From Strigamia acuminata (taxonomy: Eukaryota): a stretch of 64,000 nt of DNA. Below are positions 1 to 64,000 of the stretch, piece by piece. Where the stretch lies: contig OX442314.1 of assembly GCA_949358305.1 (NCBI GenBank), positions 31,062,001 to 31,126,000 of the forward strand, written 5' to 3'. The translations under genes and the position numbers were made by a program. Under the pieces are notes generated by a model. It saw only the letters and a list, made by a program, of their open reading frames with translations, had not been told where the DNA came from and did no database searches. How positions within the stretch are numbered: the first letter of the stretch is position 1; each line of letters begins with the position of its first letter.

Positions 1-660
1 AAATAGAAAGTGCACTCACTCCATGCTTTCTTGTTGCTGGTAGAACCATCACAAGTGAATCCACTGACTTCTGCCCCAACATGATGTAATTGTATGATGA
101 CTTGCAGTAAATTTTTTGCTGAAACATCACCTGGTGTGGCATTTTGTGAAGCAAAATACAGCCACTAGTTGCTTACACTTTTTGCTTAGACAGACAAAAA
201 TAAATACTAATGCATGATTGGCATATTCACATTTCTGATTTTCTGTAGTGTGTTCACCCAAATTTACAAATCCATCAAATTTGAAAGTTGATTTCTTGAA
301 ATTCACAGTTTCAGATAATTTGGTTTCATCAAAAATCAAAATTCCTTTTTTTTTCCAGGCTCACCTTTAAATTTCTCTAATGTAATTTTATTGACCCCAT
401 ATTCACATCTCGGTCCACACATTAATTTCCTGATATCCTTTCTGTGTCTTAATCTGAAAATATAGACTTTCCAATAGAAATTCTGAATCATATCGCATTC
501 CTTTCTTCTTCTGTTCATTTTTCATGAGCATCATTTTAATAATTTACCTCTGTTTTGATGGTAATTGCCCAATCCTTTCAGCCATGTCATGTTTTGATTT
601 TTCTTTCATATTTTTAATTTTTGAATTGAATGTAAACATTGGTCTTGTATTAGGTAATAA
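1..660 (-). pseudogene. P-element/THAP9-type transposase remnant (runs off window start)
   Basis: IFDE..FDGFVNLGEHT..ANHALVF and a downstream FTCDG motif typical of P-element transposases; frameshifted. Confidence 0.8.
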
Positions 661-792
661 AAGATTTGCATCTTATGTAAATTTTTATCTAATTAAATAT
701 GAGAGATGATAAATAAAAGAAAAATTTTATTTTTAAATTAATATTAATAATTTTGTGTGACATTTGAAAAACACTTAAATTAAACACTTAAA

Positions 793-1194
793 TTACCACT
801 TGATTCTACAGATGGGTCATGTTTCATTTTCACATCCCCATTGCAAGAAACAGTGGTAGTGAAATATGTGTCTACAATTTAATTCAACAACTTGTTCATC
901 CTGCATATTAAATTGACAGACACAGCAATCTTCAGTAGAGTCTACGTCTAGTAATTTGGGTTTTAATTCTTGCAGTTGATGTAGTGGTGGTGAAGGTGGC
1001 AGCTGATGGGCTGGCAGGTGATGCACTTCTTCTTCGTTTTCATCATCTAAGATGTAAATAACTTCTTCAGGTTGCACAAACTGCTGCTGTGCTAATTCCT
1101 CCACGGAATGATGTCACTTCCTGCACTCACTTTCAAAACAAGGTGTCCCATTGCTAGCCAAGACAATGGGAATCGAAGTGAAATGAAGACTCAT
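793..1194 (-). pseudogene. Small RING-H2 protein with SIM-like motif, two in-frame TGA stops
   Basis: CxxC..CxHxxHxxC; reading through the TGA at 817-819 gives T*PICR, the final CxxC; VIYILDDE upstream; in-frame ATG at 1194. Confidence 0.75.
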
Positions 1195-1559
1195 CTCAAA
1201 TCCAAAAATAGACTCAGTGTTTATCACAAGAATATTTTCTCACACATTAAATATAACTATTTAGAAGTTTTAATAAACTAATTACCAACACTAAAATCAC
1301 ACTTAAAAATTAACTTTTTCAGTAAAAAATTGGTACAACAGGTGGACAATGCTCGTGTACATTAAGGGCAGCTTCTCCTTATTTCATCCATTTACTGAAA
1401 CTCAACTTATTCTTTTGTGTGCACTAGGGGCATGGATGTTGCTTTTTACTGTCTAGTCAAAGACTGACAGCCAAAAACAACATGTACACTTTTAAAATTA
1501 ATTTTTCTCAATTTAAAGCTTGAGTCATCTGTATACAGAGGTGCCACTTGCCGCCGGTT

Positions 1560-1700
1560 GACTGCTAACGTAGTTTCGAAGTTTGGCCCCGCATGAACCA
1601 AGCTTGTAAGGAATTGGGGAATGGTCAGCAGATCGTTCTTAAATCTGGTAATTGTGTTTCGTATACGCTGGTCGTTCATTGCATACTTTAGAGCTCTTGT
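1560..1700 (-). pseudogene. Possible MULE transposase C-terminal fragment
   Basis: KYAMNDQRIRNTITRFKNDLLTIPQFLTSLVH resembles the C-terminal helices of animal MULE transposases. Confidence 0.4.
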
Positions 1701-1844
1701 CTTCGCGGATATGTCGTTTGCTGAGCCCGTTTCTTGGGGCGTCTGGGATGTAGACAGTGGTGTGGTGGTGTCTGAGGCCACTGAATGTGAAACGACCTTC
1801 CGCCAGGCACGGGATGAATGCTGTGATGGTGAGAGGACAGAACA

Positions 1845-2151
1845 TCTCTGTCAGTCGCGTGTTCCCGACACCCGGCGCACTGTGGAGGTAAAGATACATC
1901 GATGTGCTTGGCGTCGCTTCAAATGCGGCGAGTAGTTGGGCTTGTTCGGCCAGTTGGTGTTCCCTGACCACAATTAATTCCTGGCAAATTGGTCTCAGTG
2001 CATCGAAAACTTTGCGACGTGTTATGTTGCTGCGGGAAAAGGTAATTAAAAACAGATTCAAGAGCGGAGGCTGCCGTTGTGGCGCTGGCGCTGGCATCTC
2101 TATCTGCATTTCTTGCTTGGGCGGTAGTTCGGCAGCGGGCGGCCCTGGCAT
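1845..2151 (-). pseudogene. Internally deleted CRESS-type Rep (HUH endonuclease + SF3 helicase) remnant
   Basis: Motif I-like LFLITF, pre-motif II LIVVREH, then Walker A-like LYLHSAPGVGNT (LYLHGAPGVGNT in copy 2). Confidence 0.6.
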
Positions 2152-2754
2152 AATAAGGCGTGGCTGGCTGGGCGGTGCAGTGTTGTTGGGTGATGAGGCG
2201 TGCCTGGGCGATAAAGCGTGGCTGGATGATCAGACGTGGCTGGGCGATGTGGTGTGGCTGGATAGCTGGGTGCTGAACTGGTATGAGTGGGCGGTTTAGA
2301 GCAATAACACGAGGTCATGAGACCTGAACCACAGGGCGAAGTCTGCATGGGACAAGGGCAACTTCTCTTTACACTGGTGTCAGCTGTGACGGTTGTTTTT
2401 TTCGGTAGTTGAGTCTGGAAATGATTAAATGGGAATTAATCACTTTTTTTTAGGAAACAGATGGGGGATTGACAGACGAACCACTGTGACATTCCTGGCT
2501 CGGTTCGGCGCCTGATGGATGTGCTGGACGGCATTGTGCAGTGTGCATCAGAGATCTCGGTGATTCGGACACCCGCGGTGTGTGTGCTTCATGCAGACGT
2601 TGCCTAACTGTTGAGGTGCTGGAACCTAGGAAATAAAACAGAATTTCCTTTCGGTTTGGTGTGTGTGTTGCCTGATTTACCTCCAGTACAGGGCATTGTT
2701 GATCTGCTGAGTGGCGAGATGACGGGAGCATTGTCTGTGGTGGGCGTGGGTGAT

Positions 2755-4128
2755 CTAACTTGTCGTCGCCTTGCTCTTCCGCGTTCTCATCTTTGTCTTT
2801 CCTGCCCGTCGGTAACTGGACGGTGGTTGCCTAGGGTGATTGGTTTGTGAGTTGGGTTTGGACCAAAACAAATTGTATAGTTGGGATTGGGAATTACTTT
2901 CTTCACTTTCATCACCCGAACTGCCATCTAGTAGGGCACCTGTGCCCATGTGGTCGGCCATTCGTCGTACAGTCTTTACTGCACGAAGAGCTGAACTGTT
3001 TGCCCGGTAATAGCGGTCAGCTGTTTGGACGCTATGTCCCATCTGGTCAGCCAAGTCTGCAGCCATCCCATAATCATGATGATATATGTGCGTTACAACG
3101 CCCTTTTGGAAAAGCATGGCCGTCATGGGTTTGACGCTGACACGCACCCATGCATTTAAAGTGCAGCGGGCGGCTGTGGCTTTGCCCATTGCTTTCCCTA
3201 CGCCAGTAACAAACAGCAGAGTATTTGGGTCCCGTCGCTTAATCGCGGCATCCTCGCCGACAAAACAGAGACGCCTGAAATGTCGATTCTTTGAGCCAAT
3301 TTCGCCGAAAAGACCACGTCCGACCCACCCTTTTGGACAACATTCTTGACGGAGGCCACTTCCACCACAGAGTTACCTTGCACTTGTTCTTTCCCTGTCC
3401 ATTCGCCTAGAGTCATCCGAGTAGCACAACCTTGACGCAAAGCATTGGACATGATGATTTCGGCCACCAGAACATCTGACGTCGGAAATCGTTTTGGCCA
3501 TCCAGTTGTGTATTGCCTCTGGCTGGTCCAGCCAGCTGTGCATTTGTCGCACATGAACCGATTTCACGAAAGCAAAATTTCACTCATCCTTTCCAGTCTG
3601 TCCCGCTCCATTCGGATGCGTTCCCGCTGTCGGCGTGCCCTCCGTCTTGTCAGGTTTTGACTCCAGCGGAAAAGTTCACCTTCGATGGCCGTTATCAAAT
3701 CACGGCCTTGCGTGCGGTCTTGATGCCACCTGAACGAACATCGCGTAATGCCGTATCGAACTGAAAATACTTGCTATTGTTCCTGGCGGGCGCTCATCTA
3801 GCACTTGGATGAACCAGGCCTCGCTGCTCTGCAATAATGTTTCCTCGTTGCAACCCCAAGTTACTGATAGAAATGCCGACACTTGTTGGGTGTGCTGTCT
3901 GGCTGTGCGTTCTGCAGTTGCTAATCCAGCCTCGCTTTTGGCCCACACCTCGAAGCTGTGCAATGCTGCTGCGTTTTCAGCCGGGAGCAAGAATTGCCAG
4001 AGACATTGAGGCACCCAGTCTGGATGTTCCTTTGCCTGTGGCTGAGAAATTACTTGGTCCAACACGGGGACGTCTGACTCGCCCGCGTCCATTTCGACTG
4101 CATTTCGATCTGCAAAGAAACTCTTCAT
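2755..4128 (-). pseudogene. Tyrosine recombinase remnant (Crypton-like/YR element)
   Basis: NALRQG (catalytic R box) and LADQMGHSVQTADRYY (H...Y box); several frameshifts. Confidence 0.8.
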
Positions 4129-6333
4129 TTTTCGCTCGGAAAGAACATTTTTGTTTTAAATAATTTGTGTCATAATAATTTTTCTGTTTAGAATAAACTT
4201 TTTTTTATTTAATGTGAAACCTTATGTTAGATCCGTCTAAAACATTAGGTTAGGTGCCCATTAATTGCTTAATTGATTAATTAATTAACCACCATTACTT
4301 TTTGTGACGTCACGCTGACACTCTGCTTACTGTGGAGGTACAAATTCTATTGCTGCGGATTGGGATGCAGTGGGTCTATGTTGCATAGGAATGCGAGCAA
4401 ACGGTTCACCCATGTGCCTGGCGTTGCTTCGAATGTTGCGAGTAGTCGGGCTTGCTCAGCCGGTCGGTGTTGTCTGACCTCTTCGTTGTTGATTTGCCGC
4501 TCAGATATGAAGGGCAGAACACCACCATTTTGAAATTCATTGGGAATGAATTTTTTTACAAAGTTGACATTTTTTCCAACTTTGGTGAAATAAACATGTA
4601 TGAAAACAATCAAGAAAATTCATACCTTTAATTGCTTCTCGTTTATCATGGGTTCAATCAGCATTTCCTCATCTGTGGAAAGCACAAGTTGAACGTTCTA
4701 TATGACAACTTGAATTCGTTCAGAAGTTTGTATCTAAAATAGAAATATCAATGAAATTAGTCTCATCAAGAATATTGTAATTGAACTTAGTTAACATTTT
4801 CACTTACAAGATAATTCAAACTCATCTTCAATTAGGTGCACCAATTAATAAATGGTTACAAGCAACTGTTTAAAAGGGGGATAGGGTTTTCAATATTGTT
4901 TCATAACATTATTGCAAAATTGAAAATTTTACTTAAATTGCTTTAATGTATTATTACTGGTATTTTGTTTGGTAAATTGTGAATTTGAAAATTGAAATTA
5001 AAAATTACTGAATTTGTATTAGATATCCAAAATTTAGGGGGGAGGGGGGTAGTCAGCCTTGAAACGACCTTGTCACAGGGGGGGGGGGGGGAAGGGTCTA
5101 AAAATCCAAAAATTTGGTTTACCGGTACATAATTTATGAACGGCACCTAACCTCAGCCAAATGGGATGGGAGTTTTCACCATCTAGACATAGACCAGTCT
5201 TAACACTTTTTAGCACCCCGAACAAAAAAAAATCAGATGCTCCTCACCACAAAATAAATTTGTACATTTTAAGAATGACATGAGGAGTACAGTACATTTC
5301 AAGAGTCTGCATCCTTATTTCAAGAGTGACAAAGTCGTTCTAAACGAACGAATCTGAGTGTCACTACCCTCAAAATGGCCAAACACAACAGAAAATGTAA
5401 TAACACACTGACCTTATTGACTTTTAGGGGGATTTTTATGTTTGTGATATTTGCAAATTTGACGTTTGATGTGGAAACCTCGCCTAGCAGGAACAAGCAG
5501 GAATATTGACAGATTTTTTCTTCCCATGTTATGGAAATTTTCAAAAACCGAATTAAAGGTGAATATTTACAGATTCCTGGCTGTACGAACGATAATTGTG
5601 AGACTTGAAATAAAACTTACCCCGTCTTTGCTCGCACACCAGTTGAAAAATCAAGAAAACCGACGCCTGGGTGAAAAAGAACACACAAAAATGGCGCATT
5701 TTATTCCAAATGCGAGAAATACATCAACCGCCAGTAGATGCAGGTAAAAAGTCACTACACAAATTCATCATTTGAATGTCCGAGCGCGTGCTACACGTAC
5801 CGACAACAATAGACTATTATGTTACACAAACAAATGGGGGTATTCCTCTAATCTGTGGGCAAGATCGTTGCAAACCAACATGGCGTCCAAAATAACCAAC
5901 CTTGTGGGTTCGCAACGTTGCTGCTGATGGTGGCTTATTTCGTTGAATTTTGTCCTCAGATGGGTGGTTTTTCAATCTAATGCTTCATGCTTAGTTTATT
6001 TAACATTGTATCGTATTTACTTCACCGTTTCTTTTGAATTTTGCGACTTGATTTTATCAAATATTGCATTCAATTTCAATCCGTGCTTCGAGTTTCAAGG
6101 GAGTGGTCATTTATCAAATCAATAAAAAACAGGAAAATTCTGAGGAATGGAAATATTACTGTGAAAATTACTGATAATCTATGAAATTTCTAATATTTCG
6201 TCCAATTTTTATTTTATTTCAATAGATATTTGTTCTTTATTGATTTTTTCACCTACTCATCAATTTTGATACATGAAAGTTACAACTGTAAGCTGTCTAA
6301 AAAATCTTGGTGCAAACAAAATCAAAGGTAAAA

Positions 6334-6529
6334 ATTGTTTTTAAATGAGTGAGGATGAGCAAGAGAAAATACACTGAGGATTTGTTCTATCTTGAACGGA
6401 TATCGTGTTTTTTCTCGTGTGAACCCCGCACTTATTGTTTTTAAATGAGGCGGATGCGCAAGAGAAAATACACTAATGATTTGTTCTATCGTGATCGGAA
6501 ATCGTGTTTTATCTCGTGTGAACCCCGTA
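6334..6529. repeat. Two-copy ~100-bp tandem duplication
   Basis: attgtttttaaatgag...ctcgtgtgaacccc occurs twice. Confidence 0.8.
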
Positions 6530-7256
6530 TTTGTTCTCACAACGGAAAGGCGTCGGCCGACTCGGCTCGTGAGTGCGCTTCGTTCTTGCTGATCATAGTT
6601 TATTTCGATTAATTTTTGCTCTCAGATGGGTAATTTTTCAACATAATGTACCAAAGTATGTTTGTTTAGCATTGTGTCAGGTTTGTTTCACTACTTATTC
6701 GAATTCGCAGCTTGTTTTTATCGATCGAACATTTCATTCCATCCGTGTGTCATATTTCAAGGGAGTGGTAAGTCAAAAAGCAGCAAAATTGTTCGATTTG
6801 GAAATGGTGAGGGGAAATTAATCACACTGTACGAAAATTTCTAGTTTTTCTGTACTTTTTTATGTTTTTATTTTATTTTATTTTTTTAAAAGTTTTATTT
6901 ATTTATTTTTCTACACACGCAATAATTGCTAGTAGTATTGCTAGACAAATTTGGTTTCTTATACTTCTCAGATCATCTCCAAAATTTGGATTTAGGGCTA
7001 ATGAAGGTCGGAAATCAATGACGTTGACAATTTTGGACGCAAACGGAAACGAGGCAGGAAAACGAGATAAATGGCTATAGGTTAAGGGGGAAGTTGTTAT
7101 CGCTGGTTTTACAGTGTTAGTGGGAAGGGGGGGGGGGGTCGGTTAAGTATGATTGTTCCCAAAATGGTAAATAAGTTAGTAAATTAGGGGGTGTAAAATC
7201 CAACTCTCAACCTCCACGTGGTCACCCCTGGAGAAACTGAGAAACTGACGACTTGA

Positions 7257-7437
7257 ACTAAACTCTATTCCAAAAAGTATTACAAATACTCCCATTGGTT
7301 GGGAGATTCACAGTTCAGTTGTGTCTTGAATATGATGCTGTTTTCAGATTCCAGTAGACTTGTGCGAAGATTTTTAATGTGTCTCAACCAACCAACCAAT
7401 GGGAGTATTTGTAATACTTTTTGGAATAGAGTTTAGT
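7257..7437. repeat. 46-bp perfect inverted repeat with ~90-nt spacer
   Basis: actaaactctattccaaaaagtattacaaatactcccattggttgg and its reverse complement. Confidence 0.85.
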
Positions 7438-7534
7438 CTCAGTGGAACCAAAAGAGAGCTCTGGTCAAATGCAGCTGCATGCAATTTATCCTGCTTTCAA
7501 TTTAAAAAAAATATATTTTGTGGTAGATATATTT

Positions 7535-7770
7535 TGTATTGTAAGCCCGCATACCTCACAACTAACGTGGCATTTACATTTATTTGTATTGTAAGCCTGC
7601 AAATCCTACAAGATTGTGGCATTTACATTTATTTGTATTGTAAGCCTGCAAATCCTACAAGATTGTGGCATTTACATTTATTTGTATTGTAAGCCTGCAA
7701 ATCCTACAAGATTGTGGCATTTACATTTATTTGTATTGTAAGCCTGCAATCCTACATGTGGCATTTACAT
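7535..7770. repeat. 49-bp minisatellite, about 5 units
   Basis: gtaagcc recurs at 7591, 7640, 7689 and 7738. Confidence 0.9.
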
Positions 7771-8329
7771 GATTTTATACCGCAATTTATACCACATTGT
7801 TACATGAATGTGGCATCTATTTTATTCAATATTTTCTTCAGAAGATTTTTGAAATATTTGTGCAGGTGCTGTTGTTGTTGGTTCTTGATTCAATTATTGA
7901 GATTGATTGTTCCTTGATCTTGTTTTACATACACTACAACTGTTTTTCCTTCAAATTTGTTAGTAGTTATTTGGCCATTTGTGTAAAATGATAATTTTTA
8001 TATTTTACTTTCTTGGCTTTCTGGTTTTGATTTGGTTTTCTATTCACATTACCATTCAAAGGTTAATTTACCTCTAAATTTTTCCCAAATGTTTTGGTCT
8101 AATAGTTTCTCCAGTTTCTGTTTGACCTTCTACCTTCCCCATCGAGTCACGGGCAGACCACGTTTGTCGGGCCACCAGCCGTGTTTGTACTTTGTTAAAA
8201 TTTGGCTCTCTTACTCCTCTTGTACCAACTTTCGGATTTGTTCCAGTCTGGCGCCGGAAATCCACTCCCAGACGGTATTCTGCCGCTCCAATTAAATCGC
8301 TCATACCCCGTTGGCCTCCACCGGTGCAC

Positions 8330-9420
8330 CTGACGAGCCGCATTCGGATACGTTGAGTCTGAATAGGCAAGGCATTCAAACTTTTATTCCCTAACAGTGG
8401 AACTAGAGGCTTGCGGTTCGTGGAAATTTAAATCTCGTCCCATCAAGTACTTTGAAAATTTCTCACATGCCCACGTGACCCCCACTCTGATGTCGTTTAC
8501 CTGTATAAACGAAGCGTCCTCCAAATCATTAATGACCACTAATTCTGATGATGAAAGTTGGGTCAAAACACTGAGGTGGTCTTTCTATCTCGAGGAAACA
8601 TTCGTCGGAGGCTTCCGGATCCCACTCGATCTCCTGAGAACTTTGGGTTGCATCCTTTTCCAGAAGGAAATTTAGTGTTTCATCCTGATTGGTTTAAGTA
8701 TGGCGGCCACGCATTTTCTGGTATGGGTTGCGGATCTGCGGGTGGATGTTCATCCCAAGACAAGATTTTCGATACGCTTCGGTACAACGATAAAGGGAAT
8801 CTCGGAATCCCTGATTTGCCCACTCAAATTTCATCATCACTCGTCCAATTAGTTGGTAAGAATTGGTTTTTTCGAACAAATGTGCTCTTCGTTTCTTTTT
8901 GGCCGCCGGAAACAGTTGTTGGGAGTTGCTAAGCGATGCTGCCAACACGCTGGTCCAGTCCATCCATGAGGGAAAGGCTGGGAGGGTAGCTGTTTGCACA
9001 GGCGAGTCGCCTAAAACAAACTCGCAAATTAGTGAGGCCTTCGTAGCCACCCAAATTAAGGTTCATTCGCCTCCGACACCGACGTTATCTCAAATGGCAG
9101 CCAGTTAAAGCAAAACTGCCCAAATGGTGTTATAAAGATGGTCAACAGCTGACTCCTCTCCAACAGCCCCATAGAATTTGTTAAATGCAGCAAACTTGGT
9201 GACAAATCTCGATCTCACGACAAACGATATAGTAGTGTAGACATTCGGCAACACCGTCCTTAGCCTCCGGACACCCCGGTTTAGCAGTATCAAATGCACA
9301 CAAATTCGAATGCATCGATCCCCCTTTTTTGCTGTGAACATTCCCGCCAACCATTTTGTAGGTCCCTCCACCCAACTAATCACTCCCTATTCCAACATTG
9401 AATCCAGCTGCTTCTTTACT
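8330..9420 (-). pseudogene. Degraded Gypsy pol fragments (RT N-terminus and RNase H)
   Basis: ISWVEGPTKW..KKGD..IRICV..LN (RT); VTWACEKFSKYLMG and LP..TQRIRMRL (RNase H). Confidence 0.75.
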
Positions 9421-9599
9421 CGCGGTACTGGAATTGGCATGGTATATTTCTTTCACATGCGCCGAGTCGAAAAACTAAGGAGTTTGGCTACTTCTCCTTT
9501 TACGTACTATGGTCTGGAGAATAACAAAATTCTTTCTCCCGTACAAAGGTTCTAGCTCTCTCACGTATCTGACTAATGGTATAATGCCTTGCCAATTCG

Positions 9600-10733
9600 G
9601 CCAACTCGTCAGTTTAGCCGGTGTGGGGACGCGGAGTGAGTCGTTGCGCCACCTCTTTGATATGACGATTTGTATCCTTTTTGATTCTCAACCACATGGA
9701 GACAATGTAGTCGAGAGACAAGGCCAGATCCCACGCTGCGTTTTCCTTCCAGCCCGAGACCAAATTTTATGAAATTATCCTGGCCACGTCGGTCGTGTCT
9801 GGACGACAGGTTGCGCTGTCCCTGGCCACATCAGTCGCACTTGGGCGTAGGTTTGAACGAAAGAGTTTCTAACAAAGCGTGAAGAGTCGATTCTACTTCG
9901 GATCTTGAATTCGGTCACCACAGCCTGTCCGTCGACTTTGCGTCGAAGATTCCACTCTCCAATGGTCATTTGTGTGGCATTGCCCTGGCGCGCACCGTTT
10001 AGCATCAACAGTTCGGATATGAGAACGTCTCTTATGTGCGTGGCCGTTTTTCCTTCCCATTCGGCTTTGGGGATTCGTCCTCGGTCGAGAGACCTGTGTA
10101 TTTCTTTTACGTGTGCCGAGGCAATGTCTCATCATATCGGGCGTGGGAGCGCAGACCGAATCTCGTTGAGCCACCTCTTTAATGCGGCGATTTGTATCTT
10201 TTTTAATATTCTTTAGCCAAATTGAGATCATGTAGTCTAGTGACAACGATAAATCCCAGGCTGAGTTTTCTTTCCAGTCTGAAATTTGTGTAAATTTTAT
10301 ATAATTTAAATAGAGGCGTATTGATGATACATGGCTGAGGACAGATCCTGGAGCGTATGAACCAGGCCTTTGCTCCTTGGAGCATTGATCTTTTTCCACA
10401 GAGGGATGCTAAGAAGCGCTTGGTTTGCTTTACGTGCTGGCGTGCAGTTCGAATGCCTTTGTTGTGTCCAGCTGGGTTACATAGCCACTTCTCGAATTTG
10501 TCGATTGATGTGCCGTTTTGCCTGTAATCTAGGTATTTTATCATTTCCACAGGTAGATCTGGCGCCTCGGGATCACTGCTGGTATCGCTCGAGCTGTTGC
10601 TGGTGCTGGTGTCGGTGCAGTTTGTTTGAATTTCGTTCGCATCACTGTCTGACGTCGCTAAGTGTTGGTCGTGTTGTTTCTCTGAGTTTTTGTTTCTTTT
10701 CTTCTTTTTTGGTGTAGGGTTTTTGTTTGACAC
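9600..10733 (-). pseudogene. Second, diverged tyrosine recombinase remnant with a partial internal duplicate
   Basis: RTARQH.KQ, PGSV..SSIR and NGARQG.ATQMT.GEW match the YR at 2755-4128; AWDL.LSLDY..S.WL..KKDTNR is repeated near 9640-9740. Confidence 0.75.
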
Positions 10734-11328
10734 GGCTCTCCCACCTGTTGTTTCGCATGTGACGAATGCCGTCGTTTCCCAGCATTCATCATTTTCTTGA
10801 TTACTAAAACTTTCTGACTACTAAAACTTTAAAATCTGAATAATCATTATGGAAAAGACCTCGCTGAAAGACAGCGGGCCTAAACGCTCAGTTTAATGAA
10901 ACGATTCCGAATTCCCTCACTAGTTTAATTAAGTTTCTGGATTCTCTCACCACCGGTTTACCAAGGTCTCTGTGTTGCACTTGACGTAACTGGGCTGATC
11001 AACTAGTAGAGCGGGGGTAGTTTTATAGCTTACTTGCTAAGCAAATTAACTTAGACTTGGCAGAAGAGTTTGGGATCTGAAGCAGTTAACATGGCTCTAA
11101 TTTGGCTTAGACATAATTGAAATGGCTTTACATTGATTATCATTCTTGCTTTATCATTTAGGTTTAATTTAGGTTAAGTTATGATTGATTTATTGTAATA
11201 AATCCCATGAATAAAGGAGATTTAATTTAAAAGTTAAATCAAAGACTTCTCAATTCATTTCACCTAAGATTTCCAAGGTCTCTAGCATTTATAATTAATA
11301 ATTGTTATGTGTGTTTATCTCACACGTA

Positions 11329-11921
11329 TCAAAGTGGTGGAGATGCAGGGCAGGACTCGTACATATGATGAGTAAGTGGGCCAACTAGACCAAACCATCC
11401 ACCACACATGTCGCCAACCATATTTACAGTTGGTGAAACGTTGAACTGAGCGACCCCCTCTTTGTCAATAACATCACCGAATGCCCTGAGATAACTCTCA
11501 ATAGGCTCAGGTAACTCGAAGTCACCTTTCATCAAATCGTTGAGCGAATCTTCATCAACGGTAATGAGTCCGTGATGGCGACGAATTGCTGCGAGCCTTG
11601 CCCAAACATGTATCATGATATAGTATGCAAAGGCTGATTCAAGGAGGGTTCGTCTTAAATTATTGTTTGCAACTGACATCTCATTGTAAGTTGGCGAGAT
11701 GATGGTCATTAATCCGTCAAAGGTCGGTGCAAATTCTTTGATGCCAGGAATCTGAGCGAGGATTGTTCCTTCGTCAACGAGAAAAGCGTCCACATACATT
11801 GGATCGTTCTTCTCCTCAGATGGGTTTGTGGAGATCTTGATTCCAGTGGGCTTCTTCACCTCAATGTTTGGCGTGGGGACGACGTTGGGAAGCGGTGCTC
11901 CCTGTCCTCGATTCTTGTCTC
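11329..11921 (-). other. Putative endogenous viral element: partitivirus-like capsid fragment
   Basis: SAFAYY..VWARL, LPEPIESYLRAFG and GWFG.V...THHMYE resemble arthropod partiti-like capsids (recalled pattern, no search run). Confidence 0.55.
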
Positions 11922-12050
11922 CCTTCTTTGTCAAGTTAACAAGGGGCTTGGAAACGTCCGAAAAACCACGAATAAAGTTGCGATAATAAGAACATAATCC
12001 AAGAAAACCTTGCAACTGTTTCACGGATGTTGGTTTAGGAAAGTATGCAT
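11921..12050 (-). pseudogene. Gypsy RT-RNase H connection fragment fused in frame to the putative viral sequence
   Basis: FPKPTSVKQLQGFLGLCSYYRNFIRGFSDVSKPLVNLTKK. Confidence 0.9.
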
Positions 12051-13929
12051 TGGTTATGTAACTAGGTATACTCAGATATTTTATATGTTGGGTTTTTCTA
12101 AGCCGAGGCAAATTTACCTGCAGGCACGTCCCTTTTTAAATTGTAGTTTGATTGTTCTTTGCATTTTAAAACACTATGGGAATTATTCTGAAAGAAATTT
12201 CCTAATAATTCCTGTTTGACAGTTTCATTAGAAGGAAAACTAGTGTGTTTTTCAATGGTATTTTCGTTTGAATTTGGAATTTGGAGGATGCATGATGAGC
12301 TTCAATTCCAATGTCCAATCTTTCAAGAAATGACCAGTGGCTGTAGTGTTGTAATAAACCTTTATTTTGGTTTCCATCGGCTGTAGTAGTCACAGTTCAA
12401 CAAATTACTTTGTTTTATAAATATGTAAGCACATGGATAAGAACTAACACTTGGTGAATAAGCTGCTGGACATGTGACATCATGAATAGTGAATTATGAA
12501 ATATAATAAATATTTGCCCAAATCATTTTTATCATTTATCATAATGGCCAGCATGATAGCGTGTGAAATCACACAGGAAAACGAATAAAATTGTGAAAAC
12601 TGTCAAACTCGGGAGAAATAAATCACAAACTTCTCCAGCGATTGATGTTATTGATGACATTGAATTCAGTCTGTAAATTTAAAAGAAACAACTATTCGAA
12701 GTAGTAACGTTAAATTTGATAGTTTTTGTCAAAGAACTCGGTGAAAAAAAGCTAATTAAACCGAATTTAAAAAGTGATAAAAGTGTGTTATCCTTATCCA
12801 GTGCCGTTAAGAGCGATTTGAAAGGAACGTGTCCGTCCGATAATGATATAAGAAAACGAAAGAATTCATGTTTTGGAATGAAATCGTTCAATGTAAAGAA
12901 ATTAAGGAAAATTTCACCAGAAACTCCCATTTTGAACAAGGAACGTGAAAACCCTTAGAAACTGAAAATGAAGGCGACGGGAAGGAAAGAAACTGAGTCT
13001 TCCAGCCATACTTCCACGTTCAATATAAAAGGACAAACCCGTCATTTACGAGTTATGTTTTCAGTGATAATTGAAATTTAATTCTTTCATAGCTACTGCT
13101 TTATTTGAAGAGTTATTTTAGGTTTAATTCTACTAAATAACTATTTATGAATAATGAGTAGTTATGATGTCATATTAGTTAGCATTGAAATGAGTCGATT
13201 ACACACAGATTGCAAAACTGCAAATTAATACCTCATCTTTCAAGCTCACTGTAACATTTATCAAGAATTTGAGGAGTTTCCAGTCATCCTATTGTAAATT
13301 TACGCAATATTTTAATTATATTCTAATATTCTAAAAAACCTCATCACCATCAGACCAACCGTGTACTCATTCGGCGTCTGTGGAACTTACGTAAGGATAA
13401 AGGATTTCCAAACATTCCCTGACGAGCAGTTTTCGTACCTGCAGTTTTCTCGCGAATCTCGCCCTTCTATCTGACGAAAGGTTACAAAGGTCCGGACACG
13501 GCCCAGTGTGCCCAGATACCTTTACCAACGCACACGTAATAGGTTCGAAAAAACCGTACAAGAGCGGAGTCATTTCAAAGACATTTGTGAAAATAAGTTG
13601 GACCGCTCTTGACAATATTCTAATTGTAACAGGTGTCACCACTTGTTAACAACAGTGGTGCACCAACTGCTGTTGGCAACATCTTTTACCTCTGTCCATG
13701 TCCTCTATGCCTTCACAAATGAATCCCAACATTCTTCGTTAAAAGCGAGCCCATTGACAGTAGGAATCAATGCGTCGTTGAAGGGTGAGGTTTTGTAATG
13801 ACGAATGTGCACCAAAATTCGACACTTTAAACTTGTTAACTGGTGCATACAAATCTGAATTTATGATGTAGGAATGAGGGTGTGAATTAAAAGCCATTAG
13901 ATTCCAACAGTCGTTGAATGCAGTTCAGA

Positions 13930-14440
13930 CTACATTTTAGAAGATAGTGAAGCTTGTACTCACAATCGTCAATTGGCTTGCCTAATTTTGCGCATCGATT
14001 GAGTATTGCTTCGGCTCTGTTAATGTAAGTGTCTACGTGTTCTTTACTGCTCATTTTCAGCTGGGTTAATTCGCAAGCACTCCTCATTTGTAAATTTTTT
14101 GTTGTGGCGGCCATGTTCATCTTTATCTGCTCCCATAGTTGCCTCGCTCTTTTTATCTGGGAATATTTCAACACTTGTGGAGCTGTCATCATGTTTAACA
14201 TTGTGACATATGTGGCTGCGTTTTTGTCGTCCCACTCGTTCCACACTTTTTCTTTCGCATCGTAATCTGCCGCTCCTCGGCCTCTGCTACCATTTGTTAT
14301 AATGTGAACAAACGAATGGATTGGATTTAATGCAATTAAGCACGTCTACACTGGGTTACATTAAGTTGAGAATGATACAAAGAATGTGGCAGCGCCAAAA
14401 ATAGATGGGCGTCACCACGTGATAATACAAAAACACTAGC
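13930..14440 (-). mobile_element. Copia remnant: LTR end, PBS and gag (UBN2-like) fragment
   Basis: ...ATAACA-AA-TGGTAGCAGAGG (tRNA-iMet PBS, 14281-14292); ARQLWEQIK..L.QLKM...E.VDTYINR. Confidence 0.8.
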
Positions 14441-14444
14441 CTCA

Positions 14445-16290
14445 ATCAAGGCACATATTAACTGCACATTAAGCTCAAGACAACACTGCTCTGTAACACT
14501 GAAATAAATTCTCCAGTTCGTCAAATACATTTCTCTTTGTTATTGTTTCTTATTTCTTCTTCTTTTTTCTGTGTGTTCTTGTTGATATTTGTCTTTTGAC
14601 TTTTGTCTTTTCCTGCTTTTGTGTGACATTTCTTTTCATTAGGTGTTCACTTTAATGTGATTATTCTGCTTTGATATAACATTTAAAATAAAAACTATAC
14701 AGAAAACTTAAGCTCTACATCACTGTATCGAACGGAGTATCATTCACTTCCAACCGAATAAATGCAGTGAAATTAGGTAAATCTTTCTGATAGCTGAATC
14801 GAATATTTAGCAAGAGCTTTCATACAGTGTTGAACACACAAAGTGTATGTTTCCAGCATTGCTGTGGTGTTATAAAAATAAATGGTAGGTAGCGATGGAT
14901 CGTCGTTGCAAAGCAGTCTTCCGATAACCTCCAAATTTTACTGTCCAACATTCAAAGCTGAACGAACAAAATCGTACAACTTCATTAGTTCTTCTTTTTT
15001 TATCGCCCATAAACAGTCATTAAAGTCAACGCAAGAACTCGTGTTTCTTTCGATGTTCAAAGTCAATTGAGTTAAGGTTGCAGGAACAGTCCATCGTCTC
15101 AGTCCATCTTCAAGAATGACGATTAAAAGTAAAAGCAGCTTTTGAGATTGTGATACACTAACATGAGGAATTAACTTTGGTGATATAAACCATCCAATTT
15201 TGCACACTCTTGCAATATGGCACGGCACATCTTCAATATCAGTTTACAAATGTCATCATCAATCTCACCTTTGTTCCATCGACATCGGTGTTCCACTGAC
15301 AATATGCGTATGTAAATCTGATCCGCTATCCTGGTGATGGACTTCGGATATAACAAAGATTATTTGTTTCTTCTATCATTGATAAAAATTCCTCGCACGG
15401 ACTTATATATATTTTTTGTGTTGACATACTCTTTATGACATGTGTAAAACTCAAAACTTATGAGGCCATCTTGGAGGATTTCCAGAACAATAGTGATTAG
15501 GGTTTGACACATTGACAGTGTTACTGATGGCAAACGGTTCGGTAAAATGATCCACCTATTTTCGCATGTGTTTAAAATATAACACAGATTCAAAATGTTT
15601 GATAAATATCATAAAGTCAAACTCACCACCATAGCTTATTGCTTCTCCTTGATATTGAAAATATTTTTAGTAAATATAAAAAAAATTATTTTTTATTTAG
15701 TGGTTTTATCTTACCACTGCTAATTTTTTTTTTTATCTCAAAGTTGTTTTTTGTACATTTCATTATGTGAACATCTCCAAAGGCATATATTTTTTATTTT
15801 TGTCAACTTGGTGTGGGAGAAAATTATTAAATTTTTTGGTCTTTCCAGAAATAGAAAGTGCACTCCATGTTTTCTTGTTACTGGTAGAACCATCACAATT
15901 GAATCCATTGACTTGTCCCAACATGATGTAATATGTTGGGACCTACGTTTAATAAAGGTGCGAATCTCTTCCTCTTGGATACAAATCTAAGTGTAGGCTT
16001 GTCAGCATCCGAAACACGGTTTTATAATGCGGTACATTTTAAGCTTAGCTATTTGTATCATGCAGGAATGATGACTTGCAGTAAATCTTTTGCTGAAACA
16101 TCATCTAGTGTGGCATTTTGTGAAGCAAAATACAGGCACGGATTGCTTACACTCTTTGCTTACACAGACAAAAATAAATTCTAACGCATGATTGGCATAT
16201 TCACATTTCTGATTTTCTGGAGTTTGTTAACCCAAATTTACAAATCCATCAAATTTGAATGTTGATTTCTTGAAGTCAAAGTTTCAGTAG
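14445..16290. repeat. Duplicated block (other copy 51169-52912): unknown gene remnant plus P-transposase remnant
   Basis: Colinear match with paired ORFs (14938-15228 and 51689-51979, etc.); P-transposase motifs at 15750-16290 on the minus strand. Confidence 0.9.
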
Positions 16291-16371
16291 ACATGAATAC
16301 TTCAAGTAACTTTAAAAAATTAAAATTAAGATTTCTACTTTATTTTTTTAAATAAAAAAATAAGATGAAAT

Positions 16372-16663
16372 TTACCTTGTTGTTCGTGCAGTTTCTCTCA
16401 TCCCTCAAAATTTGGCTGCGAATCTGTGCATTTGTCATTTCTTCTTTGACTATTACGATTATATAAATGTCTGTTGTCGTCTTTCGCGCACCACAAGCAG
16501 ACGATCCCCATTCATCCCCTCCGGCAAGCTCTGTCGTAAAGCCATGCACGATACTGTTGATGTCAAATAATTTAAATTTTTCCGTAACAAAATATAAAAA
16601 GTAATTAATTTACTTACAAAGTTTTCCGTCTAACGATAGTGGTTGTTGCAGTGCTTGCGCCAT
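16372..16663 (-). pseudogene. Small spliced orphan gene, frameshifted paralog of 18860-19138
   Basis: ATG at 16663, phase-1 intron 16617-16554; CMALRQSLPEGMNG and CGA..Y..V...EMTNAQI...C. Confidence 0.65.
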
Positions 16664-17249
16664 GTTGGAAATGAGTGTCAGGTGTGTTGGAAATGAGTGG
16701 TTGGTAATGTTAGAAATGAGTGTTGGGTTATTTCTGAAAACAGTCCCGTTTTGAATTGAAAACTTCTCAGTTTAGAACGCAGATAAACATGATTAGAATT
16801 CAAATAAAATTACAAACGGAATTTCTGCCCGAGTATAGGTCTGGGGTTGCACTATTGAAAACATTCAATCAAATCATGTCTTTTCTTGTCGAATGCTATT
16901 TTCGTTGAAATTCATTTCTTCGTTTTCCCTGGTAATATAATGGAGTTTAAAAATTAGTTTAATTTAGCTTTTACAGTGGGGGAGCATAACTAAGTTAACA
17001 AACGCGACATGTAATGGGTAATAATGAATAACCCACACATGATAAAAAGGGAATAAGCTCTGACAGTAATTTTTTTTAAAATCATGCCTGTGCTTATTGT
17101 TTCTATCAAATGAAATAATGCTAGAAAATGTCGAGAGACCAGTCAGAATACCAATAACTGATCCAATATCGGAAATTAGTTTTCTCAGAAGTATCATTGT
17201 AAAGTATGCATTGGATCTTGGCTTCGAGTCAAGCAACCACTCGGTTGCT

Positions 17250-18150
17250 TAAATCTGCGTTGTACTGCAAGATTTTTTCTTGTTCTGACCGTTATATGGA
17301 AGAATGGATACAACCAGCGTAGCTTCTGGTACGCAGTCAATATGATGCAACGTCCGTTCCCCTCTAAAAAGGTGGTCAGTTTCGGGGAGGTGGCGGCGAT
17401 GGCGGAAACTTCTCCCAGATCGAGAGCGGTCTCGATATTCTGACGGCGGGGTTTTAATCCTTTCGGCGAGCGCCGCTGACCCCGGGAACGGCGAAATCGC
17501 TGGTGTCAGACTCATTGGAAATGATGGCTGGTAGCCGGGAGCTTCGACGGCTAAGCCAAACTTCACTGGGTAGTGGGGCTCCGGTGGGGCTGGCGGGTTG
17601 ACGTTTAGCCTTCACCCACTCGTGCCTGAGTCGGATGGCCAACCCGATGGGTTGTTCACCTCTGTCTCGCGCTTGACGAACTAGATCAGCGCGTTTCGTC
17701 GGCGGGTTTCCATTTTTCCAGTTCGGGAAAAATATGGAATTTTGTCCTCCGTATGAATGCCTTTATCATTGACCTCCATGATTCTACCGGACCATCTTTT
17801 TAAGAGTATATACGCTAATGTCTCTAGCTTTTTCTGTCTTTCTTCTAAAGTTTTACCATCTACTTCTAAATAAAATTCCATCAAAAAATAACAACGCCTC
17901 CAACTCCGTCTCGAAACTTGCCTCCCGCCATGTGCGACGCTGGAGGCCTGGTGGGAGTTGCGGGACGTCGATGAGACGAACTCTGTCGTTCTGGTCTGCC
18001 GTTTCTCCCGCCCTCCACGCCACCATACCAATAATCTCCTCCTTGTCAATAAGAGGACGCACTGTGTGGGCTCGCCAGCGGAAGGCCAAGTCGGCTGCGC
18101 GTCTGTCTAGCCATCGCTCGACATGCGCACGTCTGTCTGTGTGTTCTATA
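17250..18150 (-). pseudogene. Degraded homolog of element A ORF3
   Basis: WKNGNPPTKRADLVRQARDRGEQPIGLAIRLRHEW aligns with WESVRPDPPTMLAELTQQAEATGETPAGSAIRLRQEW. Confidence 0.75.
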
Positions 18151-18443
18151 CTAAACAATAATTTTTTGTAAAGATTTAATTTTAAAAAAATTTTCTATAT
18201 TTTTCATATTAGGGTCTTTACAGATTGTAAAATTTTATTCAACGGGATTTTGAGGGTTATACAAATCGATTATACCCATTGATAGGCCTTCAAGTAACCT
18301 AACCATCCTTTGTATTTATAATATAATTTCTAAAATCATAACTAATTAACATTCTATATTCTGTTTTGTTAGGCGCCACTTTAAAATTTGAATTATTTGT
18401 TTTATTAAATGGTTTTATAACATATAAAGTACAAAAATTCGAT

Positions 18444-18635
18444 TCATCCATATTTTCTTGGTTCATTAACAAGTACCGGCCGTGGCTCGACCACCGTCCC
18501 TATCATGGCCATTGCCTTACGTGCAGCCAGTGCGGCATTCCTCTGGTCACCTAACAGTATGTCTGCTTCCGTCAATACGAATAAATCTTCTGCGGTGAGT
18601 TGGGGATATTCTGGAAGTGGCGGTGCTGGTTCCAT
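18444..18635 (-). CDS. Small hypothetical protein (63 aa)
   Basis: ATG-initiated, GC-richer island in AT-rich flanks, on the same strand as neighbouring orphan genes. Confidence 0.35.
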   Translation of the reverse strand: MEPAPPLPEYPQLTAEDLFVLTEADILLGDQRNAALAARKAMAMIGTVVEPRPVLVNEPRKYG

Positions 18636-18859
18636 CCCGCCAACACTGTTTACAATTGTTTGATGGGATCACTATGGTTTTGCCTGTTGGATTTTTAATG
18701 TTAAAAAGGTTTTAATGTTGCAAATCATATTGTCTTAATAGACAATCACATAAATGATGATAAATTGATGATGATGATTATTATTATTATTCTGTAAAAA
18801 TAAAAAAAAATAAAAATAAATAAAATAAATTGATTAAAAATAAAGTTTTTTTACATCAA

Positions 18860-19138
18860 TTATTCACGAGGACACTCTATCTCGGCACGACGAATCCGTC
18901 GACCTATCTGCGCGTTTGTCAGCTCTCTAACGATCTTCACCGAAATATAATGTCTGTTCTCATGTGCCCCGCACATCAGCAACACGAAGCCCGTGAACCC
19001 TGGCGGTACATCGTCGCGTATTGCTTTGCACCGTTCTAAAATGGTGAAAAATTGAATTTTTTTTTGTCAGGTCCATTAAAAATCTTTAAAGTACTTACCG
19101 TATTTTTGTCGGAACGTTTCACAGTTATCGGCGTTCAT
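18860..19138 (-). CDS. Two-exon 71-aa orphan protein
   Basis: Exons 19138-19099 and 19035-18860, intron GTAAGT..TTTAG (63 nt), open after splicing; paralog at 16372-16663. Confidence 0.7.
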
Positions 19139-19434
19139 TTTGTATTTGAAAATTTTCCTTTTTCGTATCATGACTCTAATTATTTTTGTTTACTATCGAT
19201 AGGAAATCACTAATTGGTGGATGATAAAGCCCTCCCCCCCTTTTTTTTTTTTTTTTTTTTTGTTATCAGTTTTTTAAAAAGTTGACATTATGCCCAAAAG
19301 AAAATAAAAGAATTTTGTCAAAAATTTTAATCAGATAATAAAAGAAATTTTCAGTGAATGAATGAATTTCTGCATCCAATACATAACAGGAAATGTTAGT
19401 TTTGAGCTTTTTTAATATTAATATTAATATTAAA

Positions 19435-20090
19435 AACAAAATCGTACAACTTCATTAGTTCTTCATTTTCTATCGCCCATAAAAAGTCATTAAAGTCAAC
19501 GCAAGAACTCGTTTCTTTCGATGTTCAAAGTCAATCGAGTTAAGGTTGCAGGAACAGTCCATCGTCTCAGTCCATCTTCAAGAATGATGATTAAAAGTAA
19601 AAGCAAATTTTGAGATTGTGATACACTGACATGAGGAATTAACTTTGGTGATATAAACCATCCAATTTCGCACACTTGCAATATGGCACATCTTCAATAT
19701 CAGTTTACAAATGTCATCAATCTCACCTTTCCTCCATCGACCTCGGTGTTCCACTGACAATATGCGTGTGGAAATCTGATCCGTTATCCTGGTGATGGAC
19801 TTCGGATATAACAAAGCGAATGAGTAAGCCAAGCCTGGCATAATGTCTGTGGAACACAGCATTGTGAGATTGGTTGACAACCTTCTACTTCTACAATAAC
19901 TCGTAAATGTGAAAAACCAAGTGTAGAAGGTTTTTTTTATGAAAAGCTTCATCTTGATTGAAATTTGAATAACTAAAAAATATACATTTATACACGTAGA
20001 GACACCATGATGGTGCAATGTTAAACACGTTTTTAATCTCAGACTCGTACGTAGCCTCGAACACAAATACATAATAAAATGAGTACAATT
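19435..20090 (-). pseudogene. Third copy of an unknown gene remnant (LLYPKSITRI..., EDGLRRWTVPATL...)
   Basis: 19435-19817 matches 14965-15358 and its copy near 51.7-52.1 kb, but keeps different upstream coding sequence. Confidence 0.6.
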
Positions 20091-20149
20091 AACACTAGAT
20101 GGTGTAACAGCTTTCTTTTTTTTATTTTTTTCGAAAAATTAAATTTTTA

Positions 20150-20577
20150 CGGAGCATATCGCTCTGGCGGGTGGATAGTACCCGTGTCAACGATGGGCAG
20201 CTTCGCCTCAACGCATCCATTCTGTCGAATGCGATTTCTTCCTCGCTCAGAACCGGGATCGCCCCCGGTTCGCGTACCTTGGTTGGTTTCGTTTGTGGTG
20301 CAGGTGGGTCCTCCTGCTTCGGTTTCGACGGCACAGGAAGTCTTCTTTTTTCAATCACGCCCGTAGCTGGTAGCGGTGGTGGAGGGGGAGGAGAGGATGA
20401 AACGCTTACTTCTTTTCTTTCACTTCTTTTTTAAAAGAAAGAAAGAAAAAAATCGTTGTTAAAAAGAAGAAAACGTTATTAAAAAAAGAAAGAAAAATGT
20501 GATTAAAAAGAAAGAAAGAAAATATGATTGAAAAGAAAATATTACCTTTGTTTCGAGACATCGTAGATGTCACTCAT
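20150..20577 (-). CDS. Spliced Pro/Lys-rich orphan gene (5' part)
   Basis: ATG at 20577; phase-2 intron 20545-20426 gives open MSDIYDVSKQRSERKEVSVSSSPPPPP...; 5'UTR intron near 20650-20588. Confidence 0.55.
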
Positions 20578-20734
20578 TCTTCCCTTCCTATACATAAAAT
20601 AAAAAAATACAAAAAACTAAAAAATTTCAATGAAAAATGAATAAACTTACTCTAGTTCTGCAAGCGCTTCATCACAAGCGCGTCTCACACTAAATAAAAA
20701 TTTCTGCAATATGTAGCTGTCTGACATGATTGTG

Positions 20735-20780
20735 GACATCAAATGAAATATGCTCTACTTTTTTGCTCTTCTTATATACT
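20735..20780 (-). promoter_or_regulatory. TATA + initiator core promoter for the gene at 20577
   Basis: Minus-strand TATATAA followed about 30 nt later by TCATTT. Confidence 0.5.
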
Positions 20781-21009
20781 GAAGATGCAGGTGTTGCTTT
20801 GATTTTCAACATCCTTGATTACGTTTTATTTCCCTATAGGAATGACAACAAGTGTTGTCTTTCATACGTTGAATGAAAAACAATATCACTGATTGTTAAA
20901 AGACAACATCACTTAATTATTATTATACGACAAAATCACTTAATTATTGTTATAAAAATACAAGATGTGAAGAAAATATTTGAGTTTTGGCGTGAACGTG
21001 TCCGACATG

Positions 21010-22084
21010 TGCGGCGATCCGGGTTTTTACTTAATAAATCGAGGAGAATTATCAAGCAATCGTCGTAGAGATGCCGTACAGGACTTCTACTCTGTGGCCA
21101 AATGTTTGTCTAGGGGAATGATTTTACACAGAGTAAAGGAAAAATTAGATAGTTTTAATTAGTTCAAAATACAGAGGAGGTATTATTTAGCAAAAGATAA
21201 TGTTTGGGGGTCGATCTGGCTTCTTCTTCAGTATCTACACTCACGGTTGACCGTTGGCTCCAAGATGGCGTCGATGGCGTCGCGTGAGCGCGGGATTTTA
21301 GCGGAGTAAACTCAACGCTAAAATACGTTGCTAAAATATACTAAAATCCTCGCGGAGCAAGCTCAACACGAGAACACGTCTTGCACACAGCGGTTTGATT
21401 ATTACGGAGCAAGCTCGACGTAACAATCCGTCTTAACACAGTTCGCCTTGTGGAGTTAAACTCGACACAAAGCCTTCAAATTGACAGAGCAAGCTCAATG
21501 TCAATTCCACACAGAAATGGCTTAAATTACGTGTAGTAATTCAAGCAGAAAGGCGCTATTCCGTACAGTTGGCACGGACCAGCAATGAATCTCAACTCTT
21601 CCAGATATCACAGATCACACTTAGCAGGGTTTGGCATAAGTTTGACACAGATGTGAATGGTTTGGAAGCAGAATCAAGAATGCGGGAAGAGTGGGCCAAA
21701 ACCGTTTAGCTCACTCCAAAATCTGCTCAGAAAAGCTGCGCAGATGACGAGTTGCACAAAGATCACACACGGCCGCCTTCGGGTCGTGTGCAACAATTGA
21801 GCTGGGCACGCGCGAGGGGAAGGGATGCTCCGCCCAGGCACACGCCTAGCAGCATCATCAAAGCAATGCACGCTGCAGCGCGATTGGTTGACGCTGTTGC
21901 TGGGCCAAAACTTGCTGCAAAACACAATATTATTTGGGTAATATTGTGTCTTGTTTTATATTTAATTAATATATATTTTATTTCAATTTACATTGAAACA
22001 AAACATATAAACTTGTTGAATATGTTTCTAAGACAATTTGGAAATATGGTGCGCACTCAAATGGGAATATTTGAGGTCACCACA
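21010..22084 (-). repeat. Element A 3' LTR
   Basis: Direct repeat of 47004-48078; PPT (minus-strand AAAAAGGGGGGAAG) at 22085-22098. Confidence 0.97.
21295..21506 (-). promoter_or_regulatory. Array of five bulged RNA hairpins (TAR-like) in the LTR of A
   Basis: Five units of variable stem + UU/UC bulge + GAG-loop-CUC; G-U pairs work only on the minus strand. Confidence 0.8.
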
Positions 22085-22256
22085 CTTCCCCCCTTTTTAA
22101 GAAAGAATCCTATTCTTTTCTAAAAGAGACAGGTAAGTATGAGAATAAATACACAAGGTTTCAAAGTAAAATGGAACAGGATATATATTTATTCTTTTTT
22201 ATTACAATATAAAAATAAAAAAGTAATTATTTTTAATGGACGGGTATGTTCCCTAA

Positions 22257-25094
22257 TTATTTAGGCAACATGTCCGTCGAATGATCGTTTGGATCTTTGT
22301 GCTCGGTGACGGTGCACAAAGATCGGCCGGCGTTCGGTCCTGACCGGAAGCCGGGGTTGATGTGAAGCCACACTTGTTTTATGCGGTTCACACCATCCCT
22401 TCGTCCAAAACCCATCTCGAAATACTCCTGCGGGTCTTGAGGCGTAATTCGGGCGAACACCAGGCGTTGATGCAGGATCCACGGCTGTTGTTCTTTGATG
22501 TGGTTCTCCAGCCACGCGAGGACTCGATTGCAGAGATCCTCGTTGTTTTGGAGAATCGTCTTCGTTGCGCTCGTTATGAAGCAGAAGGCGTATATCGAGC
22601 GTAAGCGTTGATAGGCTGTGAGGTAGGTGGCCATATTCAATCCCCTATCTCTTGGCGGCGAATCCTTTGGAGGTGGCGGTGGTGGCGGCGATTTCTTGCA
22701 GATCGAGAGCGATCTGGATCTGCGCGAAGCCGGGGCGCGCGTCTTTGGTCTTGCACCGCTGGCCACAGGCACGACGAACTCGCGATCGTCGCTGTCGATC
22801 CACTCCATTGGAGACGAGATGTTGCAACTCGGTGCCTCGGTTGCACGGGAAACACTCGACGTTGCCGTGATGGCAGCGTGGAGTGGAGCTGCGGATGACG
22901 GTGGTGCGCCAGCGGGACGGGCGGTAGCTCGTTCCGCTGCGCGTCGCTGCTTCAGCGCAGCCCATTCCTGCCGTAGTCGAATGGCGGATCCAGCCGGAGT
23001 TTCGCCAGTCGCCTCGGCTTGTTGCGTCAATTCGGCGAGCATCGTTGGAGGATCGGGGCGAACTGACTCCCAATCGTCCAGCAAGGCTCGTGGAAGCCCT
23101 AACGGCACGGTCCACAATCGGGTGGCGGCCGCCAGAGCCATTCGTAGGTCAGGAAAGACTCCTTGGAACAGGATTCTAAGTAGTCCTTCCGACAGCTTCC
23201 TGTGCATCTTCTGCAACATTCGTTGCAGTTGCTTGTCGGACTTGCACGACTCCAATTCTCGGGCAAGCCATTGCCATTCCTTCTCACCTTCGCGGATCTG
23301 AGCGAGCTGGTATTCGTCCAGATGCGCGAGGTACATCGTTTGGGCTGTCTCGGGAAATGATGAGAATCGTCTCCAGAGATCAGCGCACTCCTGTGCGGGA
23401 AATGGTTCCGGAGAGATGTGTGATCTCTCAAAACGAATGACCGTTGTCACTTGTGGCACGGGCACTGATGGGTCTGGTCGCATGTCGCTGGTGACTGGAC
23501 GGCAAGCGAACGGCAAAGAGGTGTTGACGTCTCCTTGACCGGCTTGCAATGCGGCGATGCGTCTATCTTCTTTCGCTATCTCGTCCGACCAGTCAATCCG
23601 GCCGGAGGAGGAAGCGCTAAGCTGTGAAGCGTTGGATCGTTCTTCACGCGACGAGAGTGAACTCCTCGTGGAAGATTGGCGCGATTGCACTCGAGGTCGG
23701 CTTCGGGATGTGGGTCTCGACACGGACTTCGAATGTCTTTTTGGCGGCGTCGACTCGCGTCGGTGATGCGAGCGATGACGAGTCTTTTGAAGTGGAGGTA
23801 ACCCTCCAATGGCGCCTTCCCCCGACGACTGTGTTGGGGAGGAGCGACGGCCACTGTAAGGCGACCTCGATGATCGTGACCTCGACGTGGAGCGCGGTGG
23901 CACCACGTGGATGGTGGAAGCGACCTGTACCCGGGGCTCAGGCTCTGGATACGGGTTTGGCACGAAATCAGCATGGAAACATCCGCCCATGGCTAATTGA
24001 TGCATTTCCGACTGGCATGTCGGCACCCAACGTTTCTTTCCGTCTGTTGTTACACGGAAAGATTCGTGGTAGAGGCGTACAACCTCGGCCTTGGTTTGGT
24101 CAAGACGTTGGAAGATGTCCTCCAAAATCTGTCGACGCTCCCACGCAGGAGCGTTGAAGTAACGGCGATGGTCTCGCGTTTCTTGAGCGATCACTGTGAA
24201 GGCGAAGTCGAGCAACACGTTTCGCAGTGGTCCGAAGGTGTCGCGCTTCATTGCCCACTCGAGGGCGTCGCGATGACCAAATCCATCGATTAAATAGGCG
24301 ATCCGAAACTTCGTTCCCCATCGCTTGTTTAAGGATCTGGAGAACTTGTGGCGGGCCGCCCAAAACGTCAGTCTCCCCTTGGACTTGATGATTTCCGGCG
24401 GCAATGCATGTCGCCAGACTCCAGGATCGGTCGGAACATCGGGGTGCAGTTCGAGATGCGTCTCCCGAAGCTGGATGATCTGTAAAATATTCGAAGAAAT
24501 AATTAAAATCCATTTTTTCGTGTAAAATAATTATTTCCGAATTTTCAGTGAATAAAATCACGGGTGAGATTTCATTCGATAGTTTAGATTCATTAAATTT
24601 TTCAAAATATTTGAAAAATCGTGAAAAACGTTGTTTTCGACGGCTATGTTTCAATGTTGGAGCGTTACCGTAGCAACGCCTCAAAAACGGGACACAGCGC
24701 CATCTGGTGATAAAAATGGCGGCGCCTTCTTATGAAGACGTTACCAACGAACTTTTTGCTTTTTTGAGCGAAAAATGCACTTTTAATTACTTTTCATGAC
24801 TGAAAGGTAATTTTATTTTAACTAATTTACCCGATCGTGTCTTTGTGCACGCGTTTCGCCATTCGGATCGGCGAATAGACCTCCTCGTAGGCGGGGTTGG
24901 GGCGGCGTGACCGGTAAATGGGCAGCAGCGTCGGCCAGAGCGGCTTGAGCTTCGGCGGACGCTTCGGCGGACTCTTCGGTGACATCCACGGATGCATTCG
25001 AAGTGTTTGCAGAACCAAGCAACGTCGAATTTGTTTCTAATTCGAGGCTGTTGGCGCCGGCTTCGCTTCCTTCTTTCGGTTCCTCTTCTTCCAT
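22257..25094 (-). CDS. Element A ORF3: spliced, about 828-aa Arg/Ser-rich accessory protein, not env
   Basis: Exon 25094-24831, phase-0 intron 24830-24480 (GTAAAT..TTTACAG), exon 24479-22257 in frame with the 715-aa ORF. Confidence 0.8.
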
Positions 25095-25304
25095 TTGAAC
25101 GACTAATCCAAATGGAGAAGAAAAATGAAAACTAATTTATTAGTTTTTCCTTGGAAAATTTCAAAGAAAAAACTACTTACAAGTGAAGAATCTCGTTGAA
25201 ATAATCCGATTGTTTCGCTTTTGGTTTTTTGGAGATGAGCACTTAACACACGTGTGAGATCGAAGTGAACTCAGACGCGAAGTGATCAGTTCAAATACCG
25301 GAAG

Positions 25305-26816
25305 TTACGTTTGGGTAACGTCGTTGTTAGTGACGTCATCCAATCTTATCGTTTGATTGGTTTGCGTATGGCTTGGGGAATTGCTCCTTACGTCATACGG
25401 CTGATCTCTGGATCTCGAGGTTATCGAGGGGAGAAGACACATGTTGTTTTTTCCTCTCGGTTTACGAGTCCGAAGATTATATCTCTTTGTCGGCGAGGGA
25501 TTTATTGTATTTAAATCGCCGTCTTCATTGTCATCGGAGACTGAGTCAGATGAGTCTTTTATTTCAGATGTTTTTTGTTTCTTTTCTAAAAACACCTTTT
25601 TATTTAATTTTTTAGCAATTTCAAGCTTTTTGAAACTGTCACGAAGTTCAACGTCGTTATTCACGAGGTCTGACTCTATTTGTGGTTTGGATGAATTATC
25701 GACAGGTATTTTCTTTAATTCATCGTCATCTAACGTATTAATTATATTTTCAGTCTTTTGACCGACTTCTTCGCCTTCTAACCATACTTCCTGATCGAAA
25801 CTCGGGAAATACGGGGTTAATTCCGACGAATGGACAGCTGGAAATATTTCGTTATTCTCTAGCTTTCTCAATTCTACGGATCCTCCCTGTAATACTTTGG
25901 TTATTACATAAGGTCCTGTTCTTTTATCAGCGATGCCAGCTGCAATGCTGCGGGCAGCACTCGACAAAACATGAGAATCTCTCCAAACTAAATTATTTAA
26001 TTTAAAATTGGAGAACTTCTCACCTTTTTTAAGATTAACTCGTCTACGCAAATCTAACACATGTGACATCATGTGTTGATATGTTTCGGCGATAACGGCT
26101 TCTAATTTCTGCACGTATAAATGTGGGTTTTTTGGATCTACGACCAAAATTCCTTCAGGTATTCTTGGATCCCAAGGTACTCTGAGTTCGCGAAAAAAGT
26201 TAAGAAATGCGGGAGAGAAGTCTCTTCCTCTCGTCACCGTAGTTCTCAAACTAAATGCGAATTCACGCAAATATTCGTCCCATTTGGAATGAACAGATGA
26301 ATAAATTGCAACAAGATATTTGATGTCACGGTTAACCCTTTCAACCGGGTTAGCTTGTGGGTGATACGTTGAAGTTGGTGTTGGAACCATCTTGAACTTT
26401 TCACAAATTTTTTTAAAGACTTGGGCACGGAATTGCGGGCCGTTATCAGAAATAATTTTTCGAGGGAATCCCATGCTCATGGAAAGGTGATAAATGCAAT
26501 TTGCTACTTTTCCAGCAGTGGGGTTACACATTGGATATAATTCTGGCCAATGAGTTGCCACGTCAAGTATGACTAAAATATGTGTGTTGTTTTTGCGCGT
26601 CCGAGGTTTCGGGCCGGTCAAATCAACACTTAGGCAGTCAAATGGGCTGTAAGGACCCATTTGCGCTGCTTCAATTTGTCCTTTCGTTCGAGGTTTGCAA
26701 GCTTGACAACGCTCGCAGTGTCGAATGAATCTCGTAATGTCCGATTTCATGCCTTTCCAGGTATAAATTCGGCGTGCTCGATAAAGAGTTCTTGCAATTC
26801 CTGGGTGACCAGAAAG
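25305..26816 (-). CDS. pol: Element A pol, 3' part (integrase)
   Basis: H..CxxC zinc finger, DLTG, ISDNGPQF, NPVER DDE core and GPY motif; in frame with 41061-44027 once B is removed. Confidence 0.95.
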   Translation of the reverse strand, partial: LSGHPGIARTLYRARRIYTWKGMKSDITRFIRHCERCQACKPRTKGQIEAAQMGPYSPFDCLSVDLTGPKPRTRKNNTHILVILDVATHWPELYPMCNPTAGKVANCIYHLSMSMGFPRKIISDNGPQFRAQVFKKICEKFKMVPTPTSTYHPQANPVERVNRDIKYLVAIYSSVHSKWDEYLREFAFSLRTTVTRGRDFSPAFLNFFRELRVPWDPRIPEGILVVDPKNPHLYVQKLEAVIAETYQHMMSHVLDLRRRVNLKKGEKFSNFKLNNLVWRDSHVLSSAARSIAAGIADKRTGPYVITKVLQGGSVELRKLENNEIFPAVHSSELTPYFPSFDQEVWLEGEEVGQKTENIINTLDDDELKKIPVDNSSKPQIESDLVNNDVELRDSFKKLEIAKKLNKKVFLEKKQKTSEIKDSSDSVSDDNEDGDLNTINPSPTKRYNLRTRKPRGKNNMCLLPSITSRSRDQPYDVRSNSPSHTQTNQTIRLDDVTNNDVTQT

Positions 26817-26820
26817 TGGG

Positions 26821-28562
26821 TATGACGGTTTATAAGTGCTATTTATTAATAACACGGCCGAATTGAAAGTGTTTTCGGCCAAACCTGCATTTGTCAATGC
26901 TCCGAGTCACCACTAGATGGCGCGATTATAATTCAGCGGTAAATTCGAATTGCGAGTTAAGAAAACTGGTAAATAAATATAAGAATATATTTATTTGTAT
27001 GAAACAACACTTTATTAGGATTAATATAAATATATATTAAATGATTATTGTTCACACTAAAGTGATGGGAATCTCTAGTTCAGCAGAAACGGAGATTTGA
27101 TAATCCATCGATCAACCGATCAATGTGATTGGTGGATCCATTTCCGGTCCTGGGTATCCAGTTCCGGTTGTGGTGTGAATTAGCATATTGCTCCTCTGTA
27201 TCCACTTCCGGCGATACGGGATTGGAGGGATTCGTGGAACCCATGTTCCAATTGGTTGATTGGATTAATCCCTAATCCAGTCAGGTTATATAAACCCAAA
27301 CAACCGGCCATTCCGCAGCTCTGTTTGATTATTTCTGTTTGGTATTGTTACTTAAGAAATATGATTCGTTGTTCACGTAAAAAACCTTTTGGTTCTTTGT
27401 TGATTTATTCGCAAAGAACCGTTGCATGATTCTACAGAATCATGCCACCGCCGGCAATTGAAGTCGAAGTGCTGGGATCATTATGTTGCATAAATGTTAC
27501 AGTTTACGGTTGCGACGCCGAAGGAGAACCCGCCGTTGTGCAATTCAGTATCCTCCGGACAGGACCATGTGGTCTTTCTCGGTATGAACGTATTCCGTTA
27601 CCGCGAGTAGCATCGGTATTGTTGAGAATTGGTTCCTTCACCGGATGGTGCCAAAGCAGTCTGTTTTACAGTAACCACGAGTAGCACCAAGTGTTTGGCA
27701 AGCTGATTCTCATGGTATTCGATGCCAAAGTAGTCGGTCTATTATTAGTACCGCGAGAGATTATACTGCTGTGCGGAGCCGCGAGCTATCGACTCCTGTG
27801 TACGTGATACCGTCAATCGCTAGACGAACGACCGTGTTGCGACGCAGGGGACGCTTGATACCGTTCTGCATTGCAAGGCGTATATTTCTTTCGATGGCAA
27901 TTGTGTGTTGCGACGGGAAGCTTAATCTTCATTTTATTTATAACAGCAAAACTTAACTTGACAACCAGTTGGACAAATCAAGTCTAAAGACTTAATCTTA
28001 TATTTAACTCAATATAACCGATAAAGTTGACGACAACTTATCCGCGAAATATCTAATAGAAACTCACAACGACACGAATTAAATATAATTCGTAAGCGGA
28101 ATATTGATAAGTAAATGGATACATTTACTTACACCAATATCCTCCCAAAGTTGTGGCGGTGCAGACAAAGTCAACCGCAATGCTCAGATCATTCGATTTA
28201 TCGACGTGCGATAATTTACACAAGCGAACCAAGAAACCAGCGAAGCCGTATCGGACTCCAGAACGCAGCCATCCGGCTTAAGATGACATCTATAATCAGG
28301 TCGAGCGATGGGGAAACCGCTCCCATCCCACGGACACGTAATGATATTATTTTAGGGTCATTTGGCCAAACCATTTGTATAGTTTAGTAGTTATCTAACG
28401 GGCCAAATGTCGGCATTAGTCTTATGTACAATTTAGCATTGATATTATTGTTTACCAACAATAAACTGTCTTGTAGTTATCTCGTATTATATTCACTGTT
28501 TATTTATTGCGATCTCTTCCCGGTACCATTGTTAAATGGGAGTTGTGGTCGTCACCGTCACA
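26821..28562 (+). repeat. Element B 5' LTR
   Basis: TATGACGG...CCGTCACA termini; TATATAAA at 27287; AATAAA at 28460. Confidence 0.97.
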
Positions 28563-28564
28563 CG

Positions 28565-28583
28565 TGGAGGTCCCACCGAGATT
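28565..28583 (+). promoter_or_regulatory. PBS complementary to tRNA-Gln
   Basis: TGGAGGTCCCACCGAGATT two nucleotides after the LTR. Confidence 0.9.
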
Positions 28584-29633
28584 AGGTTGCAATTAAATTC
28601 GATTGAATTGCAACAGTGAATATTGGAGATAAATATTTAACTAAAAGATTTAGTTAAAAATAGACAGATTAGATTTTCAGTTTATATTTCCATGTGAAGA
28701 AGTTAAACTGATGAAATAGAAATGTGTAGTAGATTTTTCTTAATTATTTTCGTTCGAAGATTTAAGGGATTTCAAAGACTACCATCTAATCTCACACGGA
28801 GATCAGGTTGCAATTAATTCGATTGAATTGTAAAAGTGAATTTCTTTTTGAGATAAATAAAGACCAGAAAATTTTGTAAATAAAATTTTACAAAATACAG
28901 TTTTAGAAAGCATATTTTGTTTTCTCGAAGAAAACAGGATTATACAATTCTAGACAAAGGAATTGCAACCAGATTTTTAAATCTATCACACGATGGCTGA
29001 GATAGGTTTATTCGAAGTATTAAATACTAAAAACTCCAGGAGAATTCGATGAATATAATTACAGAATAGCTGTATTTTTGGTATTTATTTTATTTTGAAA
29101 ATATAGAAATACAAAACGAGTTTGAACATGTTTTAAACGAATCACAAGAAAAGAAAATCTTGATAAATATATGGAATTTCGAAGTAAATCCAGTACTAAG
29201 GAGAAGTTACATGATTGGAAACAATTAACAAAATTTATTAACAGTAAATTTATTTTATTTTTCGTGAATTGTACAATTTTTGGGAATATTTACGAATATC
29301 ACTCGAAGGAATTTTATTTTATCGGTGAAAAAAAAAAAAAAAAACTAAAAAAGTCAAAAAGAACGGACTTAGTAGAGAACTGATAACGAAAATGATACGT
29401 TCGTTATACAATCATTTGATAACGAACCAGCCAATCAGGAACTAGGAGATCTAAGGATCCCCAGCCCCCTGCTATTAAAGGAGAGCCAGATCAGACTGAG
29501 ATCATTCGCTTCCAGACCAGACCAGCAGACGTGTTTCAGTAACCATCCTGACCGCGCCATCCGATCCTAGTTACGATTCGAAGTTCCCTCGCTAAATTAG
29601 TAAGACGACCGATTCAATTATATTTTTATAAAA

Positions 29634-32016
29634 ATGGATCCAAACAATCTTCCTAACGAAGAGAAAGTGGCCGAAGAAAAAGCCGCAGAAGAAGTCTCTA
29701 GCTTGGATTCAAGTTATGTAAAACTTTGTGATCAAACGGAAATGATTCCCGATGAACTCACACAGTTTTGTACGCATTATGAACTAGATAGAACACAGTT
29801 CAATACCATAATTGAAGCTTCTGAATTTGTGACGAAGCGGGCGTTACGTAACATACGTATTAATCCAACTCCGGAAAAACGAGTAGAACTTTCGAAGGAG
29901 AGTTTGGCAAAACATAATTCTGAAAAGGACTCAATTCCTTCGCCAAAAGATCTGCCGGAAGAAAACAGATCACGATCTAAAACTCCACAACGCAAGTTGG
30001 GAGATCAAGCAAGAGTTAAAACTCCGTCAGTTCACAATCAAGATATTCGAGAGTTATTTCGAACATCAAGCAAGGAATCGCTTGATCGGTCCAGTTTGGG
30101 AAATAGAACTCCTCACTCCCACAACGCCAGTTGTCACAATACTCCAAGTATTTCGGAGGCCGGAGGATCTAATTTTTCAACTTTTCAACCTGAAAATGCT
30201 AAAAAGCAACCCAATCCGCATATTTATACGGAAAATGGGACGAGACATTTTGCCAAACAAACCCCTAAAGGGCGAGGCAATAAATCCGCCATTCGACGGA
30301 AGTTATCTCCACTACCATCTCCAGTCTTACCTCAAAATCGACAAGAACAATTAAGATTAGACGAAGTGGAAAAAGAGCGACTTCGTCAAGCAGCAATTAA
30401 TCAAAAGAAGATTAATGACGAAAAAATTCGTCAAAATAAGCTCAACGAAGAAGCTGCTAAACAAGCCGAAGTTCGTAAGAAGGCGGCAGAAGACGAAGAA
30501 ATCCAACAAGTTGCCAGCAGCCAAGATAAGACCTCACCAGGTCAAGTGTTGAATTTAGATTTTAACAAACTCTTAGACGAAATCCAGAGACAACGGGATG
30601 AGTTGAACCAACGACAAAAAGAACTCGAAGAAACGACAACTCTTTTACATCGCGCCGAAGACAGCCAAAGGGATAGAGAAAAACTCTTAAATTCTCGTCT
30701 TAATCTTGCGTCATCCACCCATGCTAGTAACGGAAGTGTACCTCGGGACGAGTCAAACCCCTCACGTGCGTCAACGGGTGACGTTCCAAGTGCACACTCT
30801 TCTGCAGGAAGCTCTACCGGAACTAGACTTCCCTCGGAAGAAACCAATATGTCGTTTGAATATATGCTAAAGATGCAACAAAATATGGCCGCCCAATTCC
30901 AAAAACAATTGGATAGTCGAATGGATACATTCGTTCAAACTCAACAAGCTACTGGACCTCAACGGTCTAATAATCCAGGACCCAGTAAAGTCTTTTTCAA
31001 AGGACAAGACCTTCCAGTTTTCGATGGAAAACAGGAGGATATAGATAAATTTTTATCAGTAGCTAAAACAGTAGCTATTTCCAAGGGACTGACCCTGGAC
31101 GAGATGGTTAATCAAGGTATTCCAACCTACTTGTCAGGATTGGCCCAACAATGGTATGATGAGAATAAAACCAAGTTTACCAACTGGGAAACCTTCGTAG
31201 AATCATTTCGTGAAGAATTCGACATGTTTCCAACTACTCGACTCCGAAATTTACGAAAAAGTAATCCAAGGAGACGATGAACCTTTATATGAATTTCTAG
31301 TCAGATTCACTAAAGCCCAAGGATCGTACTCCGAAAGAGGAAATGTTGCCACGCTTTTCGACAACTTGAATTGGACAAGTTACAATAGATTAATCGATCG
31401 AAATCTATACAGGAGCGATTCAGTAGATAAAATCTTTCAATTCGTACGAACGAATAGAGCACTCTTTGAACCCCAAAGAATCCGTACAGAGAATTCCAAA
31501 GAAATTGATAAAGTAGTATCTAACAACCAGAAGTATTCTAAGGATACAAAAAACACGAGACCTTCTGCCCGATCCACCCAAATGATGGAAATAGAGCCGG
31601 AAGAGGAAACAACTGAAGTCAATGACTTGACAGAAAATAACATATCAATGGATAATTTATTATGTGCCATGTCAGAAAATCAGACAGGGAAATGTTTTCA
31701 TTGTAAACAACCAGGTCATTTCAAAAGAGAATGTCCTCTGCTTCCAAAGCGAAAATTTAGCAATAATTTCCCTGGAAATAATAATTCCAATAACAATAGC
31801 GCTAATCAGCAACCGAACGAATTTAAGCGACCACGCCAAAATTGGGTAACTGCCGAAGCTATTGATCAAAAAATGGAAGAATTAAAAACTGACATGCAGA
31901 CTAGTATGCAAACTACGATAAGTAAGACAGTGTCGGATTTATTTAGTAAATTCTTAGACCCGAAGAACGCCACTACGGCACCAATTACTGAAACCCCACT
32001 GGTTCCAAAAAACTAG
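29634..32016 (+). CDS. gag: Element B gag, split by a frameshift near 31230
   Basis: Coiled coil, capsid motif LPVFDG..L.G.AQQWY, zinc knuckle CFHCKQPGHFKREC. Confidence 0.9.
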
Positions 32017-32060
32017 TGGCGGGGGTCCTCGAACCCCCTATCATCAATTCCGGAGGAATT
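32007..32060 (+). promoter_or_regulatory. -1 ribosomal frameshift signal (gag-pol, element B)
   Basis: A AAA AAC before the gag stop, followed by a GGGGGT/ACCCCC stem; the -1 frame is pol. Confidence 0.85.
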
Positions 32061-35000
32061 TTACCACCAGACTTGGAACAAGCACTTTCCGAAACTTTGG
32101 ATAATTTGACTATTCAAGATAAAGAAATTAAGCGTGCTCGGCCTAACCGGAAGACACGGAAAAGAAACTGGAATTATAAGTTTAAAATCGCATCAAATAC
32201 ACCCTTTTCGGCAGAGGAGACAGCAAACCCGTTCTTGAATTTTCACGACGACCTGTTTTCTCTAGATAAGGGGGACGAATCTTTAGCTCGACTAATACAA
32301 GATACGTCCAATCTTAATATTCGCGACGAATCCACCAGTTCTAGTGGAGGGGTATTCGAGAATTTACAATCAATGATTGATAATTTGAATCCCGACTCCA
32401 AATCTTCCAGATTTGCGAGATTAAAATCTTACATTAACAAGAATCAGTTAAAACGAAAAGATGGCATTGAACGAATTAATAAATTGGGAAATCACATCGA
32501 CGACCCCCGAATGAAAATTACGATAGGTGGACTCACCTACAATGCGTTGATGGACTCAGGAGCCACACAGTGTTTTATTGGGTTACAATTACTAAGTAAA
32601 ACTTGTGCATCTCCCGATTTCATACAAGATTGTCCGAAACACATGAGAGTTTGCGCAGTTGGAGTTACTCATATTCCACTGGGACAAATTACTTTGTGTG
32701 TACAATGGGCAGACGGAGCAGAATTCACACCGATAAATTTTATCATTTTGGATAATAATGTGTGTGGATTAATTATCGGGCATAATTTTATGCGCCGAAC
32801 TAAGATTAATTTAAATCCAGCACGAGCTGTATTTACTTGCGACAGCAAGTCCGACTGGACTGCACCCTACGAAACTGACGAGTTGAATTGTAATTTAGCT
32901 CGAGTACAAATATTGACTGACAATACAACAGCCACACACACACCAGATAATTGGGAAGAATTGTTGGTGAAGGATTGTGACTGTTCAGATGAGGAGAAAA
33001 GTAAATTACGTGAAGTAATTGCTAGTGTTAAGAACGTCTTTAGGGATAAAGTCGGATGTACTAACATAATAAAGCACAAGATCACCTTTAAAAAGGATGT
33101 AACGTGGAAAAAACAACCGTTTCGAATGTATAACCCTGCTAAAATAGCCATTATGACTAAATTAGTAGAAGAATTAGAAGCGGATAATTTGATCGAAAGA
33201 GCTACTGGACCTTACATAAGTCATCCAGTGATCGTAGCCAAACCAAATGGTACTTATCGTTTATGTATCGATTATCGGTGGTTGAATGCAATCACCGAAA
33301 TCAACGCCATACAAATGCCAAGTATTGATTTGTTACTCCACAATACAAATCAGGCAAAATATTTCACGTCTCTTGACCTTACCAAAGGTTATTATCAGGT
33401 CGAGATGGACGAGGAAGATAGACAGAAAACAGCCTTTTATACTCCGAAAGGCAATTACCAATTTGTCCGCATGCCTTTTGGTCTTTGCAATGCGCCGTGT
33501 ACATTTCAGTTCTTAACGGAACGAGTGATGGGCGAAGCATTATACAAACACGCGTTAGTCTATTTGGACGACGTGATAATCTTCTCCACCACTTGGGAGA
33601 AACATCTTGAACATATCAAAGATGTGTTAGAAAGACTAGATAAGGCCAACTTATCAGTAAATAAAGAGAAATCAAAGTTTGGAAAAACTACACTCAAATT
33701 TTTGGGTCATTTGATAACTCCAACTGGATTAGCACCTGACCCAGACAAGATAGTATCCGTTAGGAAATATCCAACTCCTAAGAATTCCAAGGATATTCAA
33801 CGTTTTCACGGCCTGTCAAATTTCTTCCGGAAATTTATTCCCGAACATGCAAAAATTACTAGGCCTCTAACTAGCATGATGCATGATAAAGCAGTGTTCG
33901 AATGGGGAAAAGAACAAGAGACAGCTTTTGAGGCCATAAAAAATATTTTATGCGACGAAACCCAAGTTTTGTTAATGCCAGATATGATGAAACCATTCGT
34001 AATCTTGACAGACGCGTCACATGATGGACTTGGTAGTGTGTTATGCCAAGATGTGGAATTCTTCGATGAAGGAAAAAGAGAAATGATCATGACTCCTAGA
34101 CCCGTAGCTTATGCTAGTCGAGTCTTACGAGGGGCAGAAGTACGCTACTCAACACCCGAACTCGAGTGTTTAGCAGTAGTGTGGGCAGTCGACAAATTCC
34201 GACCGTATATCGAATATACGACATTTACTTTGGAATCAGACGCCGAAGCATTGAAATGGCTGATGGGAACACCAGAACCTTCGGGACGATTTGGTCGTTG
34301 GGCAATCAAACTTCAATGTGGCGCCTTTAAGATTAAATATCGACGAGGTACCCAGAATCAAGTTGCCGATGCCTTCTCGAGAGCGCCTTTGGAAATCGAA
34401 GATATTCCAGAGAATGATTATTGTGAGCCAATCGAGATTACTCAATTCTGGCCGGAATGGGACGGAAATCGAGAAATTATTCGAAGGAATAATAGAGAAG
34501 ATTGCCAATTTCTAACGAATGTGCAGCTTCATTTCGATTATTCCAAATTATTATACAATACTTTGGAAAAGGGGGAGAAGATGGATGAAGCTACAGAAGA
34601 AACACTATTTAGTGCTTTAACTGAAGTTTTAAAGGAAGTTCCACCGACTCGAGAAGAGATTATAGAAGCTCAACTGGCCGATAAAGAGTGTAGAATGATA
34701 ATCGATCATCTGAAACGGGATGAAATCGAACAAAGAAAGTTTAAGAAAACTAAAGAATGGATGAAAGCAGTCCAAGGTTACCAATTAGATTTTCAAGAAG
34801 AAAATGGTAATGAAATGCTGATTTATTTCAAACCAACGTTTGAAGAGGAATTGAATGACTCCGGAAACGGATTTAAAGCTGTCATTCCACCTTCATTAGT
34901 ACGAAGAGTACTGTTTGCCTGTCACGGACATCCATTAAGTGGACATGCAGGGATGAGTAAAACGCTCGAACGAGCGAAACTCATATATTACTGGCCGAAA

Positions 35001-36308
35001 ATGAATAAAGACACTCGCAATTATGTTCGTAGTTGTATTCATTGCCAGCAATACAAGCCCTGTCAACATAAGAAACATAGAGCGAGTTATACTCCTCATA
35101 ACATGTCTTACCCTTGGGAAGTAATCTGCATCGATTTAATGGGTCCCAAACCGACAGGAAGAAGCCAATACAGATTTGTATTAGTAATTATCGATCAATG
35201 TACCAAATGGGTAGAATTATTCCCTTTAAGTAAGGCATCTAGTGAATCTATCGTGAATAGGTTAGGAGAGGTAATTCATAGATGGGGATACCCAAAGAAA
35301 ATTGTTAGTGATAACGGGAGCCAATTCATATCCACAATTTATGAAGAGTTTTGTAAAAAACACAACATCAGAATGGCTCATGTGAGTCCATATCACGCTC
35401 AGGCCAATCCTACAGAAAGGGCCAATAGGGACATTAAAATAATGTTAGCCCTTTATTCTGATATTCACTCCCATTGGCCAAGATTCTTAAACGAATTTGC
35501 ATTTGCCTCGAGAACGGCTAAATCAGAAGCTACAGGCGCAACGCCATTCTTATTGAATACAGGAAGAAATGTACCTCTTCCCTTTGATCCTCGGATCATT
35601 CAACATGCGAATGCATTTGACAAGAATAACCCGGAAGAATACGTATATAATTTACTTGGAATTTTACGTCGAGCACATCAAGCGATGCACTTGCGTATCC
35701 AGGCAAATTATGAGCGACACGACAAGATTCACAGAAATAAATTTCACATTTGCGAATATACTGTCGGTGATTTAGTATGGAAGGCCACTCACATTCTTTC
35801 AAATAAAGAGAAAGGAATTACTAAAGGTTTCGCAGAGAAACGAGATGGACCATGGGAAATTACGGAAGTTTTACCAGGAGGTGCTTATAAGTTGAGAAAG
35901 TTAGTTGATGGGTCAATAGAACCATCCATAAATACTGATGATCTCTCACCGTATATCCCATCCTACCCGATTGAAACTTGGACACTCGATCAAAAGAGTG
36001 GAAAAGTAGAGAATCATCCAAACCCTGATTGGATGAACGAAAGTTCGATCATAAATAATTCAAGTGAATTAAATAATCAAGAATTAGGAGATAATTCTAC
36101 TAACATGGAATTAGACCCCGAAAAAGTTACGGCTCCCGCTTCAAAAGAAAGCGACATCATAGTTGATAATCCAAAACATGATTATAACCTTAGGAAAAGG
36201 AAAAGAAGTTGTGAACTTTCACAACTGCAACCTCGTACGAAGCGAATTTCTACGACAGATCAAGAATACACAACAGATTTTATACATCTGATTCAAGATC
36301 GCCGCTAG
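32016..36308 (+). CDS. pol: Element B pol (PR-RT-RH-IN), intact
   Basis: LMDSGA, YLDD, TDAS, HHCC, SDNGSQF and GPW motifs in a 1430-aa ORF. Confidence 0.97.
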   Translation: MAGVLEPPIINSGGILPPDLEQALSETLDNLTIQDKEIKRARPNRKTRKRNWNYKFKIASNTPFSAEETANPFLNFHDDLFSLDKGDESLARLIQDTSNLNIRDESTSSSGGVFENLQSMIDNLNPDSKSSRFARLKSYINKNQLKRKDGIERINKLGNHIDDPRMKITIGGLTYNALMDSGATQCFIGLQLLSKTCASPDFIQDCPKHMRVCAVGVTHIPLGQITLCVQWADGAEFTPINFIILDNNVCGLIIGHNFMRRTKINLNPARAVFTCDSKSDWTAPYETDELNCNLARVQILTDNTTATHTPDNWEELLVKDCDCSDEEKSKLREVIASVKNVFRDKVGCTNIIKHKITFKKDVTWKKQPFRMYNPAKIAIMTKLVEELEADNLIERATGPYISHPVIVAKPNGTYRLCIDYRWLNAITEINAIQMPSIDLLLHNTNQAKYFTSLDLTKGYYQVEMDEEDRQKTAFYTPKGNYQFVRMPFGLCNAPCTFQFLTERVMGEALYKHALVYLDDVIIFSTTWEKHLEHIKDVLERLDKANLSVNKEKSKFGKTTLKFLGHLITPTGLAPDPDKIVSVRKYPTPKNSKDIQRFHGLSNFFRKFIPEHAKITRPLTSMMHDKAVFEWGKEQETAFEAIKNILCDETQVLLMPDMMKPFVILTDASHDGLGSVLCQDVEFFDEGKREMIMTPRPVAYASRVLRGAEVRYSTPELECLAVVWAVDKFRPYIEYTTFTLESDAEALKWLMGTPEPSGRFGRWAIKLQCGAFKIKYRRGTQNQVADAFSRAPLEIEDIPENDYCEPIEITQFWPEWDGNREIIRRNNREDCQFLTNVQLHFDYSKLLYNTLEKGEKMDEATEETLFSALTEVLKEVPPTREEIIEAQLADKECRMIIDHLKRDEIEQRKFKKTKEWMKAVQGYQLDFQEENGNEMLIYFKPTFEEELNDSGNGFKAVIPPSLVRRVLFACHGHPLSGHAGMSKTLERAKLIYYWPKMNKDTRNYVRSCIHCQQYKPCQHKKHRASYTPHNMSYPWEVICIDLMGPKPTGRSQYRFVLVIIDQCTKWVELFPLSKASSESIVNRLGEVIHRWGYPKKIVSDNGSQFISTIYEEFCKKHNIRMAHVSPYHAQANPTERANRDIKIMLALYSDIHSHWPRFLNEFAFASRTAKSEATGATPFLLNTGRNVPLPFDPRIIQHANAFDKNNPEEYVYNLLGILRRAHQAMHLRIQANYERHDKIHRNKFHICEYTVGDLVWKATHILSNKEKGITKGFAEKRDGPWEITEVLPGGAYKLRKLVDGSIEPSINTDDLSPYIPSYPIETWTLDQKSGKVENHPNPDWMNESSIINNSSELNNQELGDNSTNMELDPEKVTAPASKESDIIVDNPKHDYNLRKRKRSCELSQLQPRTKRISTTDQEYTTDFIHLIQDRR

Positions 36309-37122
36309 TGATAGCGTATTTTTTTAAATAAAATATAAAGTATTTAAAAGATAAAAAATCGGGTCACTTTTGACCCACAAATTAATTATGGATAAATCAT
36401 AACCTATAGGAGAGTATGGTAAAAATACCCCGGGTAGAGAGTAGAAGATTTGTTCTCTCACAAGTTTCACACACATGTGCGAGCCAACTTTGACACCTGT
36501 GTCGATAGAGAAGTTCGTCGCGATTTCTTTCAAAGAAAACCTCGAGATTCATAGTAAGAATCATGTATTACCAATAAAATTGGAAAGTAGGTACCAAGAT
36601 TTAAATGTTATAATCCTCTAATGATAGAAAAGGACGAGAAAACTTCGGTGATTATTTTCGTCTGAAAAGAGACGAACACGTGACCTCGGCGTGAGGAAGA
36701 AAAATTTCTCTTTCGAGAAAATTCGAAATATCATCACGACGGTTCAACGCTGTACTAGAGTGTTACGTGTAAGTAGTGATAAATTTAAATATATCAAGAG
36801 ATATTCACGACTATTTTATATATAAAATTAGAATTCTACGTTGGCAGAGAACATCTTCGCTAAAAGCAACGAGTTTTGTCAATTAAAAAATCGACATCAC
36901 ATCATTGTGAATACTTAAGTGGATTCCGGAGATTCCTAGTGTAAGTATTCTAAAGATAATTCTATCGAATATTACGAATAATAAAAAGCCGCGCATGACT
37001 CCGATATAAAAATATATCGAAACCATCGAGGAAGTTGATAAATTTTCACGATAGATGGCGGTATAAATTTAGTCAGTTAAAATCGTATTGATAAGTTTTC
37101 TATGTTATTTTTCTCTAGAAAA

Positions 37123-38814
37123 ATGGGAAAAAAGATAGAAAAGAAGAGGAAGTATGTGCTGATTGAATCCTCCTCCTCCGATGAGGAAGTGGTGGAACCT
37201 CCTACGTCTGCCGCCGTATTCGTAGAAGGGTGTCCCAAAACACCTGTGATCATCAACGCACGAGGATGGGACATTTTAAGTTGGGCCCGTGAGCATCCCG
37301 AACTGCTCCCCGCCGAACTTGGACCACCCGGGGTCCCCACCTTACAAGAAGGGCCTGCGAAAAAGGAAACTGTTTCAAAACAATTTGTTATCCCGAAGAT
37401 AACAAAGAAGACGGATGATTTCAGCAGAAATAATCCGCCTATAGAGAAAAATCAGCCGAGTACTAGTCAATCACGAAAGGTGGAGATTGTGTACAACCGA
37501 GTCAAGTCGCCGGAACGAAGAAGAAAATCTCCTCCAGCGGAAACTAAACGCCGCCGAACCTCTGAAGACGCTACACCTTCCTCTTGTACTGGTCAGGAGC
37601 GTTCAAAAAGAGAATACGTTAGGTTTAACGATTCACCAGACCGAGATCGGGAAAAGAGGTCGTATTCTTCCTACCGAAGGTCCGACCAACCTAGGAATAG
37701 GCCAAATACCAGCGCATGGTCAGATCGCCAAAAGTTGGCGAATAAAGTCCGTCAGATTCAGAAAAGACGTGATCAATGTAAACGAGATTCGGAGAACGGC
37801 AAACCACACGACAATATGGTACTCTCGAAGGACGAAGTGCCATGTCCTTTTTGTTCCGCCGTCGGGTGGGTCTCGGGATCGGGAACCGGAGGCCACCTGG
37901 CGCAATGTTCCAATTGCGAGGGCACAAAGAAGCGGCCCAAAAGCCAACCTTGGCGCCCCAGCTTTCTACCATTTGTGGTCAAGGGGATTCACCCTCCCCC
38001 AGCCAGGATGTGGGCAACTTGCCCGGAGTGTAAAATTGTCCTCTCCAGTGACGGAAGATCGCCGTACATCAGCCCGGAGTTCTTGAACGCCATAACCACT
38101 CCACTAGGAAGGGAAATGCAAGATCTGAGAATTCCGCCAGAAGCTCTAGAGAGCTCCCAAAGACCACGAAGTACGACAGTCGTCGATAAAGGATGTCAAA
38201 CGGTATCCAAGAAGAACGAAAAAGAAGCCGAAAATGAACTTCTTGCGGAACCCTTTTTCCCTCCACCAGGAGCGAAAATTGCGCATTTATTCGAATACGA
38301 GGTGAGCTACTATTTTCCGACACTTTTTAGAATTGCCGAGAAAATTACGGAACAAATACGCCAAGGATCTACTGACCCTTCGAACATCAACTATGCAGTC
38401 CATCTGATGAAGTTGATATTTAACGCCAATCGGGGCGAATCTTTTGCCGTGCTGGAGCACATTTGGACACTGCTAATTGACAGAGTCAACACCGACGGAA
38501 GAGGATTAATAAGCCCTTCATGGTTCTACGGACTTCCCTGCATTGCGGAAATATACGACGCTTCAAAGAAGGTTATTGAGGAAAGTTATGAGTTAGTTGA
38601 GAAGACGCCAGAATATGAACCACGGTCTCCAGAGTACGCGCCGGAATCTCCACCCACAGAAGATATAGGTGAAGGTTCAAAAGAACCCAATTTCGTCATC
38701 GACCGAAAACCAGCGGAATTTCTTCCACTAGAAAAATCCGAAGTCGGCGAGTCCAGCGAGACTCTTAAGAAAGAAAGTGAAGGATCGGAGTCCGATGAAG
38801 AAGAAGTCAAGTGA
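37123..38814 (+). CDS. Element B ORF3: basic, Cys-motif accessory protein, not env
   Basis: Open 570-aa frame; acceptor-like TTTTTCTCTAG (ending 37118) just before ATG 37123; Arg-rich tracts; CPFC, CSNC and CPEC. Confidence 0.8.
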   Translation: MGKKIEKKRKYVLIESSSSDEEVVEPPTSAAVFVEGCPKTPVIINARGWDILSWAREHPELLPAELGPPGVPTLQEGPAKKETVSKQFVIPKITKKTDDFSRNNPPIEKNQPSTSQSRKVEIVYNRVKSPERRRKSPPAETKRRRTSEDATPSSCTGQERSKREYVRFNDSPDRDREKRSYSSYRRSDQPRNRPNTSAWSDRQKLANKVRQIQKRRDQCKRDSENGKPHDNMVLSKDEVPCPFCSAVGWVSGSGTGGHLAQCSNCEGTKKRPKSQPWRPSFLPFVVKGIHPPPARMWATCPECKIVLSSDGRSPYISPEFLNAITTPLGREMQDLRIPPEALESSQRPRSTTVVDKGCQTVSKKNEKEAENELLAEPFFPPPGAKIAHLFEYEVSYYFPTLFRIAEKITEQIRQGSTDPSNINYAVHLMKLIFNANRGESFAVLEHIWTLLIDRVNTDGRGLISPSWFYGLPCIAEIYDASKKVIEESYELVEKTPEYEPRSPEYAPESPPTEDIGEGSKEPNFVIDRKPAEFLPLEKSEVGESSETLKKESEGSESDEEEVK

Positions 38815-39318
38815 CTCGCGGAGTTAAGTGCTAAAATTAGAAAACTTTAAAAAATGTTAGAATTAACGTAAAAATACAAGAGTATTCTGTTTAAAAACAA
38901 TTTAAATAAGCATTTTGTGATATGAAAAGTCATGTTTTAAAGGAAAATCAAGAGATGATCCTAAAAAAAAGAATAATTTTTTAATATTTATTAATGAAAA
39001 GCTAAAAAGAAATAATTTACCAAAAAATTATGTTAAAATTCCAGTTATTTGAAATAATAATTGTGTGAAGAAATGAGACTAAGTATTGTAAAGTTTCAAG
39101 TTTGTTTTATTGTAACCAAATAATATTTTATTCTTGATAATTCATTAAAAAAGAATTGTTGCGCACATCAGAAATATGAAATTTATTTTGAGTCACACGC
39201 ACACGCACTCCGCTGTTCGGGATGGAAAAGTCCTGTTCTGAGATATTAATAAAGTCATTTCGCAAGAATAACATAAACTTATGAAAAGAATTCCTAAGTT
39301 GAGTGATTAAGGGGGATG

Positions 39319-41060
39319 TATGACGGTTTATAAGTGCTATTTATTAATAACACGGCCGAATTGAAAGTGTTTTCGGCCAAACCCGCATTTGTCAATGCTC
39401 CGAGTCACCACTAGATGGCGCGATTATAATTCAGCGGTAAATTCGAATTGCGAGTTAAGAAAACTGGTAAATAAATATAAGAATATATTTATTTGTATGA
39501 AACAACACTTTATTAGGATTAATATAAATATATATTAAATGATTATTGTTCACACTAAAGTGATGGGAATCTCTAGTTCAGCAGAAACGGAGATTTGATA
39601 ATCCATCGATCAACCGATCAATGTGATTGGTGGATCCATTTCCGGTCCTGGGTATCCAGTTCCGGTTGTGGTGTGAATTAGCATATTGCTCCTCTGTATC
39701 CACTTCCGGCGATACGGGATTGGAGGGATTCGTGGAACCCATGTTCCAATTGGTTGATTGGATTAATCCCTAATCCAGTCAGGTTATATAAACCCAAACA
39801 ACCAGCCATTCCGCAGCTCTGTTTGATTATTTCTGTTTGGTATTGTTACTTAAGAAATATGATTCGTTGTTCACGTAAAAAACCTTTTGGTTCTTTGTTG
39901 ATTTATTCGCAAAGAACCGTTGCATGATTCTACAGAATCATGCCACCGCCGGCAATTGAAGTCGAAGTGCTGGGATCATTATGTTGCATAAATGTTACAG
40001 TTTACGGTTGCGACGCCGAAGGAGAACCCGCCGTTGTGCAATTCAGTATCCTCCGGACAGGACCATGTGGTCTTTCTCGGTATGAACGTATTCCGTTACC
40101 GCGAGTAGCATCGGTATTGTTGAGAATTGGTTCCTTCACCGGATGGTGCCAAAGCAGTCTGTTTTACAGTAACCACGAGTAGCACCAAGTGTTTGGCAAG
40201 CTGATTCTCATGGTATTCGATGCCAAAGTAGTCGGTCTATTATTAGTACCGCGAGAGATTATACTGCTGTGCGGAGCCGCGAGCTATCGACTCCTGTGTA
40301 CGTGATACCGTCAATCGCTAGACGAACGACCGTGTTGCGACGCAGGGGACGCTTGATACCGTTCTGCATTGCAAGGCGTATATTTCTTTCGATGGCAATT
40401 GTGTGTTGCGACGGGAAGCTTAATCTTCATTTTATTTATAACAGCAAAACTTAACTTGACAACCAGTTGGACAAATCAAGTCTAAAGACTTAATCTTATA
40501 TTTAACTCAATATAACCGATAAAGTTGACGACAACTTATCCGCGAAATATCTAATAGAAACTCACAACGACACGAATTAAATATAATTCGTAAGCGGAAT
40601 ATTGATAAGTAAATAGATACATTTACTTACACCAATATCCTCCCAAAGTTGTGGCGGTGCAGACAAAGTCAACCGCAATGCTCAGATCATTCGATTTATC
40701 GACGTGCGATAATTTACACAAGCGAACCAAGAAACCAGCGAAGCCGTATCGGACTCCAGAACGCAGCCATTCGGCTTAAGATGACATCTATAATCAGGTC
40801 GAGCGATGGGGAAACCGCTCCCATCCCACGGACACGTAATGATATTATTTTAGGGTCATTTGGCCAAACCATTTGTATAGTTTAGTAGTTATCTAACGGG
40901 CCAAATGTCGGCATTAGTCTTATGTACAATTTAGCATTGATATTATTGTTTACCAACAATAAACTGTCTTGTAGTTATCTCGTATTATATTCACTGTTTA
41001 TTTATTGCGATCTCTTCCCGGTACCATTGTTAAATGGGAGTTGTGGTCGTCACCGTCACA
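39319..41060 (+). repeat. Element B 3' LTR
   Basis: Preceded by PPT AAGGGGGA (39309-39316); about 4 substitutions versus the 5' LTR seen by eye. Confidence 0.97.
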
Positions 41061-44027
41061 TGGGTGGCCATGCATCAGCCAAATAATTTTATACTTCAAT
41101 GTCTGAGGTACAAAAACTTTGAGTGCTCTCCCATCCTCCCCCAATTCATCAGACATTGTGGGATGAAATTGCATTAATAAGTCATTTTCAATTAAGAAGG
41201 TGGTTGCGTATTTTCTATATTGTTTCCTCTGTAGTCGCGTTGTGACGTCAGGCGGAAATTGATTACAATTTAAAAAATTACGCATCAATTGGCAAACTTT
41301 ATCTTCTTTTTGTGCCTTAATTATGTCTTCCCTTGTGGGAGGTTCACAATCAAGACGTTCTACGATTTTGGCGACAAATGCTTTTATTAAAACATTTGAC
41401 GAAGGAACTTGGAATTTCCTTGAAATCTGCGCTCTTATGACGTCATCTGATTCCTCAGAGGGGTCATAAATTTTAGTCCAATAGTTGACGAATTCGTGAT
41501 CTTCCTTTTCCTCCAGCGTGGAGATAGGAAGCTCATGAAATTTTCCCATTTTCCAATTTCTTTGTGGTGATGGACAATAAGATAATAATTCATCATTATC
41601 TCCGTCGTCTTCAGGATTTTCCGGTTTATCAATCGGTGATCTGGATAAAGCATCCGCTAAAACATTTAGTGGACCTTTAATGTATTGAATTTCGAAAGAA
41701 TAGCGCATCAGCTCCATTTGCCAACGTGCTAACCTTCCGGCAGGTTCGTCTAACTGCATCAACCATTTTAATGCTTGATGGTCAGTCCTTACTATGAATG
41801 TTGTGAATTCCAAATAATGTCGGAATTTACGTAATGCCCAGATTACCGCTAGGCATTCTAATTCTGTGGCGCTGTAATTTATCTCAGCAGGTTGCAAACT
41901 TCTGCTGGCATAAACGCAAGGCACTTCGATACTTTGATCATCGATTTCCCTCATTTGCATAAGCGCGGCGCCTAATCCTTTTCGACTAGCGTCAGTATGC
42001 ACAATGAATGGTTCTGTCAAATCGGGCATGGCCATTGTTTCTGCATTTGTTAAAGCATCTTTTATTTGATCAAAAGCTCTTTGATGAATTTCCGACCAAA
42101 TAAATTCCACATCCTTTTTGAGCAAAGGACGTAGAGGTTCTGTCATTACTGCTAGATTTTTAAGCAATCGGTGAAAAAAGTTCACCATTCCCAAAAATCT
42201 CTGCAACTCTTTCAAATTTGAAGGAGCTGGCATTTCTTTAATAGCGGCGACTTTTTTAGGGTCGACACTAACTCCTTGAACACTTAACTTGTAACCAAGA
42301 AAAGTTAATTCTTTTCTGCCAAATTTTGATTTTTCTGGATGAACATGAAGATTTGCATTTTCAAGTTTACTCAGAATTTCTTCCAGATGAATCATGTGTT
42401 CTTCAAAATTTTTAGATATAATAATTATATCATCGAGGTATGCCCATGCGAATTTTCGATAGGCATCCCCCAAAATTTTTTCTATCAACTTTTGAAAAGT
42501 TGACGGCGCATTTACGAGACCAAAGGGCATGACTCGAAATTGTAGTCGACCCAAAGGGCTCCAAAACGCAGTTTTAGCACGGTCGTTCGGATGAACCTCT
42601 ATTTGCCAATAGCCTTTTGACAAATCTATCGTTGTGACCCATTCAAATCTTCCGAGTTCTCGCAAGATTTCCTCGATGCTCGGCATTTGAGGAGGGTCGT
42701 ATAATGTGTGTGCATTGAGTGGTCTAAAATCAATGCAGAGTCTCGGATCACAATCCGGACGCATCACTAGAACTATTCGCATCCCATAGTCTCCAGTGGC
42801 TTGTTCAACGTACCCATTATCCAACATATCTTGACAGATTTGACGGATAATTTCACGTTTCTGTGGATTTACGCTTTTAAACGGAACTCTAATAGGAACT
42901 TTAGTGTCCAGTTTAATTTCATGCCTAACGAGGTGTGTTCTACCTGGTCGGCGTGACAAAATCTTTTCATGTTTCTTTAATACTTTTTCAAGCATTAAAT
43001 TATTTTCCATTGACAAATTAGCGTCGCTAACAAGTCTTTGTACTATATTTTCTTCATTGGCAACTTTAGCTTGACATGCAGTGGCGGAACCAGCTTTCAT
43101 GTGATTTGCTTTAATAAAGTCGCGTTTCATGATTTCTTCGGGTGGATCAAGGAACTCTTGATAACGATCAAGAATCGCTTGAGGAACAAAAGGTAAATCT
43201 TCCTTCAAAGTCTTAACAAAATTCCAAGACATGGTCTTAGGATTTGGTTGAATATTGAGTCGATTCATGAAATCACATCCTAATAAAATAATAGGATATT
43301 TATTTCTCAAAATTATGAATGGATGACTTAACATCCCGTGTGTCCACGCAAAAGAAAGCAGGAGAGTTCCTTCTGGGACTACATCTTCTGAAGCAGTTGT
43401 AACTCTCACATCTGGTCCAATTGGTCGAATTTCATCTTCCAGTTTCAGCGAAATTACTACGGAGTAGGCCATGAAGCTTCGATTAGCTCCAGAGTCTAAC
43501 ATCCCTGTTATCATACCATTTGCCGTCTGCAATCGAATCGTCGGCAAATCATTGCTGTTTGGTATGTCCGCGTACTTGCACTTAAAACGTCGCGGTGGCT
43601 TAATTTCTATCGGCGGATCCAATGGTAATTCGTCCAATAAATCATTAGTGACTAGCGTTGTAGCCATTAACTTTTCAATACAATCGTCAAGACCAGGTAA
43701 ATCAATTTTATCTGACCTTTCAACAATTTCCGGTGTTGGCCTAGCTTTTCCATCTAGCAAAGTAACAGCATCTTTTATTTTAAATTCCCAATCAACTTTT
43801 ATTTGTTGAACTTTTTCTTTAAAAAATTCCTCAGTGATGTCTTCATTTTGCAGCACAAGCTTTAAACTGGAAACATCAATTTTTGGAAATATTAAATTAT
43901 TTTCGATTTCTAATTTAATCTGAGTATTCAAAAATTCATCTAAAATTTGAGATGGTGTTAGTTCATTTTCCGAGGCGGTAGGCGTCGCATCCACTAGGCC
44001 GTCTGGATGCGCGCTTACAAGTTTTTT
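41061..44027 (-). CDS. pol: Element A pol, 5' part (PR-RT-RH, start of IN)
   Basis: MLDSGA, YLDD, HTDAS and TDHQAL; ends at MHGHP at the B insertion. Confidence 0.95.
43986..44027 (-). promoter_or_regulatory. -1 ribosomal frameshift signal (gag-pol, element A)
   Basis: A AAA AAC (44027-44021), then an 8-bp CGCATCCA/TGGATGCG stem; the -1 frame reads into pol. Confidence 0.85.
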
Positions 44028-46911
44028 AGAAGTTCGCCGATTGATTTCATCGATTTTTCGAACTCCTCAATAATCTTGTCTTTGCTTGTTTTTCTATCAG
44101 GACATTCTTTAGCCCAATGTCCCAATTTTTTGCAGATGTTACATGGATCAGTAGCGGGCGATTTAGCGACCTTTGGTGAAGGTGAACTTGAACGTTTGGC
44201 TTCATCCTTTTTAGGGGTCGGCGACTTCGATCTACTGAGTGCGTCTGTTTTTGGTGAACCAAAAGTAACGTTTTTAGGCGCCATCTTTGGTCCAAATTTT
44301 CTAGCTACTGCGTTATTACGGGCTAATAAAGCAGCTGCAGCCTCGCTTTCTGGTTCCGAGTCAGATTTCTCCGGTTCAGAAGCAGTTTCCATTTCGGTCA
44401 CTTCAGCCAAGTGAGCTTTAGGGGTTGGATGAGGATTTTTTCCATCCGATCCCTTTTTCGATTCCTTGGCAGTCTCTGCCAAAAAATCTCCTTGTTTTGG
44501 GGGTTGCAAAAGAGGGGTGTTAGCAAAACGTGTGTCTTTTGCCAACTCCTTTCTCCGTTGCTGTCGCTTAGCGTACGCAATTTTTTCATCAGCTGGTAAG
44601 TAAGCTTTGTAATTTTCGTCAATCCTTATCTGATTGGCTCGCATAAATTTGGCTAATTCAGCTAAACCACCCGGATAAGGTGCTCGTACTGAAAGTAGAA
44701 CATTTTTGGAATAATCTGTCAATCCACGACGGAATTGACGATCAATGGCTGCGTCTCCCATCGTATAAGGGAGAGTTACCAATAAATCTTCAGTCCTTCT
44801 TAAATAAGAGCGAAGACTTTCGCCTTTATTTTGAGAAAGATTATCCCACATTTGTAGTAAGTCTTCACTTGACTCTCCATATTCAGTCATGAATTCCTCT
44901 ACAAAGTGATTCCAATTTTGAAATTGTTTTGAATAAAACCATTTTTCAGCTCGGTCTATAAGAGCTTTAGGTACTACTCTTTTCAAAGCAGTGTGACATG
45001 CAATGCCATTCAACCTTGAAATTCGTAAAACTTCATCTAAAAGAGTGGATCCAGCTTCCCATTCTCCATCGAATAAAGCGGGTTTGATGTGATCCCATCT
45101 AATAGTTCTTTCATCAACTAGATCGTGAGTCCAGTTGTTGGCAGTGTATTGTGCAATTTTCTGTCGTAATGCAATGTCAGCATTATCGGCAGTAGCGTCA
45201 GATCGATCAGAAGATCGACGATCAGCTAATAATCGATCAATTTCCTCAGCAGTGTAATAATGAGTATTACGCCGCGAAGAATGGCCTCGATGTTGACGTC
45301 GATGAGATCGATGTCGATTATCGCGTTCTTGTTGCGCATTCACATCAGAATCCGACCGTGAATCAGATTGTGAATTTGAAGGCGTGTTAAAATGTGGTGT
45401 TTCAGGTGGGTCGGGTGGATCGCCGTCATCGTCATCTGGCGGTCGACGTCCACCTCCAGGCGGTCCATCTCCATGTCCCTCTGGATTTCTTCCATCTGGT
45501 GGATTTCTCCTATACTGACCTCCACCTGGTGGGCTTTCATGTCCGTCGGGCGGTTCGCGTGCTGGATTGGTGTCTCGTCGACTTCTTTTCGACGAATCTT
45601 GCTGTTGAGCCAATGGTATCGTTCGGGCAACGTGAATACCTGTTTCATGTTGTTTGTTTCGATCGTCTACCATTCCCAACAGTCGGTCACTATTGTGAAA
45701 ATTAGGGTTTCGATTACCAGGGAGCGGATTGCGATCAGCTCTCCGTTCCTCAGAATCTGAAGGACGTTTTCTTTTTGAGCGATGGCGACGACGTGAACGT
45801 TGGTCGTCATCACTCGACAATCCAGATTGGCTACTTAACTCTGAAACAACAGAAATTGTTATTGTTTCTGGAGTTAAAATAGGAACAGTCGGCGCAGCCA
45901 TTTCTGGTTGCACCAATTGGTCAGTATAATTTCTTGCTTGCAAACGATCTTTCATTTCTGCAAGCTCTTCTTGAGCGCGCAACAAATCAGCTCGGAGAAT
46001 TTCATTCTCATTTATTTGATTTTGCGATTCGTCCGGTTGTAATCGCTTAGCAGGGCCGCTGGACTTGACTTGTCCGCTCGTACTGGGTTGATTCAGCGAG
46101 TGGAAAATCTCGTCTTCACGCTTGGCTATTTTGCTCTCGTTTTAGCTCTCGTTTTAGCACGTGTGTCTAATTCAGCAGCATATCTTACTAGTTGATTATG
46201 ATTGCGTTGGTAGTGGTCTGCCAAATCAATCAGTTCTTTATTTTTCTGCTCCAACTTATTTTTGGTAAGTTCGAGCTGCCTTCGCGCCTCTTGGTGTGAG
46301 CGAATTGAAAGTTCATTTCTAACATTCATTTTTGAAAGATCTTCCACTTCACCTTTTAATCTGTATTCCCTAGCTTTTTGGGCTAGAAATTCTTCATTTT
46401 GTCGATTGAGTTCCATGTGTTGAAGCTCAACCTCCGTTTTTTGTTGTTGAAGCTCAGCTTCTTTTCGTTCCATTTCAAATTGTAAATTTGAAACGGCACG
46501 ATCAGTGTGAAGTCGTATCATGGCGCGATGAATCTCTTCCACCGTCATGTTGTCCGTTATTTGGGCGCCATCCTGGCGTGCTTGATTTCTCAAAGCATCC
46601 AGCATGGTCATGCGAGGAGGTGATTCGTGAGACGATTCACTTTCCATTTCTCGTAACGTATTTTCCACTTCCTCCAGTGGAAGTGGCGGGAGTTCTTGTT
46701 CGTTAGAACTCGCACTTGATGCGCTCAGGGCTCGAGCAACTTCATTTTCAGCGTCCTTAAGTTGTTTCGGATCTGGAACTGGTGTTATTTCTTCGGAAAT
46801 AATTTTCTCCACAAGCATTTCAGGCTCGAGAGCCGGCAAAACCGTCGCTGCTCGTTTCTGAGTGCTTGGTCGACCTCGCTGTCGTTTTACAATTTGCATT
46901 GGCGTCGCCAT
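44015..46911 (-). CDS. gag: Element A gag, split by a frameshift near 46140
   Basis: Coiled coil, capsid FDG..AEKWF, knuckle CNICKKLGHWAKEC; break at a 12-nt tandem duplication (TRAKTRAK). Confidence 0.9.
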
Positions 46912-46983
46912 TTTGTCAAATTGAAAAAGAACAATGGAAATAAAGGATCTTTTTGCAAAAATCGGATTTTAACAATCAAAACT

Positions 46984-47001
46984 ATCCCGGACGGGCCCCC
47001 A
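46984..47001 (-). promoter_or_regulatory. PBS complementary to tRNA-Pro
   Basis: TGGGGGCCCGTCCGGGAT, one mismatch to canonical TGGGGGCTCGTCCGGGAT. Confidence 0.9.
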
Positions 47002-47003
47002 AG

Positions 47004-48078
47004 TGCGGCGATCCGGGTTTTTACTTAATAAATCGAGGAGAATTATCAAGCAATCGTCGTAGAGATGCCGTACAGGACTTCTACTCTGTGGCCAAATGTT
47101 TGTCTAGGGGAATGATTTTACACAGAGTAAAGGAAAAATTAGATAGTTTTAATTAGTTCAAAATACAGAGGAGGTATTATTTAGCAAAAGATAATGTTTG
47201 GGGGTCGATCTGGCTTCTTCTTCAGTATCTACACTCACGGTTGACCGTTGGCTCCAAGATGGCGTCGATGGCGTCGCGTGAGCGCGGGATTTTAGCGGAG
47301 TAAACTCAACGCTAAAATACGTTGCTAAAATATACTAAAATCCTCGCGGAGCAAGCTCAACACGAGAATACGTCTTGCACACAGCGGTTTGATTATTACG
47401 GAGCAAGCTCGACGTAACAATCCGTCTTAACACAGTTCGCCTTGTGGAGTTAAACTCGACACAAAGCCTTCAAATTGACAGAGCAAGCTCAATGTCAATT
47501 CCACACAGAAATGGCTTAAATTACGTGTAGTAATTCAAGCAGAAAGGCGCTATTCCGTACAGTTGGCACGGACCAGCAATGAATCTCAACTCTTCCAGAT
47601 ATCACAGATCACACTTAGCAGGGTTTGGCATAAGTTTGACACAGATGTGAATGGTTTGGAAGCAGAATCAAGAATGCGGGAAGAGTGGGCCAAAACCGTT
47701 TGGCTCACTCCAAAATCTGCTCAGAAAAGCTGCGCAGATGACGAGTTGCACAAAGATCACACACGGCCGCCTTCGGGTCGTGTGCAACAATTGAACCGGG
47801 CACGCGCGAGGGGAAGGGATGCTCCGCCCAGGCACACGCCTAGCAGCATCATCAAAGCAATGCACGCTGCAGCGCGATTGGTTGACGCTGTTGCTGGGCC
47901 AAAACTTGCTGCAAAACACAATATTATTTGGGTAATATTGTGTCTTGTTTTATATTTAATTAATATATATTTTATTTCAATTTACATTGAAACAAAACAT
48001 ATAAACTTGTTGAATATGTTTCTAAGACAATTTGGAAATATGGTGCGCACTCAAATGGGAATATTTGAGGTCACCACA
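47004..48078 (-). repeat. Element A 5' LTR (hairpin array at 47289-47500)
   Basis: Direct repeat of 21010-22084, about 4 substitutions seen by eye. Confidence 0.97.
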
Positions 48079-48129
48079 CATGACAGTGGACATCCAACGA
48101 AATATGTTCTTCTTAATTACAGAAGATGC

Positions 48130-50890
48130 AGGTGTCCAATTCAATAGTGTGTTGCAACACGCGTGTCTTTCCTGGAACTTTGCTGAGAATTTTCTCATAT
48201 TTTTTTAATACATGTTCCAGTTGCAGCGCCTCCGTAAGTTGCAGTTGTGCCTCTTCAATCATGTCGTGCAGCCCATTTCCGACCTTCAGCCTTGCCTCAA
48301 AGGCACAGAAACTATTTTGTTTTCGGAATGTTTTTCGTAATGATTCCGGTTCGTCCATTTTCTGTTCAAATTTGTCGAGGATGTACGGTGGTACATAGGG
48401 CTGCAGCACATTGATTGTTGAGATGAAGTTCCACCTGCCATTAAGAGGATTTGGCTAAATCTTCATCCGTTTCATGGCATCATTGCCGACTAGCATGAAC
48501 TTCATGTCATGTGGTAGTACGAGAAAATTTTGGTTCATCATACCATGAGTCCAACGAATCATAATTCTTATTGTTCCAAGGGGCTGTACTTTTTTGTCGG
48601 CAGTGTTTACCGCCATGTTTGGCTTAACGCTACAAACTTCCTTTTCCAGTCCCATGGCTTGTACCAATGGCCACGAAATACAGCTACGGTTGGCCCCAGA
48701 GTCAAGCATTGCTGCAATTGATCCTTGTTCGGTAAGGCTGTCGATTGTCGTCATCCCTTCTAGGACGTCTTCTTCTGGAAGTAGTATGTTGAAGACTGTA
48801 ATGTGTGGTTCTTCAGGTTCCAGAATTGTCAATTCTTTTAGGAATTCATCCCATTCCACCGGTTCAGTTGGAGTTTTCATCATCCATGCAGCTTCGGTTG
48901 GGGAATCCTCGTAAGTCTCTTTTACTTTTGACCAAAAAATGGTTGCTTTATTTTCTTGTACCAACTTTACGTCTTTCAGTGCTTCTGCTACTTCAGCTGT
49001 AAAGTAGGATTCGTTCGTCCGATAGACTTCGTTCATTTTTGGACAATCTTTTAATTCTACTGGTGTAAATCTGAATCCGACGATCTGTCCGCATTCAATG
49101 TCGCAAATCATTTCACCTCGATTTTGCATTGTGCCTATTGCTTCTGCTGGTGTCAACACCATGGGGATAGGCAATTTTTTTGATGTTTTAGCGTCCTTTG
49201 GAATGTCTGTTATTGTCACGGACCCGGCTTCTTCCGGATCGCTTGTGGGTTCGGCCGATGGAAATTTCATTCCAACGACCTGACCATTTTCCAAGTAAAC
49301 AATTACTGTTCCTTAACCACCTTTTACTGTTCCAATTACTTCATATGGTGTTTCAGCCAACTGAGGTGGTATATGGGTTCGAACTTTGGAGTCATCGTCA
49401 ATTTCTTGTGTCTCTACTGCTGGTTCCTCTATCGGTTGGGCTTCCTTTGGGGTTTCCGAGTTTTTTGGTGGCGCGAGCTCTATTGTTTGTTCTGAGTTTT
49501 TTTGAATGCAATCGGTTAATGCATTGACAATGCGTTCCATTTCTTGCTCTGAAATTACTTTCCTTGGTTGTGGGCAATGCCGTACCCAATGTCCAAGTTG
49601 CCCGCAGTTATGACATGGCTCGTTTTCGGGTGTCAATTTTGATTGACTGGCTGAATTGCCATCTCCAGTAGCTTTCGTAGTGGAAGTCTGGCTAACAGCT
49701 TCGGCTAATTTTGACTTGTCAGCGTTGGCTTTTGAGTTGAAGTTGACAGAAAAAGGCTTTGTTGCGGAGGACGAATTTCCTGTCATTTGTTGTGGCCCGA
49801 CCATTGGATATGGTGTTCTCCCCTGCATTTGTGGCTTGTATTTAGCTATTGCAGGGTTATTTCGCGTAAACAATACGCTCGCCGCATCCATCAATTTGTC
49901 GACCTTCTGTTTTGTGACATCTGCCAACATTATTTGGCTCCCTTCGACTTCACTACTCTCATTAGGGTCCTGTTGGTCGCATCGGTATTCTTGGCTCTGG
50001 ATAAGGTGACGGTCCACTTTCTTTATTCTTTGCACTAGCAGCGTCTCGAGGTGGCACGAATTGTGATCGTGGGCGCATCATTTTGGCGTTTCCTCGAGCA
50101 TAACCTGACTGTTGTCGTTGTCTTTCGTCGCGTGCTCGCTGTTCCCCTACCGGCAAATACTTTGCGTACCGATCGGCAATGTACATTTGGTTGTCCCTCA
50201 TGAATTGGGCTAGCTTTTCAAACGAGCTTGCCATTGGTGCGTCGACCATTTGTAACACTTTTTCGGAAAATTCCGTCAGACCATTTCTGAATTGGTAATC
50301 TGCAAAGAAGTCTCCGACGTGATATGGGAGTTGAGCCATCAGATCTTTAGTTCTATTTAAATATGTTCGAAGATCTTCTCCAAGCATTTGTTGCAATCCA
50401 TTCCAATACTTGATTAACGTGGCATTGGATTCTCCATACTCCTTCATGATGGCTCGAACAAAATCGTCCCAAGATGTGAAAGCATTCTTCTAGAACCAGT
50501 TTGCAGCTCCTCATATCAACATTTTTGGAATTAACTTTTTCAGAGCATTGTATGGATCCATTCCGTGGCCTCTTGCCAATTGCAGGACGTCGTCAAGAAG
50601 TTGAGTGCCTGCTCTCCAACTGCCGTCAAATACGTCAGGTGTTAGGCGATCCCATTTAATTTGCGAAGTTCCAAATGGATGGACCCAATTTGCCTCACAA
50701 TATTTGCGAATTTGTTTCTGGAGCACTTCTTCCATCTCTTTTGACCTCGAAGGGAGCTTTGCTAGGCGTGAATCGATTTGTCGAGCGATAATATCTTCCA
50801 ATTCTTCTGTACTGTTTGACAAAGTACGAGAATTCGTAGGAGGCGGATCTATATTATCCGATTGGAAGTTTTGTCTTTCTCGCCTGTCTC
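48130..50890 (-). mobile_element. Degraded Gypsy element C (gag-protease), related to A
   Basis: NW.H....I.WD...P..FDG.W.AG..LLD shared with A gag; CHNCGQLGHWVRHC; MLDSGANRS; stops and frameshifts; truncated at HTIELDT. Confidence 0.9.
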
Positions 50891-51168
50891 CTTGAGGCCG
50901 GGAGAATTACCCATTCGGGGTATGAGATAGATAAAAGCATTGATTAATAAAAACCGTTTTGGCGAGAGCAAAGATGTCATTCGTCATCTCGTTGTTGAAA
51001 GCACAAAGAAATTTGGGAGACATGTTGCAGGTTTCGCACGCAAGTCACAGGAATGAACTTTAAGACAAAAGCCGGAAACAAAAAACCGTTACGGGCAAGT
51101 TTGAACTTGTTGCAAACACCAGTTTAAATACAGGAAATAGAAAAAAACGGTTACAATCGAAATTGGGC

Positions 51169-52480
51169 ATCAAGGCACATATTAACTGCACATTAACCTC
51201 AAAACAACACTGCTCTGTAACACTGAAATAAATTCTCCAGTTCGTCAAATACATTTCTGTTTGTTATTGTTTCTTATTTCTTGTTTTTTTTTCTGTGCGT
51301 TCTTGTTGATATTTGTCTTTTGACTTTTGTCTTTTCCTACTTTTGTGTGACTTTTGTCTTTTCCTACTTTTGTGTGACATTTCTTTTCATTAGGTGTTCA
51401 CTTTAATATGATTATTCTGCTTTGATACACCATTTAAAATAAAAACTATACAGAAAACTTAAGCTCTACATCACTGTATTGAACGGAGTATCATTCACTT
51501 CCAACCGAATAAATGCAGTGAAATTAGGTAAATCTTTCCGATAGCTGAATCGAATATTTAGCAAGAGCTTTCATACAGTGTTGAACACACAAAGTGTATG
51601 TTTCCAGCATTGCTGGGGTGTTATAAAAATAAATGGTAGGTAGCGATGGATCGTCGTTGCAAAGCAGTCTTCCGATAACCTCCAAATTTTACTGTCCAAC
51701 ATTCAAAGCTGAACGAACAAAATCGTACAACTTCATTAGTTCTTCGCTTTCTATCGCCCATAAACAGTCATTAAAGTCAACGCAAGAACTCGTGTTTCTT
51801 TCGATGTTCAAAGTCAATCGAGTTAAGGTTGCAGGAACAGTCCATCGTCTCAGTCCATCTTCAAGAATGACGATTAAAAGTAAAAGCAGCTTTTGAGATT
51901 GTGATACACTAACATGAGGAATTAACTTTGGTGATATAAACCATCCAATTTTGCACACTCTTGCAATACGGCGCGGCACATCTTCAATATCAGTTTACAA
52001 ATGTCATCATCAATCTCACCTTTGTTCCATCGACATCGGTGTTCCACTGACAATATGCGTGTGTAAATCTGATCCGCTATCCTGGTGATGGACTTCGGAT
52101 ATAACAAAGATTATTTGTTTCTTCTATCATTGATAAAAATTCCTAGCACGGACTTATATATATTTTTTGTGTTGACATACTCTTTATGACATGTGTAAAA
52201 CTCAAAACTTATGAGGCCATCTTGGAGGATTTCCAGAACAATAGTGATTAGGTTTTGACACATTGACAGTGTTACTGATGGCAAACGGTTCGGTGAAATG
52301 ATCCACTCATTTTTGCATGTGTTTAAAATATAACACAGATTCAAAATGTTTTGATAAATATCATAAAGTCAAACTCACCACCATAACTTATTGCTTCTCC
52401 TTGATATTGAAAATATTTTTAGTAAATATACAAAAAATTATTTTTTATTTAGTGGTTTTATCTTACCACTGCTAATTTTT
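51169..52480 (-). pseudogene. Unknown gene remnant block, duplicate of 14445-15740
   Basis: Colinear identity with the 14.4-15.7 kb block. Confidence 0.7.
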
Positions 52481-53260
52481 TTTATCTCAAAGTTGTTTCT
52501 TATACATTTCATTATGTGAACATCTCCAAAGGCATATATTTTTTATTTCTGTCAACTTGGTGTGGGAGAAAATTAGTAAATTTTTTGGTCTTTCCAGAAA
52601 TAGAAAGTGCACTCACTCCATGCTTTCTTGTTGCTGGTAGAACCATCACAAGTGAATCCACTGACTTCTGCCCCAACATGATGTAATTGTATGATGACTT
52701 GCAGTAAATTTTTTGCTGAAACATCACCTGGTGTGGCATTTTGTGAAGCAAAATACAGCCACTAGTTGCTTACACTTTTTGCTTAGACAGACAAAAATAA
52801 ATACTAATGCATGATTGGCATATTCACATTTCTGATTTTCTGTAGTGTGTTCACCCAAATTTACAAATCCATAAAATTTGAAAGTTGATTTCTTGAAATT
52901 CACAGTTTCAGATAATTTGGTTTCATCAAAAATCAAAATTCTTTTTTTTTTCCAGGCTCACCTTTAAATTCCTCTAATGTAATTTTATTGACCCCATATT
53001 CACATCTCGGTCCACACATTAATTTCCTGATATCCTTTCTGTGTCTTAATCCGAAAATATAGACTTTCCAATAGAAATTCTGAATCATATCGCATTCCTT
53101 TCTTCTTCCGTTCATTTTTCATGAGCATCATTTTAATAATTTACCTCTGTTTTGATGGTAATTGCCCAATCCTTTCAGCCATGTCATGTTTTGATTTTTC
53201 TTTCATATTTTTAATTTTTGAATTGAATGTAAACATTGGTCTTGTATTAGGTAATAAAAG
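52480..53260 (-). pseudogene. P-element-type transposase remnant
   Basis: IFDE, ANHALVF, FTCDG and DVHIMKCIRNN motifs. Confidence 0.8.
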
Positions 53261-56200
53261 ATTTGCATCTGATGTAAATTTTTATCTAATTAAATATGAG
53301 AGATGATAAATAAAAGAAAAATTTTATTTTTAAATTAATATTAATAATTTTGTGTGACATTTGAAAAACACTTAAATTAAACACTTAAATTACCACTTGA
53401 TTCTACAGATGGGTCATGTTTCATTTTTACATCCCCATTGCAAGAAACAGTGGTAGTGAAATATGTGTCTACAATTTAATTCAACAACTTGTTCATCCTG
53501 CATATTAAATTGACAGACACAGCAATCTTCAGTAGAGTCTACGTCTAGTAATTTGGGTTTTAATTCTTGCAGTTGATGTAGTGGTGGTGAAGGTGGCAGC
53601 TGATGGGCTGGCAGGTGATGCACTTCCTCTTCGTTTTCATCATCTAAGATGTAAATAACTTCTTCAGGTTGCACAAACTGCTGCTGTGCTAATTCCTCCA
53701 CGGAATGATGTCACTTCCTGCACTCACTTTCAAAACAAGGTGTCCCATTGCTAGCCAAGACAATGGGAATCAAAGTGCAATGGAGACTCATCTCAAATCC
53801 AAAAATAGACTCAGTGTTTATCACAAGAATATTTTCTCACACATTAAATATAACTATTTAGAAGTTTTAATAAACTAATTACCAACATTAAAATCACACT
53901 TAAAAATTAACTTTTCCAGTAAAAAATTGGTACAACAGGTGGACAATGCTCGTGTACATTAAGGGCAGCTTCTCCTTATTTCATCCATTTACTGAAACTC
54001 AACTTATTCTTTTGTGTGCACTAGGGGCATGGATGTTGCTTTTTACTGTCTAGTCAAAGACTGACAGCCAAAAACAACATGTACTCTTTTAAAATTAATT
54101 TTTCTCAATTTAAAGCTTGAGTCATCTGTATACAGACGTGCCACTTGCCACCGGTTGACTGCTAACGTAGTTTCGAAGTTTGGCCACGCATGAACCAAGC
54201 TTGTAAGGAATTGGGGAATGGTCAGCAGATCGTTCTTAAATCTGGTAATCGTGTTTCATATACGCTGGTCGTTCATTGCATACTTTAGAGCTCTTGTCTT
54301 CGCGGATATGTCGTTCGCTGAGCCCGTTTCTTGGGGCGTCTGGGATGTAGACAGTGGTGTGGTGGTGTCTGAGGCCACTGAATGCGAAACGGCCTTCCGC
54401 CAGGCACGGGATGAATGCTGTGATGGTGAGAGGACAGAACATCTCTGTTAGTCGTGTGTTCCCGACACCCGGCGCACCGTGGAGGTAAAGATTTTTTTGT
54501 CGATTCACCGATGTGCCTGGCGTCGCTTCAAATGCAGTGAGTAGTTGGGCATGTTCGGCCAGTTGGTGTTCCCTGACCACAATTAATTCCTGGCAAATTG
54601 GTCTCAGTGCATCGAAAGCTTTGCGACGTGTTATGTTGCTGCGGGAAAAGGTAATTAAAAACAGATTCGAGAGCAGATGCTGCCGCTGTGGCGCTGGCGC
54701 TGGCATCTCTATCTGCATTTCTTGCTTGGGCGGTAGTTCGGCAGCGGGCGGCCCTGGCATAATAAGGCGTGGCTGGCTGGGCGGTGCAGTGTGGTTGGGT
54801 GATGAGGCATGGCTGGGCGATAAAGCGTGGCTGGATGATCAGACGTGGCTGGGCGATGTGGTGTGGCTGGGTAGCTGGGTGCTGAACTGGTATGAGTGTG
54901 CGGTTTAGAGCAATGACACGAGGTCATGAGACCTGAACCACAGGGCGAAGTCTGCATGGGACAAGGGCAACTTCTCTTTACACTGGTGTCAGCTGTCAGT
55001 TGTTTTTTTTCCGTAGTTGAGTCTGGAAATGATTAAATAGGAATTAATCACTTTTTTTTAGGAAACAGATGGGGGATTGACAGACGAACCACTGTGGCAT
55101 TCCTGGCTTGGTTCGGCGCCTGATGGATGTGCTGGACGGCATTGTGCAGTGTGCATCAGAGATCTCGGTGATTCGGACACCCGCGGTGTGTGTGCTTCAT
55201 GCAGACGAGGCCTAACTGTTGAGGTGCTGGAACCTAGGAAATAAAACAGAATTAATCTTTCGGTTTGGTGTGTGTGTTGCCTGATTTACCTCCAGCACAG
55301 GGCATTGTTGATCTGCTGAGTGGCGAGATGACGGGAGCATTGTCTGTGGTGGGCGTGGGTGATCTAACTTGTCGTCGCCTTGCTCTTCCGCGTTCTCATC
55401 TTTGTCTTTCCTGCCCGTCGGTAACTGGACGGTGGTTGCCTAGGGTGATTGGTTTGTGAGTTTGGTTTGGACCAAAACAAATTGTATGGTTGGGATTGGG
55501 AATTACTTTCTTCACTTTCATCACCCGAACTGCCATCAAGTAGGGCACCTGTGCCCATGTGGTCGGCCATTCGTCGTACAGTCTTTACTGCACGAAGAGC
55601 TGAACTGTTTGCCCGGTAATAGCGGTCAGCTGTTTGGACGCTATGTCCAATCTGGTCAGCCAAGTCTGCAGCCATCCCACAATCATGATGATATATGTGC
55701 GTTACAACGCTCTTTTGGAAAAGCATGGCCATCATGGGTTTGACGCTGACACGCACCCATGCATTTAAAGTGCAGCGGGCGGTTGTGGTTTTGCCCATTG
55801 CTTTCCCTACGCCAGTAACAAACAGCAGAGTATTTGGGTCCCGTCGCCTAATCGCGGCATCCTCGCTGACAAAACAGCGACGCCTGAAATGTTGGATGTT
55901 ATGGTCGATTCTTTGAGCCAATTTCGCCGAAAAGACCACGTCCGACACACCCTTTTGGACAACATTCTTGACGGAGGCCACTTCCATCACAGTGACCTTG
56001 CACTTGTTCTTTTGCCGTCCACTCGCCTAGAGTCATCCGAGTAGCACAACCTTGACGCGAAGCATTAGACATGATGATTTCGGCCACCAGAACATCTGAC
56101 GTCGGAAATCGTTTTGGCCATCCAGTTTTGTATTGCCTCTGGCTGGTCCAGCTAGCTGTGCATTTGTCGCACATGAACCTATTTCACGAAAGCAAAATTT

Positions 56201-57409
56201 TACTCATCCTTTCCAGTCTGTCCCGCTCCATTCGGATGCGTTCTCGCTGTCGGCGTGCCCTCCGTCTTGTCAGGTTTCGACTCCAGCGGGAAAGTTCACC
56301 TTCGATAGCCGTTATCAAATCACGGCCTTGCGTGCGGTCTTGATGCCACCTGAACGAACATCGCACAATGCCATATCGAACTGAAAATACTTGCTATTGT
56401 TCCTGGCGGGTGCTCATCTAGCACTTGGATGAACCAGGCCTCGCTGCTCTGCAATAATGTTTCCTCGTTGCAACCCCAAGTTACTGATAGAAATGCCGAC
56501 ACTTGTTGGGTGTGCTGTCTGGCTGTGCGTTCTGCAGTTGCTAATCCAGCCTCGCTTTTGGCCCACACCTCGAAGCTGTGCAATGCTGCTGCGTTTTCAG
56601 CTGGCAGCAAAAATGGCCAGAGACATTGAGGCACCCAGTCTGGATGTTCCTTTGCCTGTGGCTGAGAAATTACTTGGTCCAACACGGGGACGTCTGACTT
56701 GCCCGCGTCCAATTCGACTGCATTTCGATCTGCAAAGAAACTCTTTATTTTTCGCTTGGAAAGAACATTTTTGTTTTAAATAATTTGTGTCATAATAATT
56801 TTTCTGTTTAGAATAAACTTTTTTTTATTTAATGTGAAACTTTATGTTAGATCCGTCTAAAACATTAGGTTAGGTGCCCATTAATTGCTTAATTGATTAA
56901 TTAATTAACCACCATTATTTTTTGTGACCTCACGCTGACACCCTGCTTACTGTGAAGGTACAAATTCTTTTGCTGCGAATTGGGATGCAGTGGGTCTATG
57001 TTGCATAGGAATGCGAGCAAACGATTCACCCATGTGCCTGGCGTTGCTTCGAAAGTTGCGAGTAGTCGGGCTTGCTCAGCCAGTCGGTGTTGTCTGACCT
57101 CTTCGTTGTTGATTTGTCGCTCAGATATGAAGGGCAGAACACCACCATTTTAAAATTCATTGGGAATGAATTTTTTCACAAAGTTGACATTTTTTCCAAC
57201 TTTGGTGAAATAAACATGTATGAAAACAATCAAGAAAATTCATACCTTTAATTGGTTTGCATTTTCCACGGGTTCAATCAGCATTTCCTCATCTGTGGAA
57301 AGCACAAGTTGAACGTTCTCTATGACAACTTGAATTCGTTCAGAAGTTTGTATCTAAAATAGAAATATCAATGAAATTAGTCTTTTCAAGAATATTGTAA
57401 TTGAACTTA

Positions 57410-57730
57410 CCGTACTGCCTCGATTTAACGCCGGTCGTATCTAAACGCCGGCTCCTGATTAAGCGCCGGGCAAACTGAGGACGAAATGGCAATAAACGCC
57501 GGCCTTAAATGAACGCCGGGTTTGTTTAAACGCCGGGTTGAAACGTTTTTTAAACGTTTTGAGAGGTCTTTTGGTCGAAACATCGAAGAATAGCTAGCAA
57601 TGAGTGGCTTTCCAATTTTTTTTTTCGGTTAGACGCCCGGCGCGAATAATCGCCGGGCTTTGAATGAACGCCGGGGGGGTCAACTAGAAAAAATGAATAA
57701 ACGCCCCGGCGTTAAATCGAGGCAGTACGG
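57410..57730. mobile_element. 321-bp MITE of the Tc1/mariner-pogo superfamily
   Basis: Terminal inverted repeats (TIRs) CCGTACTGCCTCGATTTAACGCC, TA TSD; the empty site has a single TA at 4788-4789. Confidence 0.93.
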
Positions 57731-58903
57731 TAGTTAACATTTTCACTTAGAAGATAATTCAAACTCATCTTCAATTAGGTGCACCAATTAATAAATGGTT
57801 ACAAGCAACTGTTTAAGAGGGGGATAGGGTTTTCAATATTGTTTCATAACATTATTGCAAAATTGAAAATTTTACTTAAATTGCTTTAATGTATTATTAC
57901 TGGTATTTTGTTTAGTAAATTGTGAATTTGAAAATTGAAATTAAAAATTACTGAATTTGTATTAGATATCCAAAATTTAGGGGGGAGGGGGGTGGTCAGC
58001 CTTGAAACGACCTTGTCACAGGAGGGGAAGAGTCTAAAAATCCAAAAATTTGGTTTACCGGTACATAATTTATGAACGGCACCTAACCTCAGCCAAATGG
58101 GATGGGAGTTTTCACCATCTAGACATAGACCAGTCTTAACACTTTTTAGCACCCCGAGCAAAAAAAAATCAGATGCTCCTCACCACAAAATAAATTTGTA
58201 CATTTTAAGAATGACATGAGGAGTACAGTACATTTCAAGAGTCTGCATCCTTATTTCAAGAGTGACAAAGTCGTTCCAAACGAACGAATCTGAGTGTCAC
58301 TACCCTCAAAATGGCCAAACACAACAGAAAATGTAATAACACACTGACCTTATTGACTTTTGGGGGGGTTTTTATGTTTGTGATATTTGCAAATTCGACG
58401 TTTGATGTGGAAACCTCGCCTAGCAGGAACAAGCAGGAATATTGACAGATTTTTTCTTCCCATGTTATGGAAATTTTCAAAAACCAAATTAAAGGTGAAT
58501 ATTTACAGATTCCTGGCCGTACGAACGATAATTGTGAGACTTGAAATATAACTTACCCCGTCTTTGCTCGCACACCAGTTGAAAAATCAAGAAAAACGAC
58601 GCCTAAGTGAAAAAGAACACACAAAAATGGCGCATTTTATTCCAAATGCGAGAAATACATCAACCGCCCTAGATGCAGGTAAAAAGCCACTACACAAATT
58701 CATCATTTGAATGTCGGAGCGCGTGCTACACGTACTGACAACAATAGACTATTATGTTATACAATTATTGGTAAAAAGAAATGATAACAACAAACAAATG
58801 GGTGTTACAAGCACACTTCCGTACAAGACAGCTTATGAATGCAACTAAATGCTAAAAAAATTGAAACGCATTAATCACACGTCAAATATAAAATAAATAT
58901 GTA

Positions 58904-60975
58904 CACCTATGGCCAAAAAAATCTTCACTTGCTCTCACGCTGCTCCAGCTCTAAATGAGCAGTTCAATTTTCCGCCACCGGCGGCCAGAGCAGTCTACTT
59001 TTCCTGGGGGCAACTGCAAGTTTAAATGCAACTAACACTTAGATTTTTAGTGAATTTAAAAGCAAATTTACCATGTTTTTGCACATATTTTAACACGTTT
59101 TTGCACACATTTTAACACATTTTTGCACACATTTTGTCACGTTTTGGCACATATTTTACCATGTTTTTGCACACATTGTGCCAAGTTTTTGCACACATTG
59201 TGCCAAGTTTTTGCACACATTTTGCCACGTTTTGGCACACATTTTACCACGTTTTTGCACACATTTTGCCAAGTTTTTGCAAACATTTTGCCACGTTTTG
59301 CACACATTTTGCCACGTTTTGGCACACATTTTGCCAAGTTTTTGCACACATTTTACCACGTTGTTGCACACATTTTAACACATTTTTGCACACATTTTGT
59401 CACGTTTTGGCACATATTTTACCATGTTTTTTCACACATTTTACCACGTTTTTGCACACATTGTGCCAAGTTTTTGCACACATTTTGCCACGTTTTGGCA
59501 CACATTTTGCCAAGTTTTGGCACATATTTTACCATGTTTTTTCACACATTTTATCACGTTTTTGCACACATTTTACCACGCTTTTGCACACATTTTGCCA
59601 CGTTTTGGCACACGTTTTGTCAAGTTTTTGCACACATTGTGCCACTTTTTGGCACACATTGTGCCAAGTTTTTGCACAAATTTTGCCACGGATTTGCACA
59701 CATTTTGGCACACATTGTGCCAAGTTTTGCTACATTTTAATACGTTTTCGCACAAAAATGGTGTTTTTCAACAAAAGTAATGTTTTCAACAGAACAAAAA
59801 TATGTTTTTTTTAGGCCAAAATGGTGTTTTTTAATCAAAAATTGTATTTTTATTTGCTGAAAATAGTGTTTTTGAATTTTAAATTGTTTTTTGCCCAAAA
59901 AGTGTTTTTTTTGCTCAAAAAGTGTTTTTTTTTGCCCGAAAAATGTATTTTTACACCAAAAATATCAAAGATACATGCTATTTTTTTTTACTTCTGATCC
60001 AGTGCCCAATTTTCATAATAAAAGTTAATTTCATTGGCATTTTCTGAAGAAATACTAAAAAACTCATCATGTATTTATATGTATGGCTAGAATTTTTTTT
60101 AGATGTTTTTATATATTTTGCAAGCTTAATTCTCCATTCTTTAGGAAATATTTCATGTTGTTCTCTCACCCCTCCATCCAGAAGTCCAGTTAATCGATTT
60201 TGCTGTTCTACACTTAATTTTGGTGCCATTTTTTGCAAAACAAAGTGTTTAATTCTTTTCCTTTAACCATGTTAGGAGTATGCAAATTTTGTGTGAAGTC
60301 AAGAAAATAAAATACAACAAAAGTTATGATTTATTTTTTATTATATATTCAAAAATTTAATTTACAATAACCTGGTCCTGTTTAAGTGGATTTGGAATGA
60401 TATTTATTTAATGTTCACATCAAACTGTATAGAAGAAGAAATTCATCATAAAAACAAATAATAAACCTGAAAATCTAGTAATAGTTTTATTTTATTGAAA
60501 GAAGCAAATTCTAAAATAAATTTTTTAATTTGAAAAGTTTGTTATTATTTGAAATCACAACTTTTCTTAGGAAACAAAAAAAACGTGGTAAAATGTCGGC
60601 AAAAACTTGGTAAAATGTGTGCAAAAACGTGATAAAATGTGTGCAAAAACTAGGCACAATGTGTGCCAAAACGTGATAAAATGTCTGCAAAAACGTGGTA
60701 AAATGCATGCAAAAACGTGGCAAAATGTGTGCAAAAGCGTGGTAAAATGTGTGCAAAAACGTGGTAAAATGTGTGCAAAAACGTGTTAAAATATGTGCAA
60801 AAACATGGTAAATTTGCTTTTAAATTCACTAAAAATCTAAGTGTTAGTTGCATTTAAACTTGCAGTTGCCCCCAGGAAAAGTAGACTGCTCTGGCCGCCG
60901 GTGGCAGAAAATTGAACTGCTCATTTAGAGCTGTAGCAGTGTGAGAGCAAGTGAAGATTTTTTTGGCCATAGGTG
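58904..60975 (-). mobile_element. Non-autonomous Tc1 derivative with long foldback TIRs containing ~22-bp subrepeats
   Basis: CACCTATGGCCAAAA TIRs with TA flanks; internal MAPKLS..GLL..G..EI fused to KKNSSHTYKY (Tc1 N- and C-termini). Confidence 0.88.
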
Positions 60976-61373
60976 TACAAAGGCTCTTCAAACGAGCCAC
61001 AAATAAAAATAATGAACTCAAGTTATGCATAAGATAGCAAAATTCTGATAAAATACATGCTTATAGTTTATTTAACATTGTATCGTATTTACTTCACCGT
61101 TTCTTTTAAATTTTGCGACTTGATTTTATCAAATTTTGCATTCAATTTCAATCCGTGCTTCGAATTTCAAGGGAGTGGTCATTTATCAAATCAATAAAAA
61201 ACAGGAAAATTCTGAGGAATGGAAATATTACTGTGAAAATTACTGATAATCTATGAAATTTCTAATATTTCGTCCAATTTTTATTTTATTTCAATATATA
61301 TTTGTTCTTTATTGATTTTTTCACCTACTCATCAATTTTGATACGTGAAAGTTACAACTGTAAGCTGTCTAAA

Positions 61374-61588
61374 TGTAGTTTTGGTTCGAATATATTTTGG
61401 AGACACAAAGTGAATACGCGTGGCTTTTGGGTGAATATTTTACAGTGATTCATTTAATACAAAACAGATGTGAAAAAGTGCGTAGAGCACCAAATACAAT
61501 ACGAAGCACCGATTGGTTGGTACTAAATACAAGTGCACAGGTGGGAAAGACACCTGGCGGTGAGGAATATGACATTCATAAAACAACA
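61374..61588 (-). repeat. Copia 3' LTR (215 bp)
   Basis: TG..CA termini, PPT AGGGGAAG at 61589-61596; interrupts the duplicated sequence (empty site near 6300). Confidence 0.85.
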
Positions 61589-61722
61589 CTTCCCCTGAAT
61601 GACAATATTCCTGCATTTCTACATTTCAAAAATTAAAACATTTTTCTAAACAATTCTGACATTAAAATATTAAAGTATTCTGTTCCAAACAATTCAAGTA
61701 TTTTAAAAAAAAATATCTTTTC

Positions 61723-64000
61723 TTAAACAATTTCTTTCAACCCAAATTCGGCAATCAACTCTTCGTGTTTCGGCTTGAAAAGCCCCTTGGTCAACACATC
61801 AGCGACCATCTTCTCACTCTGCAGGAACTCTATGTCGATGTCCCCCCGCTCGTATGTTTCTCGAACGAAGTGGTGCCGAATGTCAATGTGTTTGGTCCTG
61901 GAGTGGAAAACTGGGTTTCGCACCAGTTTATGCGCCCCCTGATTGTCGCTATAAATAAGAGTTGTTTCATTAGTTTTGTCGATATATTCAATTTCGTCTA
62001 AGAAATTTCGCAAGTAGATTGCTTCTTTTGACGCGTCGGCCAACGCCATATATTCTGCTTCGGTCGATGACGTAGCGACGGTCTTTTGCTTTTTTGCTTC
62101 CCAGCATATCGTCGCGTTCGCCAGTATAAAGCAGTAGCCGGTGTACGAGCGGCGGTCGTCTAAATTTGCTCCCCAATCCGCATCTGTGTAGCCAATCAGG
62201 TCTTCTCCGGTTCTTTCGAATTTTAGCCCGAGATTTGTTGAGTGTTTCAAATATCTTAGAACACGCTTCGCTGCTGTCCAATGGGTTCCAGTAAAGCACG
62301 TGTTATATTGGCTTAATGCACTGACGGCGTAGGAAATGTCGGGTCGAGTGCAAACAGCGAGGTACATAAGTGATCCGATCAAACTTTGGTACGGGAACTT
62401 CTCCGGATCGAGTAGTTCTTCATTGGTCCCGTCCTCTTTTTTCTTATTTTTCTGCAACTTCTGATTTGCATCGAGTGGAGTTGTGTTTGTCGTGCAGTTT
62501 TGCATTCCAAATCGATTCAGTACGTCCTTCACGTATTTTTTCTGCGTCATCGTGATCGATTTTGTCTTTTCGTCCTGTTTAAACTCGATTCCCAAACAAT
62601 AGTGAATTTTTCCCAGGTCTTTCATTTTGAATTCGCTCTTCAATTTCGATTTTATTGTGTCCATATTTCTTTTGCAATTCGTTGCAATTATGAAGTCATC
62701 CACGTAGATTGCAACAAGCGTGATAACTTCTTCATCCATTTGGTAATACACGCATGGGTCTGCATTTGTTGGCTTCAGTCCGTGCTTTTGCAGCTTCTCG
62801 TCCAGCTTTTTGTACCACTGCCGGCCCGACTGTTTCAATCCGTATAACGCTTTTTTCATTCGGCAAACTTTTCCTTTCTTGATTTTTATTCCGGCAATGA
62901 ACTCCAAAAATTCAGGGAATTCCATAAATATTTCCTCTTCAATTTCGCCATTCAAGTATGCCGTTATGGCGTCCATTTGGTGCACGGTTAGTCCTAGCTC
63001 GGCCGCGATTGCCATTATCATTCGAATTGACCCCGGTCGTGCGACGGGCGCGTAGGTTTCAAAGTAGTCGATGCCTGGCTGCTGTGCATATCCTTTGGCG
63101 ACCAGTCGGGCCTTTCTGCGCTCAATTGATCCATCGGCTTCAAATTTCGTGCGCAAAACCCATCTGCATCCAATTACATTTCGATTTTTCGGGCGATCGC
63201 ATTCTTCCCATGTTTCGTTTTCAATTAAAGCGTCGTACTCTTCCCTCATCGCTTTCATCCATTCCTGCGGGTCATTTCCGTTTAATGCTTCGGTTGCTGT
63301 CGTCGGATCGTCGGGGGTTGCTATTTGTGCAATCTCGTCCAAAATTTCATCAGCGGTTGGCAAGTTCTTTCTGGTGTATTTCTTACTGGGTGGGTCCCCA
63401 TTTCGATTTGGGTAAGGTTTTGGCGTTCTTGCGGATCGTCGTGGTGGCGGTTGCATGTTCTCAATTTGTGGGGTTTCGACTTCCCCTTGCTCTGGCTCCG
63501 ATTCGTTTCCGTTTTCGTTTGCAGTCTCGTTTTCGATGTCGGCGTTGTTTTCGTCGTTCTCGGATGTTTCAAATTCATCTAGGCTGGTTCCGAATTCAAT
63601 GGTGACTTCGTTTTCGTCTTCGTTCGGTTCCACTTCTAATTTCTTGTTTGATTCTTCATCCAATTCTCCGACAAATTTTACGTCTCGACTTTTGATCATT
63701 TTCCGTTCATCTTTTGACCACATTCGATACGCCTTTGATCCCTCCCAATAGCCGACAAAAATGCATTCTTTTGACTTTGGGTCAAATTTCTTTCTTCCTG
63801 GTTTCTTGTCTAGCACAAAAGCTCGACTTCCGAAAATTTTAAAGTGGCCAACGTCCGGTTTCTTTCCAGTTAAAGCTTGATACGGTGTCTCGTTCTCCAA
63901 GCTTCTTGTTGGGCATCTGTTTCGAATGTAGCATGCGGTGTTTATTGCTTCCGCCCAAAATGCACCCGACAATTTCGATTGTATAATCATGCATTGTGCC
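61723..64000 (-). CDS. pol: Ty1/Copia pol (IN C-terminus, RT, RNase H), open to window end
   Basis: FWAEA, KARLVAKG, YVDD, YTDADW and KHIDIR motifs in IN-RT-RH order. Confidence 0.97.
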   Translation of the reverse strand, partial: AQCMIIQSKLSGAFWAEAINTACYIRNRCPTRSLENETPYQALTGKKPDVGHFKIFGSRAFVLDKKPGRKKFDPKSKECIFVGYWEGSKAYRMWSKDERKMIKSRDVKFVGELDEESNKKLEVEPNEDENEVTIEFGTSLDEFETSENDENNADIENETANENGNESEPEQGEVETPQIENMQPPPRRSARTPKPYPNRNGDPPSKKYTRKNLPTADEILDEIAQIATPDDPTTATEALNGNDPQEWMKAMREEYDALIENETWEECDRPKNRNVIGCRWVLRTKFEADGSIERRKARLVAKGYAQQPGIDYFETYAPVARPGSIRMIMAIAAELGLTVHQMDAITAYLNGEIEEEIFMEFPEFLEFIAGIKIKKGKVCRMKKALYGLKQSGRQWYKKLDEKLQKHGLKPTNADPCVYYQMDEEVITLVAIYVDDFIIATNCKRNMDTIKSKLKSEFKMKDLGKIHYCLGIEFKQDEKTKSITMTQKKYVKDVLNRFGMQNCTTNTTPLDANQKLQKNKKKEDGTNEELLDPEKFPYQSLIGSLMYLAVCTRPDISYAVSALSQYNTCFTGTHWTAAKRVLRYLKHSTNLGLKFERTGEDLIGYTDADWGANLDDRRSYTGYCFILANATICWEAKKQKTVATSSTEAEYMALADASKEAIYLRNFLDEIEYIDKTNETTLIYSDNQGAHKLVRNPVFHSRTKHIDIRHHFVRETYERGDIDIEFLQSEKMVADVLTKGLFKPKHEELIAEFGLKEIV

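Follow-up and report, generated by a model that had tools for sequence, protein, structure and literature searches.

The 64-kb window, by which we mean the whole stretch of Strigamia acuminata DNA that was analysed, is a nest of at least three LTR elements, in which element A is inserted into the older element C and element B is nested in A. Element A is a Ty3/Gypsy LTR retrotransposon. It has LTRs with TG...CA ends, a target-site duplication, a primer-binding site that is presumably tRNA-Pro-like, a polypurine tract, gag, and a pol in the order protease, reverse transcriptase (RT), RNase H and integrase (Table 1). The 5' and 3' LTRs show 4 differences, and the element is young. Its pol is split inside the integrase zinc finger by the insertion of element B (about 26820-41060). 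Because the gene and LTR layout of element A sets its sense strand (minus), this strand is known independently of the hairpins described below. In a quick tree of 33 rows, the RTs of elements A and B group together (SH-aLRT 99), with A on a long branch whose placement is unsure. The LTR of element B holds a long structured region (27400-27950, plus strand, with a twin near 39900-40450; z -3.0) between a TATA-like site at 27287 and an AATAAA at 28460. This region carries three GTTGCGACG words and four CCRCGAG words and is without the TAR-type core. The whole nest is enclosed by a further long direct repeat (1-5829 and 52598-58764, 97%), with two inverted arrays of a 22-base unit (58900-60979) at its right end.

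Table 1. Features of element A and of the neighbouring nested elements, with positions in the window
Feature	Position	Strand	Details
3' LTR of element A	21010-22084	minus	1075 bp, TG...CA; target-site duplication CATG at 21006-21009
Poly(A)-signal-like block	21125-21173	minus	UGUA (21173), AUUAAA (21159-21154), then a U-rich and GU-rich stretch
Helix S, predicted	21237-21291	minus	9 bp, 21291-21283 with 21245-21237; buries donor-like GUGAGU starting at 21244 (47238 in 5' LTR)
Hairpin 5	21295-21324	minus	G-C base, UU bulge, UUUA loop; twin 47289-47318
Hairpin 4	21346-21375	minus	G-C base, UU bulge, CUUG loop; twin 47340-47369; rival predicted fold
Hairpin 3	21397-21428	minus	G-C base, UC bulge, CUUG loop; twin 47391-47422
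Hairpin 2	21445-21473	minus	G-C base, UC bulge, UUUAA loop; twin 47439-47467
Hairpin 1	21478-21507	minus	A-U pair below bulge, UU bulge, GAG/CUC, CUUG loop; twin 47472-47501
Polypurine tract of element A	22085-22098	minus	
ORF3 predicted exon 2	22257-24479	minus	740 codons, RS-rich region
ORF3 predicted GT-AG intron	24480-24830	minus	351 nt, 32% GC, phase 0 at both ends
ORF3 predicted exon 1	24831-25094	minus	ATG at 25094, 88 codons, 264 bases, 58% GC, acidic, Ala-rich
Acceptor-like AG upstream of ORF3 exon 1	25103	minus	
pol 3' part of element A	25305-26906	minus	integrase
pol 5' part of element A	40998-44066	minus	protease, RT, RNase H
gag of element A	44015-46968	minus	overlapping frames 46126-46968 and 44015-46141; Retrotrans_gag, zf-CCHC
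Arg-rich patches, Gag of element A	second gag frame (44015-46141)		residues 113-129 and 272-290
Primer-binding site of element A	46984-47001	minus	
5' LTR of element A	47004-48078	minus	1075 bp; target-site duplication CATG at 48079-48082
Element B third ORF	37081-38814	plus	577 residues, 3 CxxC, weak C2HC zinc-finger match (E 0.0015); acceptor- and donor-like sites upstream
Element C LTR pair	14445-15936 and 51169-52690	minus	95% identical; gag and protease 48455-50489

A preliminary description of this DNA had reported five bulged hairpins on the minus strand of both LTRs of element A. All five were found as written, and the set in the other LTR lies at 47289-47501. The hairpins are 29-32 bases long and follow one another at intervals of 33-52 bases. 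Pre-miRNA hairpins measure about 60 bases or more, and an LTR-encoded microRNA cluster was ruled out by size. All five units share a core that reads purine, U, pyrimidine, G, A, G, pyrimidine, a 2-3-base loop, purine, C, U, C, pyrimidine. The 2-nt bulge that starts with U and is followed by a G-C and an A-U pair is invariant, as had been claimed, and the third pair above the bulge (G-C) is invariant as well. A fourth, Y-R pair is kept as C-G in three units and U-A in two, and the loop above it is UU or UUA. Four internal mismatches occur in the stems of the five hairpins; as previously reported, all are G.U on the sense strand (chance 1 in 16). The loop G(CUUG)C, to which stability had been attributed, is indeed known as a stable tetraloop, in which a C-G pair is partly formed (excerpt of PMC10401711), but it is carried by only three of the five hairpins.

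The array was compared with what would arise by chance. A search of both strands of the window for the core with a lower stem of at least 5 pairs returned ten sites only, namely the five hairpins in each of the two LTRs. Among dinucleotide shuffles of the LTR (n = 2000, stem of at least 6), 1994 were without such a hairpin, 6 had one and 0 had two. By a rough estimate, about one hairpin head in a thousand or more would be expected to show this core and layout by chance. When its own stretch is folded alone, each hairpin is the minimum-energy structure (z -2.4 to -5.1), and the sense strand is more stable than the antisense strand in 4/5. The outer stems had been said to differ in sequence and still pair, and this holds: the lower stems are only 42% identical among units, 65 of the 70 cells (93%) in the five-unit alignment pair, and both sides change in 8 of 14 lower-stem pairs. 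The covariation score was 0.77 for the five units, against 0.32 +/- 0.08 for shuffles (0/500 reached it) and at most 0.20 for slid partners, and it is to be read as a score on five paralogous units, the same ones from which the structure was drawn, rather than as an independent test. A looser strand-bias test over the whole LTR was null (12 G.U vs 13 A.C), and a 6 to 0 count of G.U to A.C in the LTR appeared only under a cut chosen afterwards (at least 9 flanking pairs). A covariance model of the five units recovered its ten training sites alone, at 36-42 bits, against 15.7 bits for the best score elsewhere, so that a sixth unit is absent and elements B and C have none. An Rfam search gave no family at threshold; its 5 weak matches were all far below it and none was a TAR family. 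Short words recur in the spacers between units (CTGTGT, AAGACG and ATTTTAG), suggesting that the units arose by duplication.

Variation within the family, which seems to be present in many copies, was taken from the contigs (1575 and 582) of two public runs of one study, possibly the source sample, with 40 of the 127 variant places listed. Two of these 40 listed substitutions fall inside the 151 hairpin bases, where 5.6 were expected (P 0.07), and 0 of the 40 fall inside the 61 core bases (P about 0.10), so that both depletion tests remain above P 0.05. Both hairpin substitutions turn a G.U into an A-U, and the stem G.U of hairpin 2 reads A-U in most of the contig depth. Small insertions are seen among copies at the base of hairpin 1 (21504 and 21507), as are low-depth joints that omit two or more units; LTR-wide, 8 of 19 paired variants break their own predicted pair. 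The variation agrees with selection on the hairpin fold, short of proof. We regard the array as a real, selected-looking RNA array with a TAR-type core. Where contigs end at 21477 and 21508, copies that are more distant seem to retain the bulge of hairpins 1 and 2 together with their GAG/CUC core; in these copies, of which only one arm is visible, the loop type seems to be swapped and stem letters changed.

The core had been identified as the arginine-binding motif of lentiviral TAR. In TAR, the pocket consists of A22 as the base and U23 as the cap, in a triple with A27-U38, with arginines on G26 and G28 and the pairs G26-C39, A27-U38 and G28-C37 (excerpt of PMC6189040). When set against these positions, the five units are identical letter for letter at the purine base, the U, the G-C, the A-U and the G-C, which upholds the identification at the level of secondary structure. 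All five also have, in sequence and secondary structure, the components of an arginine sandwich, that is, a bulge pyrimidine able to form U.A-U, a purine below and a G above. Judging from this match, each bulge U would very probably form a U.A-U triple and make an arginine pocket at the next G. HIV-1 TAR shares with the array the purine base, the U-first bulge, the G-C, A-U, G-C and Y-R pairs and the location in an LTR (excerpts of PMC6189040 and PMC7864049). In contrast, the hairpins of element A have a 2-base bulge and a 2-3-base loop instead of a hexaloop, occur in five copies and belong to a non-lentiviral element in which a Tat-like protein was not found. The six-base apical loop of primate-type lentiviral TAR is absent from all five.

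The arginine sandwich was thought to be exclusive to retroviral TAR until it was found in 7SK, which has several, one of them with a secondary structure identical to the TAR bulge (excerpt of PMC6189040). Since 7SK carries sandwiches too, the core marks an arginine pocket rather than a Tat circuit. Like the array, 7SK stem-loop 1 has several sandwich-type bulges per RNA and 2-base pyrimidine bulges (excerpt of PMC6189040); it differs in that its four sandwiches are stacked in one helix, whereas element A has one per hairpin, and in that 7SK is a host RNA that binds HEXIM. Taken with the copy number of the core, the likeness to both RNAs suggests that the five hairpins very probably serve as a multi-site dock for an arginine-rich protein.

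Where the array lies relative to the ends of the transcript bears on what such a dock could do. A layout of UGUA, AUUAAA and U- and GU-rich sequence is that of established 3'-end processing signals. The AUUAAA that the preliminary description had placed downstream of the array lies within such a block, and because of this poly(A)-like signal sense transcripts should carry the array at their 3' end, whether it lies in U3 or in R. An initiator-like TCATTG is present at 21588, upstream of the array as described, but it is just one of eight loose initiator-like matches, and in a promoter motif scan of the LTR no initiator was accompanied by a correctly spaced TATA or DPE. It had also been held that a location in untranscribed U3 would count against the array, which is mistaken. 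Transcription of a retroelement carries U3 into the 3' end of the genomic RNA, so an array in U3 would exclude only the Tat-like reading and not a function as RNA. The LTR start (positions 1-305; 21780-22084, minus) folds very strongly as sense RNA (z -6.3, 0/100 shuffles), and a 20-pair hairpin there buries an AATAAA at 21982. As this strongly folded start includes U3, U3 and R cannot be told apart by RNA structure alone.

One hint for a location in R is the donor-like GUGAGU, which begins 51 bases past the array and is the sole one downstream of it among the three donor-like matches that the 5' LTR and leader contain. The helix predicted to bury this site, helix S, had a probability of 0.8-0.9 when the whole LTR was folded and of 0.45 under a 200-base span. 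Its closing pair is G-C here and A and U in 87-98% of the contig depth, the two bases being counted separately without linkage; this is an apparent compensatory change in the predicted helix, at a single pair whose two bases both lie at CpG positions. In the LTR context, hairpins 1-3 come out as good predictions. Hairpins 4 and 5 have a rival predicted fold; their own pairing probability was about 0.47 and 0.9 in the whole LTR and about 0.06 each with a span limit of 150, and local folding favours the structure without these two hairpins (-45.8 vs -41.4 kcal/mol). In a competing 14-pair helix (21289-21354, minus), which overlaps helix S, the 3' arms of hairpins 4 and 5 pair with each other. 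In these fold models, the 14-pair helix is a possible switch linked to the donor-like site. Foamy viruses have a structured splice donor in R, upstream of the poly(A) signal (excerpt of PMC3694450). The donor-like site of element A is similar in its location in the LTR upstream of a poly(A) signal and in the structure able to hide it; it differs in that the hidden donor is predicted from one helix and one compensating pair.

We then considered which protein of element A could occupy the array. ORF3, an open frame of 757 residues (22257-24530; about 830 if spliced), looks like a spliced two-exon gene. Given its in-frame two-exon layout with a low-GC intron, element A probably faces the problem of exporting unspliced RNA. 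The predicted first exon has 17 Asp/Glu in 88 residues. The ORF3 frame has 28 RS/SR dipeptides, 0 CxxC and at most 4 Arg per 10 residues, and Gag has 6 Arg in 10 residues and 7 Arg plus 2 Lys in 15. No Pfam family matched ORF3, and homologs numbered 0 among 7993 candidates (lengths 416-1325) and 0 in 1.84 billion representatives, with no usable Atlas match. It is not similar to ORF3 of element B (E 0.53), and its single-sequence structure model, with a pLDDT of 40, has no interpretable fold. A lentiviral Tat is small, with a Cys-rich domain and a dense arginine-rich motif; ORF3 does not fit this description and has no family match. The proposal that ORF3 is a Tat-like partner was thus not borne out, given its 0 CxxC, an arginine patch (4/10) weaker than that of Gag (6/10) and an empty homolog search. 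These features suggest that ORF3 is not a Tat homolog and that Gag is a serious rival ligand. The proposal of a multivalent protein-binding RNA in a Tat/TAR-like circuit therefore survives in part: the arginine-binding-type motif is repeated and likely multivalent, but on the Tat side the TAR hexaloop is absent and ORF3 is without CxxC. Gag contains the word RHRS twice (44015-46141, residues 119 and 276) and ORF3 once (22257-24530, residue 251), against 0/3 of the element B proteins checked; this is a post hoc lead for an RNA-binding peptide.

We lean slightly towards a ligand that is encoded by element A and acts after transcription. Within this, our favoured though tentative proposal, drawn by analogy with Rex and CERV and possible rather than probable, is that ORF3 is the ligand, is made from a spliced mRNA and licenses the export of unspliced genomic RNA. 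Each bulge U would make its U.A-U triple and thereby offer an arginine pocket at the next G. The ORF3 mRNA would be spliced from the donor-like site just after the array, so that gag-pol becomes an intron, and the binding of several ORF3 molecules to the array would shift the RNA from splicing to export. A possible route is the competing fold, which would tie hairpins 4-5 to the donor-burying helix S. In an export system of this kind, a spliced mRNA encodes an accessory protein, which multimerises on a structured response element of the unspliced RNA; the candidates in element A are ORF3, with its predicted in-frame GT-AG intron, and the structured array upstream of the poly(A)-like signal.

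Known export systems offer partial parallels. The RexRE lies in the 3' LTR and the RmRE overlaps the 3' LTR (excerpt of PMC12789967), and Rev-like export requires multimerisation (excerpt of PMC10746203). Element A resembles HTLV-1 Rex/RexRE and MMTV Rem/RmRE in having a structured RNA that lies within or overlaps the 3' LTR, an accessory gene predicted to be spliced and plausible multimeric binding (excerpt of PMC12789967). In contrast, RexRE and RmRE are stem-loop structures, not arrays of TAR-type hairpins, and ORF3 is far larger, with no similarity. In Cer1, an LTR retrotransposon of C. elegans, RNA is exported by a spliced accessory protein, CERV, which like the predicted ORF3 is a large orphan spliced accessory protein of an LTR retrotransposon (excerpt of PMC10309623). 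CERV has a Cys-loop domain and a shown role in export, whereas ORF3 is without CxxC or detected similarity. Evidence against ORF3-driven export is that ORF3 has no homolog or interpretable fold, that its arginine patch is weaker than that of Gag and that the sister element B has an ORF3 but is without the core.

The densest arginine patch among the gag and ORF3 proteins of element A is that of Gag (7 Arg and 2 Lys in 15 residues; 6 Arg in 10). The hairpins could accordingly be repeated sites for the Arg-rich patches of Gag, marking the RNA for packaging or for Gag-led transport. A site in the LTR is, however, present on spliced and unspliced RNAs and so cannot alone select the genome, and Gag carries in addition a CCHC knuckle, the module generally used for packaging, which recognises single-stranded G and not an arginine pocket. 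We regard Gag docking as rather unlikely. The dock could instead serve a host arginine-rich protein, either as a 7SK mimic that draws HEXIM/P-TEFb or through an export or splicing factor, with an element protein unneeded. The several arginine sandwiches of 7SK (excerpt of PMC6189040) and the direct binding of host export factors by constitutive transport elements (excerpt of PMC10746203) speak for such a dock. However, when the base under the bulge of 7SK was changed to G-C, the classical sandwich was preformed and HEXIM binding was lost (excerpt of PMC6189040), and 4/5 units of the array have this G-C base. Elements B and C, in the same host, are without the core, and we consider host docking unlikely.

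If the array were near the 5' transcript end, bound ORF3 could recruit P-TEFb and free paused polymerase, in the manner of Tat and TAR. The exact TAR core fits this reading, and with TCATTG at 21588 as the start the array would span about +80 to +290; the donor-like site follows the array as in the R of foamy viruses (excerpt of PMC3694450), and the acidic predicted exon 1 of ORF3 may resemble an activation region. However, the LTR has no initiator with TATA or DPE support to place the start, ORF3 has neither CxxC nor a Tat-like match, and a 2-3-base loop replaces the hexaloop, which in HIV receives an insertion of cyclin T1 (excerpt of PMC2775740). Activation of this kind is therefore improbable. 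We give an equally low standing to the stronger form of this idea, in which a Gypsy element would have independently evolved a Tat/TAR-type circuit and an acidic-headed spliced ORF3 would recruit the elongation machinery without the TAR loop. Bovine Tat may act independently of the loop, which the excerpts consulted here did not confirm. If such a circuit were true, RNA-tethered transactivation would no longer be a lentiviral peculiarity. Finally, there may be no arginine pocket at all, the TAR match being coincidental and the array a decayed tandem repeat, a set of DNA enhancer sites (near-palindromic TYGAGYTTRCTC) or hairpins that pace folding around the donor or poly(A) signal. The recurring spacer words, which point to duplication, and the null strand test across the LTR are in line with this. 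On the other hand, the stems pair in 93% of cells at 42% identity, a feature that DNA sites could do without. Each of the four internal mismatches is a sense-strand G.U, and a role in structure alone would leave the bulge U and the three pairs above it free to vary. We find the absence of a pocket improbable.

Having weighed these readings, we return to export by ORF3 as our tentative proposal, and to the array as the firmer result. Relatives of element A are distant: the best RT-RNase H identity was 46% among the 120 matches listed of 2976. A metagenome scan gave 4 relative loci at 32-36% identity, 0 of them with the core, and viral contigs gave none. DNA patterns for two hairpins hit 69 viral loci, of which 0 had a lower stem of at least 5, and 0 metagenome loci. 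No such array in a retrotransposon was described in the literature found, in a search that mostly left subscription journals outside; an LTR survey has passages on lentiviral TAR (excerpt of PMC2664473). New here are also the spliced-looking ORF3 and the predicted donor-burying helix S with its apparent compensatory change. If true, the arginine sandwich motif would, after TAR and 7SK, have been put to independent use a third time, in the five-fold array of a retrotransposon, whose natural stem and loop variants would show what the pocket requires. If ORF3 is the ligand, array and protein would be the cis and trans partners of RNA regulation in a non-retroviral LTR element, for which CERV supplies a protein, with no RNA target named in the excerpt of PMC10309623.

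Follow-up and report, generated by a model that had tools for sequence, protein, structure and literature searches.

How does a retrotransposon that copies itself through RNA keep an intron on its own sense strand? Such a spliceosomal intron should vanish during this copying, and retrotransposon assays use the loss of an intron to score reverse transcription (as described in the available text of PMC2923131). In the window analysed here (the whole 64,000-nt stretch of DNA), the LTR retrotransposon designated element A carries a sense-strand intron that is retained in most copies, and the rare exact losses constitute a built-in proof that this intron can be cut, so that the element lends itself as a natural test of how the genome RNA of LTR elements is kept unspliced.

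Element A and its third gene

Element A is a young Ty3/gypsy (Metaviridae) retrotransposon of a young and abundant family. Paired LTRs with TG..CA ends, a target duplication, a primer binding site and a polypurine tract are all present, the LTRs are 99.6% identical (4 mismatches in 1075 nt; the fifth of 5 mismatches over 1079 nt falls beyond the LTR end), and pol, which follows gag and is split by the nested element B, has the order protease, reverse transcriptase (RT) and RNase H, followed by integrase. The features of A and its surroundings are as follows.

47004-48078, minus strand: 5′ LTR of A, 1075 nt, TG..CA; CATG target duplication at 48079-48082
46984-47001, minus strand: primer binding site of A, 18 nt, beginning TGG, presumably tRNA-Pro-like
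44015-46968, minus strand: gag region of A, two overlapping ORFs with Retrotrans_gag, a CCHC knuckle and an Arg-rich patch (7 Arg in 12 aa)
41061-44066, minus strand: 5′ part of pol of A (protease, RT, RNase H)
26820-41060, plus strand: nested Ty3/gypsy element B in pol of A, LTRs of about 1743 nt with 4 mismatches
36309-38814, plus strand: non-env third gene of B, ATG at 37123, 563 aa, with Cys pairs
36769-36847 and 36941-37118, plus strand: two predicted 5′UTR introns of the third gene of B
25305-26819, minus strand: 3′ part of pol of A (integrase)
25181-25304, minus strand: predicted non-coding first exon or internal promoter region of the third gene of A, TCACTT at 25285 and 25268
25103-25180, minus strand: 5′UTR intron predicted from motifs, 78 nt, 24% GC
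24831-25094, minus strand: first coding exon, ATG at 25094, 88 codons, acidic, Ala-rich
24480-24830, minus strand: phase-0 intron, 351 nt, GTAAAT...TTTTACAG, differing by 1-nt indels between copies and precisely missing from a rare form
22257-24479, minus strand: last coding exon, 740 codons plus stop
22085-22256, minus strand: AT-rich 3′ region of A, AATAAA at 22203 and 22193, perhaps serving as an internal poly(A) signal, polypurine tract at 22098-22085
21010-22084, minus strand: 3′ LTR of A, then the CATG target duplication at 21009-21006
21297-21505, minus strand: five bulged hairpins in the LTR of A, second copy at 47291-47499
17211-17708, minus strand: broken homologue with 6 stops, matching aa 476-662 of the last exon at 43% aa identity

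In the RT tree, A clusters with elements from tick, fly, wasp and bee (62 of 119 rows, support 0.99) and with element B (3 rows, support 0.98). Its best RT identity is 48%, the hits bear no curated family names by which a lineage could be named, and integrase-led searches turned up no related loci. A repeat at 14445-16287 and 51169-52911 was considered as the LTR pair of an outer element and dropped, as it runs on into a longer duplicated unit; by eye, this repeat resembles a decayed DNA transposase.

The third gene of A sits between pol and the 3′ LTR, the slot in which retroviruses hold env, and encodes a total of 828 aa in an 88-codon and a 740-codon exon around a 351-nt phase-0 GT-AG intron. 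The initial annotation had joined ORFs of 90 and 715 aa across this intron into one frame of about 828 aa, and both the sequence and the exact contig skip described below bear out the join. The 90-aa ORF is indeed where the ATG frame ends if unspliced; the 715-aa ORF represents a real last exon, although it had been counted from a TTG and the exon actually has 740 codons, with its first Met at aa 77. The intron has 32% GC, whereas the coding exons have 57-58%, and its three frames contain 8, 12 and 2 stops. The open frame is not due to chance: when the last exon was shuffled 300 times, no stop-free frame was longer than 281 aa. The third genes of A and B are similar in layout and share no sequence similarity; a homologue search with that of B was blank, with one weak zinc-finger match under the Pfam cut-off.

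The 5′UTR intron is predicted from a GTAAGT donor at 25180, a CTAAT 41 nt from its end, and a pyrimidine run with the acceptor AG at 25104-25103. GTAAGT occurs once in the 11,753 nt of the sense strand of A and twice in the 12,498 nt of B, each time within the small interval that separates pol from the third gene, where 0.05 (A) and 0.33 (B) occurrences are expected. No junction corresponding to its removal is present among the 15 of 18 joints listed from contigs of two public runs, so both this intron and the start near 25290 are predicted from motifs.

The pattern of differences indicates purifying selection on the third gene, both within the set of close copies and relative to the broken distant homologue. 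Among close copies, 16 of 19 listed exon differences are synonymous (33% expected, P = 7e-6), a count from a selected set, since the 40 differences listed are the best supported of 213; the last exon accounts for 12 of 15, and the short exon for 4 of 4, against 0 of 4 in either other frame. Against the homologue, identity is 0.30-0.42 at third positions and 0.51-0.73 at positions 1-2, a pattern that leans towards constraint because it derives from a protein-level alignment. With its joined frame intact, this synonymous excess and no hydrophobic segment, the gene is real, non-env and intron-containing, as had first been proposed.

Retention and exact loss of the 351-nt intron

Each of the two public runs contains a contig in which 24479 is followed directly by 24831, so that precisely 351 nt with CT..AC ends are absent; the junction has 52 and 66 letters on its short side and an overlap of 1 letter only, and the chance of hitting this pre-named junction is roughly 1.6e-5. 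Both runs belong to a single study, are of unrecorded, DNA-like type, and may include the assembly's own sample. The skipped form represents 0.7-5% of the depth within the intron (a contig depth and not a copy number), which is 1.5-2.1 times the median depth of eight other rare deletions. The 351-nt intron is spliceable, yet it is retained in most copies. Since most of the depth retains it and a rare form lacks exactly it, an unspliced genome and a spliced form coexist, in agreement with the earlier expectation.

A second CT..AC joint, from 24961 to 25271, was seen in one run only and in a non-consensus context; by rough estimate, such an end-pair arises by chance about once per 10 tables of 18 joints.

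The skipped form would be a reverse-transcribed copy of spliced RNA, and, as a sense intron lies inside an RNA-copied element, the packaged RNA would have to be nearly always unspliced at this intron; these two propositions together are very probably correct. The protein would be produced from a short spliced mRNA with an internal start near 25290, which we consider fairly probable. With its three helical blocks and Arg/Ser-rich linker, it might bind nascent genome RNA or splicing or export factors and tip the balance, a step that we propose only tentatively. Because the intron is retained in most copies and exactly cut in a few, the element likely has to prevent the splicing of its own genome RNA, and the protein is a candidate for this task. 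Our best reading, possible rather than probable, is that the protein would act as a CERV- or Rev-like nuclear factor, by which the full-length genome RNA would avoid being spliced and become available for packaging. Retention could also be set in cis, the donor GTAAAT being off consensus, or by the host tissue.

The 828-aa protein and its possible roles

In the last exon, three helical blocks are predicted (around aa 55-140, 360-520 and 615-710; low-confidence model, pLDDT 40); the exon also contains two linkers, one rich in Arg/Ser (23595-23894) and one in Pro/Ser. Long RS/Arg tracts had been noted in this protein. The Arg/Ser-rich linker (20 Arg and 31 Ser in 100 aa) is in keeping with that description, but with 28 RS/SR dipeptides and a longest pure Arg/Ser run of 8 aa the exon contains neither the RS domain of an SR protein nor a Tat-like Arg cluster. 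Neither an RRM (in Pfam) nor an extended RS-dipeptide domain was found, and no 8-residue window contains the 5 Lys/Arg of a Rev/Tat-type cluster. A loose pattern for Leu-rich export signals gives 8 matches, counted without a control.

The last exon has no homologue in a set of 5.8 billion sequences (lengths 407-1295 only), 0 matches at E<=0.001 among 1.84 billion representatives, no match in viral and metagenome contigs, and no Pfam family, env families included, whether searched whole or block by block; the 88-codon exon has no match in Pfam or within the 64-kb window. Single-sequence folds are weak (pLDDT 40 and 50), Foldseek on these low-confidence models gave nothing at E<=0.001, and a wide structural search gave Z scores of 6.6 or less, on a helical hairpin only. 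In these database and structure searches, no relative, domain or fold ties the protein to RNA processing. A capsid-like nature of the middle block was likewise unsupported, with no match to gag of A, of B or of the remnant within the window.

The five hairpins in the LTR of A have 7-bp lower stems differing in sequence, a 2-nt pyrimidine bulge with U first, a GAG/CUC upper stem and loops of 4-5 nt. All 50 of 50 cells are paired and 6 of 10 pairs have changed on both sides, counts that lean towards the structure because it was derived from the same five sequences. Within the window the pattern is confined to the LTRs of A and absent from element B, and Rfam gave six matches, all far under gathering scores. 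The array occupies LTR offsets 580-790 nt, with the candidate leader intron 47238-47104 downstream of it, which would place it in U3 and hence at the RNA 3′ end, not at the nascent 5′ end. As it is in the LTR, outside both introns, the array would mark unspliced RNA only if the third-gene mRNA ends at the pre-LTR AATAAA.

These hairpins bear on an alternative that we regard as doubtful, in which the protein works in transcription or against silencing and raises LTR output, either Tat-like via the hairpins or by countering piRNA or chromatin silencing, with intron retention managed separately. Five covarying hairpins restricted in the window to the LTRs of A speak for it, and their U-first bulge over G-C and A-U pairs has features of Tat binding (available text of PMC10970485); a self-standing early gene would fit a positive feedback switch, and fast-evolving orphan genes in the env slot would fit a conflict with the host. 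However, the protein has a maximum of 4 Arg (5 Lys plus Arg) per 12 residues, compared with 7 Arg in Gag of A, the array is probably located at the RNA 3′ end, element B is without the pattern, and the pair counts carry the bias described above. The protein had been suggested as the trans-acting partner of the array; the array is real, but this partnership is unsupported, since Gag has an Arg cluster and the protein has none of Tat type, and B shows the same layout without hairpins of this pattern.

Egalitarian/BicD-type and psi-type signals are precedents for hairpins acting in localization or packaging, and a series of bulged hairpins close to the 3′ end of the RNA would fit either function. 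The protein might accordingly be a cytoplasmic particle or RNA-granule accessory that helps genome RNA or particles to arrive in the germ line; the hairpins would then be a 3′ localization or packaging signal bound by Gag, with its CCHC knuckle and Arg-rich patch, or by host motors; the gene also occupies the slot that other elements use for spread. We consider this unlikely, as the protein has no membrane segment and the retention of a sense intron is left unexplained, while Arg/Ser-rich linkers, which are commoner in nuclear proteins, argue weakly for a nuclear location.

It is improbable that the gene is a captured passenger cassette with its own promoter, introns and poly(A) signal, kept for the benefit of the host cell or by hitch-hiking and playing no part in the RNA handling of the element, with splicing limited in cis. 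The GC content of its exons (57-58%, versus 40% in pol) and the two AATAAA sites 54-64 nt 3′ of the stop codon are in its favour, although AATAAA is expected often in the surrounding sequence, which has 26% GC. The broken homologue, 4.5 kb from the third gene, lies amid small spliced genes adjoining the insertion site of A, so the gene family may extend beyond LTR elements. However, a decayed gag-pol with 38-40% identity to A lies nearby on the same strand, the homologue being 3.3 kb downstream of it once A is set aside, and for this reason the homologue may be the third gene of that relative of A. No cellular homologue was found among the 1.84 billion representatives, and in the sister element B a gene of like layout encodes an unrelated protein.

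That the gene encodes a highly diverged envelope or fusion protein, or that the intron is non-spliceosomal and the skip a chance deletion, is very improbable and largely refuted. In favour of it are the position in the env slot, the frequency of deletions among copies (17 other joints) and the weak fold (pLDDT 40). Against it, the N-terminus is acidic, the top 19-residue Kyte-Doolittle hydropathy is 0.59 in the short and 1.19 in the long exon, the 740 aa of the last exon contain 10 Cys and 3 N-glycosylation sequons with no Pfam env family, and the ends of the skip coincide base for base with the two predicted splice sites, uniting exons that both show selection in the joined frame. By hydropathy, the protein is not an Env, and the signal peptide and transmembrane anchor reported as missing at the outset are indeed not apparent.

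If the preferred reading of a splicing or export switch is true, the regulation of 'complex retroviruses' arose again in arthropod retrotransposons; if the protein is not a switch, it still represents a conserved orphan accessory gene of a kind missed by automatic annotation. A more far-reaching idea, to which we give only a small chance, is that an arthropod Ty3/gypsy lineage has independently become 'complex', with a self-standing, intron-bearing regulatory gene per family in the env slot, and that A has built a Tat/Rev-like circuit from unrelated parts, in which the 828-aa protein would bind the five-copy TAR-like array and switch from a short, spliced, early-terminated mRNA to unspliced read-through genome RNA. 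The like layout of B with an unrelated protein and the covarying LTR hairpins provide concrete parts for tests.

Comparison with known systems

In a mostly non-subscription literature, none of the matches listed described a self-standing non-env gene with introns, or a TAR-like LTR array, in a Ty3/gypsy element of an arthropod, which is weak evidence of novelty. Rotifer ORF3s bear recognizable enzyme domains, unlike the third protein of A. Like the third gene of A, the non-env ORF3 of bdelloid rotifer LTR elements occupies the third slot and is treated as a separate transcription unit, and the word 'intron' is absent from the main text of that paper, as far as it was available (PMC5408684). 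The env genes of Tor3b and Tor4b of Oikopleura dioica are third genes transcribed from an internal promoter in or just after pol, as predicted in A, whereas the Tor Env is a membrane glycoprotein with unspliced transcripts and the protein of A is non-membrane and intron-bearing (available text of PMC4402516).

HIV-1 Tat and Rev provide a spliced accessory gene beside unspliced genome RNA, as in A (for Rev, available text of PMC10309623). Tat binds TAR at a bulge that starts with U and has G-C and A-U pairs after it, according to the accessible part of PMC10970485, and this arrangement is present in 5 of 5 hairpins of A. However, TAR is one hairpin, whereas A has five in tandem with loops of 4-5 nt and an 828-aa protein without an Arg-rich motif, and the Rev response element is found only in unspliced RNA, whereas the hairpins of A are not inside an intron.

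The closest likeness is to Cer1, a Ty3/gypsy element of C. elegans, whose CERV is, among the literature matches listed, the only invertebrate protein that keeps LTR-element genome RNA unspliced. In the available text of PMC10309623, CERV is made from a Cer1 mRNA that is spliced, consists of three structured domains and flexible linkers, and is needed if unspliced genome RNA is to be exported. Some of its exons are common to gag, and it is spliced from the same transcript, as far as the source describes, whereas the gene of A appears to lie wholly after pol, with its own ATG, short introns, a predicted first exon and a likely internal promoter. No sequence likeness to CERV, with its H, M and G domains and C4 finger, was seen in the search of 1.84 billion representatives, and no C4 finger is evident in the protein of A; the third protein of B, in contrast, has Cys pairs. 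Cer1 and A are nevertheless alike in possessing an orphan non-Env protein of structured blocks (predicted in A) and flexible linkers (available texts of PMC10309623 and PMC3315495), and, just as Cer1 genome RNA must skip consensus splice sites, the genome of A retains its splice sites, as seen in contigs of unrecorded type. The idea is less new than the initial annotation implied, as Cer1 CERV is a published case.

Elements A and B and their surroundings

Mobile elements are nested in one another across the window, and the following Ty3/gypsy sequences were delimited.

48078 to 21010, minus strand: element A, with 1075-nt LTRs, TG..CA ends and 4 mismatches between the LTRs
26820-41060, plus strand: element B, also young, with LTRs of about 1743 nt (4 mismatches), splitting the pol of A
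50906-48131, minus strand: remnant of a third Ty3/gypsy element (decayed gag-protease part), 38-40% identical to A and truncated beside A's insertion site

Element A is flanked by a CATG target duplication and contains a polypurine tract and a primer site of 18 nt; Pfam identified Retrotrans_gag and a CCHC knuckle in its gag, and protease, RT, RNase H and integrase, the Ty3/gypsy order, in its pol. The start of the 5' LTR of B (26810-26830) lacks the TG present at the start of its 3' LTR, so that the target duplication of B is ambiguous. The closest RT relatives are 45-48% identical, and FastTree, run on 119 RT regions with a Chara sequence as root, groups A and B together (support 0.98, three rows), nested in a 62-row group with tick, fly, wasp and bee elements (support 0.99); an arthropod is accordingly the likely host.

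Other repeats include a duplicated unit (1-5829 and 52598-58764, 97% identical, with a related piece at 9775-10817), the GC-rich ORF pieces of which appear by eye tyrosine recombinase-like, a likeness that Pfam did not confirm, and Walker-A NTPase-like (weak AAA_16 match). Three partial copies of another repeat (14445-16287, 19435-19960 and 51169-52911) resemble a decayed DNA transposase by eye, and 58900-60979 contains two inverted arms, roughly 1 kb from each other, that carry 22-nt tandem arrays; such arms occur at the ends of some foldback-type elements. A cluster of small genes (16300-21005, minus strand) has GT-AG introns at about 20650-20150, 19140-18860, 18650-18440 and 16660-16375; two of its genes resemble paralogues by eye, and four pieces gave no Pfam match above the cut-off.

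Structure and coding constraint of the third gene

The third gene of A, lying between pol and the 3' LTR, was rechecked in the sequence, and the coordinates in the initial annotation were all correct.

25180-25103, minus strand: predicted 5'UTR intron, 78 nt, 24% GC, opening with GTAAGT and ending in a pyrimidine run and AG
25094-24831, minus strand: first coding exon, 88 codons
24830-24480, minus strand: intron 2, 351 nt, 32% GC, GTAAAT..TTTTACAG
17708-17211, minus strand: broken homologue of last-exon residues 476-662, 43% identity, E=7e-15, 6 stops
36309-38814, plus strand: non-env third gene of B, encoding a 563-aa protein, ATG at 37123
36769-36847 and 36941-37118, plus strand: predicted 5'UTR introns of B, 24 and 29% GC

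The ATG at 25094 is preceded by no other across 25338 to 25095, and intron 2 carries TTAAT 27 nt before its end and has stop codons in every frame. A last exon of 740 codons brings the total to 828; without splicing the frame ends at 90 residues. The long-exon frame is far above chance, the longest in 300 shuffles being 281 residues. A GC-richer core of intron 2 (24640-24760, minus strand) bears YY1-like CGCCAT words on both strands and is a possible cis element.

Among the best-supported 40 of 213 differences between copies, 19 sit in the coding exons and 16 of these leave the amino acid unchanged, a share of 33% being the expectation for transitions (P=7e-6); the synonymous counts are 4/4 in the short exon and 12/15 in the long exon, compared with 0/4 and 2-3 of 15 in the other two frames, and 5/6 in pol. 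Among the 12 of 21 indels listed, four fall in intron 2 and none in either coding exon. The broken homologue, in which third-position identity is 0.30-0.42 versus 0.51-0.73 at the first and second positions, lies just past the 3' end of A amid small spliced genes, on the same strand as the decayed gag-pol and on the opposite side of A, and may be the third gene of that older element.

The third gene of B has the same layout and encodes a protein unrelated to that of A, with a basic Ser-Pro stretch and CxxC pairs, no membrane segment (hydropathy maximum 0.82) and no relative in the homologue search. The A sense strand has a single GTAAGT in 11,753 nt (expected 3.25 overall and 0.05 in the pol/third-gene gap), B has two in 12,498 nt (expected 4.16 overall and 0.33 in the gap; probability of at least two, 0.044), and all three fall in that gap. 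No good acceptor was found ahead of the first exon of A, which favours an internal start, and the third gene would be read from the region of the TCACTT motifs at 25285 and 25268; alternatively, an LTR donor, GTGAGT at 47238, could possibly be spliced to the acceptor of the 5'UTR intron. Two AATAAA motifs after the stop and ahead of the LTR, in surroundings of 26% GC, hint weakly at a transcript end before the LTR.

Exact skipping of intron 2 in public contigs

Copies were compared via contigs of two public runs from one study, mapped on 21000-26800; the run type is unrecorded and the sample is possibly that of the assembly itself. In both runs one contig joins 24479 to 24831, dropping exactly 351 nt; the dropped stretch has CT..AC ends, hence GT..AG in coding orientation. 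This is the very junction predicted from sequence alone in the initial annotation (rough chance of hitting it, 1.6e-5). The short sides of 52 and 66 letters, with a single letter compatible with both sides, show that this is no repeat-driven deletion. The skipped form has a summed contig depth, which is not a copy number, of 409 and 235. Relative to the median for eight other rare deletions this is 1.5-fold and 2.1-fold; relative to the intron it is 0.7-1.5% of bin depth, or some 5% of the depth at the lowest site within. No joint for the 5'UTR intron was present among the 15 of 18 joints listed. A second CT..AC joint (24961-25271), in one run only and in a non-consensus context, takes out the ATG region.

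The runs look like DNA: depth in intron and exon bins is about equal, coverage is greater over the LTR, the ratio at which rare deletions turn up again in the two runs is steady, and the longest contigs are of 29 and 37 kb. On that reading, the skipped form would derive from spliced RNA that was copied back at one or two loci; were the runs RNA, it would be the spliced message itself. Either way, intron 2 can be spliced and mostly is not, and the proposed coexistence of unspliced and spliced forms agrees with a rare exact skip versus an intron kept in most of the contig depth. As described in PMC2923131, an RNA-copied element loses introns that are spliced from its packaged RNA, the basis of intron-loss assays; a spliceable intron kept in most copies thus implies that the packaged RNA of A is nearly always unspliced at intron 2. 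Splicing is needed for the third gene to extend past 90 residues from its ATG, and the unspliced packaged RNA and the spliced RNA must in some way be sorted.

The third protein, the hairpin array and known systems

The protein was expected to lack a signal peptide and transmembrane anchor, and hydropathy maxima of 0.59 and 1.19 bear this out. Its start is acidic (17 D/E in 88), and a weak structure model (pLDDT 40) has three helical blocks joined by Arg/Ser-rich and Pro/Ser linkers. Of the 'long RS/Arg tracts' initially noted, an Arg/Ser-rich linker is present (20 R, 31 S and 4 D/E in 100 residues), but its longest run is only 8, so it is not an SR-type RS domain; nor has it a Tat/Rev-type Arg cluster, with at most 4 R in 12, where Gag has 7. 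Sequence, Pfam and structure searches gave no relative or fold.

47291-47499 and 21297-21505, minus strand: hairpin array, five units, LTR offsets 580-790
47238-47104, minus strand: candidate leader intron in the 3' part of the LTR, with GTGAGT, CTAAT, a pyrimidine run and AG, 34% GC

Each hairpin has a seven-pair lower stem of differing sequence, then a two-base pyrimidine bulge whose first base is U, a GAG/CUC upper stem and a loop of 4-5 nt, a pattern absent from the rest of the window on both strands. Counted on the same five sequences from which the structure was derived, pairing holds in 50/50 cells (slid controls 41-51%), 6/10 pairs differ on both sides and the covariation score was reached by 0/500 shuffles. 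The bulge, together with the next two base pairs over it, agrees with the Tat site of TAR as described in PMC10970485. The candidate leader intron would put the LTR start site ahead of it and suggests that the array may lie in U3. In some copies units of the array are missing (joints 21288 to 21479 and 21374 to 21479), and one loose contig end has a variant second hairpin. The suggested partnership between array and third protein found no support: nothing ties the two, it is Gag that has the Arg cluster, neither intron contains the array, and B has no array.

By analogy, the closest worked-out case is Cer1 of C. elegans, in which a spliced 2.4-kb mRNA yields the non-Env protein CERV and the 8-kb RNA bypasses consensus splice sites (PMC3315495), CERV being nuclear and required for export of unspliced Cer1 RNA (PMC10309623). 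We tentatively favour a CERV-like factor that would sort unspliced genome RNA from spliced RNA; the likeness is at most in mode of action, and the protein is not assigned to the CERV family. A role in transcription or against silencing is rather unlikely, and one in cytoplasmic transport or in the particle is unlikely. A passenger gene with splicing limited in cis is quite doubtful, and Env or an artefact is highly improbable.

Every single part of the layout of A already has a precedent: Cer1 for a spliced orphan regulator, Tor3b/4b for an internal promoter in the env slot, although there unspliced and Env (PMC4402516), and rotifer LTR elements for non-env ORF3s (PMC5408684). The literature search returned no case of the combination seen here: a self-standing post-pol gene that carries short introns of its own in sense, direct evidence that an intron is, in rare cases, lost exactly, two sister families with unrelated proteins on one plan, and a covarying bulged hairpin array.
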